Source: an uncultured Clostridia bacterium (GTDB taxonomy: Bacteria > Bacillota > Clostridia > Oscillospirales > Oscillospiraceae). Taken from it: 34,754 nt of DNA. Below the pieces are notes generated by a model. That model was not told the DNA's origin and did no database searches. It saw only the letters and a list, made by a program, of their open reading frames with translations. The stretch covers positions 1-34,754 of the forward strand of contig CAMVOG010000001.1 of the NCBI GenBank assembly GCA_947169005.1. The letters run 5' to 3'. Both the position numbers and the translations under genes were made by a program. Positions 1 through 34,754 of the stretch are shown piece after piece (positions within the stretch are counted from its first letter, which is position 1; every line of letters starts with the position of its first letter).

Positions 1-72
1 TACGCGCAGCGCTTCGTCCAGAAGCGCCTCGTCCAGCTCGTTCATGCTGTCAAACAGGTCCTTTCCCGTCAT
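1..72 (-). CDS. Partial gene (5' end only) translationally coupled to the sigma factor; probable anti-sigma or regulatory partner
   Basis: ATG at 72..70 overlaps the sigma-factor TGA at 71..69 (ATGA). It reads MTGKDLFDSMNELDEALLDEALRV and runs off the window edge. Confidence 0.45.
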   Translation of the reverse strand, partial: MTGKDLFDSMNELDEALLDEALRV

Positions 73-623
73 AAGGAAAATCCCTCCTTTTCCAGATAGC
101 TCCGCAGCTTGTTCCGGCTGCGGAAGAGGCTGCTTTTCGCCTTGCTTTCGCTGAGCCCCAGGGCGGCGGCCGCCTCCCGCAGGCTCTCGCAGAGGAAGTA
201 GCGGCGGGCGAAGAGGGCCCGGTCCGTCTCCGGCAGGGTCCGCAGAAAGGCGCTGAGGGTCCGGCCCAGCTCCCGGGCCTCAAAGACCCGGTCCGCCAGC
301 GGGTCCGGCACGCAGGCGTCCAGCTCCGCCGTCCACTCGGTCAGCGCGGCGCTCCGCTTCTCCGCCCCGGCCCGTTCCAGGCGGCCCAGGGCCAGGTTGC
401 GGCAGACCTTCGCCAGCCAGGGGAAGAAGCGGGCGGGACGCTGGGGCGGGATATGCTCCCAGGCCCGCAGATAGGTGTCGTTCTCACACTCCTCCGCGTC
501 CTCCGGGCTTTTCACGATATTTTCCGCCAGCCGCCGCAGGCGCGGGCCATAGGCCTCCCGCGTCCGGGCCACGGCCTCCTCGTCCCGCCGCCAATACAGC
601 TCGATGATGGCGCTGTCCTCCAT
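69..623 (-). CDS. ECF-type sigma-70 family RNA polymerase sigma factor
   Basis: 184 aa with region-2-like 'DAEECENDTYLRAWEHI' and a region-4 HTH 'ESLREAAAALGLSESKAKSSLFRSRNKLR'. GGAGG lies upstream of ATG 623. Confidence 0.85.
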   Translation of the reverse strand: MEDSAIIELYWRRDEEAVARTREAYGPRLRRLAENIVKSPEDAEECENDTYLRAWEHIPPQRPARFFPWLAKVCRNLALGRLERAGAEKRSAALTEWTAELDACVPDPLADRVFEARELGRTLSAFLRTLPETDRALFARRYFLCESLREAAAALGLSESKAKSSLFRSRNKLRSYLEKEGFSL

Positions 624-736
624 GCCGTCGCCTCCTTTCCTTTGAGGTCCCTCACCCTATAAGACAGAAAAACGGGGCCAAAGGTTGCGCGGAAAAGGGA
701 AAAAAGAAAAGAGCGCCTCTCTGCGACTAAAAATAG

Positions 737-765
737 TTGCAAAGAGGCGATTCACGTGGTACACT
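737..765 (+). promoter_or_regulatory. Putative sigma-A promoter of hicAB
   Basis: TTGCAA (737..742), 17-nt spacer ending in TG, then TACACT (760..765), about 20 nt upstream of the hicA ATG. Confidence 0.45.
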
Positions 766-783
766 GTATTGGGAGTGATCGAA

Positions 784-1038
784 ATGGGCCAAAAAGAAAA
801 GCTGATCCGGAGGCTCTTGTCCGGCCCAAAGGATTTTACCTTTGAGGAGGCAGAAGAACTCTTGGGCTATTTCGGATACGCCCGATCCAACAAAGGAAAA
901 ACCAGCGGCTCGCGCGTGATGTTTGTTGGACAGGACCTTGCGCCGATCTTGCTGCACAAGCCGCATCCGCGCAAGGAGCTGTTGGATTATCAACTCAAGC
1001 AGTTGATCGATATTCTGACGGAGGAGGGACTGCTTTGA
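784..1038 (+). CDS. hicA: Type II toxin-antitoxin system HicA-family toxin
   Basis: 84 aa, 'KLIRRLLSGPKDFTFEEAEELLGYFGY...GSRVMF...LHKPHP...LLDYQLKQLIDILTEEGL', typical of the Firmicute HicA/YcfA variant. The internal ATG at 784 follows GGGAG. Confidence 0.8.
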   Translation: MGQKEKLIRRLLSGPKDFTFEEAEELLGYFGYARSNKGKTSGSRVMFVGQDLAPILLHKPHPRKELLDYQLKQLIDILTEEGLL

Positions 1039-1373
1039 ACAACACGATGGAATATAAGGGCTACCTCGGCAGCGTTGAATTTTCCGAGGAAGACGCCCTG
1101 TTTTATGGGAAAGTATTGGGTGTTCGCGCCTTGATCTCCTATGAGGGGCAGACGGCGCGGGAGCTGCTGGAGGACTTTCACGGCGCGGTGGACGATTATT
1201 TAGCCCTTTGCGCCGAAACCGGGACGGAGCCGGAGCGGGCCTACAAGGGCAGCTTTAATGTGCGTGTATCGCCAGAGCTTCATCGGGCCGCGGCCCGTTA
1301 TGCCGCCGCGCACCAGATGTCCCTGAACAGCTTTGTGGAAAGCGCTCTGCGTCAGTCCCTGTCCGCGCAGTAA
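1035..1373 (+). CDS. hicB: HicB-family antitoxin with C-terminal RHH-like DNA-binding tail
   Basis: The start (TTG 1035, or ATG 1047) overlaps the hicA stop. 'YKGYLGSVEFSEEDALFYGKV...' and 'FNVRVSPELHRAAARYAAAHQMSLNSFVESAL' fit HicB. Confidence 0.8.
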   Translation: MNNTMEYKGYLGSVEFSEEDALFYGKVLGVRALISYEGQTARELLEDFHGAVDDYLALCAETGTEPERAYKGSFNVRVSPELHRAAARYAAAHQMSLNSFVESALRQSLSAQ

Positions 1374-1388
1374 GCGGGAAAATGAATC

Positions 1389-1426
1389 GCCGCCCCGGTT
1401 TCGTTCCGGGGCGGCAATTATTTATT
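1389..1426. terminator. Bidirectional rho-independent terminator between convergent hicB and cinA
   Basis: 10-bp GC stem GCCGCCCCGG (1389..1398) / CCGGGGCGGC (1406..1415), flanked by an A/T-rich run. Confidence 0.6.
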
Positions 1427-2666
1427 CATTATCCCGCAGCCATCTGAGCAGCATATCAAAGGCGTGGTGGGCGGCGACGGTGCGCACCCGCTCCCGCTCC
1501 TTCCCGCAGCTCGTCCGGCGGCAGAGGGTGCCCGTCGGGGTGGCGAGGGCCACGTAGACGGTGCCCACCTCGTTGCCCCGCTCGTCCCGGTCCGGCCCGG
1601 CGACGCCCGTGGTGCTGAGGGCGAAGTCCGTGCCCAGGAGCTTTCGCGCTCCCTCGGCCATGGCCCGGGCCACGGGCTCCGAGACCGCGCCGTATTCGTC
1701 CAAAAGCGCCTGCGGCACCCCCAGGACTCCGGCCTTCACCTCGCTCCAGTAGGAGACGACGCCGCCCTTGAAAACGGCGGAGGCGCCGGGGATATCCGTC
1801 ATCCGCTTGGCGATGAGGCCCCCGGTGCAGGACTCGGCGGAGCAGAGGGTAAGGCCCCGCGCCTTCAAAAGCGGGAAGCAGGCGGCCTCCAGGCTCTCTA
1901 CGTCCAGGCCGTAGATCACGTCCCCCACGGCGGCGCGTACCTTTTCCAGCACCGGGGCCATGAGGGCCTCCGCCTCCGCCGTGCTTCCGGCCTTGGCCGT
2001 CACGCGCAGGCGGACCTCCCCGGTCTTGGCGTAGGGGGCCAGGGTGGGGTTTTCCAGGCTGTCCATCAGCTCCCGCAGACGTGCCTCCACGGCGCTCTCC
2101 CCCATGCCGAAGATCATGATATTGTGAGAATAAAGCCGCTCCTCCGACAGGGCCCGCAGATAGGGCACTGCGGAGAGCCGCAGCATGGCCCGCAGCTCCA
2201 CCGGGGGGCCGGGCAGCATGAGCACGCGGACCCCCTCCGCCTCAAAGGCGCAGCCGGGGGCCGTACCGCAGGAGTTTTCAAAGACGGTGCAGCCCTCGGG
2301 CAGCTCCGCCTGGCGCAGATTGTTTTCCGTCATCTCCCGGCCCATATCCCGGAAGCGGGCGCGGATCTTCTCCGCCTCCTCCGGGTGAAAAACGAGCTTT
2401 TTCCCGAAGGCCGCGGCCAGGGTCTGCTTGGTCAGGTCGTCGGTGGTAGGCCCCAGGCCCCCGGAGGTAATGAGAATGTCAGCCCGGCTCCGGGCGATCT
2501 CCACCGCCGCCCGCAGGCGGGCGGGATTGTCCCCCACCACCGTGTGGTAATAGGTGTCGATGCCCAGCTCGGACAGGGCGGCGGCGATGTCCGCCGCGTC
2601 CGTATTCACGATGTTGCCCAGAAGGATCTCCGTCCCCACGGACAGGATCTCCGCCGTGTGCTTCAT
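1422..2666 (-). CDS. cinA: CinA-family competence/damage-inducible protein (NMN deamidase type)
   Basis: 414 aa. The N-terminal MoCF-type domain has 'ILSVGTEILLGNIVNTD'; the C-terminal CinA/PncC domain has 'SAESCTGGLIA'. Confidence 0.9.
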   Translation of the reverse strand: MKHTAEILSVGTEILLGNIVNTDAADIAAALSELGIDTYYHTVVGDNPARLRAAVEIARSRADILITSGGLGPTTDDLTKQTLAAAFGKKLVFHPEEAEKIRARFRDMGREMTENNLRQAELPEGCTVFENSCGTAPGCAFEAEGVRVLMLPGPPVELRAMLRLSAVPYLRALSEERLYSHNIMIFGMGESAVEARLRELMDSLENPTLAPYAKTGEVRLRVTAKAGSTAEAEALMAPVLEKVRAAVGDVIYGLDVESLEAACFPLLKARGLTLCSAESCTGGLIAKRMTDIPGASAVFKGGVVSYWSEVKAGVLGVPQALLDEYGAVSEPVARAMAEGARKLLGTDFALSTTGVAGPDRDERGNEVGTVYVALATPTGTLCRRTSCGKERERVRTVAAHHAFDMLLRWLRDNE

Positions 2667-2678
2667 GGCCGTGCCTCC

Positions 2679-3848
2679 TCAGAAAATTTTGATATGCTCC
2701 ACGCCCTTCACGGCCTCCTCGATGAGGGCCGCGCAGTCCAGAGCCTTTTCCGCCTCCTCCACCTCGGCCAGATTGGGCTTCGTGCGGGGGCGGCGGGGGG
2801 TAAAGACGGTGCAGCAGTCCTCATAGGGCAGGATGGAGGTGTCGAAGGTGCCGATGCGCCGGGCGACGGTGACGATCTCCTCCTTATCCATGCCGATGAG
2901 GGGGCGCAGCACGGGCAGGCTCAGCCCCGCCCCGGTGACGGCCAGGGCCTGCATGGTCTGGCTGGCCACCTGGCCCAGATTCTCCCCGGTGATGAGGGCG
3001 CCGCAGCCGTTGTCCAGGGCCAGGCGCTCGGAAATCTTCATCATAAAGCGGCGCATGATGACAGTGAACAGCTCCTCGGGGCACTTCTCCCGAATTTCCT
3101 CCTGGATGTGGGTGAAGGGCACCACCGCCACGGTCATGCGCCCGCACCAGTCGGTGAGCTCCTTCGCCAGGTCCAGCACCTTCTGCTTCGCCAGCTCGGA
3201 GGTGTAGGGGAAGGAGAAGAAGTGGACGGGCAGCACCACCACGCCCCGCTTGGCCATCATCCAGGTAGACACGGGGCTGTCGATACCGCCGGAAAGCAGG
3301 CTCACGGCCTTGCCGCCCACGCCCACGGGCAGACCGCCCGCGGCGGGCACGGCGTTGGCGTGAACGTAGGCCGCGTAGTCGCGCACCTCCACGTTCACGA
3401 TCAGCTCCGGCTCGTGCATATCCGCTTTAAGGTGGGGAAAGGCGTCGTGCAGCTCGCCGCCCACGTACTGGGAGAGGGCGATGCTGCTCATGGGAAAGGT
3501 CTTGTCCGAGCGCTTGGACTCCACCTTGAAGCTCTTTGCCGCCAGCAGCCGGTCCCGCAGATACTCCTTGGCCGTGGCTAAAATGGCGTCCTTGTCCTTC
3601 TCACAGGCGGCGGCCCGGGCCAGGGCGATGACGCCAAAGGTCTTTTTCATGGCCTCCTCGGCGGCGTCCATGTCGATGCCGTCCTCCAGGGGCTCGGCGT
3701 AGATGGTGGACTGCACCGAATACACCCGGAAGCGCCCGATGCGCGCCAGCCGCCGGTTGACGTTGGCGATGAGCTTCTGCTCGAAATACTTGCGGTTCAG
3801 TCCCTTGAGGACGATCTCGCCCTGCTTGAGTAGTAAAATGTCGTTCAT
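2679..3848 (-). CDS. thiI: tRNA 4-thiouridine(8) synthase ThiI
   Basis: 389 aa, N-terminus 'LLLKQGEIVLKGLNR', PP-loop 'LLSGGIDSPV'. It lies 12 nt upstream of cinA on the same strand. Confidence 0.9.
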   Translation of the reverse strand: MNDILLLKQGEIVLKGLNRKYFEQKLIANVNRRLARIGRFRVYSVQSTIYAEPLEDGIDMDAAEEAMKKTFGVIALARAAACEKDKDAILATAKEYLRDRLLAAKSFKVESKRSDKTFPMSSIALSQYVGGELHDAFPHLKADMHEPELIVNVEVRDYAAYVHANAVPAAGGLPVGVGGKAVSLLSGGIDSPVSTWMMAKRGVVVLPVHFFSFPYTSELAKQKVLDLAKELTDWCGRMTVAVVPFTHIQEEIREKCPEELFTVIMRRFMMKISERLALDNGCGALITGENLGQVASQTMQALAVTGAGLSLPVLRPLIGMDKEEIVTVARRIGTFDTSILPYEDCCTVFTPRRPRTKPNLAEVEEAEKALDCAALIEEAVKGVEHIKIF

Positions 3849-3930
3849 GTGTGGGCTCCAGTCTGTAGTCTATAGTTTTTAGCTATTTTACTCCCAAACG
3901 GGGCTGAACGCAAGAGAAAAAGGCGGGGGA

Positions 3931-3968
3931 AAACGCCCCACGGACCGCAATTGGGTCGTGGGGCGTTT
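3931..3968 (-). terminator. Terminator-like hairpin upstream of the thiI promoter region
   Basis: About 15-bp stem (one bulge), AAACGCCCCACGGACC / GGTCGTGGGGCGTTT. On the minus strand it is followed by TTTTCCCCCGCCTTTTT. Confidence 0.35.
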
Positions 3969-4017
3969 GGCGTATAAATAATTAATCATCTGCATATCGG
4001 TTTTGGCCAGCATGGTC

Positions 4018-4126
4018 GTAGGGGCGGCCTTTGGCCGCCTGCGTCCGCAGGACGCCAGCGCCGCCAGGCGCTGGAAATGAGCTTGCCGCGCCGAACCGCC
4101 GGCGGGCGCCCAAAGGGCGCCCCTAC
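4018..4126. repeat. GC-rich REP/MITE-like palindromic element of the 'GTAGGGGC' family
   Basis: 22-nt terminal inverted repeat, GTAGGGGCGGCCTTTGGCCGCC (4018..4039) versus GGCGCCCAAAGGGCGCCCCTAC (4105..4126). Each arm is itself a hairpin and further small GC hairpins lie between them. Confidence 0.6.
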
Positions 4127-4359
4127 GGGTTGGCGCGTTTTTTGAGCTTTGCTGAGTATACCCGATACGCAATTTAAATCATTTGCCTTTCTCAATCTCC
4201 ACACAGTAATCGCGAATATGGGCAAGCCTTTGTCTGTCACGCGGCAGCATAGAGCTTCACCCTTTCCGCGTATAATATAAACGATCTTACGGAAATAATC
4301 TACGGAAAAAAGCCAGTAGCCTGCGCTTCACAAATGTGGATAATGATAGATTTGGAGAA

Positions 4360-5205
4360 TTATGATCCAAGATTGATCCACAAAGCGGGGCGAACGCCGA
4401 CGCAAGGGTCGTAGACAACGTCGATGTTGCCCTCGACGCCGCCGTCTGGACCGACATACGCAGCAGTGAGGGAATAGACGCCGGGCGACCGCAGCCACCA
4501 CCTGCACGTGCCGTTGTAATCACTGATGTTAAAGCGCCCCTGCGCTATCGCATATTCTGTCGGCCAGCACTGCCGCTCCTCCTCATTCGACGCATAATAA
4601 TTCAGCGCCTCCGGGATGCTCAGTAGGAAGATTTTGTCGTTGACATCGTTGCCAGGGTCGGTATCCCACAGTGGGTTTTTATCCGCCGTCACCGTCACCG
4701 TCACCGTCGGGATCCTCGCCTGCTCCTCCGCTGTGAACGCCGCGTTCAGAAACTCGTCGTTCAGCCATTTGCGCAGCGAGCAAGTCTCCCAGGTCACAGC
4801 GGAATCGGAATGGTTATAACGCTGACAGTCCAGCGCATACCTGCTTACGACCAGCCCGCGGCTGCCATATCGCGCCAGCACCAGCCATTCGATCTTCTCC
4901 TTGCCGTTGGTACTATCGTTGTCCTGCTCGTAGTGCCCGAAGTGGATCACATCGCCGACCTGCGCGTCCGCATATTTTGCCGCTGCTTGTCCCGGTCCGC
5001 CCTTGGGAATAAGCGGTACAAGAACAAGGACTACGGCTGCGACGATCACGACAGCGGTAGCAATGATGCCGATCATTTTGTGACTCATTATGAAGGCAGA
5101 CTTGATTTCACTGCCATTATCATTCCCTGCGGCTAATACGCTGCCGCATTCAGGACAGACCTGAGACCCGTCAGGGATCTGTCTTCCGCATTTTCCGCAA
5201 TACAT
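4360..5205 (-). CDS. Zinc-ribbon / single-TM protein with an extracytoplasmic DUF6273-like domain
   Basis: 281 aa. 'MYCGKCGRQIPDGSQVCPECG' zinc ribbon, TM 'IGIIATAVVIVAAVVLVLVPLI', then 'IEWLVL...WWLRSPG...VRPALWI'. GGAGG lies 8 nt before the ATG. Local GC is low. Confidence 0.75.
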   Translation of the reverse strand: MYCGKCGRQIPDGSQVCPECGSVLAAGNDNGSEIKSAFIMSHKMIGIIATAVVIVAAVVLVLVPLIPKGGPGQAAAKYADAQVGDVIHFGHYEQDNDSTNGKEKIEWLVLARYGSRGLVVSRYALDCQRYNHSDSAVTWETCSLRKWLNDEFLNAAFTAEEQARIPTVTVTVTADKNPLWDTDPGNDVNDKIFLLSIPEALNYYASNEEERQCWPTEYAIAQGRFNISDYNGTCRWWLRSPGVYSLTAAYVGPDGGVEGNIDVVYDPCVGVRPALWINLGS

Positions 5206-5260
5206 ATTTCTAACCTCCTATAAAGTACTCGGCATAGTTATAAGCCAACTATTTGCTCAT

Positions 5261-5713
5261 TCAATCTGTGGAGTCCCTCAATTTCGTTCCGCAGGAAACG
5301 CAAAAAACGGTTTTGCCGTCGTATGAAGCGCCGCACTGAGGGCAGGTTTTTATTTCATCCCGCTCCATCTTTGCCCCGCAGGATGCGCAAAACGCAGAGC
5401 CGTTCGGAACATCTTCTCCGCAATTGGGGCATTTGGAAAATCCTTTGATTTGCTTGATTTGTCCCCTGCAATCAGTTATCTGCGTGTTCAACAAGTTGAT
5501 TTCAGAAATCAAGTCGAATTCCTCTGAAGAGGGGTCATCTTTGTGAGTCGCATAGAAGTTTAAGCCGATCGTATAACAACACTCCTTAATTCTCTTTTCT
5601 TTTTCAGAAATGGCGACGTTCAGTTTCACAATCTCTGTCAAGTTTTTGGTCTGCTTTGCGGCGGATTGCCCAACATCTGTAATACTTTTTCCGACCTTTT
5701 CAAAGAAAGACAT
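5261..5713 (-). CDS. Double zinc-ribbon protein with a coiled-coil N-terminal half
   Basis: 150 aa from ATG 5713 (TTG 5758 is an alternative start). 'CPNCGEDVPNGSAFCASCG' and 'CPQCGASYDGKTVFCVSCG'. Local GC is low. Confidence 0.7.
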   Translation of the reverse strand: MSFFEKVGKSITDVGQSAAKQTKNLTEIVKLNVAISEKEKRIKECCYTIGLNFYATHKDDPSSEEFDLISEINLLNTQITDCRGQIKQIKGFSKCPNCGEDVPNGSAFCASCGAKMERDEIKTCPQCGASYDGKTVFCVSCGTKLRDSTD

Positions 5714-5756
5714 AAAGACATAATTATTATCCTCACTTCTAAAAAACCTGAATAAC

Positions 5757-5793
5757 AATAACTGATATCAGACAATAACCAATATCAGTTATT
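5757..5793. promoter_or_regulatory. Candidate operator in the divergent promoter region
   Basis: Perfect 12-bp inverted repeat AATAACTGATAT (5757..5768) / ATATCAGTTATT (5782..5793). It lies between the zinc-ribbon gene and the XRE gene. Confidence 0.5.
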
Positions 5794-5847
5794 AGTGCTA
5801 TACACCATAATCGGTTATGATGCAAGAGAGAATTGGAGTTGATTTCA

Positions 5848-6051
5848 ATGATTTCTTACGCACGATTATGGGAGACGATGAAAGATCGCGGGATCACGCA
5901 ATATGCTCTGATACACAAATACGGCGTCAGTCCGTCGCAGATCACACGCTTAAAGCGAAACGAAAGCGTCAGCACCCACACGATAGACGTGTTTTGCGGT
6001 ATTCTCCACTGCCGCGTGGAAGAGATCATGGAGCATATCGAAGAAAAATGA
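5848..6051 (+). CDS. XRE-family helix-turn-helix transcriptional regulator
   Basis: 67 aa, 'ARLWETMKDRGITQYALIHKYGVSPSQITRLKRNESVSTHTIDVFCGIL'. GGAG lies 9 nt before ATG 5848. Confidence 0.8.
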   Translation: MISYARLWETMKDRGITQYALIHKYGVSPSQITRLKRNESVSTHTIDVFCGILHCRVEEIMEHIEEK

Positions 6052-6090
6052 CCTCCGCCGCCCGATGGGGCCGCGGAGGTCAGATTTTTT
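6050..6090 (+). terminator. Rho-independent terminator, also usable on the minus strand
   Basis: Stem GACCTCCGC (6050..6058) / GCGGAGGTC (6073..6081) followed by TTTTTT (6085..6090). On the minus strand it is followed by ATTTTTCTTC. Confidence 0.75.
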
Positions 6091-6142
6091 CGGCTTTATT
6101 GCCTCAACATTCCATTTTCAAAACCGATGCCTGTTGCGGTCT

Positions 6143-6222
6143 CCTGAGTACTGAGTACTGAGTCCTGAGTCCTGAGTGCTGGGTACTCCCCTGTTCCCTG
6201 TTCCCTGTTCCCTTGTTCCCTG
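6143..6222. repeat. Two adjacent heptanucleotide tandem arrays
   Basis: (CTGAGTN) x6 at 6143..6184, then (CCCTGTT) x5 with one 8-mer at 6188..6222. Confidence 0.8.
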
Positions 6223-6232
6223 TATTCTCCCT

Positions 6233-6260
6233 CTTGCATTTTCCCGGCACCCTGCTATAA
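6233..6260 (+). promoter_or_regulatory. Putative extended -10 sigma-A promoter of the antiporter gene
   Basis: TTGCAT (6233..6238), 16-nt spacer ending in TGC, then TATAAT (6255..6260). Confidence 0.45.
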
Positions 6261-6296
6261 TAAGGCGTTGTTCATATTAGAAAGAAGGCATTTTTC

Positions 6297-7583
6297 ATGA
6301 ATCTCTTTCTCGCCGCCGCGATCGCGCTGATTGCGGGGCTTCTGGTCACGCGGCTGACGAGCCGCCTGCGCCTGCCGGACGTGACGGCCTATCTGATCGC
6401 CGGGGTGCTGGTGGGCCCCTTCGTGCTGGGGCGGCTGGGCGTGCCCGGCCTGGGCTTCAACACCCTGGAGCAGGTGGGCGCCCTGGGCTTCATCCCCACC
6501 ACGGCCCTGGGCTTCATCGCCTTTACCATCGGCAACGAGTTCAAGCCCTCGGACCTGAAAAAGACCGGCAAAAAAATCCTCATCGTCGGCATCTTTGAGG
6601 GCGTGCTGACGAGCCTGGTGGTGGATGCGGTGCTGCTGCTGGCGACTCTCTTCCTCAAGGGCACCGTTTCCGTGGCCGGGGCCATCACCATGGGCGCCAT
6701 CGCCGCCGCCACGGCCCCCGCCGCCACCCTCATGGTGGTGCGCCAGTACAAGGCCAAGGGCGAGGTGGTGGACGTGCTGCTGCCCGTAGTGGCCCTGGAC
6801 GACGCGGTGGGCCTCGCGGTCTTCGCCGTCTCCTTCGGCATCGCCCGGGCCCTCTCGGGCGGCACCGTGGACATGATCTCCATCGCCCTGGAGCCCCTGC
6901 TGCAGATCGTGCTGAGCCTGGTGCTTGGCGCGGCGCTGGGGGAGGTCCTCACCCGGCTGGAGACCCTTTTCCACTCCAACCGCAACCGCACGGCCATGAT
7001 CGTGGGCTTCGTGCTGCTGACGGTGGCCCTTTCCATGCTGGAGTTCGACCTTGGCCCCGTCCACATCTCCTTCTCGGCCCTTCTCACCTGCATGGCCCTG
7101 GGCGTGGTGTTCTGCAACCGCTGCCCCCTGGCCGACGACATGATGGAGAAGGTGGACCGCTGGACCAGCCCCCTCTTCGCCCTCTTCTTCATCCTCAGCG
7201 GCGCGGCCCTGGACCTGAGTGTGTTCCAGAGCGTCGCCGTGGTGGGCATCGGCCTCATTTACATCCTCTTCCGCTGCGTGGGCAAGTACGCGGGCGCGTA
7301 CCTGGGCACCCGCATCACGGGCTACGGCCCCAAGGTCCGCCGCTGGCTGGGCATCACTCTCTTCCCCCAGGCGGGCGTGGCTCTGGGCATGAGCGTCACC
7401 GTCAGCTCCTGGGGCGCGGAGGGCGCGCTGATCCGCAGCATCATTCTCTTCGGCGTGCTGGTCTATGAGCTGGTGGGCCCGGTGATGACGAAATACGCCC
7501 TCACCCGCTCCGGCGACATTCAGCCCATGTCCCCCGAGGTGGCCAACCGCCGGGCCAACGCCCTGGCGGCGAAGAACAAATGA
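6297..7583 (+). CDS. Cation:proton antiporter (CPA family, Na+/H+ exchanger-like)
   Basis: 428 aa, hydrophobic throughout (about 12 TM). The N-terminus 'RLRLPDVTAYLIAGVLVGPFVLG' is typical of KefB/NapA-like transporters. No KTN domain is present. Confidence 0.85.
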   Translation: MNLFLAAAIALIAGLLVTRLTSRLRLPDVTAYLIAGVLVGPFVLGRLGVPGLGFNTLEQVGALGFIPTTALGFIAFTIGNEFKPSDLKKTGKKILIVGIFEGVLTSLVVDAVLLLATLFLKGTVSVAGAITMGAIAAATAPAATLMVVRQYKAKGEVVDVLLPVVALDDAVGLAVFAVSFGIARALSGGTVDMISIALEPLLQIVLSLVLGAALGEVLTRLETLFHSNRNRTAMIVGFVLLTVALSMLEFDLGPVHISFSALLTCMALGVVFCNRCPLADDMMEKVDRWTSPLFALFFILSGAALDLSVFQSVAVVGIGLIYILFRCVGKYAGAYLGTRITGYGPKVRRWLGITLFPQAGVALGMSVTVSSWGAEGALIRSIILFGVLVYELVGPVMTKYALTRSGDIQPMSPEVANRRANALAAKNK

Positions 7584-7589
7584 ATTTTT

Positions 7590-7632
7590 ACAGGCTCTGT
7601 CCGCTTTTTCTTGACAGGGCCTGTACTTTTTT
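7590..7632 (+). terminator. Rho-independent terminator of the antiporter gene
   Basis: 12-bp stem 7590..7601 / 7613..7624 (one G:U pair) followed by TTTTTT (7627..7632). Confidence 0.65.
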
Positions 7633-7639
7633 ATACAAT
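7611..7639 (+). promoter_or_regulatory. Putative sigma-A promoter of purA-guaA
   Basis: TTGACA (7611..7616), 17-nt spacer, TACAAT (7634..7639). The -35 hexamer overlaps the terminator loop and right arm. Confidence 0.5.
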
Positions 7640-7700
7640 ACCCCTGTGATTTAGTGTGATGAAGTATCGATGCTTCACGTGATCGAAAGGATGCGAGCCT

Positions 7701-8972
7701 ATGCTGACTGCTATTGTGGGAACCAACTGGGGCGACGAGGGCAAGGGCCGGATGGTGGACCTGCTCAGCGCCGATTACGATATCGTCTGCCGCTATCAGG
7801 GCGGCAACAACGCGGGGCATACCGTGGTGAACGACAAGGGGAAATTCATCCTCAACCTGCTGCCCTCCGGCATTCTGCGGCCCGAAACCGTGAACGTGAT
7901 GGGCCCCGGCATGGTGGTGGACCTGAAGCACCTCTGCGGCGAGATCGCCCGCCTGCGGGAGGCGGGCATCGAGATCGGGCCGGAGCATCTGAAGCTCAGC
8001 GACCGGGCCGTGATCTGCCTGCCCTATCACGTGCTGCTGGACGGGCTGGAGGAGGATCGGCTGGGGGACGCAAAGTTCGGCTCCACCCGGCGGGGCATCG
8101 CCCCGGTCTATGCGGACAAGTACATGAAGAAGGCCCTGCGCATGGGCGAGCTGCTGGACACGGCGGAGCTGGAAAAGCGGCTGCCCGGCATCGTGGAATG
8201 GAAGAATCTCACGGTGGAAAAGGGTTACGGCGCAGAGGCCGTGGACGCCGGGGCGCTCCTGGCCTGGCTGCGGGAGTACGGCGACCCTCTCAAGCCCTAT
8301 ATCTGCGACGTGTCCGCCTATCTGCGGGAGGCGACGGCGGCGGGCAAGAACGTGATGTTCGAGGCCCAGCTTGGCTCCCTGCGGGACATTGACTACGGCA
8401 TTTACCCCTATACCTCCTCCTCCACGACCCTGGCAGCCTATGCCCCCATCGGGGCGGGCCTCCCCGGCGCGCGGCTGGACCGGGTGGTAGGCATCATGAA
8501 GGCCTATTCCAGCTGCGTGGGCGAGGGCCCCTTCACCTGCGAGCTCTTCGGCCCGGAGGGGGACCGTCTGCGGGAAGCGGGCGGCGAATACGGCGCGGCC
8601 ACGGGTCGCCCCCGGCGCGTGGGCGGCTTCGACGCGGTGGCCTCCCGTTACGGGGCCATGGTCCAGGGCTGCACGGAGATCGCCCTGACGAAGCTGGACG
8701 TGCTGTCCTATATGGAGAGGATCCCCGTCTGCGTGGCCTATGAGATCGACGGGGAGCGGGTGTACGACTTTCCCGTGGGCTCCCGCCTGGAACGGGCCAA
8801 GCCCGTCTATGAAACCTTCGAGGGCTTCGGCGCGGATATTTCCCGCTGCCGCAGCTTCGACGAGCTGCCCGAGGCGGCGCAGCGCTATGTGCGCTACGTG
8901 GAAAAGGAAGTGGGCGTGCCCGTGAAATACGTCTCCGTGGGCGCGAGCCGCGAGGAGATCATCGTTTTATAA
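7701..8972 (+). CDS. purA: Adenylosuccinate synthase
   Basis: 423 aa with 'GTNWGDEGKGRMVD' and 'GGNNAGHTV' motifs and full-length collinearity with PurA. Confidence 0.95.
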   Translation: MLTAIVGTNWGDEGKGRMVDLLSADYDIVCRYQGGNNAGHTVVNDKGKFILNLLPSGILRPETVNVMGPGMVVDLKHLCGEIARLREAGIEIGPEHLKLSDRAVICLPYHVLLDGLEEDRLGDAKFGSTRRGIAPVYADKYMKKALRMGELLDTAELEKRLPGIVEWKNLTVEKGYGAEAVDAGALLAWLREYGDPLKPYICDVSAYLREATAAGKNVMFEAQLGSLRDIDYGIYPYTSSSTTLAAYAPIGAGLPGARLDRVVGIMKAYSSCVGEGPFTCELFGPEGDRLREAGGEYGAATGRPRRVGGFDAVASRYGAMVQGCTEIALTKLDVLSYMERIPVCVAYEIDGERVYDFPVGSRLERAKPVYETFEGFGADISRCRSFDELPEAAQRYVRYVEKEVGVPVKYVSVGASREEIIVL

Positions 8973-9015
8973 GTGCTTCGTGCAATAGTGCTCAGTGCTT
9001 AGTGGAGGTGTCATC

Positions 9016-10557
9016 ATGTCACGACAGACCGTGATCATTCTGGATTTCGGCGGACAATACAATCAGCTCATCGCCCGGCGGGTGCGGGAGTGCGGCGTTT
9101 ACTGCGAGCTGCTGCCCTGGACCACGCCCCTGGAGCAAATCAAGGCAAAGGAGCCCATCTGCATCATCTTCACCGGGGGCCCCAACAGCGTTTACGCCCC
9201 CGACGCCCCGCGGGTGGACCCGGCGATCTTCACCTGGGGCGTGCCGATCCTGGGCATCTGCTACGGCTGCCAGCTCATGGCCCACAGCCTGGGCGGGCGG
9301 GTAGTCCCCGCGACCTCGGCCGCGGCCCGGGAATACGGCAAGACGGAGACGGTTTTTGACACGGGCTGCCGCCTCTTCCGCAACCTGCCGGAGGAGAGCG
9401 TGACCTGGATGAGCCACGGGGACTATCTGGAAAAGGTGCCCGAGGGCTTCCGCCTCACGGCGCACACGACGGCCTGCCCCACCGCCGCCATCGCGGACGA
9501 GAGCCGGGGCTTCTACGGCGTGCAGTTCCACCCGGAGGTAAACCACACCCAATTCGGCAAGGAGATGCTGCACCGCTTCCTCTACGAGGTCTGCGGGGCC
9601 CGGGGCGACTGGTCCATGGGGGACTTCTGCCGCCTCACCGTGGCCGCCCTGCGGGAGGAGATCGGCGGCGGCAAGGTGCTGCTGGCCCTCTCCGGCGGCG
9701 TGGACTCCTCCGTGCTGGCCGCGCTGCTGGCCGAGGCGGTGGGCAGTCAGCTCACCTGCGTTTTCGTGGACCACGGCCTCATGCGCAAGAATGAGGGGGA
9801 CGAGGTGCAGGCCGCCTTCGCCAAGTGGGACGTGAATTTCATCCGCGTGAACGCGGAGGAGCGCTTCCTCACGGCCCTGGCGGGCGTGACGGAGCCCGAG
9901 CGCAAGCGCAAGATCATCGGGGAGGAGTTCATCCGCGTCTTCGAGGCCGAAGGAAAGAAGATCGGCAGCGTGGACTTTCTCGCCCAGGGCACCATTTACC
10001 CGGACGTGATCGAATCCGGCGCGGGGGCCGCGGCGGTCATCAAGAGCCACCATAACGTGGGCGGCCTGCCGGATTTCGTGGATTTCAAGGAGATCATTGA
10101 GCCCCTGCGCCTGCTCTTCAAGGACGAGGTGCGGCAGCTTGGCCGGGAGCTGGGCCTGCCCGAATACCTGGTCACGCGCCAGCCCTTCCCCGGCCCCGGC
10201 CTGGCCCTGCGGGTCATCGGAGAGATCACGAAGGAGAAGCTGGACATCGTGCGGGAGGCGGACTTTATCTTCCGCGACGAGGCCGCCAGGGCGGGTCTCG
10301 CGGGCAGCATGAGCCAATACTTCGCCGCTCTCACCAATATGCGCTCCGTGGGCGTCATGGGGGACGGGCGCACCTATGACTACGCCGTGGCCCTCCGCGC
10401 CGTTTCCACCGAGGATTTCATGACCGCCGACTGGGTCCGCCTGCCCTACGACCTGCTGGACCGGGTCAGCGTCCGCATCGTCAACGAGGTCAAGGGCGTC
10501 AACCGCGTGCTGTACGACATCACCAGCAAGCCCCCCGCGACCGTGGAATACGAATAA
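9016..10557 (+). CDS. guaA: Glutamine-hydrolysing GMP synthase
   Basis: ATG 9016 follows GGAGG (9004..9008). GATase '[11 protein letters not shown]', PP-loop 'SGGVDSSV', C-terminus 'KPPATVEYE'. Confidence 0.95.
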
Positions 10558-10572
10558 GTACGAAGTCCAAAG

Positions 10573-10610
10573 AAGGGGCTGTTGCAATCAATCTTGCAAC
10601 AGCCCCTTTC
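10573..10610 (+). terminator. Hairpin terminator after guaA
   Basis: 15-bp stem AAGGGGCTGTTGCAA / TTGCAACAGCCCCTT with a 6-nt loop. The trailing T tract is short. Confidence 0.55.
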
Positions 10611-10664
10611 GCTGCCTGCGGGAACGGGCCGCCGGCGCTTTCTGCGCTTTCTCCGTCGGCGGCC

Positions 10665-10693
10665 TTGAAAACGCTTCCGATGATCGGTATAAT
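10665..10693 (+). promoter_or_regulatory. Near-consensus sigma-A promoter of the three-gene sensory operon
   Basis: TTGAAA (10665..10670), exactly 17 nt, then TATAAT (10688..10693). Confidence 0.6.
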
Positions 10694-10749
10694 TGTTTAT
10701 AACGCGGAAGAAAAACGGGTCTGTACGGACCGGATTGGAAAGAACGGGT

Positions 10750-12417
10750 ATGGGTGAAGCAAAAAAGACTCTCCGGCGGATGGGCTTTTACTATCTGCTG
10801 ATGGCGATCAATATCATCCCCTGCGCAAACGTGATTCCAGACAGCTTTCCCACCCGGAATCTGTCTACGATCTATCTGCTGATCCTGTGCGTGTGCCTCG
10901 TATTGTATTACGCCCACAGGGTATCTCCGGCCGGCCGCCTTTCGGCCATGATGATGTCGCTTTCATGGATGGCGCTGCTTCTGATCCTGCTGCGCGGGCT
11001 GAAGTACAGCGTTTTTTCCGAGGTCGGCGTTCTGGCCCGGCATATCTGGTACCTGTACTACGTTCCGCTGCTCCTGCTCCCTCTGTTTTTGTTCTATATC
11101 TCTCTTCTCGTCGCGTCGAAGGAATCGACGCGCGGCTCCCGGCTGTGGTGCGGGGCGCTGGTACTGACGGTTCTGTTTATCGCCCTGGTTCTGACGAACG
11201 ACGCGCACCAGCTTGTTTTCCGCTTTCAGCCGGGGTTCCGGCACTGGGACGACAGCTATTCCCACGGCTGGCTCTTTTACACCGTTACGGTCTGGCAATA
11301 TGCGCTCTATCTGGCGGGCATTCTGATCCTGGTGCGCAAATGCCGCGTCAGCAGCGCGAAAAGGAACGCATGGCTCCTTCTGATCCCCTTCGCGTTCGGG
11401 ATCGCCGCGAGCGTGCTTCTGATCACGGGAAAGATGCCGAAGCTGGGCGGCACCAACGCCATCGAGTTTCCCGAGACGCTGATTTTAACGGTTGCGGCCG
11501 TGCTGGAGTGCTGCATGCAGCTGGGGCTGATCCCCACGAACACCGACTACGGAAGGCTGTTTCAGCATTTTTCCATCGCCGCGCAGATCACCGACCAAAA
11601 GGGGAACCCGGTCTACGCCTCCGATTCCGCGGCGCCGCTGACCCCGGCGCAATTTGCCATGGAGGACGGCGGGCGCATGGACGCGCATACCGCGCTGCAT
11701 AAGAAAGCGCTCCCCGGCGGCTTCGGCTTCTGGCAGGACGATCTTACAGAGCTGGACCGGCTGAACGAGGCGCTGGAGGAGGCGAAGGAGGGCCTGGCGC
11801 AGGAGGGAGAGCTGATCCGCCTGCGCGGCGAGCTGAAGGAACGCCGGACGAAGCTGGAGCAGCGGACGCTGGTGTATGACGCCATCGCCCGGCAGACCCA
11901 GAGACAGTCCCGGCTGATCTCCGAGCTGGCGCGGTCCGGCCGCGCGGCAGCGGATGCGGCTGCCAGGGACGCTTGCCGCAAGCGGATCATTCTGCTGGCC
12001 GCCTATATCAAGCGCTACGCGAATCTGATGCTGCTTTCCCGTGAGAGCGGCACGGTGGACGCCGGTGAGCTGGGGCTCTCGTTCGCGGAGCTGCTTCGCC
12101 GCCTGATCGACTGCGGGACCCCCTGTGAGCTCATCCAGAGCGGGGACGGCCTCCTGCCCGCGGAGGCGGCGCTCGCCGTCTTTGAGGCCTTTGAATCACT
12201 GCTGGAGGAAAACGAGGCCTCCCTCCGGGGCGTATTCGTCAAGCTCTCCGCTCACGGGCAGGCGACGCTCAAGCTGACCCTGGAAGATCTGACCGTGCCG
12301 CTTTCCGCCGTCATGGAAGCGCGTCTGCGGCAGTGCGGCGTCGGGCTCGAAAGTCAGCGGGAGGAAAACGTGAGCTACCTATGCTTCACCCTGCCGAAGG
12401 GAGGCGAGCGGGCATGA
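10750..12417 (+). CDS. 7-8 TM sensor-like membrane protein with a coiled coil and a degenerate kinase-like C-terminus
   Basis: About 555 aa from ATG 10750. It has eight hydrophobic segments, then 'DDLTELDRLNEALEEAKEGLAQEGELIRLRGELKERRTKLEQ'. I see no H-box His and no N/G ATP-binding boxes. Its stop overlaps the next start (ATGA). Confidence 0.75.
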   Translation: MGEAKKTLRRMGFYYLLMAINIIPCANVIPDSFPTRNLSTIYLLILCVCLVLYYAHRVSPAGRLSAMMMSLSWMALLLILLRGLKYSVFSEVGVLARHIWYLYYVPLLLLPLFLFYISLLVASKESTRGSRLWCGALVLTVLFIALVLTNDAHQLVFRFQPGFRHWDDSYSHGWLFYTVTVWQYALYLAGILILVRKCRVSSAKRNAWLLLIPFAFGIAASVLLITGKMPKLGGTNAIEFPETLILTVAAVLECCMQLGLIPTNTDYGRLFQHFSIAAQITDQKGNPVYASDSAAPLTPAQFAMEDGGRMDAHTALHKKALPGGFGFWQDDLTELDRLNEALEEAKEGLAQEGELIRLRGELKERRTKLEQRTLVYDAIARQTQRQSRLISELARSGRAAADAAARDACRKRIILLAAYIKRYANLMLLSRESGTVDAGELGLSFAELLRRLIDCGTPCELIQSGDGLLPAEAALAVFEAFESLLEENEASLRGVFVKLSAHGQATLKLTLEDLTVPLSAVMEARLRQCGVGLESQREENVSYLCFTLPKGGERA

Positions 12418-13661
12418 CGGCCTTTGCTTCTCTCTCCGCCCTTGCGCGGGCGCTCTTTGCGCTCTGGGCCCTGCTCCTCTGTCTTGCCAATATCGGCAGC
12501 GCGGTGCTCTCATCGGTCAGACGGCGGTTTCGCTTTGCCGCGCTGGCCCTGCTGCTCTTCCTGCCGGTATATTTCCTGTGGCAGGTGATCTTCGATCTCT
12601 CCCTGTCCCACAGAGGGGGCACCGCCGTCCCGCTCAGCGTGGCCCTGGGCGGCATTCCGCTGATCGCCTGGCTGCCGGTGTTCGCCCTGCTGACAGCGGC
12701 CTCCGCCGTTCTGTTTCTCCGCAATCTCCGTTATGACAGGACCTTCCTTACCCCGGGCACGATCAAGCTCTTCCTTGACGGGCTCCCCTGCGGCGTCTGC
12801 TGCTGGGAGGACAGCGGAAGGGTCCTCTTTTCCAACGTGTGCATGAATCGCCTCTGCGCCGCCGTGACGGACGGTCCGCTGCTCAACGGCAATCAGTTTT
12901 GGGAGGCGGTCTCCGCCAGGATCCTCACCCTGGATGGGACGGTGTGGCGTTTTTCCTGCCGGGAAATGGATCTGGACGGCCAACGTCTGCATGAGATGAT
13001 CGCCTCGGACGTTACGGCGGAATACGCCAAGACCATGACCCTGGAGCGGGACAGGGTGGAGCTGGCCCGGCTCAACGAGCAGCTTCGCAGCTACTATCTC
13101 AGCATCGACGAGGTCGTGAGCCGGCAGGAGGTTTTGCAGGCAAAGGTGAACATCCACGACGAGATGAACCGGCTGATGCTTTCCACGACCGCCGCGGACG
13201 CCGCAGACGAGGAGGAGCTGGACCGGGTCTTCTCCCTGTGGGAGCAAAACGCCCTGCTGCTGTGCATGGAGGCCGGCAGCGACCGGGATACCCGGGCAAT
13301 CGACAGCCTGGAGCAGCTTGCCGCGGCGCTCAGACTCCGGCTCGTCTGGCAGGGCGAGCTGCCGGAGGCCCTTTCGGAGCGGCAGCGCAGTCTGTTCTTT
13401 TCCGCCGCGCAGGAGGCCATGGCCAACGCCGTCAAGCACGCGGAGGCCAAAGCCGTGACGCTGTCCTTTGACGAGAGCGAGGCGGCGCTTTGCTGCCGCT
13501 TTTCCAACGATGGGAAGGCGCCCCCCGGCCCGGTGAGCTTTACCGGAGGGCTGCGGAATCTTGCGCTCCTGGCGGAGCAGCAGGGCGCGTCCGTTTCGGT
13601 CAGCGCCGAAAACGGCTTTACCCTCTCCCTCTGCTTTCCGAAACATCAACCGAACGGCTGA
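12414..13661 (+). CDS. Sensor histidine kinase (HisKA_3/NarX-DesK type)
   Basis: 415 aa from ATG 12414. It has N-terminal TM segments, an H-box-like 'KVNIHDEMNRLML' and an ATPase region 'AAQEAMANAVKHAEA...GGLRNLALLAEQQG'. Confidence 0.85.
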   Translation: MTAFASLSALARALFALWALLLCLANIGSAVLSSVRRRFRFAALALLLFLPVYFLWQVIFDLSLSHRGGTAVPLSVALGGIPLIAWLPVFALLTAASAVLFLRNLRYDRTFLTPGTIKLFLDGLPCGVCCWEDSGRVLFSNVCMNRLCAAVTDGPLLNGNQFWEAVSARILTLDGTVWRFSCREMDLDGQRLHEMIASDVTAEYAKTMTLERDRVELARLNEQLRSYYLSIDEVVSRQEVLQAKVNIHDEMNRLMLSTTAADAADEEELDRVFSLWEQNALLLCMEAGSDRDTRAIDSLEQLAAALRLRLVWQGELPEALSERQRSLFFSAAQEAMANAVKHAEAKAVTLSFDESEAALCCRFSNDGKAPPGPVSFTGGLRNLALLAEQQGASVSVSAENGFTLSLCFPKHQPNG

Positions 13662-13717
13662 TGCGCTTTTGCGCCGCATCGGGTAAACTGACAGAAAAAC
13701 CGGAAGGAGGTGCCGAA

Positions 13718-14356
13718 GTGGCGTACCGTGTTTTGATCGTGGAGGACCAGGCCATCCCGCGGGAGCTGTTTGAGATCTACGTCCACGCTTCCCCGCAGTT
13801 TGAGCACGTGCTCTCGATCGCCAACGCCTCGGCGGCCCTCTCGGTCTGCCGGAACAACGCGGTGGATCTGATATTGATGGACGTGATGACCGAGCTGGGG
13901 CAAAGCGGACTGGACGCGGCGGAGCAGATCAAGCGGGAGTTCCCGCAGATCAGGATCATCATCGTCACCTCCATGCCCGAGTATTCCTGGCTCAGCCGGG
14001 CGCGGAGGATCGGGGTGGATTCCTTCTGGTACAAGGACGGCCACAAGGACGGCATTCTGGACGTGATGGAGCGGACCATGGCGGGGGAGCACATTTATCC
14101 GGACGAGACCCCTCTCATCCGCATCGGCAACACCACCAACCGGGAATTCACCGAACGGGAGCTGGAGATCCTCAAGGAGCTGACCACCGGAGATACCAAC
14201 GCCGAGATCGCCCGGCGGCTCTGCGTATCGGTGGCCACGGTCAAAAGCCACATCCTGCATCTGATGGAGAAGACCGGCTTCCGGACCCGCACGGAGCTGG
14301 TATCCGAAGCCAGGGGACTGGGCATCGTGATCAAGGACAGGCGGGAGGAAGAATAG
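13718..14356 (+). CDS. NarL/LuxR-family response regulator
   Basis: GTG 13718 lies 7 nt after GGAAGGAGG (13702..13710); ATG 13661 is an alternative. REC domain 'RVLIVEDQ...DLILMDV', LuxR HTH 'LTERELEILKELTTGDTNAEIARRLCVSVATVKSHI'. Confidence 0.9.
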   Translation: MAYRVLIVEDQAIPRELFEIYVHASPQFEHVLSIANASAALSVCRNNAVDLILMDVMTELGQSGLDAAEQIKREFPQIRIIIVTSMPEYSWLSRARRIGVDSFWYKDGHKDGILDVMERTMAGEHIYPDETPLIRIGNTTNREFTERELEILKELTTGDTNAEIARRLCVSVATVKSHILHLMEKTGFRTRTELVSEARGLGIVIKDRREEE

Positions 14357-14374
14357 CGTTTTTCCATACGGATC

Positions 14375-14403
14375 GGCCGGACGCGCATGCCGCGCGTCCG
14401 GCC
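14375..14403 (+). repeat. GC-rich palindromic element, copy 1
   Basis: 12-bp stem GGCCGGACGCGC / GCGCGTCCGGCC with loop ATGCC and no T tract. Its 27-nt core (14376..14402) recurs at 14562..14588. Confidence 0.7.
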
Positions 14404-14431
14404 GTGTGTCGACAAAGTGTCGACGCACGGC

Positions 14432-14468
14432 GTAAGAAGGGAAAATCAAACCGATTTTCCCTTCTTAC
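14432..14468 (+). other. Perfect 16-bp hairpin in the leader region
   Basis: GTAAGAAGGGAAAATC (14432..14447) / GATTTTCCCTTCTTAC (14453..14468), loop AAACC. Confidence 0.7.
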
Positions 14469-14480
14469 ATAGATGAAAAC

Positions 14481-14506
14481 GTGAGGGGGAGTCCCCTCCC
14501 CCTCAC
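14481..14506 (+). other. 11-bp G/C hairpin in the leader region
   Basis: GTGAGGGGGAG / CTCCCCCTCAC with a 4-nt loop. Confidence 0.7.
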
Positions 14507-14561
14507 AGACCCCCATGCGAATCCGCAAGGGTCAGTTTATGTTTACGTTTGTTTACAGTCT

Positions 14562-14594
14562 GCCGGACGCGCATGCCGCGCGTCCGGCTTTCTT
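14562..14594 (+). terminator. GC-rich palindromic element, copy 2, with a T tract (terminator/attenuator-like)
   Basis: The 27-nt core is identical to 14376..14402 and is followed by TTTCTT. It lies about 100 nt upstream of the giant-gene ATG. Confidence 0.5.
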
Positions 14595-14695
14595 ATGGCA
14601 AAAATCAGCCGATCGGTTGATGCGGGGCAGAGAGCCTTCTGCTATGCTTACAATTGGGTTATACTACAACGCTCAAACAGAACGGAGGTCCGCAT

Positions 14696-17600
14696 ATGAA
14701 GAATCATCCCATCCGGCGCGCCCTCAGCGTGGTGCTGAGTCTGGTCATCGTGCTTGCGCTGATCCCGGCGATCTCACCGACGGCCTTTGCCAATATGCAT
14801 TATCACGGCCATGAAGTCAACGGCGACAGCGTGACGCTGTACTATTCCTGCAACACCTGCGGCGCGGATTATGAGGTCGACGCGAGCCTCGAGGATTATA
14901 TCAATGACGGCTGGCTGCCGATCATCGAGGCGGACTGCACCGACATTGAGCTGAACACCGACTATTGCCAGATGTGTTTTATGGACCACGTCTGTATGGA
15001 GTGTCTGACGCCCATAGAGGAGTGCGAATCGTTCTGCTACAACTGCCACCAGTGCTGGGACTGTGAGAACGATAATCACTGCAGAAGATGCGGCCAGTGC
15101 ACCAACGAGATGTGCGAGGATTGCCTGGAGGTCGATATCCATCTCTGCGTGGACTGCCACGAGGACTACTCCAAGTGCGAGGGCTGCGGCCGCTGCCTCT
15201 ACGCGCTGATGAAAACGGAGGAGGTCTGCTTCAACGAGCAGATCCGGGATACGCATTGCACGACCTGCGACGAGCCCTGGGTCTGCATCGAATGCGGATA
15301 CTGCTTCTATCATCGCGAGGAGTGGTTCTGCTCAACCTGCGATATGTGCCTGGAATGCGCGCGAGAAGCGGGCATGCACTGCAAAAGCTGCGTCGGCTGT
15401 TTTGACAGCGAGGTGGAGCTCTGCGAGGAAAGCGGAGAGCTCTGCCTGGACTGCTGCGTCGAGGCCGGCAACCACTGCGAGATCTGCGGCGATCACGTCG
15501 ACGAGTGGTGCGAGGGCGGGAAGGACTGCCGCCACTGCGCCGACTGCGCGATGGATCAGGGCTGGATCTGTGAAAGCTGCGGCCAATGCGTCATCTGCAA
15601 CGGCCTGGAAAACTGCGAGGACTGCGGCTACTGCATGGAGTGCTGCCTGGAAAACCGGGCGGACGCCGGCTGCGAATGCCTGGAGTTCTGCCCGGAAAGC
15701 GCGGATTTTGAGAACGAGGAGCATATGTGCGCCCAGTGCATGGCGCATTTCTCCTGCGAAAATGATTTCTGCGAGTTCTGCGGCCTCTGCGAGGATTGCT
15801 GCCGGGATAACGCCGAGGCGGAGGGCTGCGTCTGCGGCCTCTGCGTGGAGGACGGTGAATTCGACCAGCACGTCTGCTCGCAGTGCGGCGAGCCCACCTG
15901 TACCCGCGGCGATTTCTGCGACGTCTGCGGCCTCTGCGCGTCCTGCTGCCTGGAAAATTCCGAGGCGGCGGGCTGCTCCTGCGGCATCTGCGTGGAGAGC
16001 GACGAGTTTGAGGACGCGTTCCACAAGTGCAGCGGCTGCGGGGCGCGCTTTTCCTGCAGCGTGGATTTCTGCGAGAGCTGCGGCCTGTGCGCATACTGCT
16101 GCAAGGACGATCCTGCCGAGGTGCAGTACCACGGCAGCAATACCGAGCCCGGCACGATCTTCCTGCAGCCCTCCGACCGGACGAGGGCCGTTTCCCGCAA
16201 TAACGTCTACGACCGCGCGGAAAACACGGTCTCCTTCCGCGTCCGGGCCTATGATCCCCTGGGCGGCCTGCGGTATCAGTGGTACTATACGGTGGACGGC
16301 GGCGAGCCGGTGAAATTAGTGAACGCCGGTCATACCATCGAAGCATACGGCGAAACGCTCGTCCTTGTGGGTGGCGCGGAGACGGATACCCTGACCGTCG
16401 CCGTTCCCTGCGACGCCTGCCACAGGGAGTACCGTTATTTCTGCGTCGTTTCGGACGGCGGCGGAACGGTGCTCTCCACCTCCGAGGGCGCGCGGCTCTA
16501 TGGCAGGCACAGCTTCGCCTGGCAGCGCCTTGACGACGAGTACCATCAGCAGATCTGCGTGGGCGAGGGCTGCGGCGAGACCGAAGGCGGCATGAAGAAG
16601 GCCCACGAGATCGGCCCCTGGAGATTCGTGAGCTATGCCACCGCCACCCAGGGCGCCAGAATGGCGCGGAGCTGCAGCGTCTGCGGCAGCGTCTGCGAGA
16701 GCACGGTCACGGAGCCCCTCGGCGCCGACCACACGGCCCACGATTACGTCTATACCCCGGTGATCGGCACGAACGCCGACGGCGATCCCGTCTCTCACGC
16801 CCACGTCAGACTCTGCCGCTGCGGCAGACAGGACGGCGGAGAAGAAGCCCACGTCTGGGGTATGTGGATCGTCACCCAGCCCGCCACGGAGAACAAAAAG
16901 GGCTCCAAATACCACGACTGCCTGCTCTGCCATTACCGGGAGACGGTAGAGATCCCGCGCCAGACCCACGAGCACCTCTGGAACCTCCACGACTATGAGG
17001 CGGAGTTCTATCGCGGCGGATACAGCAGCAAATCCCACTTCCAGTACTGCGGCGACCCGGACTGCAACGCCGTCGCCTTCGTGGAGCCCCACGTCTATTC
17101 GAGCTGGAGCTGGCAGACGGAGACCGGCACGCCCAACCTGGGCCTGAAGGACGCGACGATCAAGCGGACCTGCGAGATCTGCGGCTACGTGCAGGAAAAG
17201 ATCATCCACAAGGATTATCGCCCGCTCTGCTTCCAGAACGCCAACCTCACCGCCGTTTCCGCCGACAACCGCTGGAGCAGCAATAAGTATACCCGCAGCG
17301 TCACGGCGGCCCCGCCTCCGGGCTACTATTTTACCTACTGGGAAAACGTGGGGCAGGGCCCCATCAAGTTTGAGGAATACCATGAGGAGGTCCCCTATCT
17401 GGGCACCGTCTGGAAGACCTATACCAAGACTGACGAGACCATCGTGATCTCTCTGGATAACTTTGACGCGGACGGAAACTACCTCCCGCTGGAAACCATC
17501 TACGAGCTGCGCGCCAACGTGGAGCGCTATGACAACAACGTCATCCTGTACGATACGAATCGCAGCCCGGTCTATACCCTGACCCCGGAGGAGGATATGG

Positions 17601-20600
17601 CGGACAACGGGCTCTTCGGCGCCCCGGCCGTGAAGGACGAGGCCAGTCTCATGGGCGCGGACCACGGCGTGATCTGGTATGAGTCCCAGACGGAGGACGA
17701 ATACGGCTACCGCACCGTGACCCTGCATCTGAACGGTTATGACGGCGGCGCCATCGAGCTGGAGGACACGGGGCTGCCCTGCAATCTCCACATCATCGTG
17801 GACGGGGATTCCGATATCACCACCACCGGGCAGCAGGGCATTCTGGGCTGCCTGACGGGCGGCGACGTGACCGTTTCCTCCCCCAACGGCTCAGAGCTGC
17901 GCATCAACGTGCGCAGCGGCAAGGAGGACTGCTACGGCATCCGCACGGGCCGCGCGAGACAGTACCACAGCGACAAGCTCACCCTCTGCGGCAGCGTCAG
18001 CGTGCAGATCAACGTGACCAACACCTTCGGCAGCTCCCTGGGCGCGGCCTACGGGCTCTACTCCAACTCCTGGGTGGCGCTGGAGGAGGACGCCTCGGCG
18101 GAGATCACCGTCGGCAGCTACGCCTACGACGTGGCCTATGACGGGCAGGTGCTCGTTTCGGCGGCGGCCATCCACGCGGACAAGGAGCTGCAGCTCAACA
18201 CCACCGGGCATCTCTTTATCGACGCCTCCAACGTGGACGTTGCCAACGGGCGGAAGGGCCTGGGGATCGACGCCAAGAACACCCTGATCGACAACGTGGG
18301 CCAGATGGAGATCACCTATCCCGCAAACACCCGGAATGCCTATAATCACGCGCCGACCTATGACCCGCAGCGCTTCATATTCCTCGCCTCCGACGACGGC
18401 ATGAGGCGCTTCGTCAAAAACGGCGTCGCCGTGTCCGTTCACCCGGTCAGGCATCTGCTGGTCGAGCCGGGTTATCCCGTGCACTTCGATGTGGCTGAGG
18501 GCGGGACGCTGAACGTGGAGAGCGTTTATCAGAATGCCGCCGGGGACTATCTGGTGCGGCCCGGGGACAGCCTTGTTTTCTACACGGCCCCGGCGCCGGG
18601 ACGCTGCAACGAGACCGTGCTCGTGGACGGGAGCTTCGTCAAGCCCGGCGCCTCCGACGACGGCGTGCGGACGAAATACGTGCTGGAAGCGGTGAACGGC
18701 CCCCACACGGTGAAGGTGGGCAATGGGGTGCTCTTTGTGCCCTTCGCCTCCCAGCCGAAGCTGTCCCAGACGGACGTGTTCTTCGGCAGTGAGGCTTATC
18801 TCACCTACCGCATGAACGACGTACTGCAGGCGCTGAAGAGCCATGAACAGTTCGGCGGCAGCGCCTCGGCCGACCCGAAGTTTGCCGTACAGGGGCAGAG
18901 CGGCAGCTACAGCGGCGGCAAACCGCTCAGCGGCAGCCAGACCATCAACCGGGTATTCCTGCAATACAAAAACGAGCTCAGCGGCGAGTTTGAAAACACC
19001 GGCGTCAGCTTCACGCCCACGATCCTCGGCAGCGTCAGCTTCACCGACGAAAAGAACGCCGCGGCGCTGAAAACCGTCCGCTATCGCCTGATGGTGCTGT
19101 ATGACGGCATGGAGTACACCTCCGACGAGTTTACCGTCCACTGGACGGACGACCCTAACGACGCGCCGGAGAAGATGACCGCGGCGGTGGAGCTCTACAT
19201 AAAGAACGGCAAATTTGCAAACGGTGCGAGCTGCTATGACGGCGGCGCCTGGGTGCGGCTGGACAGTAAAACCGACGTGCTGGTTTACGACGTTTCGGGC
19301 AGCGAATGGTTCGGCCGCGCCATGTCCGGATCGGACTACGCCCGAAACAGAAAAACGGGCGACCTGATCCTCTTCGCGGAGTTCGATTACCACACCGGCG
19401 TTCTCACGCTCTTCGGCGATCATTACTACGTCGATTTTGACGGCGACGGTGAAGAGGAGTGGTACGACCTCGGCGGAGAGATCGCGGCGATCCGCGTGCC
19501 GGAGGAGGACGCCGCGGGAACGCTCGTCATCAACGTGCAGGACGACACCTGGATAGAGGGCGATTACGACGCCTTCGGCTGGGACGCCTGGAACTACGGC
19601 GACGGCAGCCTCGTCCGCGGGCAGCAGCTCTACGCCCAGACCGACCTGATCGTCAATGAAAACGGCGGCGTCCGCGTCACGTCGAAGAGCGGCGCGGTGC
19701 TCGACCTGGACCGCTGCGGCAGCATGCTCCACGAATCGGAAGCGAGGGAATACGCCGGCATCCGCGCCTCCGGTGATATCAGCATAGAGGGCGACGTGAG
19801 CGTGCAGATCGGCATCGGCCTCAACAGCCTCTCCGTCTGGTGGAACAACTACGGCGCGGACCGCTATGGCCTTGTAAGCGAGGGCGCGGTCACCGTCCGG
19901 GACACCGCTTATCTGCGGGTCCGCTTCACAGCGCCCGAGGGCAGGCACATGATCGGCGCCGCCACGGGCATCCACGCGGCGGAGATCATGCTTACGGGCG
20001 ATTCCGTGACGGAGCTGGACTGCAGCTCCGACAGCGTCCACGATAACGTTACCTGTTACGTCCTCTCCACGGAGGCTCTCAGCGTTATGGAGAGCGCCGG
20101 GCTCACGGTTACGGCGCAGGGCGATATCCCCATCCCCATCTGGGTGGATGGCGATATCCTCCTCGCCACCGACGACACCGTGACCGTAAACGCTCTGGGC
20201 AGCGGCGAGGCCACGAACTGCTTTGAGTACGCGGGCGAAATGCACATCATGGCGCCCACGGCCCTCAAGGCCGCCTACCGGGACGGCACGGAGGACGCCG
20301 GCCTCGTGTATTACCTTGAGCCCGTCCTGGACGGCGACTTCGTCATCTATCACAGAGCGGGCAGCGAAACGGAGAACGGGCTTGCCTCGGAGCAGTACTA
20401 TCCCGGCGTTCCCTACGCCGTCACAGTGAATACCGACCCCGGCGTGGACACCAACAACGAATACACCGGCTACGAGGAGAAGTACCCCTCCCACAGCGTG
20501 ACGGTAGAGCGCGGGGGCGCTGCCCTCTACACCCGGACGGGTACGCCGGAGAGCCTCGACGTCTGCGCGGGCGACCGGGTGACCTACACCGCGGCGGAGC

Positions 20601-23521
20601 CCATCACCGGTTATGCCTTCGGCGGCTGGGCGCTCACGTCGAACCTGACGCCCGAGGAGCTGGTGATCGAGGGCCGCTCGATCTCCTTCACCATGCCGGA
20701 TCGGGACGTTTCCCTCCACGCGGTCTATACCTGCGAGGCCTTCAGCGCCGAGCCGCCGCTCTTCGTCTTTACGGACAGCGACGCCACCGAGGGGCTCCTT
20801 TACTGGCGGGTCGATACCGAAATCCCGTCGGTCCAAGCCGTGGTGCTGGAATATCTCACGGAAAACGAGAACGGCGAGAGCCAATGGACCCCCCTCTACC
20901 GCTACGAGGACGGCGCCTGGCAGGGCTGGGATATGAAGGAGGACATGCAGACCTGTACGAACGGCACGACCGGCGAGCGCTACTACGCGGGGGTCTCGCG
21001 CATCGGCCGCGCCGGGGTGAGCGCGCTTCCAAGGACCGTGAACACGGACGTATCCACGACCTACCGCCTCTATTTCTGGGGCAACGTGGAATATTACAGC
21101 CAACCCTTTACCATCGACCCGAAAAACGGCGTCCACGTTCTTCTCTCGCAGGACGCCGCGTCTCCCGACCTCGTGATCCCCGCGGATTACGTCGGGACGG
21201 AATATACCGTCGATCTGTCAAGATACCTCTACGCGGATTACGGCAGCATGAGCTATTCGGTAACTCTCGGCGACCTCTTCGGCCCGCTGGACGGCGGCGT
21301 GTGCGAGGCGAGCGTATTTGAAAACGGGATGCTGCGCTTCGTCCGCAACGGTGCGCATGGGCCCATCTACGGCATAGAGGGCTCCGCCTGCGTCACCGCG
21401 ACGGACGGGAAGAGCGGCAGGTCCTTCCGCATCCCCTTCGATTTCGGCGATATCTACGACGCCGAGGTCTATCCGCTGATCGTTTCCGGCAGGAAGGTCA
21501 GCTCCCACAACAAGGACGACGTCCTTGGGGACGGCACGGTCTCCTATGACCCGGAGACCAAGACCCTTACGCTGGAAAACGCCGCGCTGGACGAGCTCTA
21601 TCCAATGCCCTCCGACGGCGGGCTGCCCGGCGCGGCCTACGCGGTCGTGGCCGCGCGGGATCTGACCGTCCGTCTGATCGGCGAGAACGTCATTTCCGCC
21701 GACGCCAGCTCCTACTGCCACGGCCGGGCCGACCACAGCTTCAACGGCCCCATCGTCGGCATCGGCAACGCGATCAACGAGGCCTGGCGGCCCTCTCTGA
21801 CGGAGGAGGACAGCTTCGCCATCACCTTTGAGGGCCCCGGCTCGCTCTCGATCCGGGTCGGCGGGGATTCCGGCGCCGCGATCCACGCCATCGGTGACGT
21901 GACCGTGAACGGCGCGGAGCTGACGCTGCGCGCCGGCTACAGCGGCCTCACTTCGGAGAACGGTTCCTTTATCATGAACGCCGGAACGGTGGATATCGAT
22001 ACCGCGCAGATGAGCTGCGTCGAGCTCTCCGGCAGCACGGCCCGCTTCACGGTGAACGGCGGCACGCTGCGGCTGAACGGCGGCACGGACAGCTATGCGG
22101 TATCCATGAGCGCCACTGACTATCAGAACGCGGAGTATTTCCAGCTCTATGACGGCGAGCTGCTCCTGCAGACCAAATCGGCAGCCTGGGACCTGAGTAG
22201 CCGCGATATGTACTACACCGATTGGATGTACAAGGCCCTGGACGCGGAGGGGAACGACGCCCACGACGCCGTGGAGGCGCCCGCCACGATCCGGACGCTG
22301 GATTATCTGAAATTCATCCGGATCTACCCCATCTGGGTCAACGGCGAGCAGTTCACCTCGGAGCATCTGACCGTTGCCTGCGGCTACGGCAGCGCCGTCT
22401 ATGAGCCGACAACGAACACGGTCGCGCTCAACAGCGCGAAGATCACCAGAGGCGTCGCCTATTGGTGGGGCGGCGAGATGGCCTCGGGCATCTATGCCCA
22501 GCAGCCTGTCAAGCTCAGTCTCTCCGGCTTCAGCACGATCGACCTGTCCTCCAGGACCTATCTGGACCGGAACGGCCGACCCTATGAGCTTCTGGATGAA
22601 GAGACGGAGAACGGCCGGAAGCTGTATGGCCTGTACGTTGACAACGTCTATGAGGCCGCGGACCCCGTCCTTGACCTTTGCGGGGCGGGAAGCCTCACGG
22701 TCAAGGGCGTGCAGACCGGCATCGAAACCAACGCCGTGCCGATCTCCGTGAACGGCCCCAGGCTGAACATTGCGGGCTGTGAGGGCGGCATCAGCGCCGA
22801 TATGACGGTGAACGCCGGCGCACTCACGATCGCGGCCTCGGCCTACGGCATTTACGGAACGTTGGATACGGCTCAGTATGGGCCTCTCTACGCCTACGGC
22901 GGCGCGACGCGGGACGAGAGCGTTCTGCTCGAGCTGGAGGAAACCGGGGCGGCGACGGATCGGGGCTGGGGCTATAGCTTCCCGTATTTCAGACTCGGCG
23001 GCTCTGAATGGAGCGTCGCCGGGGCGCAGGTAAGCGGCACGGCGGCGAGCTGGAACGACGTGGACGACGCGGTGTATCTGCTCTGCTCCTCCGCCGTTTC
23101 CGAGGCGGATATCCGGGCCGCGTGGGAAAACGGCAGCTACGCGGCGCTCCCGGGCGCCGCAGTCCCCGCGGAGAAGGGCGGGATCAGCGCCGCCGCCGTG
23201 GACGGCAGGGCGATGTACGCCCAGAACTTCTCCTTCTCCGGCGTGGCGGAGGGCGACTATAAGCTGGCCGTCTGCAAGCCGGACCATTATCCCCTGATCA
23301 CGGCGGTGACCGTTGCCGGTGATACGGCGCTGGGAACGCTGCGGCTCACGCTGCGCGGCGACGTGAACGAGGACGGACAGGCAGACCTTGCAGACGTCCG
23401 CCTGCTCTTCCACGCCGCCTCCGGCGCAGAGACGGCATCCGGCCCGGCGGCAGACGAGAACGGGGACGGCCGCGTGAACAACCGGGATGCGATTCTTCTT
23501 TTCCGCCGGATCGTATCATAA
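14696..23521 (+). CDS. Giant (2,941 aa) secreted multidomain protein: hyper-Cys CxxC region, Ig-like, His/Cys modules, beta-helix-like repeats, C-terminal dockerin
   Basis: ATG 14696 follows GGAGG (14684..14688). The signal peptide is 'MKNHPIRRALSVVLSLVIVLALIPAISPTAFA'. The frame stays open for 8.8 kb and ends in 'GDVNEDGQADLADVRLL...DENGDGRVNNRDAILLFRRI', a pair of dockerin Ca-binding repeats. Confidence 0.9.
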   Translation: MKNHPIRRALSVVLSLVIVLALIPAISPTAFANMHYHGHEVNGDSVTLYYSCNTCGADYEVDASLEDYINDGWLPIIEADCTDIELNTDYCQMCFMDHVCMECLTPIEECESFCYNCHQCWDCENDNHCRRCGQCTNEMCEDCLEVDIHLCVDCHEDYSKCEGCGRCLYALMKTEEVCFNEQIRDTHCTTCDEPWVCIECGYCFYHREEWFCSTCDMCLECAREAGMHCKSCVGCFDSEVELCEESGELCLDCCVEAGNHCEICGDHVDEWCEGGKDCRHCADCAMDQGWICESCGQCVICNGLENCEDCGYCMECCLENRADAGCECLEFCPESADFENEEHMCAQCMAHFSCENDFCEFCGLCEDCCRDNAEAEGCVCGLCVEDGEFDQHVCSQCGEPTCTRGDFCDVCGLCASCCLENSEAAGCSCGICVESDEFEDAFHKCSGCGARFSCSVDFCESCGLCAYCCKDDPAEVQYHGSNTEPGTIFLQPSDRTRAVSRNNVYDRAENTVSFRVRAYDPLGGLRYQWYYTVDGGEPVKLVNAGHTIEAYGETLVLVGGAETDTLTVAVPCDACHREYRYFCVVSDGGGTVLSTSEGARLYGRHSFAWQRLDDEYHQQICVGEGCGETEGGMKKAHEIGPWRFVSYATATQGARMARSCSVCGSVCESTVTEPLGADHTAHDYVYTPVIGTNADGDPVSHAHVRLCRCGRQDGGEEAHVWGMWIVTQPATENKKGSKYHDCLLCHYRETVEIPRQTHEHLWNLHDYEAEFYRGGYSSKSHFQYCGDPDCNAVAFVEPHVYSSWSWQTETGTPNLGLKDATIKRTCEICGYVQEKIIHKDYRPLCFQNANLTAVSADNRWSSNKYTRSVTAAPPPGYYFTYWENVGQGPIKFEEYHEEVPYLGTVWKTYTKTDETIVISLDNFDADGNYLPLETIYELRANVERYDNNVILYDTNRSPVYTLTPEEDMADNGLFGAPAVKDEASLMGADHGVIWYESQTEDEYGYRTVTLHLNGYDGGAIELEDTGLPCNLHIIVDGDSDITTTGQQGILGCLTGGDVTVSSPNGSELRINVRSGKEDCYGIRTGRARQYHSDKLTLCGSVSVQINVTNTFGSSLGAAYGLYSNSWVALEEDASAEITVGSYAYDVAYDGQVLVSAAAIHADKELQLNTTGHLFIDASNVDVANGRKGLGIDAKNTLIDNVGQMEITYPANTRNAYNHAPTYDPQRFIFLASDDGMRRFVKNGVAVSVHPVRHLLVEPGYPVHFDVAEGGTLNVESVYQNAAGDYLVRPGDSLVFYTAPAPGRCNETVLVDGSFVKPGASDDGVRTKYVLEAVNGPHTVKVGNGVLFVPFASQPKLSQTDVFFGSEAYLTYRMNDVLQALKSHEQFGGSASADPKFAVQGQSGSYSGGKPLSGSQTINRVFLQYKNELSGEFENTGVSFTPTILGSVSFTDEKNAAALKTVRYRLMVLYDGMEYTSDEFTVHWTDDPNDAPEKMTAAVELYIKNGKFANGASCYDGGAWVRLDSKTDVLVYDVSGSEWFGRAMSGSDYARNRKTGDLILFAEFDYHTGVLTLFGDHYYVDFDGDGEEEWYDLGGEIAAIRVPEEDAAGTLVINVQDDTWIEGDYDAFGWDAWNYGDGSLVRGQQLYAQTDLIVNENGGVRVTSKSGAVLDLDRCGSMLHESEAREYAGIRASGDISIEGDVSVQIGIGLNSLSVWWNNYGADRYGLVSEGAVTVRDTAYLRVRFTAPEGRHMIGAATGIHAAEIMLTGDSVTELDCSSDSVHDNVTCYVLSTEALSVMESAGLTVTAQGDIPIPIWVDGDILLATDDTVTVNALGSGEATNCFEYAGEMHIMAPTALKAAYRDGTEDAGLVYYLEPVLDGDFVIYHRAGSETENGLASEQYYPGVPYAVTVNTDPGVDTNNEYTGYEEKYPSHSVTVERGGAALYTRTGTPESLDVCAGDRVTYTAAEPITGYAFGGWALTSNLTPEELVIEGRSISFTMPDRDVSLHAVYTCEAFSAEPPLFVFTDSDATEGLLYWRVDTEIPSVQAVVLEYLTENENGESQWTPLYRYEDGAWQGWDMKEDMQTCTNGTTGERYYAGVSRIGRAGVSALPRTVNTDVSTTYRLYFWGNVEYYSQPFTIDPKNGVHVLLSQDAASPDLVIPADYVGTEYTVDLSRYLYADYGSMSYSVTLGDLFGPLDGGVCEASVFENGMLRFVRNGAHGPIYGIEGSACVTATDGKSGRSFRIPFDFGDIYDAEVYPLIVSGRKVSSHNKDDVLGDGTVSYDPETKTLTLENAALDELYPMPSDGGLPGAAYAVVAARDLTVRLIGENVISADASSYCHGRADHSFNGPIVGIGNAINEAWRPSLTEEDSFAITFEGPGSLSIRVGGDSGAAIHAIGDVTVNGAELTLRAGYSGLTSENGSFIMNAGTVDIDTAQMSCVELSGSTARFTVNGGTLRLNGGTDSYAVSMSATDYQNAEYFQLYDGELLLQTKSAAWDLSSRDMYYTDWMYKALDAEGNDAHDAVEAPATIRTLDYLKFIRIYPIWVNGEQFTSEHLTVACGYGSAVYEPTTNTVALNSAKITRGVAYWWGGEMASGIYAQQPVKLSLSGFSTIDLSSRTYLDRNGRPYELLDEETENGRKLYGLYVDNVYEAADPVLDLCGAGSLTVKGVQTGIETNAVPISVNGPRLNIAGCEGGISADMTVNAGALTIAASAYGIYGTLDTAQYGPLYAYGGATRDESVLLELEETGAATDRGWGYSFPYFRLGGSEWSVAGAQVSGTAASWNDVDDAVYLLCSSAVSEADIRAAWENGSYAALPGAAVPAEKGGISAAAVDGRAMYAQNFSFSGVAEGDYKLAVCKPDHYPLITAVTVAGDTALGTLRLTLRGDVNEDGQADLADVRLLFHAASGAETASGPAADENGDGRVNNRDAILLFRRIVS

Positions 23522-23672
23522 TGCTTATGCCTGTTTGCGGAGACTGCCCAAAGCGCACCGGACTCAATACGCGGCGCACTGTATCAAAGCATAGTTTCTT
23601 TTCCAGCATGAACGGCGTGGGCCGGTAGTCCTTCAGCTTGGGATAGTTCGCCGGTCGCTTTTCCCGCGCCAT

Positions 23673-23818
23673 TAGGCGTCACCTCCCAGCAGGGCCTCCA
23701 TCTCATCCTCGCTGTCCCTGCCAGTGGTATCCGCCACGATGCGGGAGCGGGACGCAGGCGTCAGGCCGAACTGCTCGGCAACGGTGACCGGCAGCACCTT
23801 CAGTTCAGCGGTCTTCAT
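23673..23818 (-). pseudogene. 48-codon ORF resembling the C-terminus of a P27-type small terminase subunit
   Basis: AGGAGGA precedes ATG 23818. It reads 'MKTAELKVLPVTVAEQFGLTPASRSRIVADTTGRDSEDEMEALLGGDA'. Its TAA overlaps the next ATG (TAATG at 23672), which opens a truncated ORF. Confidence 0.35.
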
Positions 23819-24035
23819 TGGTATCCTCCTTCTGCAGGTTGGCGATATGCCGGTTGATGTACCACACGGCCTTCTGCAAATCCTCCACAGTCTTTGCAGG
23901 GTCTTTCTTCCCGGCGCGGGAAATATACTTCACGGCGTTGCCGAGGTGGTATCCGAGGCGCTTGTCCTCGATGTAGTCGATGACCTCAATGGCTCCGTCC
24001 GTGTAATGAGCGGGATGGTTAATCGGGTCGTTCAT
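23805..24035 (-). CDS. DUF3310-family phage protein
   Basis: 76 aa, 'INHPAHYTDGAIEVIDYIEDKRLGYHLGNAVKYISRAGKKDPAKTVEDLQKAVWYINRHI'. GGAGG precedes the ATG. Confidence 0.8.
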   Translation of the reverse strand: MNDPINHPAHYTDGAIEVIDYIEDKRLGYHLGNAVKYISRAGKKDPAKTVEDLQKAVWYINRHIANLQKEDTNEDR

Positions 24036-24231
24036 TCAGTCTTACCTCCGTCTCCCAGTTGGGGTGCCGCGTCCGACGCTTGTGAAAGGCCCAGCGGCAT
24101 TGGTCCGAACAGAACTTCTTCGGTCTGCCGTTCGTGTTTGAAATGATTGCCGTGCCGCAGTACGGGCAGAAGCGTTTCGCGCAGCCTGCGATAAATTCGC
24201 TCAGATCCGGCGATTCATATTCAACCTGCAT
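24019..24231 (-). CDS. Small phage zinc-finger protein
   Basis: 70 aa from ATG 24231, which follows AAGGAGGA. 'CPYCGTAI...KKFCSDQCRWAFHKRR'. Confidence 0.6.
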   Translation of the reverse strand: MQVEYESPDLSEFIAGCAKRFCPYCGTAIISNTNGRPKKFCSDQCRWAFHKRRTRHPNWETEVRLNERPD

Positions 24232-24559
24232 AGCCGTCCTCCTTGGCACGAAACTATCTACGGCCTCCGGGGTTGACCCGTCAAGAATCGTGTGTTATTG
24301 TTGTATCAATGATTTACACGAAGCCGAGAGAACATGGGCCAGTGTAAACCAGACTCCTCCCGCAGATGATAGCTTCCGCAACACCTTGCCCGCAGCGTTT
24401 TGTTCCGATTGCTACGAGCCACGGGCCTAAATATGACTCTCGGTAGTCGGCCACCGTAGATTGCGGGGTTATTCATAAGGCTTGGTCATAGCTTGCCGGT
24501 TTCGGCTGAGCTGCTGAAACAGCCGATATGAGAACCGTCTGCGGAGAAAGGAGATAGTC

Positions 24560-24772
24560 ATGGCACAGAAGAAGGTATCGAGTAAGACGCATACCCAGCA
24601 GCAGTTGGATGATTATGCGAACCAGCATAACCCCAACAACAAAGCCTACAAAGCAAATCAGGCGAACAAATCAAAGCAGCTGTCAGATCGGAAAAACGAA
24701 AGGCGTAACAAAGAATACACTGACAACTACACCGACGTCGAACGGTTCTGCTTAGGCTGGTGCGAAGACTAA
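24560..24772 (+). CDS. Small Asn/Gln/Lys-rich hypothetical protein
   Basis: 70 aa. AAAGGAG lies 7 nt upstream of the ATG. It contains 'QLDDYANQHNPNNKAYKANQANKS' and is followed by a terminator hairpin. Confidence 0.6.
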   Translation: MAQKKVSSKTHTQQQLDDYANQHNPNNKAYKANQANKSKQLSDRKNERRNKEYTDNYTDVERFCLGWCED

Positions 24773-24781
24773 CTGAAACGG

Positions 24782-24815
24782 GGGACTCCGGGAAACCGGA
24801 GTCCCTCACGTTTTA
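24782..24815. terminator. Hairpin terminator between convergent genes
   Basis: GGGACTCCGG (24782..24791) / CCGGAGTCCC (24796..24805), loop GAAA, then TCACGTTTTA. Confidence 0.6.
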
Positions 24816-25172
24816 GTAGTGGTAGGTCGGCGTCTGATCCTCGCGGCGGGTCTTCCGGTCGTGGCAGCGCTTACACAGCGGTCGCCAGTTGCTCCGGTCC
24901 CAGAACAACTGCTCATTACCTCGGTGCGGGACGATGTGGTCCACCACAGTGGCCTTCGTGTATCTGCCGTCCTTCATGCACTCTTCGCAGAGCGGGTGCG
25001 CCTGCAGGAAAGCACGGCTGGCCTTCTGCCACGCTCTGCCGTAGCCACGGCTGGCGGCGGACCGGACCTCCTCCGGGTGCAGGGGCTTGTGCGTCTCGCA
25101 GTACTTAGTGCCGGAGGGAACAAGCGCAGCACAGCCGGGATGCTTACACGGTACCTTCGGTTTCGTAGGCAT
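24813..25172 (-). CDS. Phage HNH endonuclease
   Basis: 119 aa from ATG 25172. 'CEECMKDGRYTKATVVDHIVPHRGNEQLFWDRSNWRPLCKRCHDRKT'. Confidence 0.85.
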   Translation of the reverse strand: MPTKPKVPCKHPGCAALVPSGTKYCETHKPLHPEEVRSAASRGYGRAWQKASRAFLQAHPLCEECMKDGRYTKATVVDHIVPHRGNEQLFWDRSNWRPLCKRCHDRKTRREDQTPTYHY

Positions 25173-25389
25173 CAGCGCACCAGACCCCATTCCGCAAAAG
25201 CCGAAGGTCGATCTGGATGGCCAGCGTCCGCTCCCGTTTCTCCGACAGGAACTGCGGCAGCAGCAGATGCGGAGCCAGCGGCACGAAGCCCCGGTCCACG
25301 GCATGGCGGCAGTAGCGCCGTGCCATCTCTGCGTTGTGCTGCTCGTCCCCGGAGAACTTGGAGCAGATGTAAACGATCTTGCGTTCCAA
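25144..25389 (-). CDS. DUF4406-like small phage protein
   Basis: 81 aa. TTG start 8 nt after AAAGGAGG. 'KIVYICSKFSGDEQHNAEMARRYCRHAVDRGFVPLAPHLLLPQFL'. The C-terminal end looks atypical. Confidence 0.6.
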   Translation of the reverse strand: MERKIVYICSKFSGDEQHNAEMARRYCRHAVDRGFVPLAPHLLLPQFLSEKRERTLAIQIDLRLLRNGVWCADAYETEGTV

Positions 25390-25464
25390 AGCAGAATCCT
25401 CCTTTCGTTGTTCTGCTTTCCTACGCCCAGCACGGCCCCGGATTTACAAAAGAAAACCAAAAAA

Positions 25465-25517
25465 GAGCGGCCTCATTCCTTATTTGAAAAGGAACGGAGC
25501 CGCTCATTTTTGTTTTG
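25465..25517. terminator. Bidirectional compound hairpin terminator
   Basis: Outer stem GAGCGGC / GCCGCTC and inner stem TTCCTT / AAGGAA. Plus-strand tail is ATTTTTGTTTTG; minus-strand tail is TTTTTTGGTTTTC. Confidence 0.6.
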
Positions 25518-25606
25518 TAAAAAGTCCTCCCTTCTGGGCGTAGGAAGGTGGACGCACAGAGCTGCAAAAGTTTTTTGTAGAAACCGCAGGCTTCTGGGCG
25601 TAGGAA
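25513..25606. repeat. Two-copy direct repeat with 60-bp period
   Basis: TTTTGTA[A/G]AAA...CTTCTGGGCGTAGGAA. The 16-mer CTTCTGGGCGTAGGAA occurs at 25531..25546 and 25591..25606. Confidence 0.6.
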
Positions 25607-25720
25607 TACGAGAACGACAGAAAGGAGGACAACCCCAATGAAGAAAGAGGAGGCGCTGCGGAGCCTCCGGGCCGCCGGGGAGCCCGTGGCCGGGCCCCTA
25701 CAGTTAAAATCGTCGCGCAT

Positions 25721-25773
25721 ATAAAACAGCCCGCCATTCCGATCCAATCTGATGACTGATTCGGAATGACGGG
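25721..25773 (-). terminator. Terminator of the large minus-strand surface-protein gene
   Basis: Arms 25730..25742 / 25761..25773 (one mismatch), followed on the minus strand by CTGTTTTAT. Confidence 0.55.
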
Positions 25774-25811
25774 CCGGGATTCGCTTCTTGCCTCTCGCCC
25801 GCTTGTATGGT

Positions 25812-28800
25812 TTACGGCGCCATCGCCAGCGTGGCGACGTCGCTCGTGACGGTCCGGCCATATTTGTCGGTGACGACGCACCAGACCTGCCGCCCGGACT
25901 TGCTCGGCACCATGGCGACGGAATAGGTGGGGCCCGTCAGACCGCTCCTGAACGTCCGCCCGTTGGCCTCCCTGCCGTACCACTGATAGGTCAGCCCCTC
26001 GCCGTCGGCGGCCACGGTGGTGGCGGCGATCTCGCCCCGCGCCACGGTGACGCTCCCCGGCTGGCCCGTGATGCTCGGGCCGTGGTATTCCGTCGGGATC
26101 ACCATCGTCAGCGTGAAGACCGCGCTCTCGGTCTTTTTGCCGTAAGCGTCCGTGACGACGCACTTGACCTGGCGGCCCGACTTCGACGGGACCATCTTCA
26201 CGGAATAGGTGTCGCCCTTGAGGCTGCTGCGGCTCCAGGGGGCGTTTTCATCGGCGCGGAGATACCACTGATAGTGCAGGCCATCGGCGTCCCCGTTCGG
26301 GCCGGCGGCGGTGACGGTAACGCTGGCCAGCTCGCCCGCGTCCACGTCCGTATGGATATCGCCCTCGCTGACAGTGACGGTGGGGCGCTCATAGCCCGCG
26401 GGCCTGTCGTAGCCGATGGTGACGGGCTCGCTCGTCGCGCTGTTGCCCCAGGCGTCCGTGACGACGCACCAGACCGTGCGCCCGTCGCGGGCGGCGGTCA
26501 TAGCCACGGAATAGATCGCGGCGTCCGGGCCCTTGATGTTGCTCCGGCTCCGGCTCTCGCTGCCCTTGTTCTGAATGTACCACTGATAGTGAAGCGCTCC
26601 GTACCCCGTGGCCGCCACGGTGACGAAGGCCGTCTCGCCCGGGCTGACCTTCGCGCTCGTGTTCACCTCGTCAACGGTGACGGTCGGGGCCTCGTAATCC
26701 TCGGGATAGGCCACGCTCAGGATCGCCTCGCGGGTGGTGACGCTGTTGCCCTCGGCGTCCGTGATGACGCACCAGACGGTGCGGCCGATCTTGCTCTTCA
26801 CCAGGGCCACGGAGTAGGTGTCGCCCTTGAGGGAGCTTTTGAACTCCCGCCCGTTGGCCTCTCTGCCGTACCACTGGTAAGTCAGCCCCTCGCCCTCGGC
26901 GATCACGGTAGTGCTGGCGATCTCGCCCAAAGGCACCGCCACGTCCGCGGGCTGCTGCAGGATGGTGATGGGGTCGTCAGGGAACAGGCCAACGGGTCTG
27001 GTCTCGGTCTCGCCGCAGTTGGCGCAGACGCGGATCTCCTCGCCGGGCTCGCTTTCGGTGGGCTCGATCGTGCGCATCCACTCGCTCCAGTCGTGGCCGA
27101 GAGCATTGGTGTAATCGTCCTCATAGCTGTCACCGCAGCGGGAGCAGGTATAAACGGTGCAGCCGCCCTCCGTGCAGGTGGGGTCGTTGACGACGGCGTC
27201 ATAGTGATGGCCAAGGGCCGCCACCGGCTGCGTCTCGGTCTCGCCGCAGCGGGCACAGATGCGGGTTTCTTCGCCCAACTCGGTGCAGCCGGGTTCCATC
27301 GTTTCCTCCCACTTGCCCCAGTCGTGGCCGAAGATCGAGCAAACGCTCACCGTTGTAACGGTTACCTGCGCCTCCGCGTCAGCGGGATCATCGCCGCGCA
27401 CCGCCATTCCGCTGACCGTTACCTCGCCGACGATCTCGCCCGCGTACACGTCGTCCTCGGTCACGACGTAGACAAACGAGACGGAAATTTCTTCGCCGGG
27501 GGCCAGAATAAAGCAGTCGCTGCTGAAATCGGCCTGAGAGCTTTCGATGACGACGTCTTCCACCGCAACATCGCCCGCGTTGCGCACCGTCGCAGTGAAG
27601 GTGATCTCGTCGCCGACAGTCACGGAGTCGGTTTTGTCCGCCGCCAGCTCGGCCTCCAGCACCGCCTGCGGCACCGCGAGGAGCACGCTGACCTCAGCGT
27701 CCGCGTCCTCGGGAGCATCGCCATAAGCCGCAAAGGCATAGGCTGTGAGTCTGAACGAGAGCAGATCGTTGTATGCGAAGTCCTCCGCCGTCACCTGGTA
27801 GGTAAACGTGAAGGCAGTCGTATCGTCAGGCTCCAGCTCGAATTCGCAGCCTTCAAGCTCAATGAGCTCATTGCCGTCCTGGTCGAGCACCCAGCAATTC
27901 CCCACGCCGCCGCTCAGGGAAACGTTGCCCGCGTTGCGCACCGTCGCAGTGAAGGTGATCTCGTCGCCGGCGTTCACGGCAGCATCCGAATCCGCCGTCA
28001 GGTCGACCTCCAGCGCCGCCTCTGCCTTCGCCATCGCGACGTTCACGGACAGGCTGTCACTTTCGTCAAGCACGAAGGAGAAGTCCTCCGCGGGGAGATA
28101 GCCCTCCGCGGGCTCGATCATGCGCAGCGTATACTCTCTGCCGATCGCCAGCCTTGTGATCTCGTGCGCCTCGCAGCCGCTTTCCCACGCTTCCACCAAG
28201 CCGTCCTCATCGTCAAGGACCTCCAGGGCCGCGCCCGCGACGGGATCGCCGGTGACCGCGTCCACGGTATTGATGATCGTCCGCGTCGGATCTATACGGA
28301 TGGGCAGGATCACGTCCCCGTTATCCTCCGGGAGGATCTCGTCACCGCCGCTCATGACCGCGCCGTCGGCTTCAAAATAGAAGACCGGCTCAGTGTCCGG
28401 GGGGATATATCCCTCCGGCACGGCGCTCACCCGCAGGGTGTATTCCTCGCCCGCGGTCAGCCCTTCCAAACAATAGGGCTCGCTGCCGCTGGTCCACTCA
28501 TCCACGACGTCGCCGTCGGCGTTCAGGATCTGCATGACAGCGACCTCCAGCCGATTGCCGTCTGCGTCCACCGCGTCGAAGCGGACGCGGGTCTTTTCAA
28601 ACTCCACCAGCAGGACGGGGTTGTCCTCATCGTCCGTCGTGGTGCTGCCGTCGTAATCCACGCTGCCGTCGGCGTTGAGGGAGAAGATGGTATCCGCCGG
28701 GAGCAGATAACCCTCCGGCGCGCAGTCCGCGTGCAGGGTGAATTCCGCGCCCGTGAAAAGCCCATCTCTGCAATGGGTCTCGTTGTTGGAGCTGCTCCAT

Positions 28801-28877
28801 GAATCCACGAGTATGCCGTCAGGGTCATAGAGATTGATCTCGGCGCCCGCCGGCCGCGCGCCGGTGCGGGCGTTCAC
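25812..28877 (-). CDS. C-terminal 1,021-codon part of the interrupted surface protein (CnaB/SpaA-like, CARDB-like, His/Cys and Ig-like repeats)
   Basis: It is in the same frame as 28899..31061 and separated only by a TGA plus 7 codons. It has no SD and no signal peptide of its own. It contains 'GDEITFTATVRNAG' twice (CARDB-like) and four 'YQWY' repeats. Confidence 0.7.
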   Translation of the reverse strand: MNARTGARPAGAEINLYDPDGILVDSWSSSNNETHCRDGLFTGAEFTLHADCAPEGYLLPADTIFSLNADGSVDYDGSTTTDDEDNPVLLVEFEKTRVRFDAVDADGNRLEVAVMQILNADGDVVDEWTSGSEPYCLEGLTAGEEYTLRVSAVPEGYIPPDTEPVFYFEADGAVMSGGDEILPEDNGDVILPIRIDPTRTIINTVDAVTGDPVAGAALEVLDDEDGLVEAWESGCEAHEITRLAIGREYTLRMIEPAEGYLPAEDFSFVLDESDSLSVNVAMAKAEAALEVDLTADSDAAVNAGDEITFTATVRNAGNVSLSGGVGNCWVLDQDGNELIELEGCEFELEPDDTTAFTFTYQVTAEDFAYNDLLSFRLTAYAFAAYGDAPEDADAEVSVLLAVPQAVLEAELAADKTDSVTVGDEITFTATVRNAGDVAVEDVVIESSQADFSSDCFILAPGEEISVSFVYVVTEDDVYAGEIVGEVTVSGMAVRGDDPADAEAQVTVTTVSVCSIFGHDWGKWEETMEPGCTELGEETRICARCGETETQPVAALGHHYDAVVNDPTCTEGGCTVYTCSRCGDSYEDDYTNALGHDWSEWMRTIEPTESEPGEEIRVCANCGETETRPVGLFPDDPITILQQPADVAVPLGEIASTTVIAEGEGLTYQWYGREANGREFKSSLKGDTYSVALVKSKIGRTVWCVITDAEGNSVTTREAILSVAYPEDYEAPTVTVDEVNTSAKVSPGETAFVTVAATGYGALHYQWYIQNKGSESRSRSNIKGPDAAIYSVAMTAARDGRTVWCVVTDAWGNSATSEPVTIGYDRPAGYERPTVTVSEGDIHTDVDAGELASVTVTAAGPNGDADGLHYQWYLRADENAPWSRSSLKGDTYSVKMVPSKSGRQVKCVVTDAYGKKTESAVFTLTMVIPTEYHGPSITGQPGSVTVARGEIAATTVAADGEGLTYQWYGREANGRTFRSGLTGPTYSVAMVPSKSGRQVWCVVTDKYGRTVTSDVATLAMAP
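25815..26972 (-). repeat. Four tandem ~90-100-aa Ig-like 'YQWY' coding repeats
   Basis: Each repeat reads '...(L/H)(T/H)YQWY...GxxYSVxM...GRxVWCVVTDxxG...'. My hand-counted lengths are 89, 99, 103 and 95 aa. Confidence 0.75.
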
Positions 28878-29215
28878 CGCGTGGATGCGGTCACGGGGTC
28901 AGTCCATCCCCACCAGCAGGACGGGGTTGCCCTCATCGTCCGTCCCGGTACTGCCGTTGTATTCCACGCTGCCGTCGGCGTTGATACGGAAGGCGGTATC
29001 CTCCGGGAGCAGATGCCCCCCCGACACGGAGTCCGTGTGCAGGGTGTACGTCTCCCCCACGGAAAGCCCCTCTACACAATGGGTCTCGCTTTCGGAGCTG
29101 GTCCATGACTCCACGAGCACATTGTCAGAGTTATAGATCTCGATCAGGGCACCCGCCAGCCGCTCGCCTCTGACTGCGTCCACCGCGTCGATGCTGACGC
29201 GGGTCTTCTCAAACA
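28604..29215 (-). repeat. Tandem 306-bp duplication encoding CnaB-like domains
   Basis: CCACCAGCAGGACGGGGTTG starts both copies (28604 and 28910). The copies are roughly three-quarters identical by eye. The in-frame stop sits at the copy junction. Confidence 0.65.
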
Positions 29216-31061
29216 CCGCCGTGACGGTCACGCTGCCGTCGGGCATATAGAACCGGCCTTCATCCGGGAAGATCTCATTGCCCGCTTCGGCGGTGACGGT
29301 CAGGCTTTTCAGGACGTAGCCCTGGGCGGGCTCGACCGTCAGGGTGACAAGCTCGTCCACCGCCGGGTCGGCGGGCTCGGCGGTCACGGTGCCGCCTTCC
29401 TCCGGGATGATCTCCGTCACAATGCTGACCTTGTTTTTGAAAAGCCGGATATCAATCACGCCATCGTCGATGGGGTCCCCGTTCAGGATGATCTGAAGGG
29501 TCTCTTCATCCAGGGAGAACGCCACGTCTTCCGGCAGCTCGTAGCCCGTCGGGGCCTCGGTGACGTGGATCGTGTATTCCGCGCCGGGCAGGATGCCCTC
29601 CACGGGCAGGGCCTCCGTGCCGCTGTTCCACTCGGCCACCAGAGCGCCGTCCCCGTCCAGGACCTGGGCCGTCACGCCGGGAAGGGCCTCGTTCGTATCG
29701 CCGTCCACGGCGCAGAGGGGCACTGCCACGGGCTGGTTGTAGAGGTCCGCCGCCTGTTTCGCCCAGGCCGCCGCCATGAACAGAGGGCCCACGCCCTTGG
29801 CCTCGTTGGTCACATAGGGCTTCGACAAATAGCCCTCGGGAGTTGTTTCAACGCCGGAGGATAAGTAGACGTCATGCAGCCCCCCCTCGTCGAGCTTCAG
29901 CTCTGCGGTGGCGTTGAAGGCCCGGAGCCCGGCCGCGCCGTAAGAGCGGCCCACAAAGCCCTCGGCATAGGACCGCATCATGGCGTAGGCCATCAGCGCG
30001 GAGCCGGAGGACTCCAGCTGATTCATGGACCCAGGTCCCGCGAGCTCGGGGCCGTAGTCGATGACGTTGTACCACATGCCGGTTTCGCGGTTCTGATGCG
30101 CGATCATGCCGTCAAAGAGCCGGGTCTCGATCTCAATGAGCATATCCCGCTCTTGCTCAAAGTTGTCCGGGAGCATGCTGATCACGTCCGCCAGCGCCGC
30201 GGCATACCAGCCCACCGCCCGGAGCCAGTACTGGCCGTTGAGCCCCGCATCGGGGCCCCAGGCGTGGTTGTAGAGTCCGTTCCCATCATCATAGAGGTTG
30301 TCGCCCACCCAATACATTCTGTCGAAGACAGCCGAATAGATTTCGTCCGTGTCCTCAGGAATACTATCGGAACCGGTATAGTACGTGAAATCCTCCAGCG
30401 TCAGGGTCCCGTCATCCAGAGCGTTTGCAATCTCCATGAAGAAGGGCTGGGCCATGTACATGCCGTCCAGGGCCAGCTGGTAGGTTTCCCAGTTGGCATT
30501 GTTCATTTTGTGCCTGAAGTTGCCTCCGCTGCCGGGGATGACCTCAAAGCGGCTCAAAACAAAATAGACGTAGTCGATCATTCTTTTATACTTGCTCTTA
30601 TCGGCTTCGCCGACCAAGTCGCTCCGCAGAAGATCGAACAGGGCCCGGGTGGGCGGAATGGAGTCGAGCTCGTTTTCCCGGTAGTAGTTGTCGGCGGCGC
30701 CGGAGCTGTTCACCTTGCCCTGGCTCGTCACGTTATTTCTGTAAAAGGTGTTGACATAGGGCTCAAAGGCCTCGTTGCTCAGCATCAGGAACGCGTCCAT
30801 CATGATGCCGTTGTAGTAGGTCCAGCTTCTTTTTTTCCCTTCGGAGTCCCAGGTGAACCCGCCGTTCCGGCCGAGCTGCGGGTTATCATCATGGAGCCGA
30901 TAGGCAAGGTTCATTACTCTCTCGAAAGAATCCTCGGTAACCTCCACAGAGGTGTAGTCCGGCTCCTCCGCCGCCAGCGCCGCGCCGGGCAGCAGGCCGG
31001 CGGGCAGCAGCGCCAGCGCCAGCGCCGCCGTCAGCAGCCACGCGATCCATCGTTTTTTCAT
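28899..31061 (-). CDS. Secreted GH105/GH88-family (unsaturated uronyl hydrolase-like) protein with CnaB-like repeats; N-terminal part of the interrupted gene
   Basis: ATG 31061 lies 7 nt after GGAGG. Signal peptide 'MKKRWIAWLLTAALALALLPAGLLPGAALA'. Motifs include 'WTYYNG', 'LALDGMYMAQPF', 'YWLRAVGWY' and 'LESSGSALMAYAM'. Confidence 0.85.
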   Translation of the reverse strand: MKKRWIAWLLTAALALALLPAGLLPGAALAAEEPDYTSVEVTEDSFERVMNLAYRLHDDNPQLGRNGGFTWDSEGKKRSWTYYNGIMMDAFLMLSNEAFEPYVNTFYRNNVTSQGKVNSSGAADNYYRENELDSIPPTRALFDLLRSDLVGEADKSKYKRMIDYVYFVLSRFEVIPGSGGNFRHKMNNANWETYQLALDGMYMAQPFFMEIANALDDGTLTLEDFTYYTGSDSIPEDTDEIYSAVFDRMYWVGDNLYDDGNGLYNHAWGPDAGLNGQYWLRAVGWYAAALADVISMLPDNFEQERDMLIEIETRLFDGMIAHQNRETGMWYNVIDYGPELAGPGSMNQLESSGSALMAYAMMRSYAEGFVGRSYGAAGLRAFNATAELKLDEGGLHDVYLSSGVETTPEGYLSKPYVTNEAKGVGPLFMAAAWAKQAADLYNQPVAVPLCAVDGDTNEALPGVTAQVLDGDGALVAEWNSGTEALPVEGILPGAEYTIHVTEAPTGYELPEDVAFSLDEETLQIILNGDPIDDGVIDIRLFKNKVSIVTEIIPEEGGTVTAEPADPAVDELVTLTVEPAQGYVLKSLTVTAEAGNEIFPDEGRFYMPDGSVTVTAVFEKTRVSIDAVDAVRGERLAGALIEIYNSDNVLVESWTSSESETHCVEGLSVGETYTLHTDSVSGGHLLPEDTAFRINADGSVEYNGSTGTDDEGNPVLLVGMD

Positions 31062-31189
31062 CGTGTTTCCTCCTTGTCCGCATTGATTCGCAGGCCTTTC
31101 GGCCACACTTCCAGCACATATTTACCCATATTGATTATAACATGTTTTTCCATGAATACAAGGCAAAACATGAAAAAGCCCGCCCCGCA

Positions 31190-31565
31190 GCCCCCCTTTT
31201 CCCCCGCCCCCGTCATTCCGAGCCAGTGCGCACTTTTCGCGCAGGCGAAAAGTCGTGGCGTGGGAATCCATCTCTTTTTCGTGCGAAAGGCCCGACAACA
31301 CCGTAGGGGAGGGGCTTGCCCCTCCCGCCGTAATGTCATCCTGAGCGGAGGCGCAGCCGGAGTCGAAGGATCTTTTTGTCTCCGCATGACCCGGCAGAAA
31401 AGATCCCTCCGCTCGCTTCGCTCGGTCGGGATGACAACGAAAAAACGCACGCCCGCCGCCTATCAAACCCACCGCTGTGTTCCAAACGGGCGGAGCAAGC
31501 CCCTCCCGCCGTCAGCGAGCCCCCATTGTCTCATCGTAGGGGCCGACGCCCCCGGCGGCCCCTAC
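31190..31565. repeat. Cluster of GC-rich REP-like palindromic modules
   Basis: GTCATTCCGAG..., GTAGGGGAGGGGCTTGCCCCTCCCGCC and GTCATCCTGAGCGGAGG...GAAGGATC with an inverted partner ...GATCCCTCCGCTCG...GGGATGAC (about 31334..31436), and GTAGGGGCCGACGCCCCCGGCGGCCCCTAC. Confidence 0.6.
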
Positions 31566-31605
31566 AGAGAAAAAAGAGGCACGAACCTGGCGGCTCGCAC
31601 CTCTT
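31565..31605 (-). terminator. Minus-strand-specific rho-independent terminator
   Basis: 14-bp stem (arms 31574..31587 and 31592..31605). Three positions are G:U pairs only in minus-strand RNA and are C:A mismatches on the plus strand. TTTTTTCTCT follows. Confidence 0.6.
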
Positions 31606-31635
31606 TTCCTGTTCCGGAATATGAAATTGTCCGCC

Positions 31636-31968
31636 TCAGACGTAATTCGCATGCGAATTGGCGGTTGCGATCATGATGATAAGAAACACGACCGTAGAGC
31701 CGATCGCGCTGACCAGCTGGATCCTTCTGACGATGCTGCTGCGAACTCCAAACAGAAACAGAACGCCTGTTATCATACAGACGGCGGCCAGAACGATCTG
31801 CAGATAGATCAGGAATGACTGACCCGAAATATTCAGCCTTGTGATCGGGCTGCGATGCCATTCCCGAACCGCACCGTTCGGCATCCTGGCCCGGTCCGTG
31901 CAAATGTTCAGATTCAGAACGACAAAAAACGCAATGTTTGCGATGATGGAAAGGATCGTCATCAGCAT
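31636..31968 (-). CDS. Small (110 aa) three-TM membrane protein, hypothetical
   Basis: GAAGGAG lies about 10 nt before the ATG. Hydrophobic segments include 'ILSIIANIAFFVVLNL', 'FLIYLQIVLAAVCMITGVLFLF' and 'VSAIGSTVVFLIIMIA'. A terminator lies downstream. Confidence 0.55.
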   Translation of the reverse strand: MLMTILSIIANIAFFVVLNLNICTDRARMPNGAVREWHRSPITRLNISGQSFLIYLQIVLAAVCMITGVLFLFGVRSSIVRRIQLVSAIGSTVVFLIIMIATANSHANYV

Positions 31969-32025
31969 CTGCCCTCAGCTCCTTCTGCATAAAAGAAAAA
32001 AGCCGCTGTCGCGACTTTTTCTTTT

Positions 32026-32048
32026 TGGCGGAGAAGGAGGGATTCGAA
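32026..32048 (-). other. tRNA 3'-end fragment (T-loop to CCA); probable attachment-site copy
   Basis: The minus strand reads TTCGAAT-CCCTC-CTTCTCC-G-CCA. There is no matching T-stem 5' half, D arm or anticodon arm. GC content drops immediately to the right. Confidence 0.6.
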
Positions 32049-32214
32049 GTCAAAAGGCGGAGAATTATATATCTTTTTGCGTCTAATACGTGCTATTTTA
32101 ATTAAAAATCAGAGGAATTTCGTACAAGTCAATCCAAGCCGTCCATTCTGTTTTATTCTGTAAGTGGTCAAATAAGTGGTCAGGCCAAGAGGCCAAAAAT
32201 GGAGGAGACGGTTT

Positions 32215-32592
32215 ATGAATACTGTGAATACGATTACCTATCACCGGGAGGGTGATTATCTGCTTCCGGACCTCATTCCGCCCGCGTCGCCGAGAATCGG
32301 CGTCTGGGGCATTAGATGCCGGGAGCACCTGCGGAAGCATCACGATGGCCTTTATACCGGGCTGCTTCTCAGCGGGAAACTGAACGCCCATTTGGAAGAG
32401 ATCGACCGCTCAGCCAGTGAGATGTTCGATCTACTGATCCAGCAGTACGCCGAGCGCGAGGGCGTGACAGAAGAGCTGAAGGCCCTGGATCAGATTGAGT
32501 GGGTCAGGAGGATGAATAGTATCCGGGAACGGGTGGAAAGAGTGGTGGCATCAGAATTTTTAGATTTAGATAATGATATAGATATCGAATAA
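32215..32592 (+). CDS. tnpV: TnpV-family transposon-associated protein
   Basis: 125 aa from ATG 32215, which follows GGAGGAG. 'ITYHREGDYLLPDLIPP...IGVWGIRCREHLRKHHDGLYTGLLLSGKLNAHLEEIDRSASEMF' matches the Tn4451-type TnpV pattern. Confidence 0.8.
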   Translation: MNTVNTITYHREGDYLLPDLIPPASPRIGVWGIRCREHLRKHHDGLYTGLLLSGKLNAHLEEIDRSASEMFDLLIQQYAEREGVTEELKALDQIEWVRRMNSIRERVERVVASEFLDLDNDIDIE

Positions 32593-32602
32593 ACCAGTAA
32601 CG

Positions 32603-32652
32603 ACCGGCGACGCTTAAAACTAACTGCTTCGCCGGTTGCTTTTTATTGTTTT
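32603..32652 (+). terminator. Hairpin terminator after tnpV
   Basis: Stem 32603..32613 / 32626..32636 (one mismatch) followed by TGCTTTTTATTGTTTT. It overlaps the 3' end of the convergent gene. Confidence 0.45.
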
Positions 32653-33183
32653 CTTGTTTTTTTGGCGTGGAACGGAAGATACATTTGCGCCTTGACTTGG
32701 CCCCGGTGTATCGTCCTGAATTAGAGTAGCATTAAGCATCGCGGTAATTAAGAACTTCATTATTAAACACATGAGGAATATGTTATACAAAAACAGGGAA
32801 ACTGCTATTGAAGAGGCAACCTTCAGCAGAACAAGGTAACTGCCAGGGAACGCAATTTGTATTGCTGAGATATCTGGCTTAAGCAGGTAGAGGGAACTTA
32901 TCAAGATTGTAATTACACTACATACTCCAGCGATTCTTAGATACGTTGCTAAAACCCCTAGCATTGATTTTGTAGAATTCTCAGAATCTACCATTTTCTT
33001 GAGAGATCGAGAAAAAGCGCTCCCCAGTAGAGTTGATGCTGCGGAGACATAGACCGCAAGCTCGATGGAAGCAACAGTCAATGCCGCCTCGGCAACAAAG
33101 GAATAGCGAAGCTGGAATACTAGTCCTGCTGCAATAGCAACACATAAAACTAAAAGAGATTGTATTTTGTGACGCTTATACAT
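32620..33183 (-). CDS. 4-TM membrane protein with a basic C-terminal tail, hypothetical
   Basis: 187 aa at about 40% GC. GAGGT precedes the ATG, and the start lies 4 nt after the upstream gene's stop. It has four long hydrophobic segments. Confidence 0.7.
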   Translation of the reverse strand: MYKRHKIQSLLVLCVAIAAGLVFQLRYSFVAEAALTVASIELAVYVSAASTLLGSAFSRSLKKMVDSENSTKSMLGVLATYLRIAGVCSVITILISSLYLLKPDISAIQIAFPGSYLVLLKVASSIAVSLFLYNIFLMCLIMKFLITAMLNATLIQDDTPGPSQGANVSSVPRQKNKKTIKSNRRSS

Positions 33184-33187
33184 AATT

Positions 33188-33970
33188 CTACCTCAGTTTT
33201 GCGAGTAGAGCGACTTTTACTTCTTGGGGATCATAATGCTCAGTTGCATCTTTGCGAACATCTATTTCAATTCTTTCAATAACGGATGAGAAATCAAATG
33301 TTTGCTCTATACCTTCGTCATTTGCTCCAATTACGATTATTTGTTCGTACTCATCGCGATGATGATGAAGTTTATCAATTAATGCCCTTCCTAAATGTAC
33401 AGGCGTATCCCCGTAGGATACTTTGAGCTGGAGTTTGTTCGGAATGTCCAATCCGCCATAATCGGATACCGCCTTAAAGATATCATTTTCCCGAGAAAAC
33501 ATATTATCGACCTGAGTAAAATGGAATCCTTTTATGGTTTTTATATGCGAGCAAAAATCGTCTACAGATGTATAAATGTTTCTTATCTGATATTCCTTTT
33601 GAGAGGCGTCAGAAAGGAAGTTCCGAAAAGCTGTTTTTGCCGCGAGAGGGCTGATGAACAGTCTTTCTCGCTTATTGTCATAGCACGCGAAATACTGTTG
33701 CCGAGGTTCAACTTGGTTTTGTGTCCGTGGATTTGGTTGTATTTCTCCCGTTGCTGAGTCAACAACATAGTCTGTAAACCTTATTGCATCATCATATTCA
33801 CAGGCAAGCCAAAAGAACCTATCATCAATCACTTCAGTACTTATCACGTAGAGATATTTTTGGTTATCTGGCTGATATATGCTCGTGTGATTTTCATGAA
33901 TGAATCTCAAGTCTGTGATGGTCGCAGCTCTTGTTCCCTCATAGTCAAGTAATAAAGTGCTAAACTTCAT
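33188..33970 (-). CDS. 260-aa cytoplasmic protein; no family recognised
   Basis: GGGGAGGG precedes ATG 33970. GC is low, the protein is soluble, and I see no catalytic motif. Confidence 0.75.
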   Translation of the reverse strand: MKFSTLLLDYEGTRAATITDLRFIHENHTSIYQPDNQKYLYVISTEVIDDRFFWLACEYDDAIRFTDYVVDSATGEIQPNPRTQNQVEPRQQYFACYDNKRERLFISPLAAKTAFRNFLSDASQKEYQIRNIYTSVDDFCSHIKTIKGFHFTQVDNMFSRENDIFKAVSDYGGLDIPNKLQLKVSYGDTPVHLGRALIDKLHHHRDEYEQIIVIGANDEGIEQTFDFSSVIERIEIDVRKDATEHYDPQEVKVALLAKLR

Positions 33971-34013
33971 GGCTTGCCCTCCCCAAGAATTGAAATGTGT
34001 TGAAGTGTAATTC

Positions 34014-34673
34014 CTATCTTTCCAGCCGGTGCCGGATATCGTTCAACCACTCGCCCTTGTATTTGAAATAGCGGGGACCGGCGATGGAGTATTTGCTGCC
34101 GGTGAGAAGCTGAGCTAAAGCAGAGAGCGAATAGGCTTGTCCCTGGTAGTCCACGGTCTTGTCGTCGATCACCGTGCATTTGATCTCCGGATTGTTGCAA
34201 TACTCGATCTGCTCCCCTGGCTGAATGCTGCACATAGAGAACCGAAACGGCGACTGGCGCTCTTTATGCTCGGCGTCGATCTCCTGCGCGGTCTCCTCCG
34301 CCTGGCGCTGCGCTTCATCCATGACGGCGAGCTTCAGCTTATCTCCGCGACCGTGGATCTCTGCTATAGCTTCCAGGATGGAATAGGCATCTTCCGGTGA
34401 CATGGCGTAGAACTCACGAATACGCTGCTTCCCGTTGAAGTTCTCGATGGACCGCAGGTTCGGATTCAGTTTGTCGATAATGCTATGGATCTTAAGATCG
34501 GAAAGCCGGGAGTTGACCTCATAGGTCGCGTAGACACGGAACGCAAACGGAATGCACTCGCTCCGGTTGAGCTGCTGTAAGCGCTTCTCAATATCGTCTG
34601 CATACCCGATTTTGACATACTCCGGGAAGGACGGGTTTGTCAGTATGTAAATAACGCCTGCTTGTTTATCCAT
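34014..34673 (-). CDS. T5orf172/GIY-YIG-like nuclease-domain protein with an extra C-terminal domain
   Basis: 219 aa. 'GVIYILTNPSFPEYVKIGYADDIEKRLQQLN...REFY' is typical of T5orf172 (GIY-YIG superfamily). AGGAG precedes the ATG. Confidence 0.8.
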   Translation of the reverse strand: MDKQAGVIYILTNPSFPEYVKIGYADDIEKRLQQLNRSECIPFAFRVYATYEVNSRLSDLKIHSIIDKLNPNLRSIENFNGKQRIREFYAMSPEDAYSILEAIAEIHGRGDKLKLAVMDEAQRQAEETAQEIDAEHKERQSPFRFSMCSIQPGEQIEYCNNPEIKCTVIDDKTVDYQGQAYSLSALAQLLTGSKYSIAGPRYFKYKGEWLNDIRHRLER

Positions 34674-34754
34674 GATAATTACTCCTGAAAAATCTTGAAT
34701 TAAGTACTATAGTCGCTACTTCTCTGGTAGTTTCGACCGTAGTTTCTCTGATAC

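What the first reader, a model, noticed from the sequence alone, without database searches (positions are those of the whole stretch)
14696..23521. 8.8-kb gene for a 2,941-aa secreted, dockerin-tailed mosaic protein with no recognisable catalytic domain
Seen in the sequence: one uninterrupted frame with a strong SD and a Sec signal peptide.

Module order, by reading the translation:
- a hyper-cysteine region
- one 'YQWY' Ig-like domain
- three His/Cys zinc-ribbon-like modules
- 'GYYFTYW' (about 17321) and 'GYAFGGW...VSLHAVYT' (about 20605), Listeria-Bacteroides-type repeats
- more than 1,500 aa of Gly/Asp/Thr/Val-rich sequence with recurring '...YGIR...G(D/S)VSVQI...' segments that resemble beta-helix adhesin passengers
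- a 'GDYKLAVCKPDHYPLITAVTV' beta-sandwich-like segment
- a dockerin

I recognise no enzyme domain. The gene lies directly downstream of, and on the same strand as, a dedicated sensory operon. As a locus this is the most unusual thing in the window.
Basis: partly seen in the sequence, partly recalled or inferred. Interest (0 to 1): 0.85.

Follow-up and report, generated by a model that had tools for sequence, protein, structure and literature searches.

The report
Giant surface protein, cysteine-packed tip
This is a real 2,941-residue secreted protein of a rumen Ruminococcaceae-type bacterium that is tethered to the cell surface by a dockerin, carries sugar-binding-type beta-helices, and ends in a 430-residue tip that is 20% cysteine; that tip matches no family in the domain and structure libraries searched and recurs in hundreds of giant surface proteins of gut anaerobes.

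Summary
An ATG at 14696 behind GGAGG opens a 2,941-aa frame with a Sec-type signal peptide. The gene is not an assembly chimera, because colinear full-length homologues occur in independent assemblies.

Module order:
- hyper-Cys head (87 Cys, 44 CxxC)
- Ig-like domain
- three His/Cys modules homologous to the putative zinc-binding stalk domains of the Thomasclavelia ramosa IgA protease
- Flg_new_2 repeats
- two pairs of beta-helix modules, one pair in Pfam family Cthe_2159 (pectate-lyase-like, carbohydrate-binding)
- beta-sandwich plus dockerin

No enzyme domain was found here or in 29 diverse relatives. The family hallmark is the N-terminal head + Ig + zinc-module triad. The C-terminal anchor is interchangeable (dockerin, SLH, CWB2, membrane anchor). 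The head profile matches 154 clusters at E<=1e-10, in Firmicutes and Bacteroidaceae. It has no Pfam, NCBIfam or PDB relative.

Best reading: a surface-displayed, non-catalytic adhesin or polysaccharide-binding protein with a metal-stabilised (probably zinc) tip.

The sensor operon sits behind a terminator. It travels with the gene in the closest relatives but is absent from five more distant loci. The protein is a new variant of a known kind, and its head function is unknown.

The parts
14684..14688 (+). Shine-Dalgarno GGAGG, 7 nt before the ATG
   Evidence: Read directly from the sequence. Conserved in L007, L013 and L001.
14696..23521 (+). CDS of the 2,941-aa protein (stop codon included)
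   Evidence: There are 32 homologues, including full-length colinear ones.
14696..14791 (+). Sec-type signal peptide, aa 1-32 (cleavage after AFA)
   Evidence: Read from the translation. Comparable N-termini occur in most homologues.
14828..16135 (+). Hyper-cysteine, acidic head, aa 45-480 (Cys at aa 52-469), with ~51-aa units CxxCGxCxxCC...CxCxxC...HxCxxC...C
   Evidence: Composition and motif counts. 47 invariant Cys in 17 sequences. 82 Cys and 18 His conserved columns in 73 sequences. AlphaFold2 pLDDT 78.3. No Pfam, NCBIfam, PDB or Foldseek relative.
16145..16510 (+). Ig-like domain with the 'YQWY' and 'YxC' motifs, aa 484-605
   Evidence: Motif conserved in the alignment of 29 diverse members. 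Weak Ig VL hits in PDB. Weak I-set hit at the equivalent position of P0073.
16511..17230 (+). Three His/Cys modules, aa 606-845, homologous to ZBD1/ZBD2 (CTD2/CTD4) of the T. ramosa IgA protease
   Evidence: phmmer against 9qa6_A: E=6.6e-10, two stretches, His/Cys positions aligned. Domain descriptions in PMC12237041 and PMC12415215.
17246..17470 (+). Flg_new_2-like beta-sandwich #1 ('GYYFTYW'), aa 851-925
   Evidence: Pfam 13.7 bits, sub-threshold. hhalign to copy #2: 75% probability, E=2.5e-5.
17663..18535 (+). Beta-helix-like module A1 ('CYGIRTG...GSVSVQINV'), aa 990-1280
   Evidence: AlphaFold2 all-beta model of short repeated strands. Homologous to A2 (hhalign 97%, E=9e-11). No relatives outside the family.
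18536..19615 (+). Beta-sandwich spacer domains, aa 1281-1640
   Evidence: AlphaFold2 secondary structure. Foldseek gives Ig/Fn3-array-type weak hits.
19628..20470 (+). Beta-helix-like module A2 ('YAGIRASG...GDVSVQIGI'), aa 1645-1925
20483..20740 (+). Flg_new_2 (divergent InlB B-repeat) domain #2, aa 1930-2015
   Evidence: Pfam PF18998, 34.2 bits against a cut-off of 23.6.
20741..21445 (+). Beta-sandwich spacer region, aa 2016-2250
   Evidence: AlphaFold2 covers it up to aa 2110. The rest is inferred from homologue conservation.
21446..22300 (+). Cthe_2159-family beta-helix module B1, aa 2251-2535
   Evidence: Pfam PF14262, 32.6 bits against a cut-off of 25.8, on the 400-aa tile. The same family is precomputed for homologues.
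22301..23095 (+). Cthe_2159-like beta-helix module B2, aa 2536-2800
   Evidence: Weak Pfam hit, 16 bits. hhalign to B1: 96.8%, E=2.3e-10.
23108..23350 (+). Small beta-sandwich ('GDYKLAVCKPDHYPLITAVTV'), aa 2805-2885, forming a cassette with the dockerin
   Evidence: Weak CarboxypepD_reg hit, E=0.13. The same cassette occurs in P0016 and P0028.
23357..23512 (+). Type I dockerin with two Ca-binding loops (DVNEDGQADLAD and DENGDGRVNNRD), aa 2888-2939
   Evidence: Pfam PF00404, 29-32 bits against a cut-off of 22.9. PDB dockerin hits. Loops read from the sequence.
14562..14588 (+). Terminator-like hairpin followed by a T-run, between the response-regulator gene and the giant gene; a second copy of the stem lies at about 14378-14404
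   Evidence: The hairpin is present once in L007 and L013.
14589..14683 (+). Conserved promoter-proximal / 5' leader region of the giant gene
   Evidence: Conserved in L007 and L013, and in L001, which lacks the sensor operon. No Rfam family matches.
10693..14356 (+). Upstream sensor operon: HisKA_7TM membrane protein, a ~415-aa protein with a weak HATPase_c match, and a LuxR/GerE response regulator
   Evidence: Pfam. The same three genes lie upstream in L007 and L013.
10637..23781 (+). 13.1-kb block (sensor operon plus giant gene), 98-99% identical to L007 while both flanks differ
   Evidence: blastn of L007 against the window.

Best explanation
The gene encodes a ~300-kDa, non-catalytic, surface-displayed adhesin-like or polysaccharide-binding protein of a rumen Ruminococcaceae/Oscillospiraceae-type bacterium.

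Proposed mechanism, with each step marked as shown or inferred:
1. The protein is exported unfolded through Sec. This is inferred from the signal peptide.
2. Its C-terminal type I dockerin, with both Ca2+ loops intact, plugs into a cohesin of a scaffoldin or anchoring protein. The domain is shown; the partner is inferred.
3. A long chain of beta-sandwich spacers and four right-handed beta-helix-type modules projects from the cell. The domain order is shown; the extended shape is inferred. Two of these modules belong to the Cthe_2159 carbohydrate-binding, pectate-lyase-like family and would offer long grooves for plant cell-wall polysaccharides such as pectin or cellulose. That role is inferred from the family.
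4. The cell-distal N-terminus carries the family's conserved triad. It consists of three rod-like His/Cys modules of the kind predicted to bind structural zinc in the T. ramosa IgA protease stalk, an Ig-like domain, and a 430-aa head with about 100 conserved Cys/His positions.
5. I propose that the head folds around roughly 25 tetrahedral metal (most likely Zn2+) sites. This would give a rigid, protease-resistant and disulfide-independent tip suited to the reducing rumen. The tip would be the specific ligand-recognition or contact surface. The metal, the fold and the ligand are all inferred.
6. In this lineage the neighbouring 7TM-kinase / LuxR two-component system probably regulates the gene from its own promoter downstream of a terminator. 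This is inferred.
For: Gene reality and colinearity.

Dockerin above the Pfam cut-off, with both DxNxDGxxxxxD loops intact.

The anchor is interchangeable while the N-terminal triad is kept. Relatives end in dockerin, SLH, a membrane anchor, CWB2, choline-binding or LRR_5 modules. This fits a protein whose conserved business end is held away from the cell.

Cthe_2159 assignment. [quoted passage not shown]

Paired homologous beta-helix modules and an all-beta AlphaFold2 model. The best Foldseek matches are an autotransporter passenger, Ig arrays and a streptococcal adhesin, with no enzyme fold.

No enzyme domain in any of 29 diverse family members.

His/Cys modules homologous to the IgA protease ZBD/CTD2-4 'periscope' domains, with ligand positions aligned.

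Head properties:
- 47 invariant Cys in 17 sequences.
- 82 Cys and 18 His conserved columns in 73 sequences, with core columns substituted in 0-2 of 73.
- 44 CxxC motifs.
- Confident AlphaFold2 model made of loops and short helices (pLDDT 78).
- The nearest fold matches, all non-significant, are PHD, RING and E7-CR3 zinc fingers.
- Sec-type rather than twin-arginine signal peptides across the family.

Regulatory link: the sensor operon and the gene form a 13.1-kb block that stays intact while its flanks differ. A secreted GH88/GH105-type protein lies nearby in both strains.
Against: No binding, localisation or expression data exist.

The Cthe_2159 match covers only part of the model (positions 93-218 of 262). 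It was not reported in the whole-protein scan, only in the tiles.

The two central beta-helix modules have no characterised relative, so a catalytic role cannot be excluded.

Metal identity is untested. I could not inspect the model coordinates, so Cys4 clusters and disulfide pairs were not distinguished. The co-substitution analysis was uninformative.

A profile of the head gives weak, composition-biased hits to polyferredoxins (E about 0.02).

No cohesin was seen in the window.

The neighbourhood is not conserved beyond close relatives.
Confidence: 0.55

Rival explanations
1. The protein is an enzyme. One or more of the four beta-helix modules would be a divergent polysaccharide lyase or glycosidase, and the rest of the protein would be targeting and spacer domains. 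It would work with the nearby secreted GH88/GH105-type hydrolase, which processes the unsaturated products of lyases.
For: Cthe_2159 belongs to the pectate-lyase-like superfamily. A secreted GH88-family protein lies within about 6 kb in the window and directly beside the block in L007. Dockerin proteins are often enzymes (general knowledge of cellulosomes).
Against: No lyase or hydrolase family is matched in Pfam, NCBIfam or PDB sequences, or by Foldseek for the central 1,190 aa. None of 29 family members carries an enzyme domain. The papers read here describe Cthe_2159 as a carbohydrate-binding, polysaccharide-lyase-like protein and report no catalytic activity for it. The GH88 linkage is absent from other homologue loci.
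Confidence: 0.15
2. The hyper-Cys head is a disulfide-knotted domain, like the CxxC-rich surface coats of Giardia or EGF/furin-like repeats, rather than a metal-binding one. In this reading it serves as a tough protective or adhesive tip.
For: CxxC-rich extracellular coats exist in an anaerobic gut eukaryote. Their zinc content was reported as substoichiometric (PMC2996952). The AlphaFold2 model cannot distinguish the two chemistries without its coordinates.
Against: Conserved His occupy fixed positions next to the CxxC pairs. There are 18 conserved His columns, several substituted in only 1-4 of 73 sequences. Histidine has no role in disulfide knots. The adjacent modules are of a type predicted to bind Zn through 2His+2Cys. 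The habitat is strongly reducing, and anaerobic Firmicutes generally lack extracytoplasmic disulfide-forming systems; both statements are my background knowledge and were not tested here. Pfam's Giardia VSP family is not matched.
Confidence: 0.15
3. The head is an extracellular metal sponge. It would be a metallothionein-like store or scavenger for Zn, Cu, Ni or Co at the cell surface in sulfide-rich rumen fluid, and the rest of the protein would merely display it.
For: The head is about 20% Cys and 22% acidic residues, with about 100 candidate ligands. It is always extracellular and N-terminal.
Against: The exact spacing of nearly every Cys is conserved over distant relatives, and the AlphaFold2 fold is confident. 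This points to structural sites rather than labile storage. No metal transporter is linked in any of the contexts examined.
Confidence: 0.08
4. The head carries iron-sulfur clusters and acts as an extracellular polyferredoxin, transferring electrons at the cell surface.
For: The repeated motif CxxCGxCxxCC contains the ferredoxin-like spacing CxxCGxCxxxC. The head profile gives its best PDB sequence hits to polyferredoxin FwdF (E=0.017) and to a 4Fe-4S protein (E=0.023). Sulfide and Fe(II) are abundant in the rumen (general knowledge).
Against: Those hits carry as much composition bias as score. Foldseek finds no ferredoxin fold even though the model is confident. The 'CP' of the ferredoxin motif is absent. 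Signal peptides are Sec-type, and many lack the twin arginine needed to export folded cofactor proteins. Conserved His fit Zn sites better.
Confidence: 0.05
5. The long frame is an assembly chimera or a decaying pseudogene.
For: The gene is very long, mosaic and from an uncultured organism. Its closest species-representative genome has it split over three contigs.
Against: Full-length colinear copies occur at 98%, 85%, 59%, 58% and 55% identity in independent assemblies from several sources. The frame is uninterrupted, and its GC content matches the flanks.
Confidence: 0.01

Closest known systems
Zinc-binding stalk domains ZBD1/ZBD2 (= CTD2/CTD4) of the Thomasclavelia ramosa M64 IgA protease (PDB 9qa6; PMC12237041, PMC12415215)
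   Same: The three His/Cys modules at aa 606-845 are sequence homologues (E=6.6e-10), and the His and Cys ligand positions align. In both proteins the modules are extracellular parts of a Gram-positive surface protein. In the protease they are proposed to be rigid, zinc-stabilised 'periscope' spacers.
   Different: In the protease they lie between a catalytic domain and a sortase anchor, and they are dispensable for catalysis. Here there is no protease domain. The modules sit near the distal N-terminus, directly after the hyper-Cys head and the Ig-like domain. Zinc binding remains a prediction in both proteins.
Cthe_2159 of Clostridium thermocellum (Pfam PF14262), a polysaccharide-lyase-like beta-helix that binds carbohydrates
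   Same: Module B1 scores above the Pfam cut-off, and B2 is homologous to B1. Both proteins come from a cellulosome-type Firmicute context. The expected fold is a right-handed parallel beta-helix with Ca-dependent glycan binding.
   Different: In the papers read here Cthe_2159 is treated as a single polysaccharide-lyase-like beta-helix protein. In this protein, two such modules make up under 20% of a 2,941-aa mosaic. Only profile positions 93-218 of 262 are matched. Binding specificity was not tested.
Fibrillar adhesins / periscope proteins of Gram-positive bacteria (e.g. SasG/Aap, L. reuteri SRRP with a beta-solenoid binding region)
   Same: All share a signal peptide, a C-terminal cell-surface anchor, a long stalk of beta-sandwich domains, beta-solenoid modules and a distinct distal N-terminal region.
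   Different: The stalk here is heterogeneous rather than made of tandem identical repeats. The anchor is a dockerin rather than LPxTG. The distal region is a cysteine-packed domain with no counterpart in described adhesins.
Giardia variant-specific surface proteins (CxxC-rich, zinc-binding surface coat)
   Same: Both are extracellular, CxxC-dense domains on the surface of an anaerobic gut organism. VSPs are reported to resist proteases and extreme pH and to bind zinc.
   Different: There is no detectable homology, since the Pfam VSP family is not matched. VSPs are described as cysteine-rich, and my recollection (not checked here) is that they contain roughly 12% Cys, against 20% in this head. 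VSPs are eukaryotic membrane proteins and are thought to be largely disulfide-bonded. This is an analogy only.
Non-catalytic dockerin-bearing proteins of rumen Ruminococcaceae cellulosomes
   Same: Both have a type I dockerin at the C-terminus of a large secreted protein without an enzyme domain, in a rumen Ruminococcaceae-type genome.
   Different: In this family the dockerin is one of several interchangeable anchors, and the 85%-identical homologue lacks it. Cellulosome membership is therefore lineage-specific and does not define the family.

Membership tests
Type I dockerin (PF00404) | Profile match above the curated cut-off, at the C-terminus | tested here: met
   29.1 bits (whole protein) and 32.0 bits (tile) against a cut-off of 22.9, at aa 2888-2939. 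PDB dockerins are matched at E=0.005-0.08.
Type I dockerin (PF00404) | Two duplicated segments, each with an EF-hand-like Ca2+ loop (D-x-[ND]-x-D-G-x-x-[ND]-x-x-D) | tested here: met
   DVNEDGQADLAD (aa 2889-2900) and DENGDGRVNNRD (aa 2920-2931), read from the translation.
Type I dockerin (PF00404) | Binds a cohesin of the same organism | not testable with these tools
   No cohesin was found in the window, and the rest of the genome was not available.
Cthe_2159 carbohydrate-binding beta-helix (PF14262) | Profile match above the curated cut-off | tested here: met
   32.6 bits against 25.8 for the tile aa 2321-2720, best stretch at about aa 2376-2514, profile positions 93-218 of 262. The hit is not listed in the whole-protein scan. 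The second module scores only 16 bits but is homologous to the first by hhalign (96.8%).
Cthe_2159 carbohydrate-binding beta-helix (PF14262) | Right-handed parallel beta-helix fold with Ca-dependent binding of cellulosic or pectic polymers | not tested
Binding needs experiments.
Flg_new_2 / divergent InlB B-repeat (PF18998) | Profile match above the curated cut-off | tested here: met
   aa 1956-2012: 34.2 bits against 23.6. The first copy (aa ~866-887) is sub-threshold at 13.7 bits, with hhalign 75% to the second copy.
IgA-protease ZBD / CTD2-CTD4 metal-associated periscope domain | Sequence homology with conserved His/Cys ligand positions | tested here: met
   phmmer E=6.6e-10 to 9qa6_A, with two stretches (chain 909-975 and 1082-1144). 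The pattern H..C..C...H...W...AT...G.K...C..C aligns.
IgA-protease ZBD / CTD2-CTD4 metal-associated periscope domain | Zinc occupancy and an extended rod shape | not testable with these tools
   These are predicted, not solved, even for the protease itself.
Fibrillar adhesin / periscope protein (functional class) | Signal peptide, surface anchor and a stalk of repeated domains | tested here: met
   Signal peptide, dockerin, and beta-sandwich plus beta-helix modules. The stalk is heterogeneous, not a tandem array of identical repeats.
Fibrillar adhesin / periscope protein (functional class) | A distal domain that binds a defined ligand | not testable with these tools
   The hyper-Cys head is the candidate, but no ligand is known.
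Autotransporter / two-partner-secretion beta-helix passengers | C-terminal outer-membrane beta-barrel translocator, or a TpsB partner with a TPS domain | tested here: not met
   The C-terminus is a dockerin, and no translocator family was found. The only link is a weak Foldseek match to EspC (E=7.6e-3, TM 0.09). The resemblance is at fold level only.
Polysaccharide lyases with a beta-helix fold (PL1/3/6/9) | Match to a lyase family profile or to a solved lyase | tested here: not met
   There are no such Pfam, NCBIfam or PDB-sequence hits. No lyase appears among the Foldseek matches for aa 921-2110. The C-terminal pair was not modelled.
2[4Fe-4S] ferredoxin / polyferredoxin | Paired CxxCxxCxxxCP motifs in a ferredoxin fold | tested here: not met
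   The motif here is CxxCGxCxxCC without the Pro. The PDB profile hits at E=0.017-0.023 have bias equal to score. Foldseek finds no ferredoxin.
Giardia VSP (Pfam VSP family) | Profile match | tested here: not met
   No Pfam hit at all in aa 1-690, even at E<=5.

The most novel reading that the evidence does not exclude
The conserved N-terminal head would be a new class of extracellular metal-cluster domain. It would have about 100 fixed Cys/His ligands in about 430 residues. After Sec export into sulfidic, anoxic gut fluid it would load metal spontaneously. The metal might be not only zinc but iron-sulfur clusters, given its ferredoxin-like CxxCGxC spacing. The head would then serve as a redox-active or metal-capturing tip on giant surface proteins of both Firmicutes and Bacteroidota. 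That would be a previously unrecognised route for extracellular electron or metal exchange in gut anaerobes.
Probability: 0.06. Interest if true: 0.9.

Novelty: new variant of a known kind. Interest (0 to 1): 0.55.

Why it matters
Giant surface proteins decide what gut and rumen bacteria stick to, but most are unannotated.

This gene gives a clean, full-length example of a family whose constant part is not the anchor or the stalk. The constant part is an N-terminal triad: a cysteine-packed head, an Ig-like domain and zinc-type rods. The triad is found in hundreds of sequence clusters across two phyla. It matched no family in the Pfam, NCBIfam or PDB searches run here.

If the head is an array of about 25 structural metal sites, it would be one of the densest metal-binding protein domains known. 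It would also be an example of how strict anaerobes build rigid extracellular domains without disulfides.

For rumen biology, a dockerin-tethered protein with four beta-helix modules next to a two-component system is a concrete candidate for regulated attachment to pectic or cellulosic plant material.

Tried and rejected
- NCBIfam scan of the whole protein: no family.
- Pfam on ten 400-aa tiles at E<=5: nothing for aa 1-690, and nothing for aa 871-1850.
- Foldseek of the head model against PDB: no match below E=1.
- Foldseek of the aa 921-2110 model: no match below E=1e-3. The multi-domain model is a poor single query.
- The search for related loci with the single protein: found only one fragmented relative.
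- Profile search with the beta-helix A alignment in the 5.8-billion-protein set: returned only two short fragments. It did not even recover the known homologues, so it says nothing about wider relatives.
- Co-substitution analysis of the Cys/His columns, meant to separate four-ligand sites from disulfide pairs: the core columns hardly vary, and the correlations that do appear follow clades. The result is inconclusive.
- Rfam on the 5' region, looking for a riboswitch of the kind that controls some clostridial adhesins: only chance hairpin matches far below gathering scores.
- Tandem Repeats Finder: no meaningful DNA repeats in the gene.
- Whole-protein self-BLAST: found nothing. Tiled BLAST and hhalign were needed to see the internal duplications.
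- Search for conserved neighbours such as a maturase, radical-SAM enzyme, thiol-disulfide oxidoreductase, metal transporter or cohesin in six homologue contexts: none is shared.
- The ORF at 23724-24146 as a co-transcribed partner: rejected. Synteny with L007 ends inside it, and its composition is not protein-like.

Full report

The window is about 63% G+C across the region. Long spurious ORFs therefore occur, including a 1,081-codon antisense ORF inside this gene. The + strand frame 14654..23521 is nevertheless a real gene.

The first 32 residues have the layout of a Sec signal peptide ending in AFA.

Thirty-two homologues were found. They include a 98%-identical copy of exactly 2,941 aa from an independent assembly. 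Colinear copies at 85, 59, 58, 55 and 48% identity come from several sources. This removes the chimera objection.

The closest species-representative genome is a MAG titled Ruminococcaceae bacterium RUG14283. NCBI labels relatives as Oscillospiraceae or Clostridia MAG proteins.

**2. Anatomy**

*Head, aa 45-480.*
- It has 87 Cys, 16 His and 44 CxxC motifs, with 102 acidic against 21 basic residues.
- Its C-terminal half consists of ~51-aa units of the form CxxCGLCxxCC-x8-CxCxxC-x11-HxCxxC-x5-C.

*Ig-like domain, aa 484-605.*
- It carries the 'YQWY' and 'YxC' motifs.
- These motifs are conserved through the whole family.
- The domain gives only weak Ig hits.

*His/Cys modules, aa 606-845.*
- There are three modules.
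- They match the repeated C-terminal domains of the Thomasclavelia ramosa IgA protease (9qa6_A, E=6.6e-10), and the ligand positions align.
- Two 2025 papers describe those domains as putative 2His+2Cys zinc sites in a new fold. The fold forms an extended rod, and the papers call it a metal-associated 'periscope' spacer.

*Central region.*
- It begins with a sub-threshold Flg_new_2-like domain (aa 851-925).
- Beta-helix-type module A1 (aa 990-1280) follows, then about 360 aa of beta-sandwich domains, then module A2 (aa 1645-1925).
- Next come a bona fide Flg_new_2 domain (aa 1930-2015) and more beta-sandwich sequence.
- The AlphaFold2 model of aa 921-2110 is all-beta, with mean pLDDT 79.5.
- A1 and A2 are homologous (hhalign 97%, E=9e-11).

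*C-terminal third.*
- It holds two further homologous modules, B1 and B2 (hhalign 96.8%).
- B1 passes the Pfam threshold for Cthe_2159 (32.6 against 25.8 bits).
- The papers I could read describe Cthe_2159 as carbohydrate-binding, polysaccharide-lyase-like and Ca-dependent. They also describe related beta-solenoids as adhesive regions.
- The protein ends with a small beta-sandwich and a type I dockerin with both calcium loops intact.

**3. No enzyme**

The following searches gave no catalytic family:
- Pfam on the whole protein and on tiles
- NCBIfam
- PDB sequences
- Foldseek on two models covering 1,660 residues

Pfam scans of 29 diverse family members found only two kinds of domain:
- Anchors: dockerin, SLH, CWB2, choline-binding and Cu_amine_oxidN1.
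- Adhesion or stalk repeats: Flg_new, Flg_new_2, LRR_5, fn3, Big_2/3 and Cthe_2159.

**4. What defines the family**

All 32 first-round homologues have the hyper-Cys region immediately after the signal peptide. It is 430-660 aa long, 17-21% Cys, 18-25% acidic and 1-6% basic.

The C-termini differ:
- dockerin
- SLH
- a membrane anchor
- LRR_5
- a small beta-sandwich tail

The 85%-identical homologue lacks the beta-sandwich-plus-dockerin cassette. Distant relatives P0016 and P0028 share it.

A profile of the head was run over 1.84 billion representative proteins:

| E-value threshold | Matching clusters |
|---|---|
| 1e-3 | 534 |
| 1e-10 | 154 |
| 1e-30 | 61 |

Most matches are 1,000-3,600-aa proteins with the region at the N-terminus. 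One cluster is named as a Bacteroidaceae protein, so the module crosses phyla.

An alignment of 29 diverse members keeps head, Ig-like domain and His/Cys modules in the same order.

In 73 aligned members there are 82 conserved Cys columns and 18 conserved His columns. The core columns are substituted in 0-2 sequences.

**5. What the head is likely to be**

Arguments for tetrahedral metal sites, most plausibly zinc:
- The model is confident (mean pLDDT 78, reaching 93 in its best stretches) and consists of loops, single beta-bridges and short helices.
- It has no significant PDB neighbour. The best matches, all non-significant, are PHD, RING and E7-CR3 zinc fingers.
- Histidines are conserved at fixed positions beside the CxxC pairs.
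- The zinc-type modules are adjacent.
- Export is Sec-type.
- The habitat is reducing (my background knowledge).

About 100 conserved ligands would make about 25 sites.

This remains an inference, for three reasons:
- I could not read the model coordinates.
- The co-substitution test was uninformative.
- The head profile gives weak, composition-biased hits to polyferredoxins (E about 0.02). The motif does contain a ferredoxin-like CxxCGxC spacing.

Giardia VSPs are a compositional analogue. They are not homologues.

**6. Context and regulation**

Upstream lie a HisKA_7TM membrane protein, a ~415-aa protein with a weak HATPase_c match, and a LuxR-type response regulator.

The regulator gene ends at 14356. 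A GC-rich hairpin with a T-run at 14562-14588 precedes a ~95-bp conserved leader. The giant gene therefore most likely has its own promoter.

The window carries a 157-bp insertion that duplicates the hairpin.

Evidence that the pairing is real in this lineage:
- The sensor operon is also present upstream in the 98% strain (L007) and in RUG14283 (L013).
- The 13.1-kb block 10637-23781 is 98-99% identical to L007 while both flanks differ.

Evidence that the pairing is not general:
- The 85% homologue instead follows two other large secreted proteins, although it keeps the conserved leader.
- Four more distant homologues have unrelated neighbours.
- No maturase, oxidoreductase, transporter or cohesin is shared between contexts.

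A secreted GH88/GH105-type protein lies 5.4 kb downstream in the window, and directly beside the block in L007. This is a weak hint of a uronic-acid polysaccharide context.

**7. Verdict**

The protein is best seen as a dockerin-tethered member of an uncharacterised family of giant, non-catalytic surface proteins. This member has Cthe_2159-type glycan-binding modules.

The novel element is the conserved hyper-cysteine head, together with its Ig-like and zinc-rod companions. It matched no family in any library I searched.

As a kind of object, a giant modular surface adhesin or cellulosomal accessory protein, it is known. The tip makes it a new variant. What the head does remains open, and a straightforward metal analysis could test it.

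Noticed in passing
window 14404-14560: A 157-bp insertion, absent from the two closest relatives (L007, L013), sits between two copies of the terminator stem GCCGGACGCGC...GCGCGTCCGGC. It contains two further perfect hairpins (about 14432-14468 and 14480-14507). It could be a small mobile or duplicated element.
   Followed up: partly
window 10637-23781 versus L007 2470-15425: The sensor operon plus giant gene forms a 13.1-kb block that is 98-99% identical between two strains but lies in different surroundings. In L007 the GH88 gene is directly upstream. In the window guaA is upstream, and GH88 lies 5 kb downstream in the same orientation. This is either a rearrangement or a relocatable cassette. 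An assembly artefact in the short L007 contig is not excluded.
   Followed up: partly
window 28899-31106 (-) and 25812-28877 (-): Two more secreted multi-domain proteins lie here. One combines GH88/GH105-type hydrolase + SpaA + Flg_new_2 (735 aa). The other combines SpaA + DUF7507/CARDB + Ig-like domains (1,021 aa). The locus is rich in surface proteins.
   Followed up: partly
window 31500-34754 and 4360-5758: Two low-GC stretches (0.41-0.45 against about 0.63). The first carries TnpV, T5orf172/DUF2924 and small ORFs, and is likely a mobile element. The second encodes two zinc-ribbon proteins, one with DUF6273. An HNH endonuclease gene lies at 24813-25460 (-).
   Followed up: no
L001 2474-9879 (locus of the 85% homologue P0002): Two further large secreted proteins (1,203 and 1,169 aa, no Pfam hits) precede the homologue. 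They share a ~90-aa C-terminal tail with each other (55% identity). By eye that tail resembles the tail that replaces the dockerin in P0002-P0006 and P0012. It is a candidate alternative anchoring or sorting module.
   Followed up: partly
P0038, P0046, P0051, P0053, P0056, P0072, P0073 (family members from the representatives search): Several hyper-Cys-head proteins end in a motif like '...GIYI.DGKKV..K'. To me this resembles the C-terminal sorting domain of Bacteroidota type IX secretion substrates. One such cluster is named as Bacteroidaceae. Pfam did not confirm the sorting domain.
   Followed up: partly
P0199 (338 aa, from a 1.5-kb contig): A fragment 94% identical to part of beta-helix module A1 is annotated with a dockerin domain. 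This hints at a shorter paralogue or a recombinant arrangement in another sample.
   Followed up: no
window 23724-24146 (+): The 140-codon ORF just downstream of the giant gene is probably not a gene. Its translation has an odd composition, and similarity to the sister strain ends inside it at 23781.
   Followed up: yes

What the first reader, a model, noticed from the sequence alone, without database searches (positions are those of the whole stretch)
14846..16102. Extracytoplasmic hyper-cysteine CxxC region (about 87 Cys in about 420 residues)
By my hand count, ORF residues about 65-483 contain about 87 cysteines (roughly 1 in 5). Nearly all sit in CxxC, CxxCxxC or CC spacing, for example 'CYNCHQCWDCENDNHCRRCGQC' and 'CEDCGYCMECC'. 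The background is strongly acidic, with scattered His and very few Lys/Arg.

The region follows a Sec signal peptide, so it should be outside the cytoplasm. It lacks the CxxCxxCxxxCP ferredoxin signature, and I do not recognise it as a known Firmicute surface domain. The nearest analogies are metallothionein-like or Giardia VSP-like CxxC lattices.

Inference: a metal-binding (Zn or Fe-S) or dense disulfide scaffold displayed on a cohesin-dockerin anchored protein.
Basis: partly seen in the sequence, partly recalled or inferred. Interest (0 to 1): 0.85.

Follow-up and report, generated by a model that had tools for sequence, protein, structure and literature searches.

The report
Undescribed hyper-cysteine surface-protein head domain
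The first ~440 residues after the signal peptide of a 2,941-residue dockerin-bearing surface protein are a conserved domain that is one-fifth cysteine, matches no described family, heads giant surface proteins of gut anaerobes in two phyla, and most likely folds around about two dozen zinc-type metal sites instead of disulfide bonds.

Summary
ORF residues 65-483 (nt 14846-16102) hold 87 Cys in 419 residues, against 1.5% Cys in the rest of the protein. A signal peptide precedes the region and a dockerin ends the protein.

It is a real conserved domain. In homologues about 31-47% identical, from genomes of 38-62% GC, Cys identity is 94% against 31% for other residues. An exhaustive HMMER search found 142 cluster representatives. 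Nearly all are 800-3600 aa secreted proteins with this domain directly after the signal peptide. Their C-terminal anchors vary: dockerin, SLH, a membrane helix, and in one case a T9SS sorting domain.

Pfam, NCBIfam, PDB sequence search and Foldseek with a pLDDT-87 AlphaFold model gave no significant match. I found no paper describing it.

The motif grammar points to four-ligand metal sites. CxxC chains stop sharply at four Cys, and His precedes 68% of three-Cys chains but 1% of four-Cys chains. The modules just downstream match the Cys/His zinc-binding stalk domains of the Thomasclavelia ramosa IgA protease.

Best reading: an extracellular array of Zn-type Cys4/Cys3His knuckles forming a rigid head. 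The metal and the function are inferred, not shown.

The parts
14696..23521 (+). Gene for a 2941-aa secreted, dockerin-bearing giant surface protein. The longest ORF starts at TTG 14654; the likely start is ATG 14696.
   Evidence: ORF list. GGAGG lies 7 nt upstream of ATG 14696. Fragment P0001 starts MKNHPIRR. The closest full-length relative, P0005, is NCBI MBQ7144786.1 from an Oscillospiraceae bacterium.
14696..14791 (+). Sec-type signal peptide, ORF aa 15-46, ending AFA before N47.
   Evidence: Read from the sequence. 95 of 105 family members have an N-terminal hydrophobic stretch and none has a strict Tat motif.
14795..16102 (+). Hyper-cysteine domain, ORF aa 48-483. I count 85 conserved Cys and 11 conserved His.
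   Evidence: Counts. Conservation: Cys 94%, His 71%, other residues 31%. AlphaFold2 with 47 sequences gave mean pLDDT 87.4, with residues 100-430 mostly above 90. No Pfam, NCBIfam, PDB or Foldseek match.
15671..16102 (+). Three tandem ~50-aa repeats inside the domain: aa 340-391, 392-440 and 441-483. Each follows C-x-C-x2/3-C ... H-x-C-x2-C ... C ... C-x2-C-x2-C-x2-CC, giving 11 Cys and 1 His.
   Evidence: Sequence and Cys/His pattern. Homologues carry a different number of these repeats.
16151..16498 (+). Probable Ig-like domain, aa ~500-615, with motifs QPSD...YQWY...YFCVVS.
   Evidence: The motif is conserved in the family consensus. No HMM confirmed it; the only hit is a weak Ig-lambda similarity at E 0.52. 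This is an inference.
16499..17221 (+). Three Cys/His modules of the IgA-protease zinc-binding-domain type, at aa 616-686, 705-774 and ~775-856.
   Evidence: phmmer against PDB 9qa6_A (IgA protease) gave E 9.3e-10, with two matched stretches. The third module was assigned by eye from the repeat pattern. The published description of ZBD1/ZBD2 (also called CTD2/CTD4) is in PMC12237041 and PMC12415215.
20561..20731 (+). Divergent InlB B-repeat (Flg_new_2), aa 1970-2026.
   Evidence: Pfam PF18998, E 2.6e-8, 34.2 bits against a cut-off of 23.6.
23357..23512 (+). Type I dockerin, aa 2902-2953, the C-terminal anchor.
   Evidence: Pfam PF00404, E 1.1e-6, 29.1 bits against a cut-off of 22.9. Weak matches to PDB dockerin chains.

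Best explanation
The region is a folded extracellular domain of an undescribed family. It sits at the N-terminal end of a giant surface protein, at the opposite end of the chain from the C-terminal anchor.

Proposed mechanism:
1. The protein is exported unfolded through Sec.
2. Outside the cell the domain folds around many tetrahedral metal-thiolate sites of Cys4 or Cys3His type. Zn(II) is the most likely metal. In the window protein there are about 24 sites if every conserved ligand is used once.
3. Each site is built from CxxC knuckles in tight beta-hairpins, followed by short helices.
4. In an anoxic gut or rumen these sites do the job that disulfides do in oxic extracellular proteins. They staple a core-poor, very acidic chain into a rigid head. 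Protease resistance is suggested only by analogy with Giardia VSPs.
5. Together with the adjacent Ig-like domain and the IgA-protease-type zinc modules, this head is displayed on a long passenger region. That region is tethered to the cell or cellulosome by the dockerin.

Shown here: domain conservation, family size, N-terminal position, anchor variety, four-ligand grammar, a confident fold prediction, and the lack of any known relative.

Inferred: the identity of the metal, the number of sites, and the structural or adhesive role.
For: 1. Cys is 94% and His 71% identical across five divergent homologues, against 31% for other residues. I count 85 conserved Cys and 11 conserved His.

2. Across the family, chains of Cys spaced exactly CxxC have lengths 1:2259, 2:1082, 3:820, 4:790, 5:4 and 7:1. 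The chance of continuing the chain is about 50-60% up to four Cys and then falls to 0.6%. His at position -1 or -2 precedes 68% of three-Cys chains and 35% of two-Cys chains, but only 1% of four-Cys chains. So His plus three Cys substitutes for four Cys. The dominant order is a four-Cys chain, 7-8 residues, a His-plus-three-Cys chain, 6-8 residues, then another four-Cys chain.

3. Cys counts show no even-number bias: 47 even and 59 odd among 106 members. This is a noisy measure.

4. AlphaFold2 with 47 sequences gave mean pLDDT 87.4. It shows a recurring pattern of beta-bridge, six residues, beta-bridge, then a helix starting at the third or fourth Cys. This is the knuckle-plus-helix geometry of treble-clef and zinc-ribbon fingers.

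5. The modules immediately downstream are homologous to the T. ramosa IgA protease ZBD domains. The literature reports Cys/His zinc sites there, and no disulfides despite 24 Cys. It proposes that the sites stabilise a stalk in place of disulfides.

6. All C-terminal anchors are extracytoplasmic: dockerin, SLH, membrane helix and T9SS. None of 105 members has a strict Tat motif.

7. The weak sub-threshold PDB hits are mostly zinc domains: ZZ, LIM, RanBP2, C2H2, DHHC-CRD and RCHY1. The rest are two Fe-S proteins and one likely chance hit.
Against: - No metal was measured. The coordinates of the model were not available, so tetrahedral clustering of sulfurs could not be checked.
- Total Cys, or Cys plus flanking His, per domain is not enriched for multiples of four across the family. 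The tidy 85+11=96 in the window is therefore not a general rule.
- The domain is extremely acidic (D+E 94, K+R 16), which adds to the negative charge of thiolate sites. Ferredoxins and rubredoxins share this trait (from general knowledge).
- From general chemistry, free Zn should be very low in sulfidic gut fluid, so how the sites are loaded outside the cell is unexplained.
- Four contiguous Cys in a C-x2-C-x2-C-x2-C chain binding one metal has, to my knowledge, no well-known precedent. The sites may instead be cross-braced between chains or share bridging thiolates.
Confidence: 0.55

Rival explanations
1. Disulfide-knotted scaffold. The Cys form a dense disulfide lattice, as in EGF, granulin, insect antifreeze proteins or Giardia VSPs, and this lattice stiffens the head.
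For: Cys density is about 20% in an exported domain. A CxxC-rich protist surface protein, the Giardia VSP, is a known protease-resistant analogue (PMC6341118, abstract listed).
Against: Cys counts show no even bias: 47 even, 59 odd. The window domain has 87 Cys. A conserved His replaces the first Cys of four-Cys chains, which makes sense for metal ligands but not for disulfides. The hosts are gut and rumen anaerobes. The related IgA-protease modules show no disulfides despite 24 Cys. No thiol-disulfide oxidoreductase gene lies among the window's neighbours.
Confidence: 0.15
2. Metal sponge. The domain works like a metallothionein, buffering or detoxifying thiophilic metals (Zn, Cu, Cd) at the cell surface rather than serving a structural role.
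For: Very high Cys content with CxxC and CC motifs and an acidic background that attracts cations. The putative site count per molecule is large.
Against: The domain has 33 aromatic residues, conserved Gly and Trp, and a confidently predicted fixed fold, unlike metallothioneins. It is always fused to the tip of giant adhesin-like proteins with varied passengers. No metal-resistance genes lie nearby.
Confidence: 0.1
3. Redox-active iron sites. The ligand quartets bind Fe as rubredoxin-like Fe(Cys)4 or as Fe-S clusters, forming an extracellular electron conduit.
For: CxxCG knuckles and CxxCxxC triplets resemble rubredoxin and ferredoxin ligand patterns. The domain is strongly acidic, like ferredoxins. 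Weak sub-threshold hits include the polyferredoxin FwdF (E 0.03) and a 4Fe-4S protein (E 0.06-0.16). From general knowledge, anoxic Fe- and sulfide-rich habitats permit spontaneous cluster assembly.
Against: There is no CxxCxxCxxxCP motif and no Fer4 HMM hit. None of 105 members has a strict Tat signal, so cofactors could not be inserted in the cytoplasm. Frequent His substitution is typical of Zn sites and rare in 4Fe-4S sites. No electron-transfer partner genes lie nearby.
Confidence: 0.08
4. Sacrificial thiol shield. Free surface thiols scavenge oxygen, reactive oxygen species or electrophiles for a strict anaerobe.
For: About 85 thiols per molecule are displayed far from the cell.
Against: Positional conservation is strict, the four-ligand grammar is regular, and a rigid fold is predicted. 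A bulk scavenger would need none of these.
Confidence: 0.03

Closest known systems
Zinc-binding domains ZBD1/ZBD2 (also called CTD2/CTD4, 'metal-associated periscope domains') of the Thomasclavelia ramosa IgA protease, PDB 9qa6
   Same: Both are extracellular parts of a cell-surface protein of a gut Firmicute. Both have Cys/His four-ligand sites proposed to replace disulfides and stiffen an extended structure. Homologous modules lie directly downstream of the hyper-Cys domain in the same protein.
   Different: The hyper-Cys domain shows no sequence match to 9qa6. Its ligand density is several times higher: about 96 ligands in 420 aa, against about 12 in the ~130-aa ZBD1. Its ligands are mostly Cys4 or Cys3His rather than His2Cys2. 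It sits at the N-terminus rather than next to the anchor.
Giardia variant-specific surface proteins and related CxxC-rich protist surface proteins (Pfam VSP, PF03302)
   Same: An extracellular CxxC-rich domain of an anaerobic gut organism. It is protease-resistant (PMC6341118 abstract) and has been reported to bind metal (the metal binding is from memory).
   Different: There is no HMM match. VSPs are eukaryotic, have about half the Cys density (from memory), and carry a C-terminal membrane helix with a CRGKA tail. They lack the four-Cys / His-plus-three-Cys grammar.
Eukaryotic CXXC-type zinc finger (zf-CXXC, PF02008)
   Same: CxxCxxC triplets, each completed by a distal Cys, bind two Zn ions in about 45 residues. 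A CC pair is also present (from memory).
   Different: There is no HMM match. zf-CXXC is nuclear, basic and DNA-binding, and occurs as a single unit rather than a 400-residue acidic extracellular array.
Clostridial and archaeal polyferredoxins (Fer4 repeats, for example FwdF)
   Same: Tandem Cys-quartet motifs in an acidic protein of anaerobes. FwdF is the best sub-threshold PDB hit, at E 0.03.
   Different: The CxxCxxCxxxCP signature is absent. There is no Fer4 HMM hit. The domain is Sec-exported, and His substitutes for Cys.
Metallothioneins
   Same: Very high Cys content with CxxC, CxC and CC motifs, and many metal-thiolate sites.
   Different: Metallothioneins are small, cytosolic and lack aromatic residues (from memory). 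This domain has 33 aromatic residues, conserved secondary structure, and is part of a 2941-aa surface protein.

Membership tests
Ferredoxin-type 4Fe-4S (Pfam Fer4 families) | CxxCxxCxxxCP cluster-binding motif | tested here: not met
   A regular-expression search over the whole protein found none.
Ferredoxin-type 4Fe-4S (Pfam Fer4 families) | Match to a Fer4 profile HMM | tested here: not met
   Pfam hmmscan gave no hit at E<=1 for the whole protein or at E<=10 for the region. HMMER's filters drop most matches above about E 0.1.
Giardia VSP (PF03302) | Match to the VSP profile; C-terminal membrane helix with CRGKA tail | tested here: not met
   No Pfam hit. The C-terminus is a dockerin.
Metallothionein | Small protein with few or no aromatic residues and no fixed fold without metal | tested here: not met
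   The region has 17 Phe, 10 Tyr and 6 Trp and an AlphaFold2 mean pLDDT of 87.4. It is part of a 2941-aa protein.
zf-CXXC (PF02008) | Match to the profile; two CGxCxxC units plus distal Cys in a basic DNA-binding module | tested here: not met
   No Pfam hit. The region is acidic. Only the triplet-plus-distal-ligand logic resembles it.
IgA-protease ZBD / metal-associated periscope domain (PDB 9qa6) | Sequence homology to ZBD1/ZBD2 | tested here: not met
   For the hyper-Cys region, 9qa6 is absent from the PDB hits of profiles A1 and A3. For the downstream modules at aa 616-774 the feature is met, with E 9.3e-10.
Multihaem c-type cytochrome | Multiple conserved CxxCH haem-attachment motifs | tested here: not met
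   Only two CxxCH motifs lie in the region, at aa 128 and 165, and only the second is conserved. His directly after a CxxC chain is rare, at 1-7%.
Type I dockerin (whole protein) | Match to PF00404 above the gathering score | tested here: met
   29.1 bits against a cut-off of 22.9, at aa 2902-2953.
Structural Zn(Cys/His)4 sites in general | Four Cys/His ligands in tetrahedral geometry around Zn | not testable with these tools
   The ligand grammar comes in fours and His substitutes for Cys. Model coordinates and metal analysis were not available.
Undescribed hyper-Cys N-terminal domain family (defined here) | Sits directly after a signal peptide; at least 17% Cys over 180-730 aa; CxxC chains capped at four; strongly acidic | tested here: met
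   Seen in the window protein and 105 other members.

The most novel reading that the evidence does not exclude
The ligand quartets bind iron rather than zinc, as rubredoxin-like Fe(Cys)4 or self-assembled Fe-S centres. The domain would then be a chain of about two dozen closely spaced redox centres. This would be an extracellular, cofactor-self-loading protein wire on the tips of giant surface proteins of gut anaerobes in two phyla. It could carry electrons to or from insoluble substrates, partner cells or oxygen.
Probability: 0.07. Interest if true: 0.95.

Novelty: new variant of a known kind. Interest (0 to 1): 0.7.

Why it matters
Exported bacterial proteins are usually poor in cysteine. 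Aerobic Firmicutes actively exclude it from them (PMC2823432). A conserved extracellular domain that is one-fifth cysteine, with perhaps 20 or more metal sites, would be a very dense natural array of metal-thiolate sites.

It would show that strict anaerobes have a general way to build rigid extracellular protein architecture: metal staples in place of disulfides. This extends the 2025 proposal made for the IgA-protease stalk modules.

The family has at least 142 clusters at 50% identity. It heads giant, otherwise unannotated surface proteins of rumen and gut Clostridia and of at least one T9SS-bearing Bacteroidota member. Defining it would annotate a recurrent unknown in gut metagenomes. It would also point to the functional end of these presumed adhesins.

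The predicted fold has no counterpart in the PDB. The domain could also be of interest as a protease-resistant display scaffold, as Giardia VSPs have been.

Tried and rejected
- Pfam on the whole protein, the region, sub-regions and 15 family members found nothing on the Cys-rich part.
- NCBIfam found nothing on the region.
- PDB sequence searches with profile A1, profile A3 and P0101 found nothing significant for the Cys-rich part. The best E-values were 0.03-0.06.
- The first AlphaFold2 run, with 5 sequences, was poor (pLDDT 62.9), and its Foldseek hits were noise.
- The second run was confident, but Foldseek against the PDB gave no hit better than E 0.46, with TM-scores normalised to the query of 0.07 or less.
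- The word-indexed protein search found only 4-7 unnamed fragments, even with a family profile. The exhaustive search was needed to see the family.
- Literature searches for the motif or the domain in bacteria found nothing relevant.
- Family-wide counts of ligands modulo 4 and Cys parity are flat. They give no support for, and only weak evidence about, site stoichiometry.
- The idea that most 'GIYIxNGKKV' C-terminal tails are T9SS signals was confirmed by HMM for only one of five tested.
- A Tat-export reading of the window's 'IRRALS' was rejected. The arginine pair is not conserved, and no member has a strict Tat motif.
- Synteny with the upstream two-component system is not shared by the distant homologous loci L006 and L007, so no regulatory link is claimed.
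Full report
**1.

The finding lies inside one very long ORF, 14654..23521 on the + strand. The probable start is ATG 14696. It has a GGAGG 7 nt upstream, and a near-identical metagenomic fragment begins with the same Met.

ORF residues 65-483 correspond exactly to nt 14846-16102. They contain 87 Cys in 419 residues (20.8%). The remaining 2536 residues have 39 Cys (1.5%). The binomial P for 87 or more is 5e-69.

Of the 86 successive Cys spacings up to residue 483, 44 are CxxC and 5 are CC. Acidic residues number 94, against 16 Lys/Arg and 15 His. Both quoted strings are present.

The region follows a typical Sec signal peptide, MKNHPIRR-ALSVVLSLVIVLALIPAI-SPTAFA. There is no CxxCxxCxxxCP motif. 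The protein ends in a type I dockerin above Pfam's gathering score.

**2. It is a real, conserved domain**

The word-indexed protein search found only four relatives, all fragments. A scan of species-representative genomes found seven loci, all in metagenome-assembled genomes of gut or rumen Clostridia:
- Ruminococcaceae RUG14283, at 90-94% identity and so essentially the organism of the window
- a roe-deer caecum Clostridia bacterium
- an Acutalibacteraceae bacterium
- Candidatus Stercoripulliclostridium
- three further loci: a second RUG14283 contig and two unnamed Clostridia MAGs

These loci range from 38% to 62% GC, yet the protein domain is conserved. That excludes a compositional or wrong-frame artefact.

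In an alignment with five divergent homologues, Cys is 94% identical, His 71%, Gly 65% and Trp 59%. All non-Cys residues together are 31% identical. Only C95 and C124 are not conserved. I count 85 conserved Cys and 11 conserved His.

The full-length homologues in L004 and L007 keep the same architecture. They end in a Pro/Gly/Asn/Asp/Glu-rich linker, a membrane helix and a KKKK tail instead of a dockerin. This independently fixes the topology: the N-terminal Cys-rich domain is outside the cell, at the opposite end of the chain from the anchor.

**3. It is a sizeable family in two phyla**

An exhaustive HMMER search of 1.84 billion cluster representatives gave 142 hits at E<=1e-3, 98 at E<=1e-10 and 31 at E<=1e-30.

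Almost all are proteins of 800-3600 aa with an N-terminal hydrophobic signal sequence, followed directly by a Cys-dense region. That region has 41-161 Cys at a density of 0.17-0.26, and acidic residues always far outnumber basic ones.

C-terminal anchors differ between members:
- Dockerin_1
- three SLH domains
- a membrane helix with a basic tail
- in P0135, a T9SS type A sorting domain: TIGR04183, 30.2 bits against a cut-off of 23. Its neighbours include the families Lnb_N and DUF4468, which I associate with Bacteroidota from memory.

Passenger regions also differ. They include BspA-type LRR, LRR_4, Big_2, Flg_new_2 and CBM_X2.

The family consensus shows a conserved N-terminal cassette. It runs from the hyper-Cys domain to an Ig-like domain (QPxD...YQWY...YYCVV) and then to three Cys/His modules.

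**4. It matches nothing described**

Pfam gave no hit on the Cys-rich part of the window protein, at thresholds up to E 10, or of 15 other members. NCBIfam gave none. The proteins returned by the two indexed searches carry no precomputed Pfam domains and no names.

The one named relative found is the full-length P0005. NCBI calls it 'carbohydrate-binding domain-containing protein [Oscillospiraceae bacterium]'.

PDB sequence searches with two family profiles gave only sub-threshold hits at E>=0.03. Most are zinc domains: ZZ, LIM, RanBP2, C2H2, DHHC-CRD and RCHY1. The rest are two Fe-S proteins and one likely chance hit.

With a 47-sequence alignment, AlphaFold2 predicts the domain confidently. 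Mean pLDDT is 87.4, pTM is 0.61, and residues 100-430 are mostly above 90. Foldseek against the PDB still found nothing better than E 0.46, with TM-scores normalised to the query of 0.07 or less. Foldseek is weak on small metal-knuckle modules, so 'no known fold' refers to the assembly as a whole.

Full-text searches found no paper on such a bacterial domain.

**5. What the sequence grammar says**

Across the family I chained together Cys residues spaced exactly three apart. Chain lengths are 1:2259, 2:1082, 3:820, 4:790, 5:4 and 7:1. The probability of extending a chain is about 50-60% up to four Cys and then drops to 0.6%.

A His at position -1 or -2 precedes 68% of three-Cys chains and 35% of two-Cys chains, but only 1% of four-Cys chains. 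So His plus three Cys is interchangeable with four Cys.

The commonest order is a four-Cys chain, 7-8 residues, a His-plus-three-Cys chain, 6-8 residues, then another four-Cys chain. This is seen most cleanly in P0101.

Ligands that come in fours, with His substituting for Cys, are the signature of tetra-coordinate metal sites. Disulfides have no use for His.

In the model, the recurring element is a beta-bridge, six residues, a beta-bridge, then a short helix starting at the third or fourth Cys. This is the knuckle-plus-helix arrangement of treble-clef and zinc-ribbon fingers.

The three C-terminal repeats of the window protein (aa 340-483) each carry 11 Cys and 1 conserved His.

Some tests gave no signal. 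Cys parity across 106 members is flat, at 47 even and 59 odd. That argues weakly against full disulfide pairing. Totals modulo four are also flat, so the neat 85+11=96 in the window should not be over-read.

**6. A precedent in the same protein**

Residues 616-686 and 705-774, just downstream, match PDB 9qa6_A, the Thomasclavelia ramosa IgA protease, at E 9.3e-10. P0101 matches it at 5.8e-34.

Two 2025 papers describe the matched modules, called ZBD1/ZBD2 or CTD2/CTD4. They present them as a possibly new metal-binding fold with predicted His2Cys2 and Cys3His zinc sites that link small beta-sheets into a stalk. One paper notes that no disulfides are seen despite 24 cysteines, and suggests the sites stabilise the domains in place of disulfides (PMC12237041). 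The other proposes a stalk-like, purely structural role for the zinc (PMC12415215).

The hyper-Cys domain itself shows no sequence match to those modules. It does share their setting and their logic, at several times the ligand density.

**7. Most likely mechanism**

I put the following reading at about 0.55.

The protein leaves the cell unfolded through Sec. No member has a strict Tat motif. The N-terminal domain folds outside the cell around many Cys4 or Cys3His sites. Zn(II) is the most probable metal, with roughly two dozen sites in this protein.

The result is a rigid, highly acidic head. By analogy with Giardia VSPs it may also resist proteases. The head is carried on the long passenger region and tethered by the dockerin. 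In an anoxic gut, thiolates should stay reduced, so metal sites could do what disulfides do elsewhere.

Whether the head is only structural or is the adhesive end is open. Its position at the opposite end from the anchor, and its conservation in front of varied passengers, suggest it is functionally important.

The domain, the family, the topology and the grammar are shown. The metal, the site count and the role are inferred.

**8. Rival readings**

- **Disulfide lattice (0.15).** The His substitution, the flat parity, the anaerobic hosts and the IgA-protease precedent all argue against it.
- **Metallothionein-like metal sponge (0.10).** The domain has 33 aromatic residues, a fixed predicted fold, and is always fused to adhesin-like giants.
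- **Redox-active iron sites forming an extracellular wire (0.08).** The knuckles and the acidity fit. The ferredoxin motif, Fer4 matches, a Tat signal and partner genes are all absent.
- **Sacrificial thiol shield (0.03).** A bulk scavenger would not need strict positional conservation.

**9. Verdict**

I sharpen it towards four-ligand metal sites.

The domain is an undescribed family with a probably new fold. It belongs to a known kind, namely Cys/His metal-stapled extracellular modules and CxxC-rich surface proteins of anaerobes. Hence the rating 'new variant of a known kind' and an interest score of 0.7.

Noticed in passing
window 16499-16711 and 16766-16975 (a probable third module to ~17221): Cys/His modules just downstream of the finding are homologous to the zinc-binding stalk domains of the Thomasclavelia ramosa IgA protease (PDB 9qa6_A, E 9.3e-10). 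Pfam has no model for them either.
   Followed up: yes
window 14377-14401 and 14563-14587: A perfect 25-nt palindrome, CCGGACGCGCATGCCGCGCGTCCGG, occurs twice in the intergenic region, against 0 expected by chance. One copy lies just after the response-regulator gene. The other forms a terminator-like hairpin about 110 nt before the start of the giant gene. A second hairpin lies at 14480-14507.
   Followed up: partly
window 10693-14356: Directly upstream on the same strand are a 7TM-type histidine kinase ORF (10693-12417), a second ORF at 12333-13661 that looks like a histidine kinase by eye but has no Pfam hit, and a LuxR/GerE-type response regulator (within 13490-14356). The near-identical RUG14283 contig L008 has the same upstream gene by tblastn/ORF comparison, but the distant homologous loci L006 and L007 do not. 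No regulatory link is claimed.
   Followed up: partly
window 25812-28877 (-) and 28899-31106 (-): Two further large surface-protein genes lie downstream on the opposite strand. One carries SpaA, DUF7507 and CARDB domains. The other carries GH88, SpaA and Flg_new_2. Together with the giant gene they make a small cluster of cell-surface genes.
   Followed up: no
window 5001-6000 and 32001-34754: Low-GC islands (0.44 and 0.41-0.45) stand out against a background of about 0.63. The second carries a T5orf172/DUF2924 gene (34014-34673, -), which suggests foreign or mobile DNA. An HNH endonuclease gene lies at 24813-25460 (-).
   Followed up: no
L002 1901-3250 and 3343-4023; L001 470-7760: One homologue (P0002) ends where a gene on the opposite strand begins; by eye that gene looks like an IS3-family transposase, so the homologue is probably cut by an insertion element. 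Another homologue (P0004 locus) is split into three ORFs by an in-frame stop and a frameshift. These may be decaying genes or assembly errors.
   Followed up: partly
L006 5761-9933 and L007 758-3574: In two distant loci the gene just upstream of the hyper-Cys protein encodes another large secreted protein with many Cys (38 and 18). These may be paralogous proteins built from the Cys/His modules.
   Followed up: no
window 4360-5205 (-): A small protein combines an N-terminal zinc-ribbon with DUF6273. It is unrelated to the finding.
   Followed up: no

Follow-up and report, generated by a model that had tools for sequence, protein, structure and literature searches.

Introduction

Of the abortive-infection systems known, RexAB is the oldest. 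In phage lambda, it is encoded by the rexA-rexB operon, and the crystal structure of RexA comprises one globular domain in two parts (1-139 plus 248-279) and a dimerisation domain (residues 143-234) (PMC11077077). The RexABpp pair (PP_5643/PP_5644), from the P1 prophage of Pseudomonas putida, was assigned to the RexAB type by a remote or structural likeness of its soluble protein to 8TWQ and by a partner with four TM helices in which no homology to RexB could be detected; experiments demonstrated its defence activity, its binding to DNA and a toxicity that depends on RexB (PMC12894663). Rex-like pairs of actinobacteriophages (Sbash gp30/31, CarolAnn gp44, Butters and Toast gp42; cited in PMC11077077) consist of a diverged RexA-like protein with a membrane protein, are carried on temperate phages and exclude heterotypic phages.

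In this study, we analysed a gene pair, gene B and gene C, in a stretch of 34,754 nt (the window, meaning the whole stretch of DNA analysed). On balance, we lean towards the reading that B-C is a RexAB-type module of two genes for phage exclusion (abortive infection), which a gut Oscillospirales bacterium carries on a mobile element as low-GC cargo. The pair and lambda rexA-rexB are alike in being two-gene operons in which a soluble protein of ~260-280 aa is followed by a four-TM protein of ~145-160 aa, and RexABpp shares this architecture and was assigned by the same logic (PMC12894663). By description, B-C can also be likened to the actinobacteriophage pairs, which belong to another host phylum and are tied to phage immunity regions, whereas B-C is tied to restriction-modification (RM) operons. 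Unlike lambda rexA-rexB, most B-C copies lie outside any cI-rex immunity operon, appended to RM operons or within defence islands of Firmicutes integrative elements.

Gene layout of the locus

ORF calling confirmed the three co-directional minus-strand ORFs of the preliminary description, namely gene A (34673..34014, 219 aa), gene B (33970..33188, 260 aa, soluble) and gene C (33183..32620, 187 aa, four-TM). Read directly off the sequence, the spacers were 43 nt between A and B and 4 nt between B and C, and each gene had its own purine-rich Shine-Dalgarno (SD) sequence 7-11 nt before the start (AGGAG, GGGGAGGG and GAGGT, respectively), again as described. The GAGGT of gene C overlaps the end of gene B (junction at 33184..33200, minus strand), and this overlap, together with the 4-nt gap, suggests that the two genes are translationally coupled. 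The GC content was 0.39 in gene B and 0.42 in gene C versus 0.62 at positions 1-31000 of the window, in line with the low GC reported for the last two genes, and gene A was intermediate at 0.53.

The cassette is adjacent to tnpV (32176..32592, plus strand, convergent with gene C), whose product was identified as transposon-encoded TnpV by its match to PF14198 (3.2e-36). This gene is a marker of the mobile-element context and stands outside the B-C module. The preliminary description placed the cassette at the edge of a mobile element; apart from tnpV, a scan of window ORFs turned up no mobility gene, and the window stops 81 nt upstream of gene A. The cassette had also been called tRNA-proximal; ARAGORN found 0 tRNA and Rfam 0 RNA families in the whole window, and this claim was therefore rejected.

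Conservation and genomic context of the B-C pair

Five short contigs (L001-L005) were near-identical to the window, and the distinct loci were taken as the window plus 20 others. In 21/21 distinct loci from gut Oscillospirales, B was immediately followed by a C homologue, the gap ranging from -4 to +6 nt, and every complete B gene has a C homologue directly 3'. Co-occurrence, which the preliminary description had named as a check, thus held for the 260-aa and TM proteins; its three-gene cassette did not, the conserved unit being the last two genes only. An exact look-up of the gene B protein returned only contigs of <=2.4 kb.

Among distant relatives at ~25-30% identity, the pair was kept in two of three, both prophages (L037 and L039-41), with C-profile E-values of 1.9e-22 and 2.8e-8, while the third (L038) has no C partner, which counts against the RexAB reading. 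These distant members resemble lambda in being prophage-borne and, in one case, beside a phage repressor; the pair of L039-41 adjoins an HTH repressor, AbiJ and SocA/Panacea. The GC content of the pair was below that of its flanks at every locus, which supports the conclusion that the pair moved by horizontal transfer. One locus was found in IMG/VR with alignment A1 and none with P0200; PLSDB plasmids gave no match by megablast of the region or tblastn of B, and INPHARED phages gave no tblastn match for B, P0100 or P0200.

We then compared the surroundings of the pair. It usually comes immediately behind a type I or type III RM operon or sits beside AbiE or GmrSD: it follows type I hsdR or hsdS by tens of nt in two loci (L017 and L019) and type III Res by 6 nt in three (L028, L031 and L034), and in other loci it adjoins AbiEii, GmrSD or NgoFVII RM. 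The gene upstream of B differs between loci. Serine or tyrosine recombinases of its mobile elements are found near the pair, and one locus (L020) also has a TnpV homologue, ~2.6 kb away.

This context bears on the reading that B-C is an addiction or stabilisation module, or else a prophage lysis-lysogeny or superinfection regulator, organised like a toxin-antitoxin system with C as membrane toxin and B as regulator, instead of an Abi system that protects the host. Such a role would suit a pair whose DNA is in every case mobile or low in GC, with recombinases next to it, that lies beside a phage repressor in L039 and whose C protein shows a weak likeness to a holin model (Foldseek prob 0.54). 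In lambda, moreover, RexA skews the decision between lysis and lysogeny, and RexB prevents antitoxins from being degraded by ClpXP/ClpAP (PMC11077077). However, most copies lie in RM/Abi neighbourhoods without phage regulatory genes, and roles of this kind are compatible with exclusion, being also part of Rex biology. We consider this reading unlikely.

Predicted fold of gene B

The preliminary description could place no motif in the 260-aa protein, and our searches agreed: Pfam, NCBIfam, PADLOC and PHROGs were all searched without a match. The gene B family comprises 487 clusters at 50% identity, and N80, E88 and G215 are invariant among 113 sequences. The AF2 model of gene B (pLDDT 81.3, pTM 0.65) consists of a beta-rich domain at the N-terminus (1-131), a central block (136-226) in which four strands are combined with three helices, and a C-terminal helix (248-259) that folds back; the conserved 62-90 loop was poorly modelled. 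The domain order and boundaries agree with the description of RexA (PMC11077077), which supports a RexA-like fold.

We searched this model with Foldseek, as had been suggested in the preliminary description. The best PDB match was lambda RexA (8twq_A; E 5.4e-6, prob 1.00), aligned over the full length and the sole PDB match with E < 1e-3, at a TMq of 0.42, an rmsd of 10 A and an identity of 10%. The low TM-score of the model could mean hinge flexibility or just distant resemblance. The second PDB match was RdgC (2owl_A; E 3.2e-3), ~600-fold weaker than RexA, and a large score gap separated these two from the unrelated PDB matches that followed. Against BFVD, the top matches were uncharacterised siphovirus proteins followed by phage RdgC-like proteins, several of the matches being annotated RdgC or exonuclease.

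To compare the pair with Rex families by sequence, we used HMM and profile searches. Gene B had no match at E<=1 to the RexA family (PF15969 and PADLOC PDLC02339), nor did any of the 113 family members match it (0/113), and gene C had none at E<=1 to the RexB family (Pfam and PADLOC PDLC02340); the positive controls scored 9e-110 (lambda RexA vs PDLC02339) and 8.6e-61 (lambda RexB vs PDLC02340). In hhalign, the probability was 0.12% for the 113-sequence B profile (A4) against a 29-sequence RexA profile (A5) and 0.6% for the C profile (A2) against lambda RexB, and the B family gave no significant alignment with the single lambda RexA sequence. PDB sequence searches with 36- and 113-sequence gene B profiles returned nothing, or chance proteasome matches only. 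At the level of sequence, no homology of B or C to RexA or RexB was detected, even profile-to-profile. RexApp differs here in having been found by HHpred at 98% probability, whereas gene B was missed by hhalign, and it is larger than gene B, its His-tagged form being 37.5 kDa (PMC12894663). The two proteins also differ in pI, gene B being acidic (5.2) and RexA basic (8.6), and gene B may therefore not bind DNA non-specifically as RexA does. Kiwa (four-TM KwaA with KwaB) was considered along with other two-gene membrane systems of PADLOC, and these were rejected because neither B, C nor the 113 family members had a meaningful HMM match.

The RexA likeness might be an artefact of modelling or searching, B-C then being a defence-island pair of a wholly new kind with an unrelated mechanism. 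The modest TMq, the low identity, the poor modelling of the conserved loop and the lack of profile-level homology to RexA in hhalign all speak for this reading. Against it stand the Foldseek prob of 1.00, the large gap to unrelated matches, the second place of RexA's relative RdgC, the agreement of secondary-structure order and domain boundaries with the RexA crystal structure and, as an independent match, the downstream four-TM partner of ~150 aa. An artefact is accordingly judged quite improbable.

RdgC, known to be related to RexA in structure, raises the further reading that mobile elements carry B as an RdgC-like protein of recombination or DNA metabolism (one modulating RecA or recombination in element transfer, for example), with C a membrane protein unrelated to it and no anti-phage system present. 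Escherichia coli RdgC (2OWL) shares the RexA/RdgC two-domain fold with predicted gene B, and its second rank in the PDB, the RdgC or exonuclease annotations in BFVD, the acidity of B, as in many DNA-mimic or clamp proteins, and the one distant relative without C would fit. The ~600-fold better score of RexA, however, argues against it, as do the location of the pair on RM operons or by Abi genes rather than in recombination or replication modules and the obligatory coupled membrane partner in all 21 distinct loci and the two distant prophages. Unlike gene B, RdgC stands alone as a nucleoid or recombination protein, having neither a membrane partner nor a defence-island context. We hold this reading to be very unlikely.

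Gene C, the membrane partner

The last protein had been described as a four-TM protein with a Lys/Arg tail, and both features were present. Its hydrophobic segments (7-25, 35-53, 77-102 and 114-146) correspond in spacing to those of lambda RexB (8-26, 42-66, 84-114 and 116-139), and its AF2 model (pLDDT 80) has long helices at 3-23, 28-52, 74-101 and 116-158. The K/R-rich tail (residues 160-187) was found in the window copy only, which thereby has an extra tail compared with RexB. In Foldseek searches, the gene C model matched two BFVD entries, A0A6J5N390 (143 aa, prob 1.00, TMt 0.68) and A0A8S5S8H0 (172 aa, Siphoviridae sp. ctylc9), the latter from a phage that also gives a B-like structural match; the E-values were weak (0.14-0.46), and lambda RexB was absent from the matches listed. 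In the structural sense used for RexABpp (PMC12894663), the RexAB type is marked by a soluble component with the RexA/RdgC two-domain fold, which predicted gene B has (TMq 0.42), and by a co-transcribed inner-membrane partner of ~16 kDa with four TM helices encoded 3' of it, a place taken here by gene C, 4 nt downstream of B.

Proposed mechanism and significance

The conserved pairing, the RexA-like predicted fold and the RexB-sized four-TM protein together indicate that B-C is probably a diverged RexAB relative, and probably a very diverged and unannotated one, not recognisable by sequence, for which the function is what we infer. The preliminary idea of a defence module stands for B-C, supported by the 21/21 pairing, the defence islands and RM operons and the RexA-like predicted fold, but not for its three-gene version. 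The description of the module as uncharacterised likewise holds for sequence databases, but its architecture corresponds to a known kind, the RexAB type.

We propose that gene B, a putative cytoplasmic sensor or activator, would sense an infection cue and activate gene C, by analogy with lambda RexA/RexB and RexABpp. Gene C, the putative membrane effector, would be a four-TM inner-membrane protein kept at a fixed ratio to B by translational coupling; it may oligomerise into a pore or channel through which the membrane potential collapses, and growth of the infected cell would halt before phage release. In the RexAB type, RexA dimerises, binds DNA non-specifically and interacts with or activates RexB. 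Sensing, the interaction of B with C, membrane depolarisation and the anti-phage phenotype are steps that we infer from these analogous systems, and the support for phage exclusion by B-C is contextual, coming from its association with defence islands and RM operons.

If B-C is such a module, fold, gene order and the four-TM partner would have been kept while all sequence similarity was lost, showing which features of RexAB are essential, at a time when the RexAB trigger and the gating of RexB by RexA are still unclear. Rex-type defence would also extend beyond proteobacterial and actinobacterial prophages to abundant Firmicutes of the human gut (such as Faecalibacterium, Gemmiger, Pseudoflavonifractor and Ruthenibacterium) and to their phages. 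Neither B nor C matched models in the searched copies of Pfam, NCBIfam, PADLOC and PHROGs, and annotation of the pair would become possible with HMMs of alignments A4 and A2. The frequent tight linkage to RM operons raises the testable idea of a layered RM-plus-Abi defence.

A bolder proposal, which we rate as rather doubtful, is that B-C represents a large family, with ~490 clusters at 50% identity, whose RexAB-like modules escape current annotation. In gut Firmicutes, these would serve as a second-line abortive-infection add-on at the 3' end of type I/III RM operons. The acidic sensor would read a cue other than that of lambda RexA (such as anti-restriction proteins, the ends of phage DNA or failed restriction), and the invariant N80/E88 loop would be a trigger-binding or C-gating element. 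Set against lambda, such a family would then show the minimal core of the Rex mechanism that is conserved, a question dating back ~70 years to the rII experiments.

Gene A, the upstream neighbour

The reading that A, B and C work together as one defence system, with the T5orf172 nuclease as effector or sensor alongside B and C, was rejected on co-occurrence and is highly improbable: the 43-nt spacer, the shared direction, the lack of any terminator-like site found between A and B (the promoter/terminator scan being at background level) and the recurrence of the order A-B-C-tnpV in five short metagenome contigs speak for it, but those contigs carry a B protein identical to that of the window and are thus the same element rather than independent evidence, none of the other 20 distinct loci has a gene A homologue up to 10 kb away from B-C, the gene preceding B changes from locus to locus, the GC content of A (0.53) departs from that of B and C (0.39-0.42), and the match of A to a single-gene candidate of PADLOC is full-length.

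Among the loci examined, gene A homologues were confined to the window and its near-identical short contigs L001-L005. An exact-protein look-up of gene A found nothing on record, and a literature search on PDC-S57 and on T5orf172 with DUF2924 in defence found no paper on its family. The preliminary assignment of a T5orf172/GIY-YIG-like protein with a C-terminal domain was borne out by Pfam, which matched T5orf172 (7.6e-13), MUG113 (1.4e-8) and, in the C-terminal region, DUF2924 (3.6e-6, under the gathering score). Gene A matched PADLOC PDLC05043 (PDC-S57) with an E-value of 7.8e-104 over residues 4-218 of 219, and thus combines the full-length HMM match and the T5orf172 domain by which PDC-S57 members are recognised. 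PDC-S57 is an untested single-gene candidate in PADLOC, without a conserved link to B-C. Gene A is an independent single-gene defence candidate and an unrelated neighbour of the B-C pair; it may have come to lie upstream by chance, and A, B and C together would form a small defence islet.

B and C form a conserved two-gene unit

We found three co-directional ORFs, all on the minus strand and exactly where the preliminary description had placed them: A, a T5orf172 gene (34673..34014, 219 aa), B, a soluble protein (33970..33188, 260 aa), and C, a four-TM protein (33183..32620, 187 aa). In the window sequence, 43 nt separate A from B and 4 nt separate B from C. All three start codons have a purine-rich Shine-Dalgarno site upstream, and that of C overlaps the 3' end of B. 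The GC content was 0.39 for B and 0.42 for C, compared with 0.62 in the first 31 kb of the window, and intermediate for A (0.53) and tnpV (0.52). The tnpV neighbour is genuine (PF14198, 3e-36) and convergent with C. The supposed tRNA-proximal position was not borne out, as neither a tRNA (ARAGORN) nor an RNA family (Rfam) was found across the entire window. The scanned window ORFs code for surface and zinc-ribbon proteins, a sigma factor and a GH88 hydrolase; no recombinase was found among them, so a mobile element, if any, would reach past the window end at 34754.

A second low-GC patch lies at window 5001-6000 (GC 0.40-0.48 against 0.6-0.7 otherwise), where two minus-strand ORFs (4360-5205 and 5261-5758) encode zinc-ribbon proteins, one with DUF6273 and one with a double zinc ribbon; this patch, too, may be a small acquired islet. 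A terminator-like hairpin of 11 pairs with a T-run occurs on the minus strand at 31996-32021, some 600 nt downstream of C and past the tnpV antisense. Just downstream of the hairpin is a hydrophobic ORF of 110 aa (31636-31968) that matched no family.

Protein A combines a T5orf172 domain (7.6e-13) with a DUF2924-like C-terminal region that scored below threshold. It matched the PADLOC model PDLC05043 'PDC-S57', a single-gene phage-defence candidate, over its full length (7.8e-104), which makes A a member of an already catalogued candidate family. Close homologues of B formed 52 clusters, all unnamed and of about 260 aa. Their contexts were taken from metagenome contigs and from 18 loci of GTDB species-representative genomes, all Oscillospirales gut Clostridia (Faecalibacterium, Gemmiger, Pseudoflavonifractor capillosus ATCC 29799, Ruthenibacterium, Anaerofilum and Faecousia), and all ORFs of the collected loci were searched with a B HMM, a C HMM and protein A. 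The results showed a C homologue immediately downstream of B in 21/21 distinct loci with a complete B (gaps of -4 to +6 nt), and homologues of A only in the window and five near-identical short contigs. The unit that is conserved is the B-C pair rather than all three genes, and one three-gene system fits less well than a RexAB-type pair. In one of these short contigs, whose B protein is identical to that of the window, a frameshift or assembly error breaks C into a 74-aa and a 137-aa ORF (L001, 1453-1975).

Genomic context of the B-C pair

The gene upstream of B differs between loci. It was a type I RM hsdS or hsdR gene at L017 and L019 (gaps of tens of nt), type III Res at L028, L031 and L034 (gap of 6 nt), AbiEii at L020, GmrSD on the opposite strand at L009 and a DUF6236 protein at L013; at L006, a type I RM operon is joined to B via a 232-aa protein. 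The families seen most often in the 145 ORFs neighbouring the pair (within 5 kb) were type I and III RM subunits, PbeA, mad2, AbiEii, NgoFVII and serine or tyrosine recombinases, and at every locus the pair had a lower GC content than its flanks. Together, the RM, Abi and recombinase neighbours and the low GC content indicate that B-C is a two-gene cassette that is mobile and belongs to defence islands. The cassette is often appended at the 3' end of RM operons, and this frequent fusion suggests that it forms a second layer behind restriction. The 232-aa protein between hsdS and B (L006 7123-7821; also L007 and L008) has no Pfam match on record and carries the trypsin-like serine protease motifs TATHV and GFSGGPV.

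We then checked three distant relatives of B (roughly 25-30% identity). P0100 is carried by a prophage that has terminase and portal genes; it is followed by an overlapping 164-aa C homologue (C-profile E 1.9e-22). P0200, in a prophage near an HTH repressor, AbiJ, SocA/Panacea and ERF, is followed by an overlapping 144-aa C homologue (2.8e-8). P0150 (L038 4292-6407) lies within a type I RM operon (order hsdS, Abi_C protein, 204-aa protein, B, hsdR) that also contains RhuM; it has no C-like membrane partner, indicating that B-like proteins can occur alone. These contexts indicate that the pair is ancient and common to phages and integrative elements, mostly though not always intact. At L039-L041 (5061-7258), the distant pair lies directly beside the HTH repressor gene, near AbiJ and SocA/Panacea; this recalls lambda rexAB beside cI, but the repressor is transcribed divergently. 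A role in element addiction or lysogeny control fits less well than a RexAB-type one.

Predicted fold of B and comparison with RexAB

B had no match in Pfam, NCBIfam, PADLOC or PHROGs. An exhaustive HMM search gave a family of 487 clusters at 50% identity (E<=1e-3), nearly all of 255-275 aa and far more than the first search had indicated; none of 113 diverse members consistently matched any Pfam or PADLOC model. An AlphaFold2 model of B, built from a 36-sequence alignment, was confident (pLDDT 81, pTM 0.65). Foldseek against the PDB returned a sole match below 1e-3, lambda RexA (8twq_A; E 5.4e-6, probability 1.00, TMq 0.42, full-length alignment), followed by E. coli RdgC (3.2e-3) and noise. 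RdgC is a published structural relative of RexA (PMC11077077), so the two matches are mutually consistent. In BFVD, uncharacterised siphovirus proteins (277-322 aa; down to 1.9e-12) ranked first, and phage RdgC-like proteins came after them. In RexA, residues 1-139 and 248-279 make up a split globular domain, and residues 143-234 a dimerisation domain of four strands and four helices (PMC11077077). The modelled B has a beta-rich N-terminal domain (1-131), a central region of four strands and three helices (136-226) and a C-terminal helix (248-259), an order that in the model agrees with this description. An artefactual RexA match fits less well than a RexAB-type protein, as does an RdgC-like recombination role.

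The most conserved stretch of B, TGExxPNPRxxxQVEPRxQ (residues 74-92, window 33695-33751), includes N80 and E88, invariant across 113 family sequences, and is the stretch modelled with the lowest confidence (pLDDT 56-62). This points to a flexible functional loop that is a candidate site for binding the trigger or a partner.

The C model (pLDDT 80) is that of a helical membrane protein; its four hydrophobic segments lie at 7-25, 35-53, 77-102 and 114-146, compared with 8-26, 42-66, 84-114 and 116-139 in lambda RexB. In BFVD, C best matched two phage proteins, one of 143 aa (prob 1.00, TMt 0.68) and one of 172 aa from Siphoviridae sp. ctylc9, a phage that is also the source of the second-best B-like match. 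B-C shares with rexA-rexB the order of soluble then membrane protein, and the sizes match (260 and 187 aa; 279 and 144 aa). The PADLOC RexA and RexB models detected the lambda proteins (9e-110 and 8.6e-61; positive control) and gave no match to B or C at E<=1, nor did Pfam give a RexA or RexB match. Profile-profile comparison gave a probability of 0.12% for B against RexA (113- and 29-sequence alignments) and 0.6% for C against lambda RexB, so that by sequence B and C lie outside both families. B is acidic (pI 5.2) and RexA basic (8.6), so RexA-like non-specific DNA binding cannot be assumed for B.

We infer a mechanism of sensing by B, activation of C and depolarisation. B, probably as a dimer, would detect an infection cue and switch on C, made in a fixed ratio to B through translational coupling; C would then oligomerise in the membrane and dissipate the membrane potential, aborting infection. 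The four other readings account more poorly for the obligatory membrane partner and the defence context combined. The preliminary description was largely correct as an observation; its reading was partly right, in that B-C is a putative Abi-like sensor-plus-membrane pair, with two genes instead of three and of a known kind. B-C is a putative RexAB-type variant, unrecognisable by sequence, in gut Firmicutes and their phages, and its novelty is moderate.

The C protein of the window also has a 28-aa Lys/Arg-rich disordered C-terminal tail (residues 160-187, window 32620-32706), missing from 9/9 aligned homologues, which end near residue 160. With a GC content of 0.47, this stretch is richer in GC than the remainder of the gene, suggesting that the tail may stem from a recombination junction with tnpV-side DNA.
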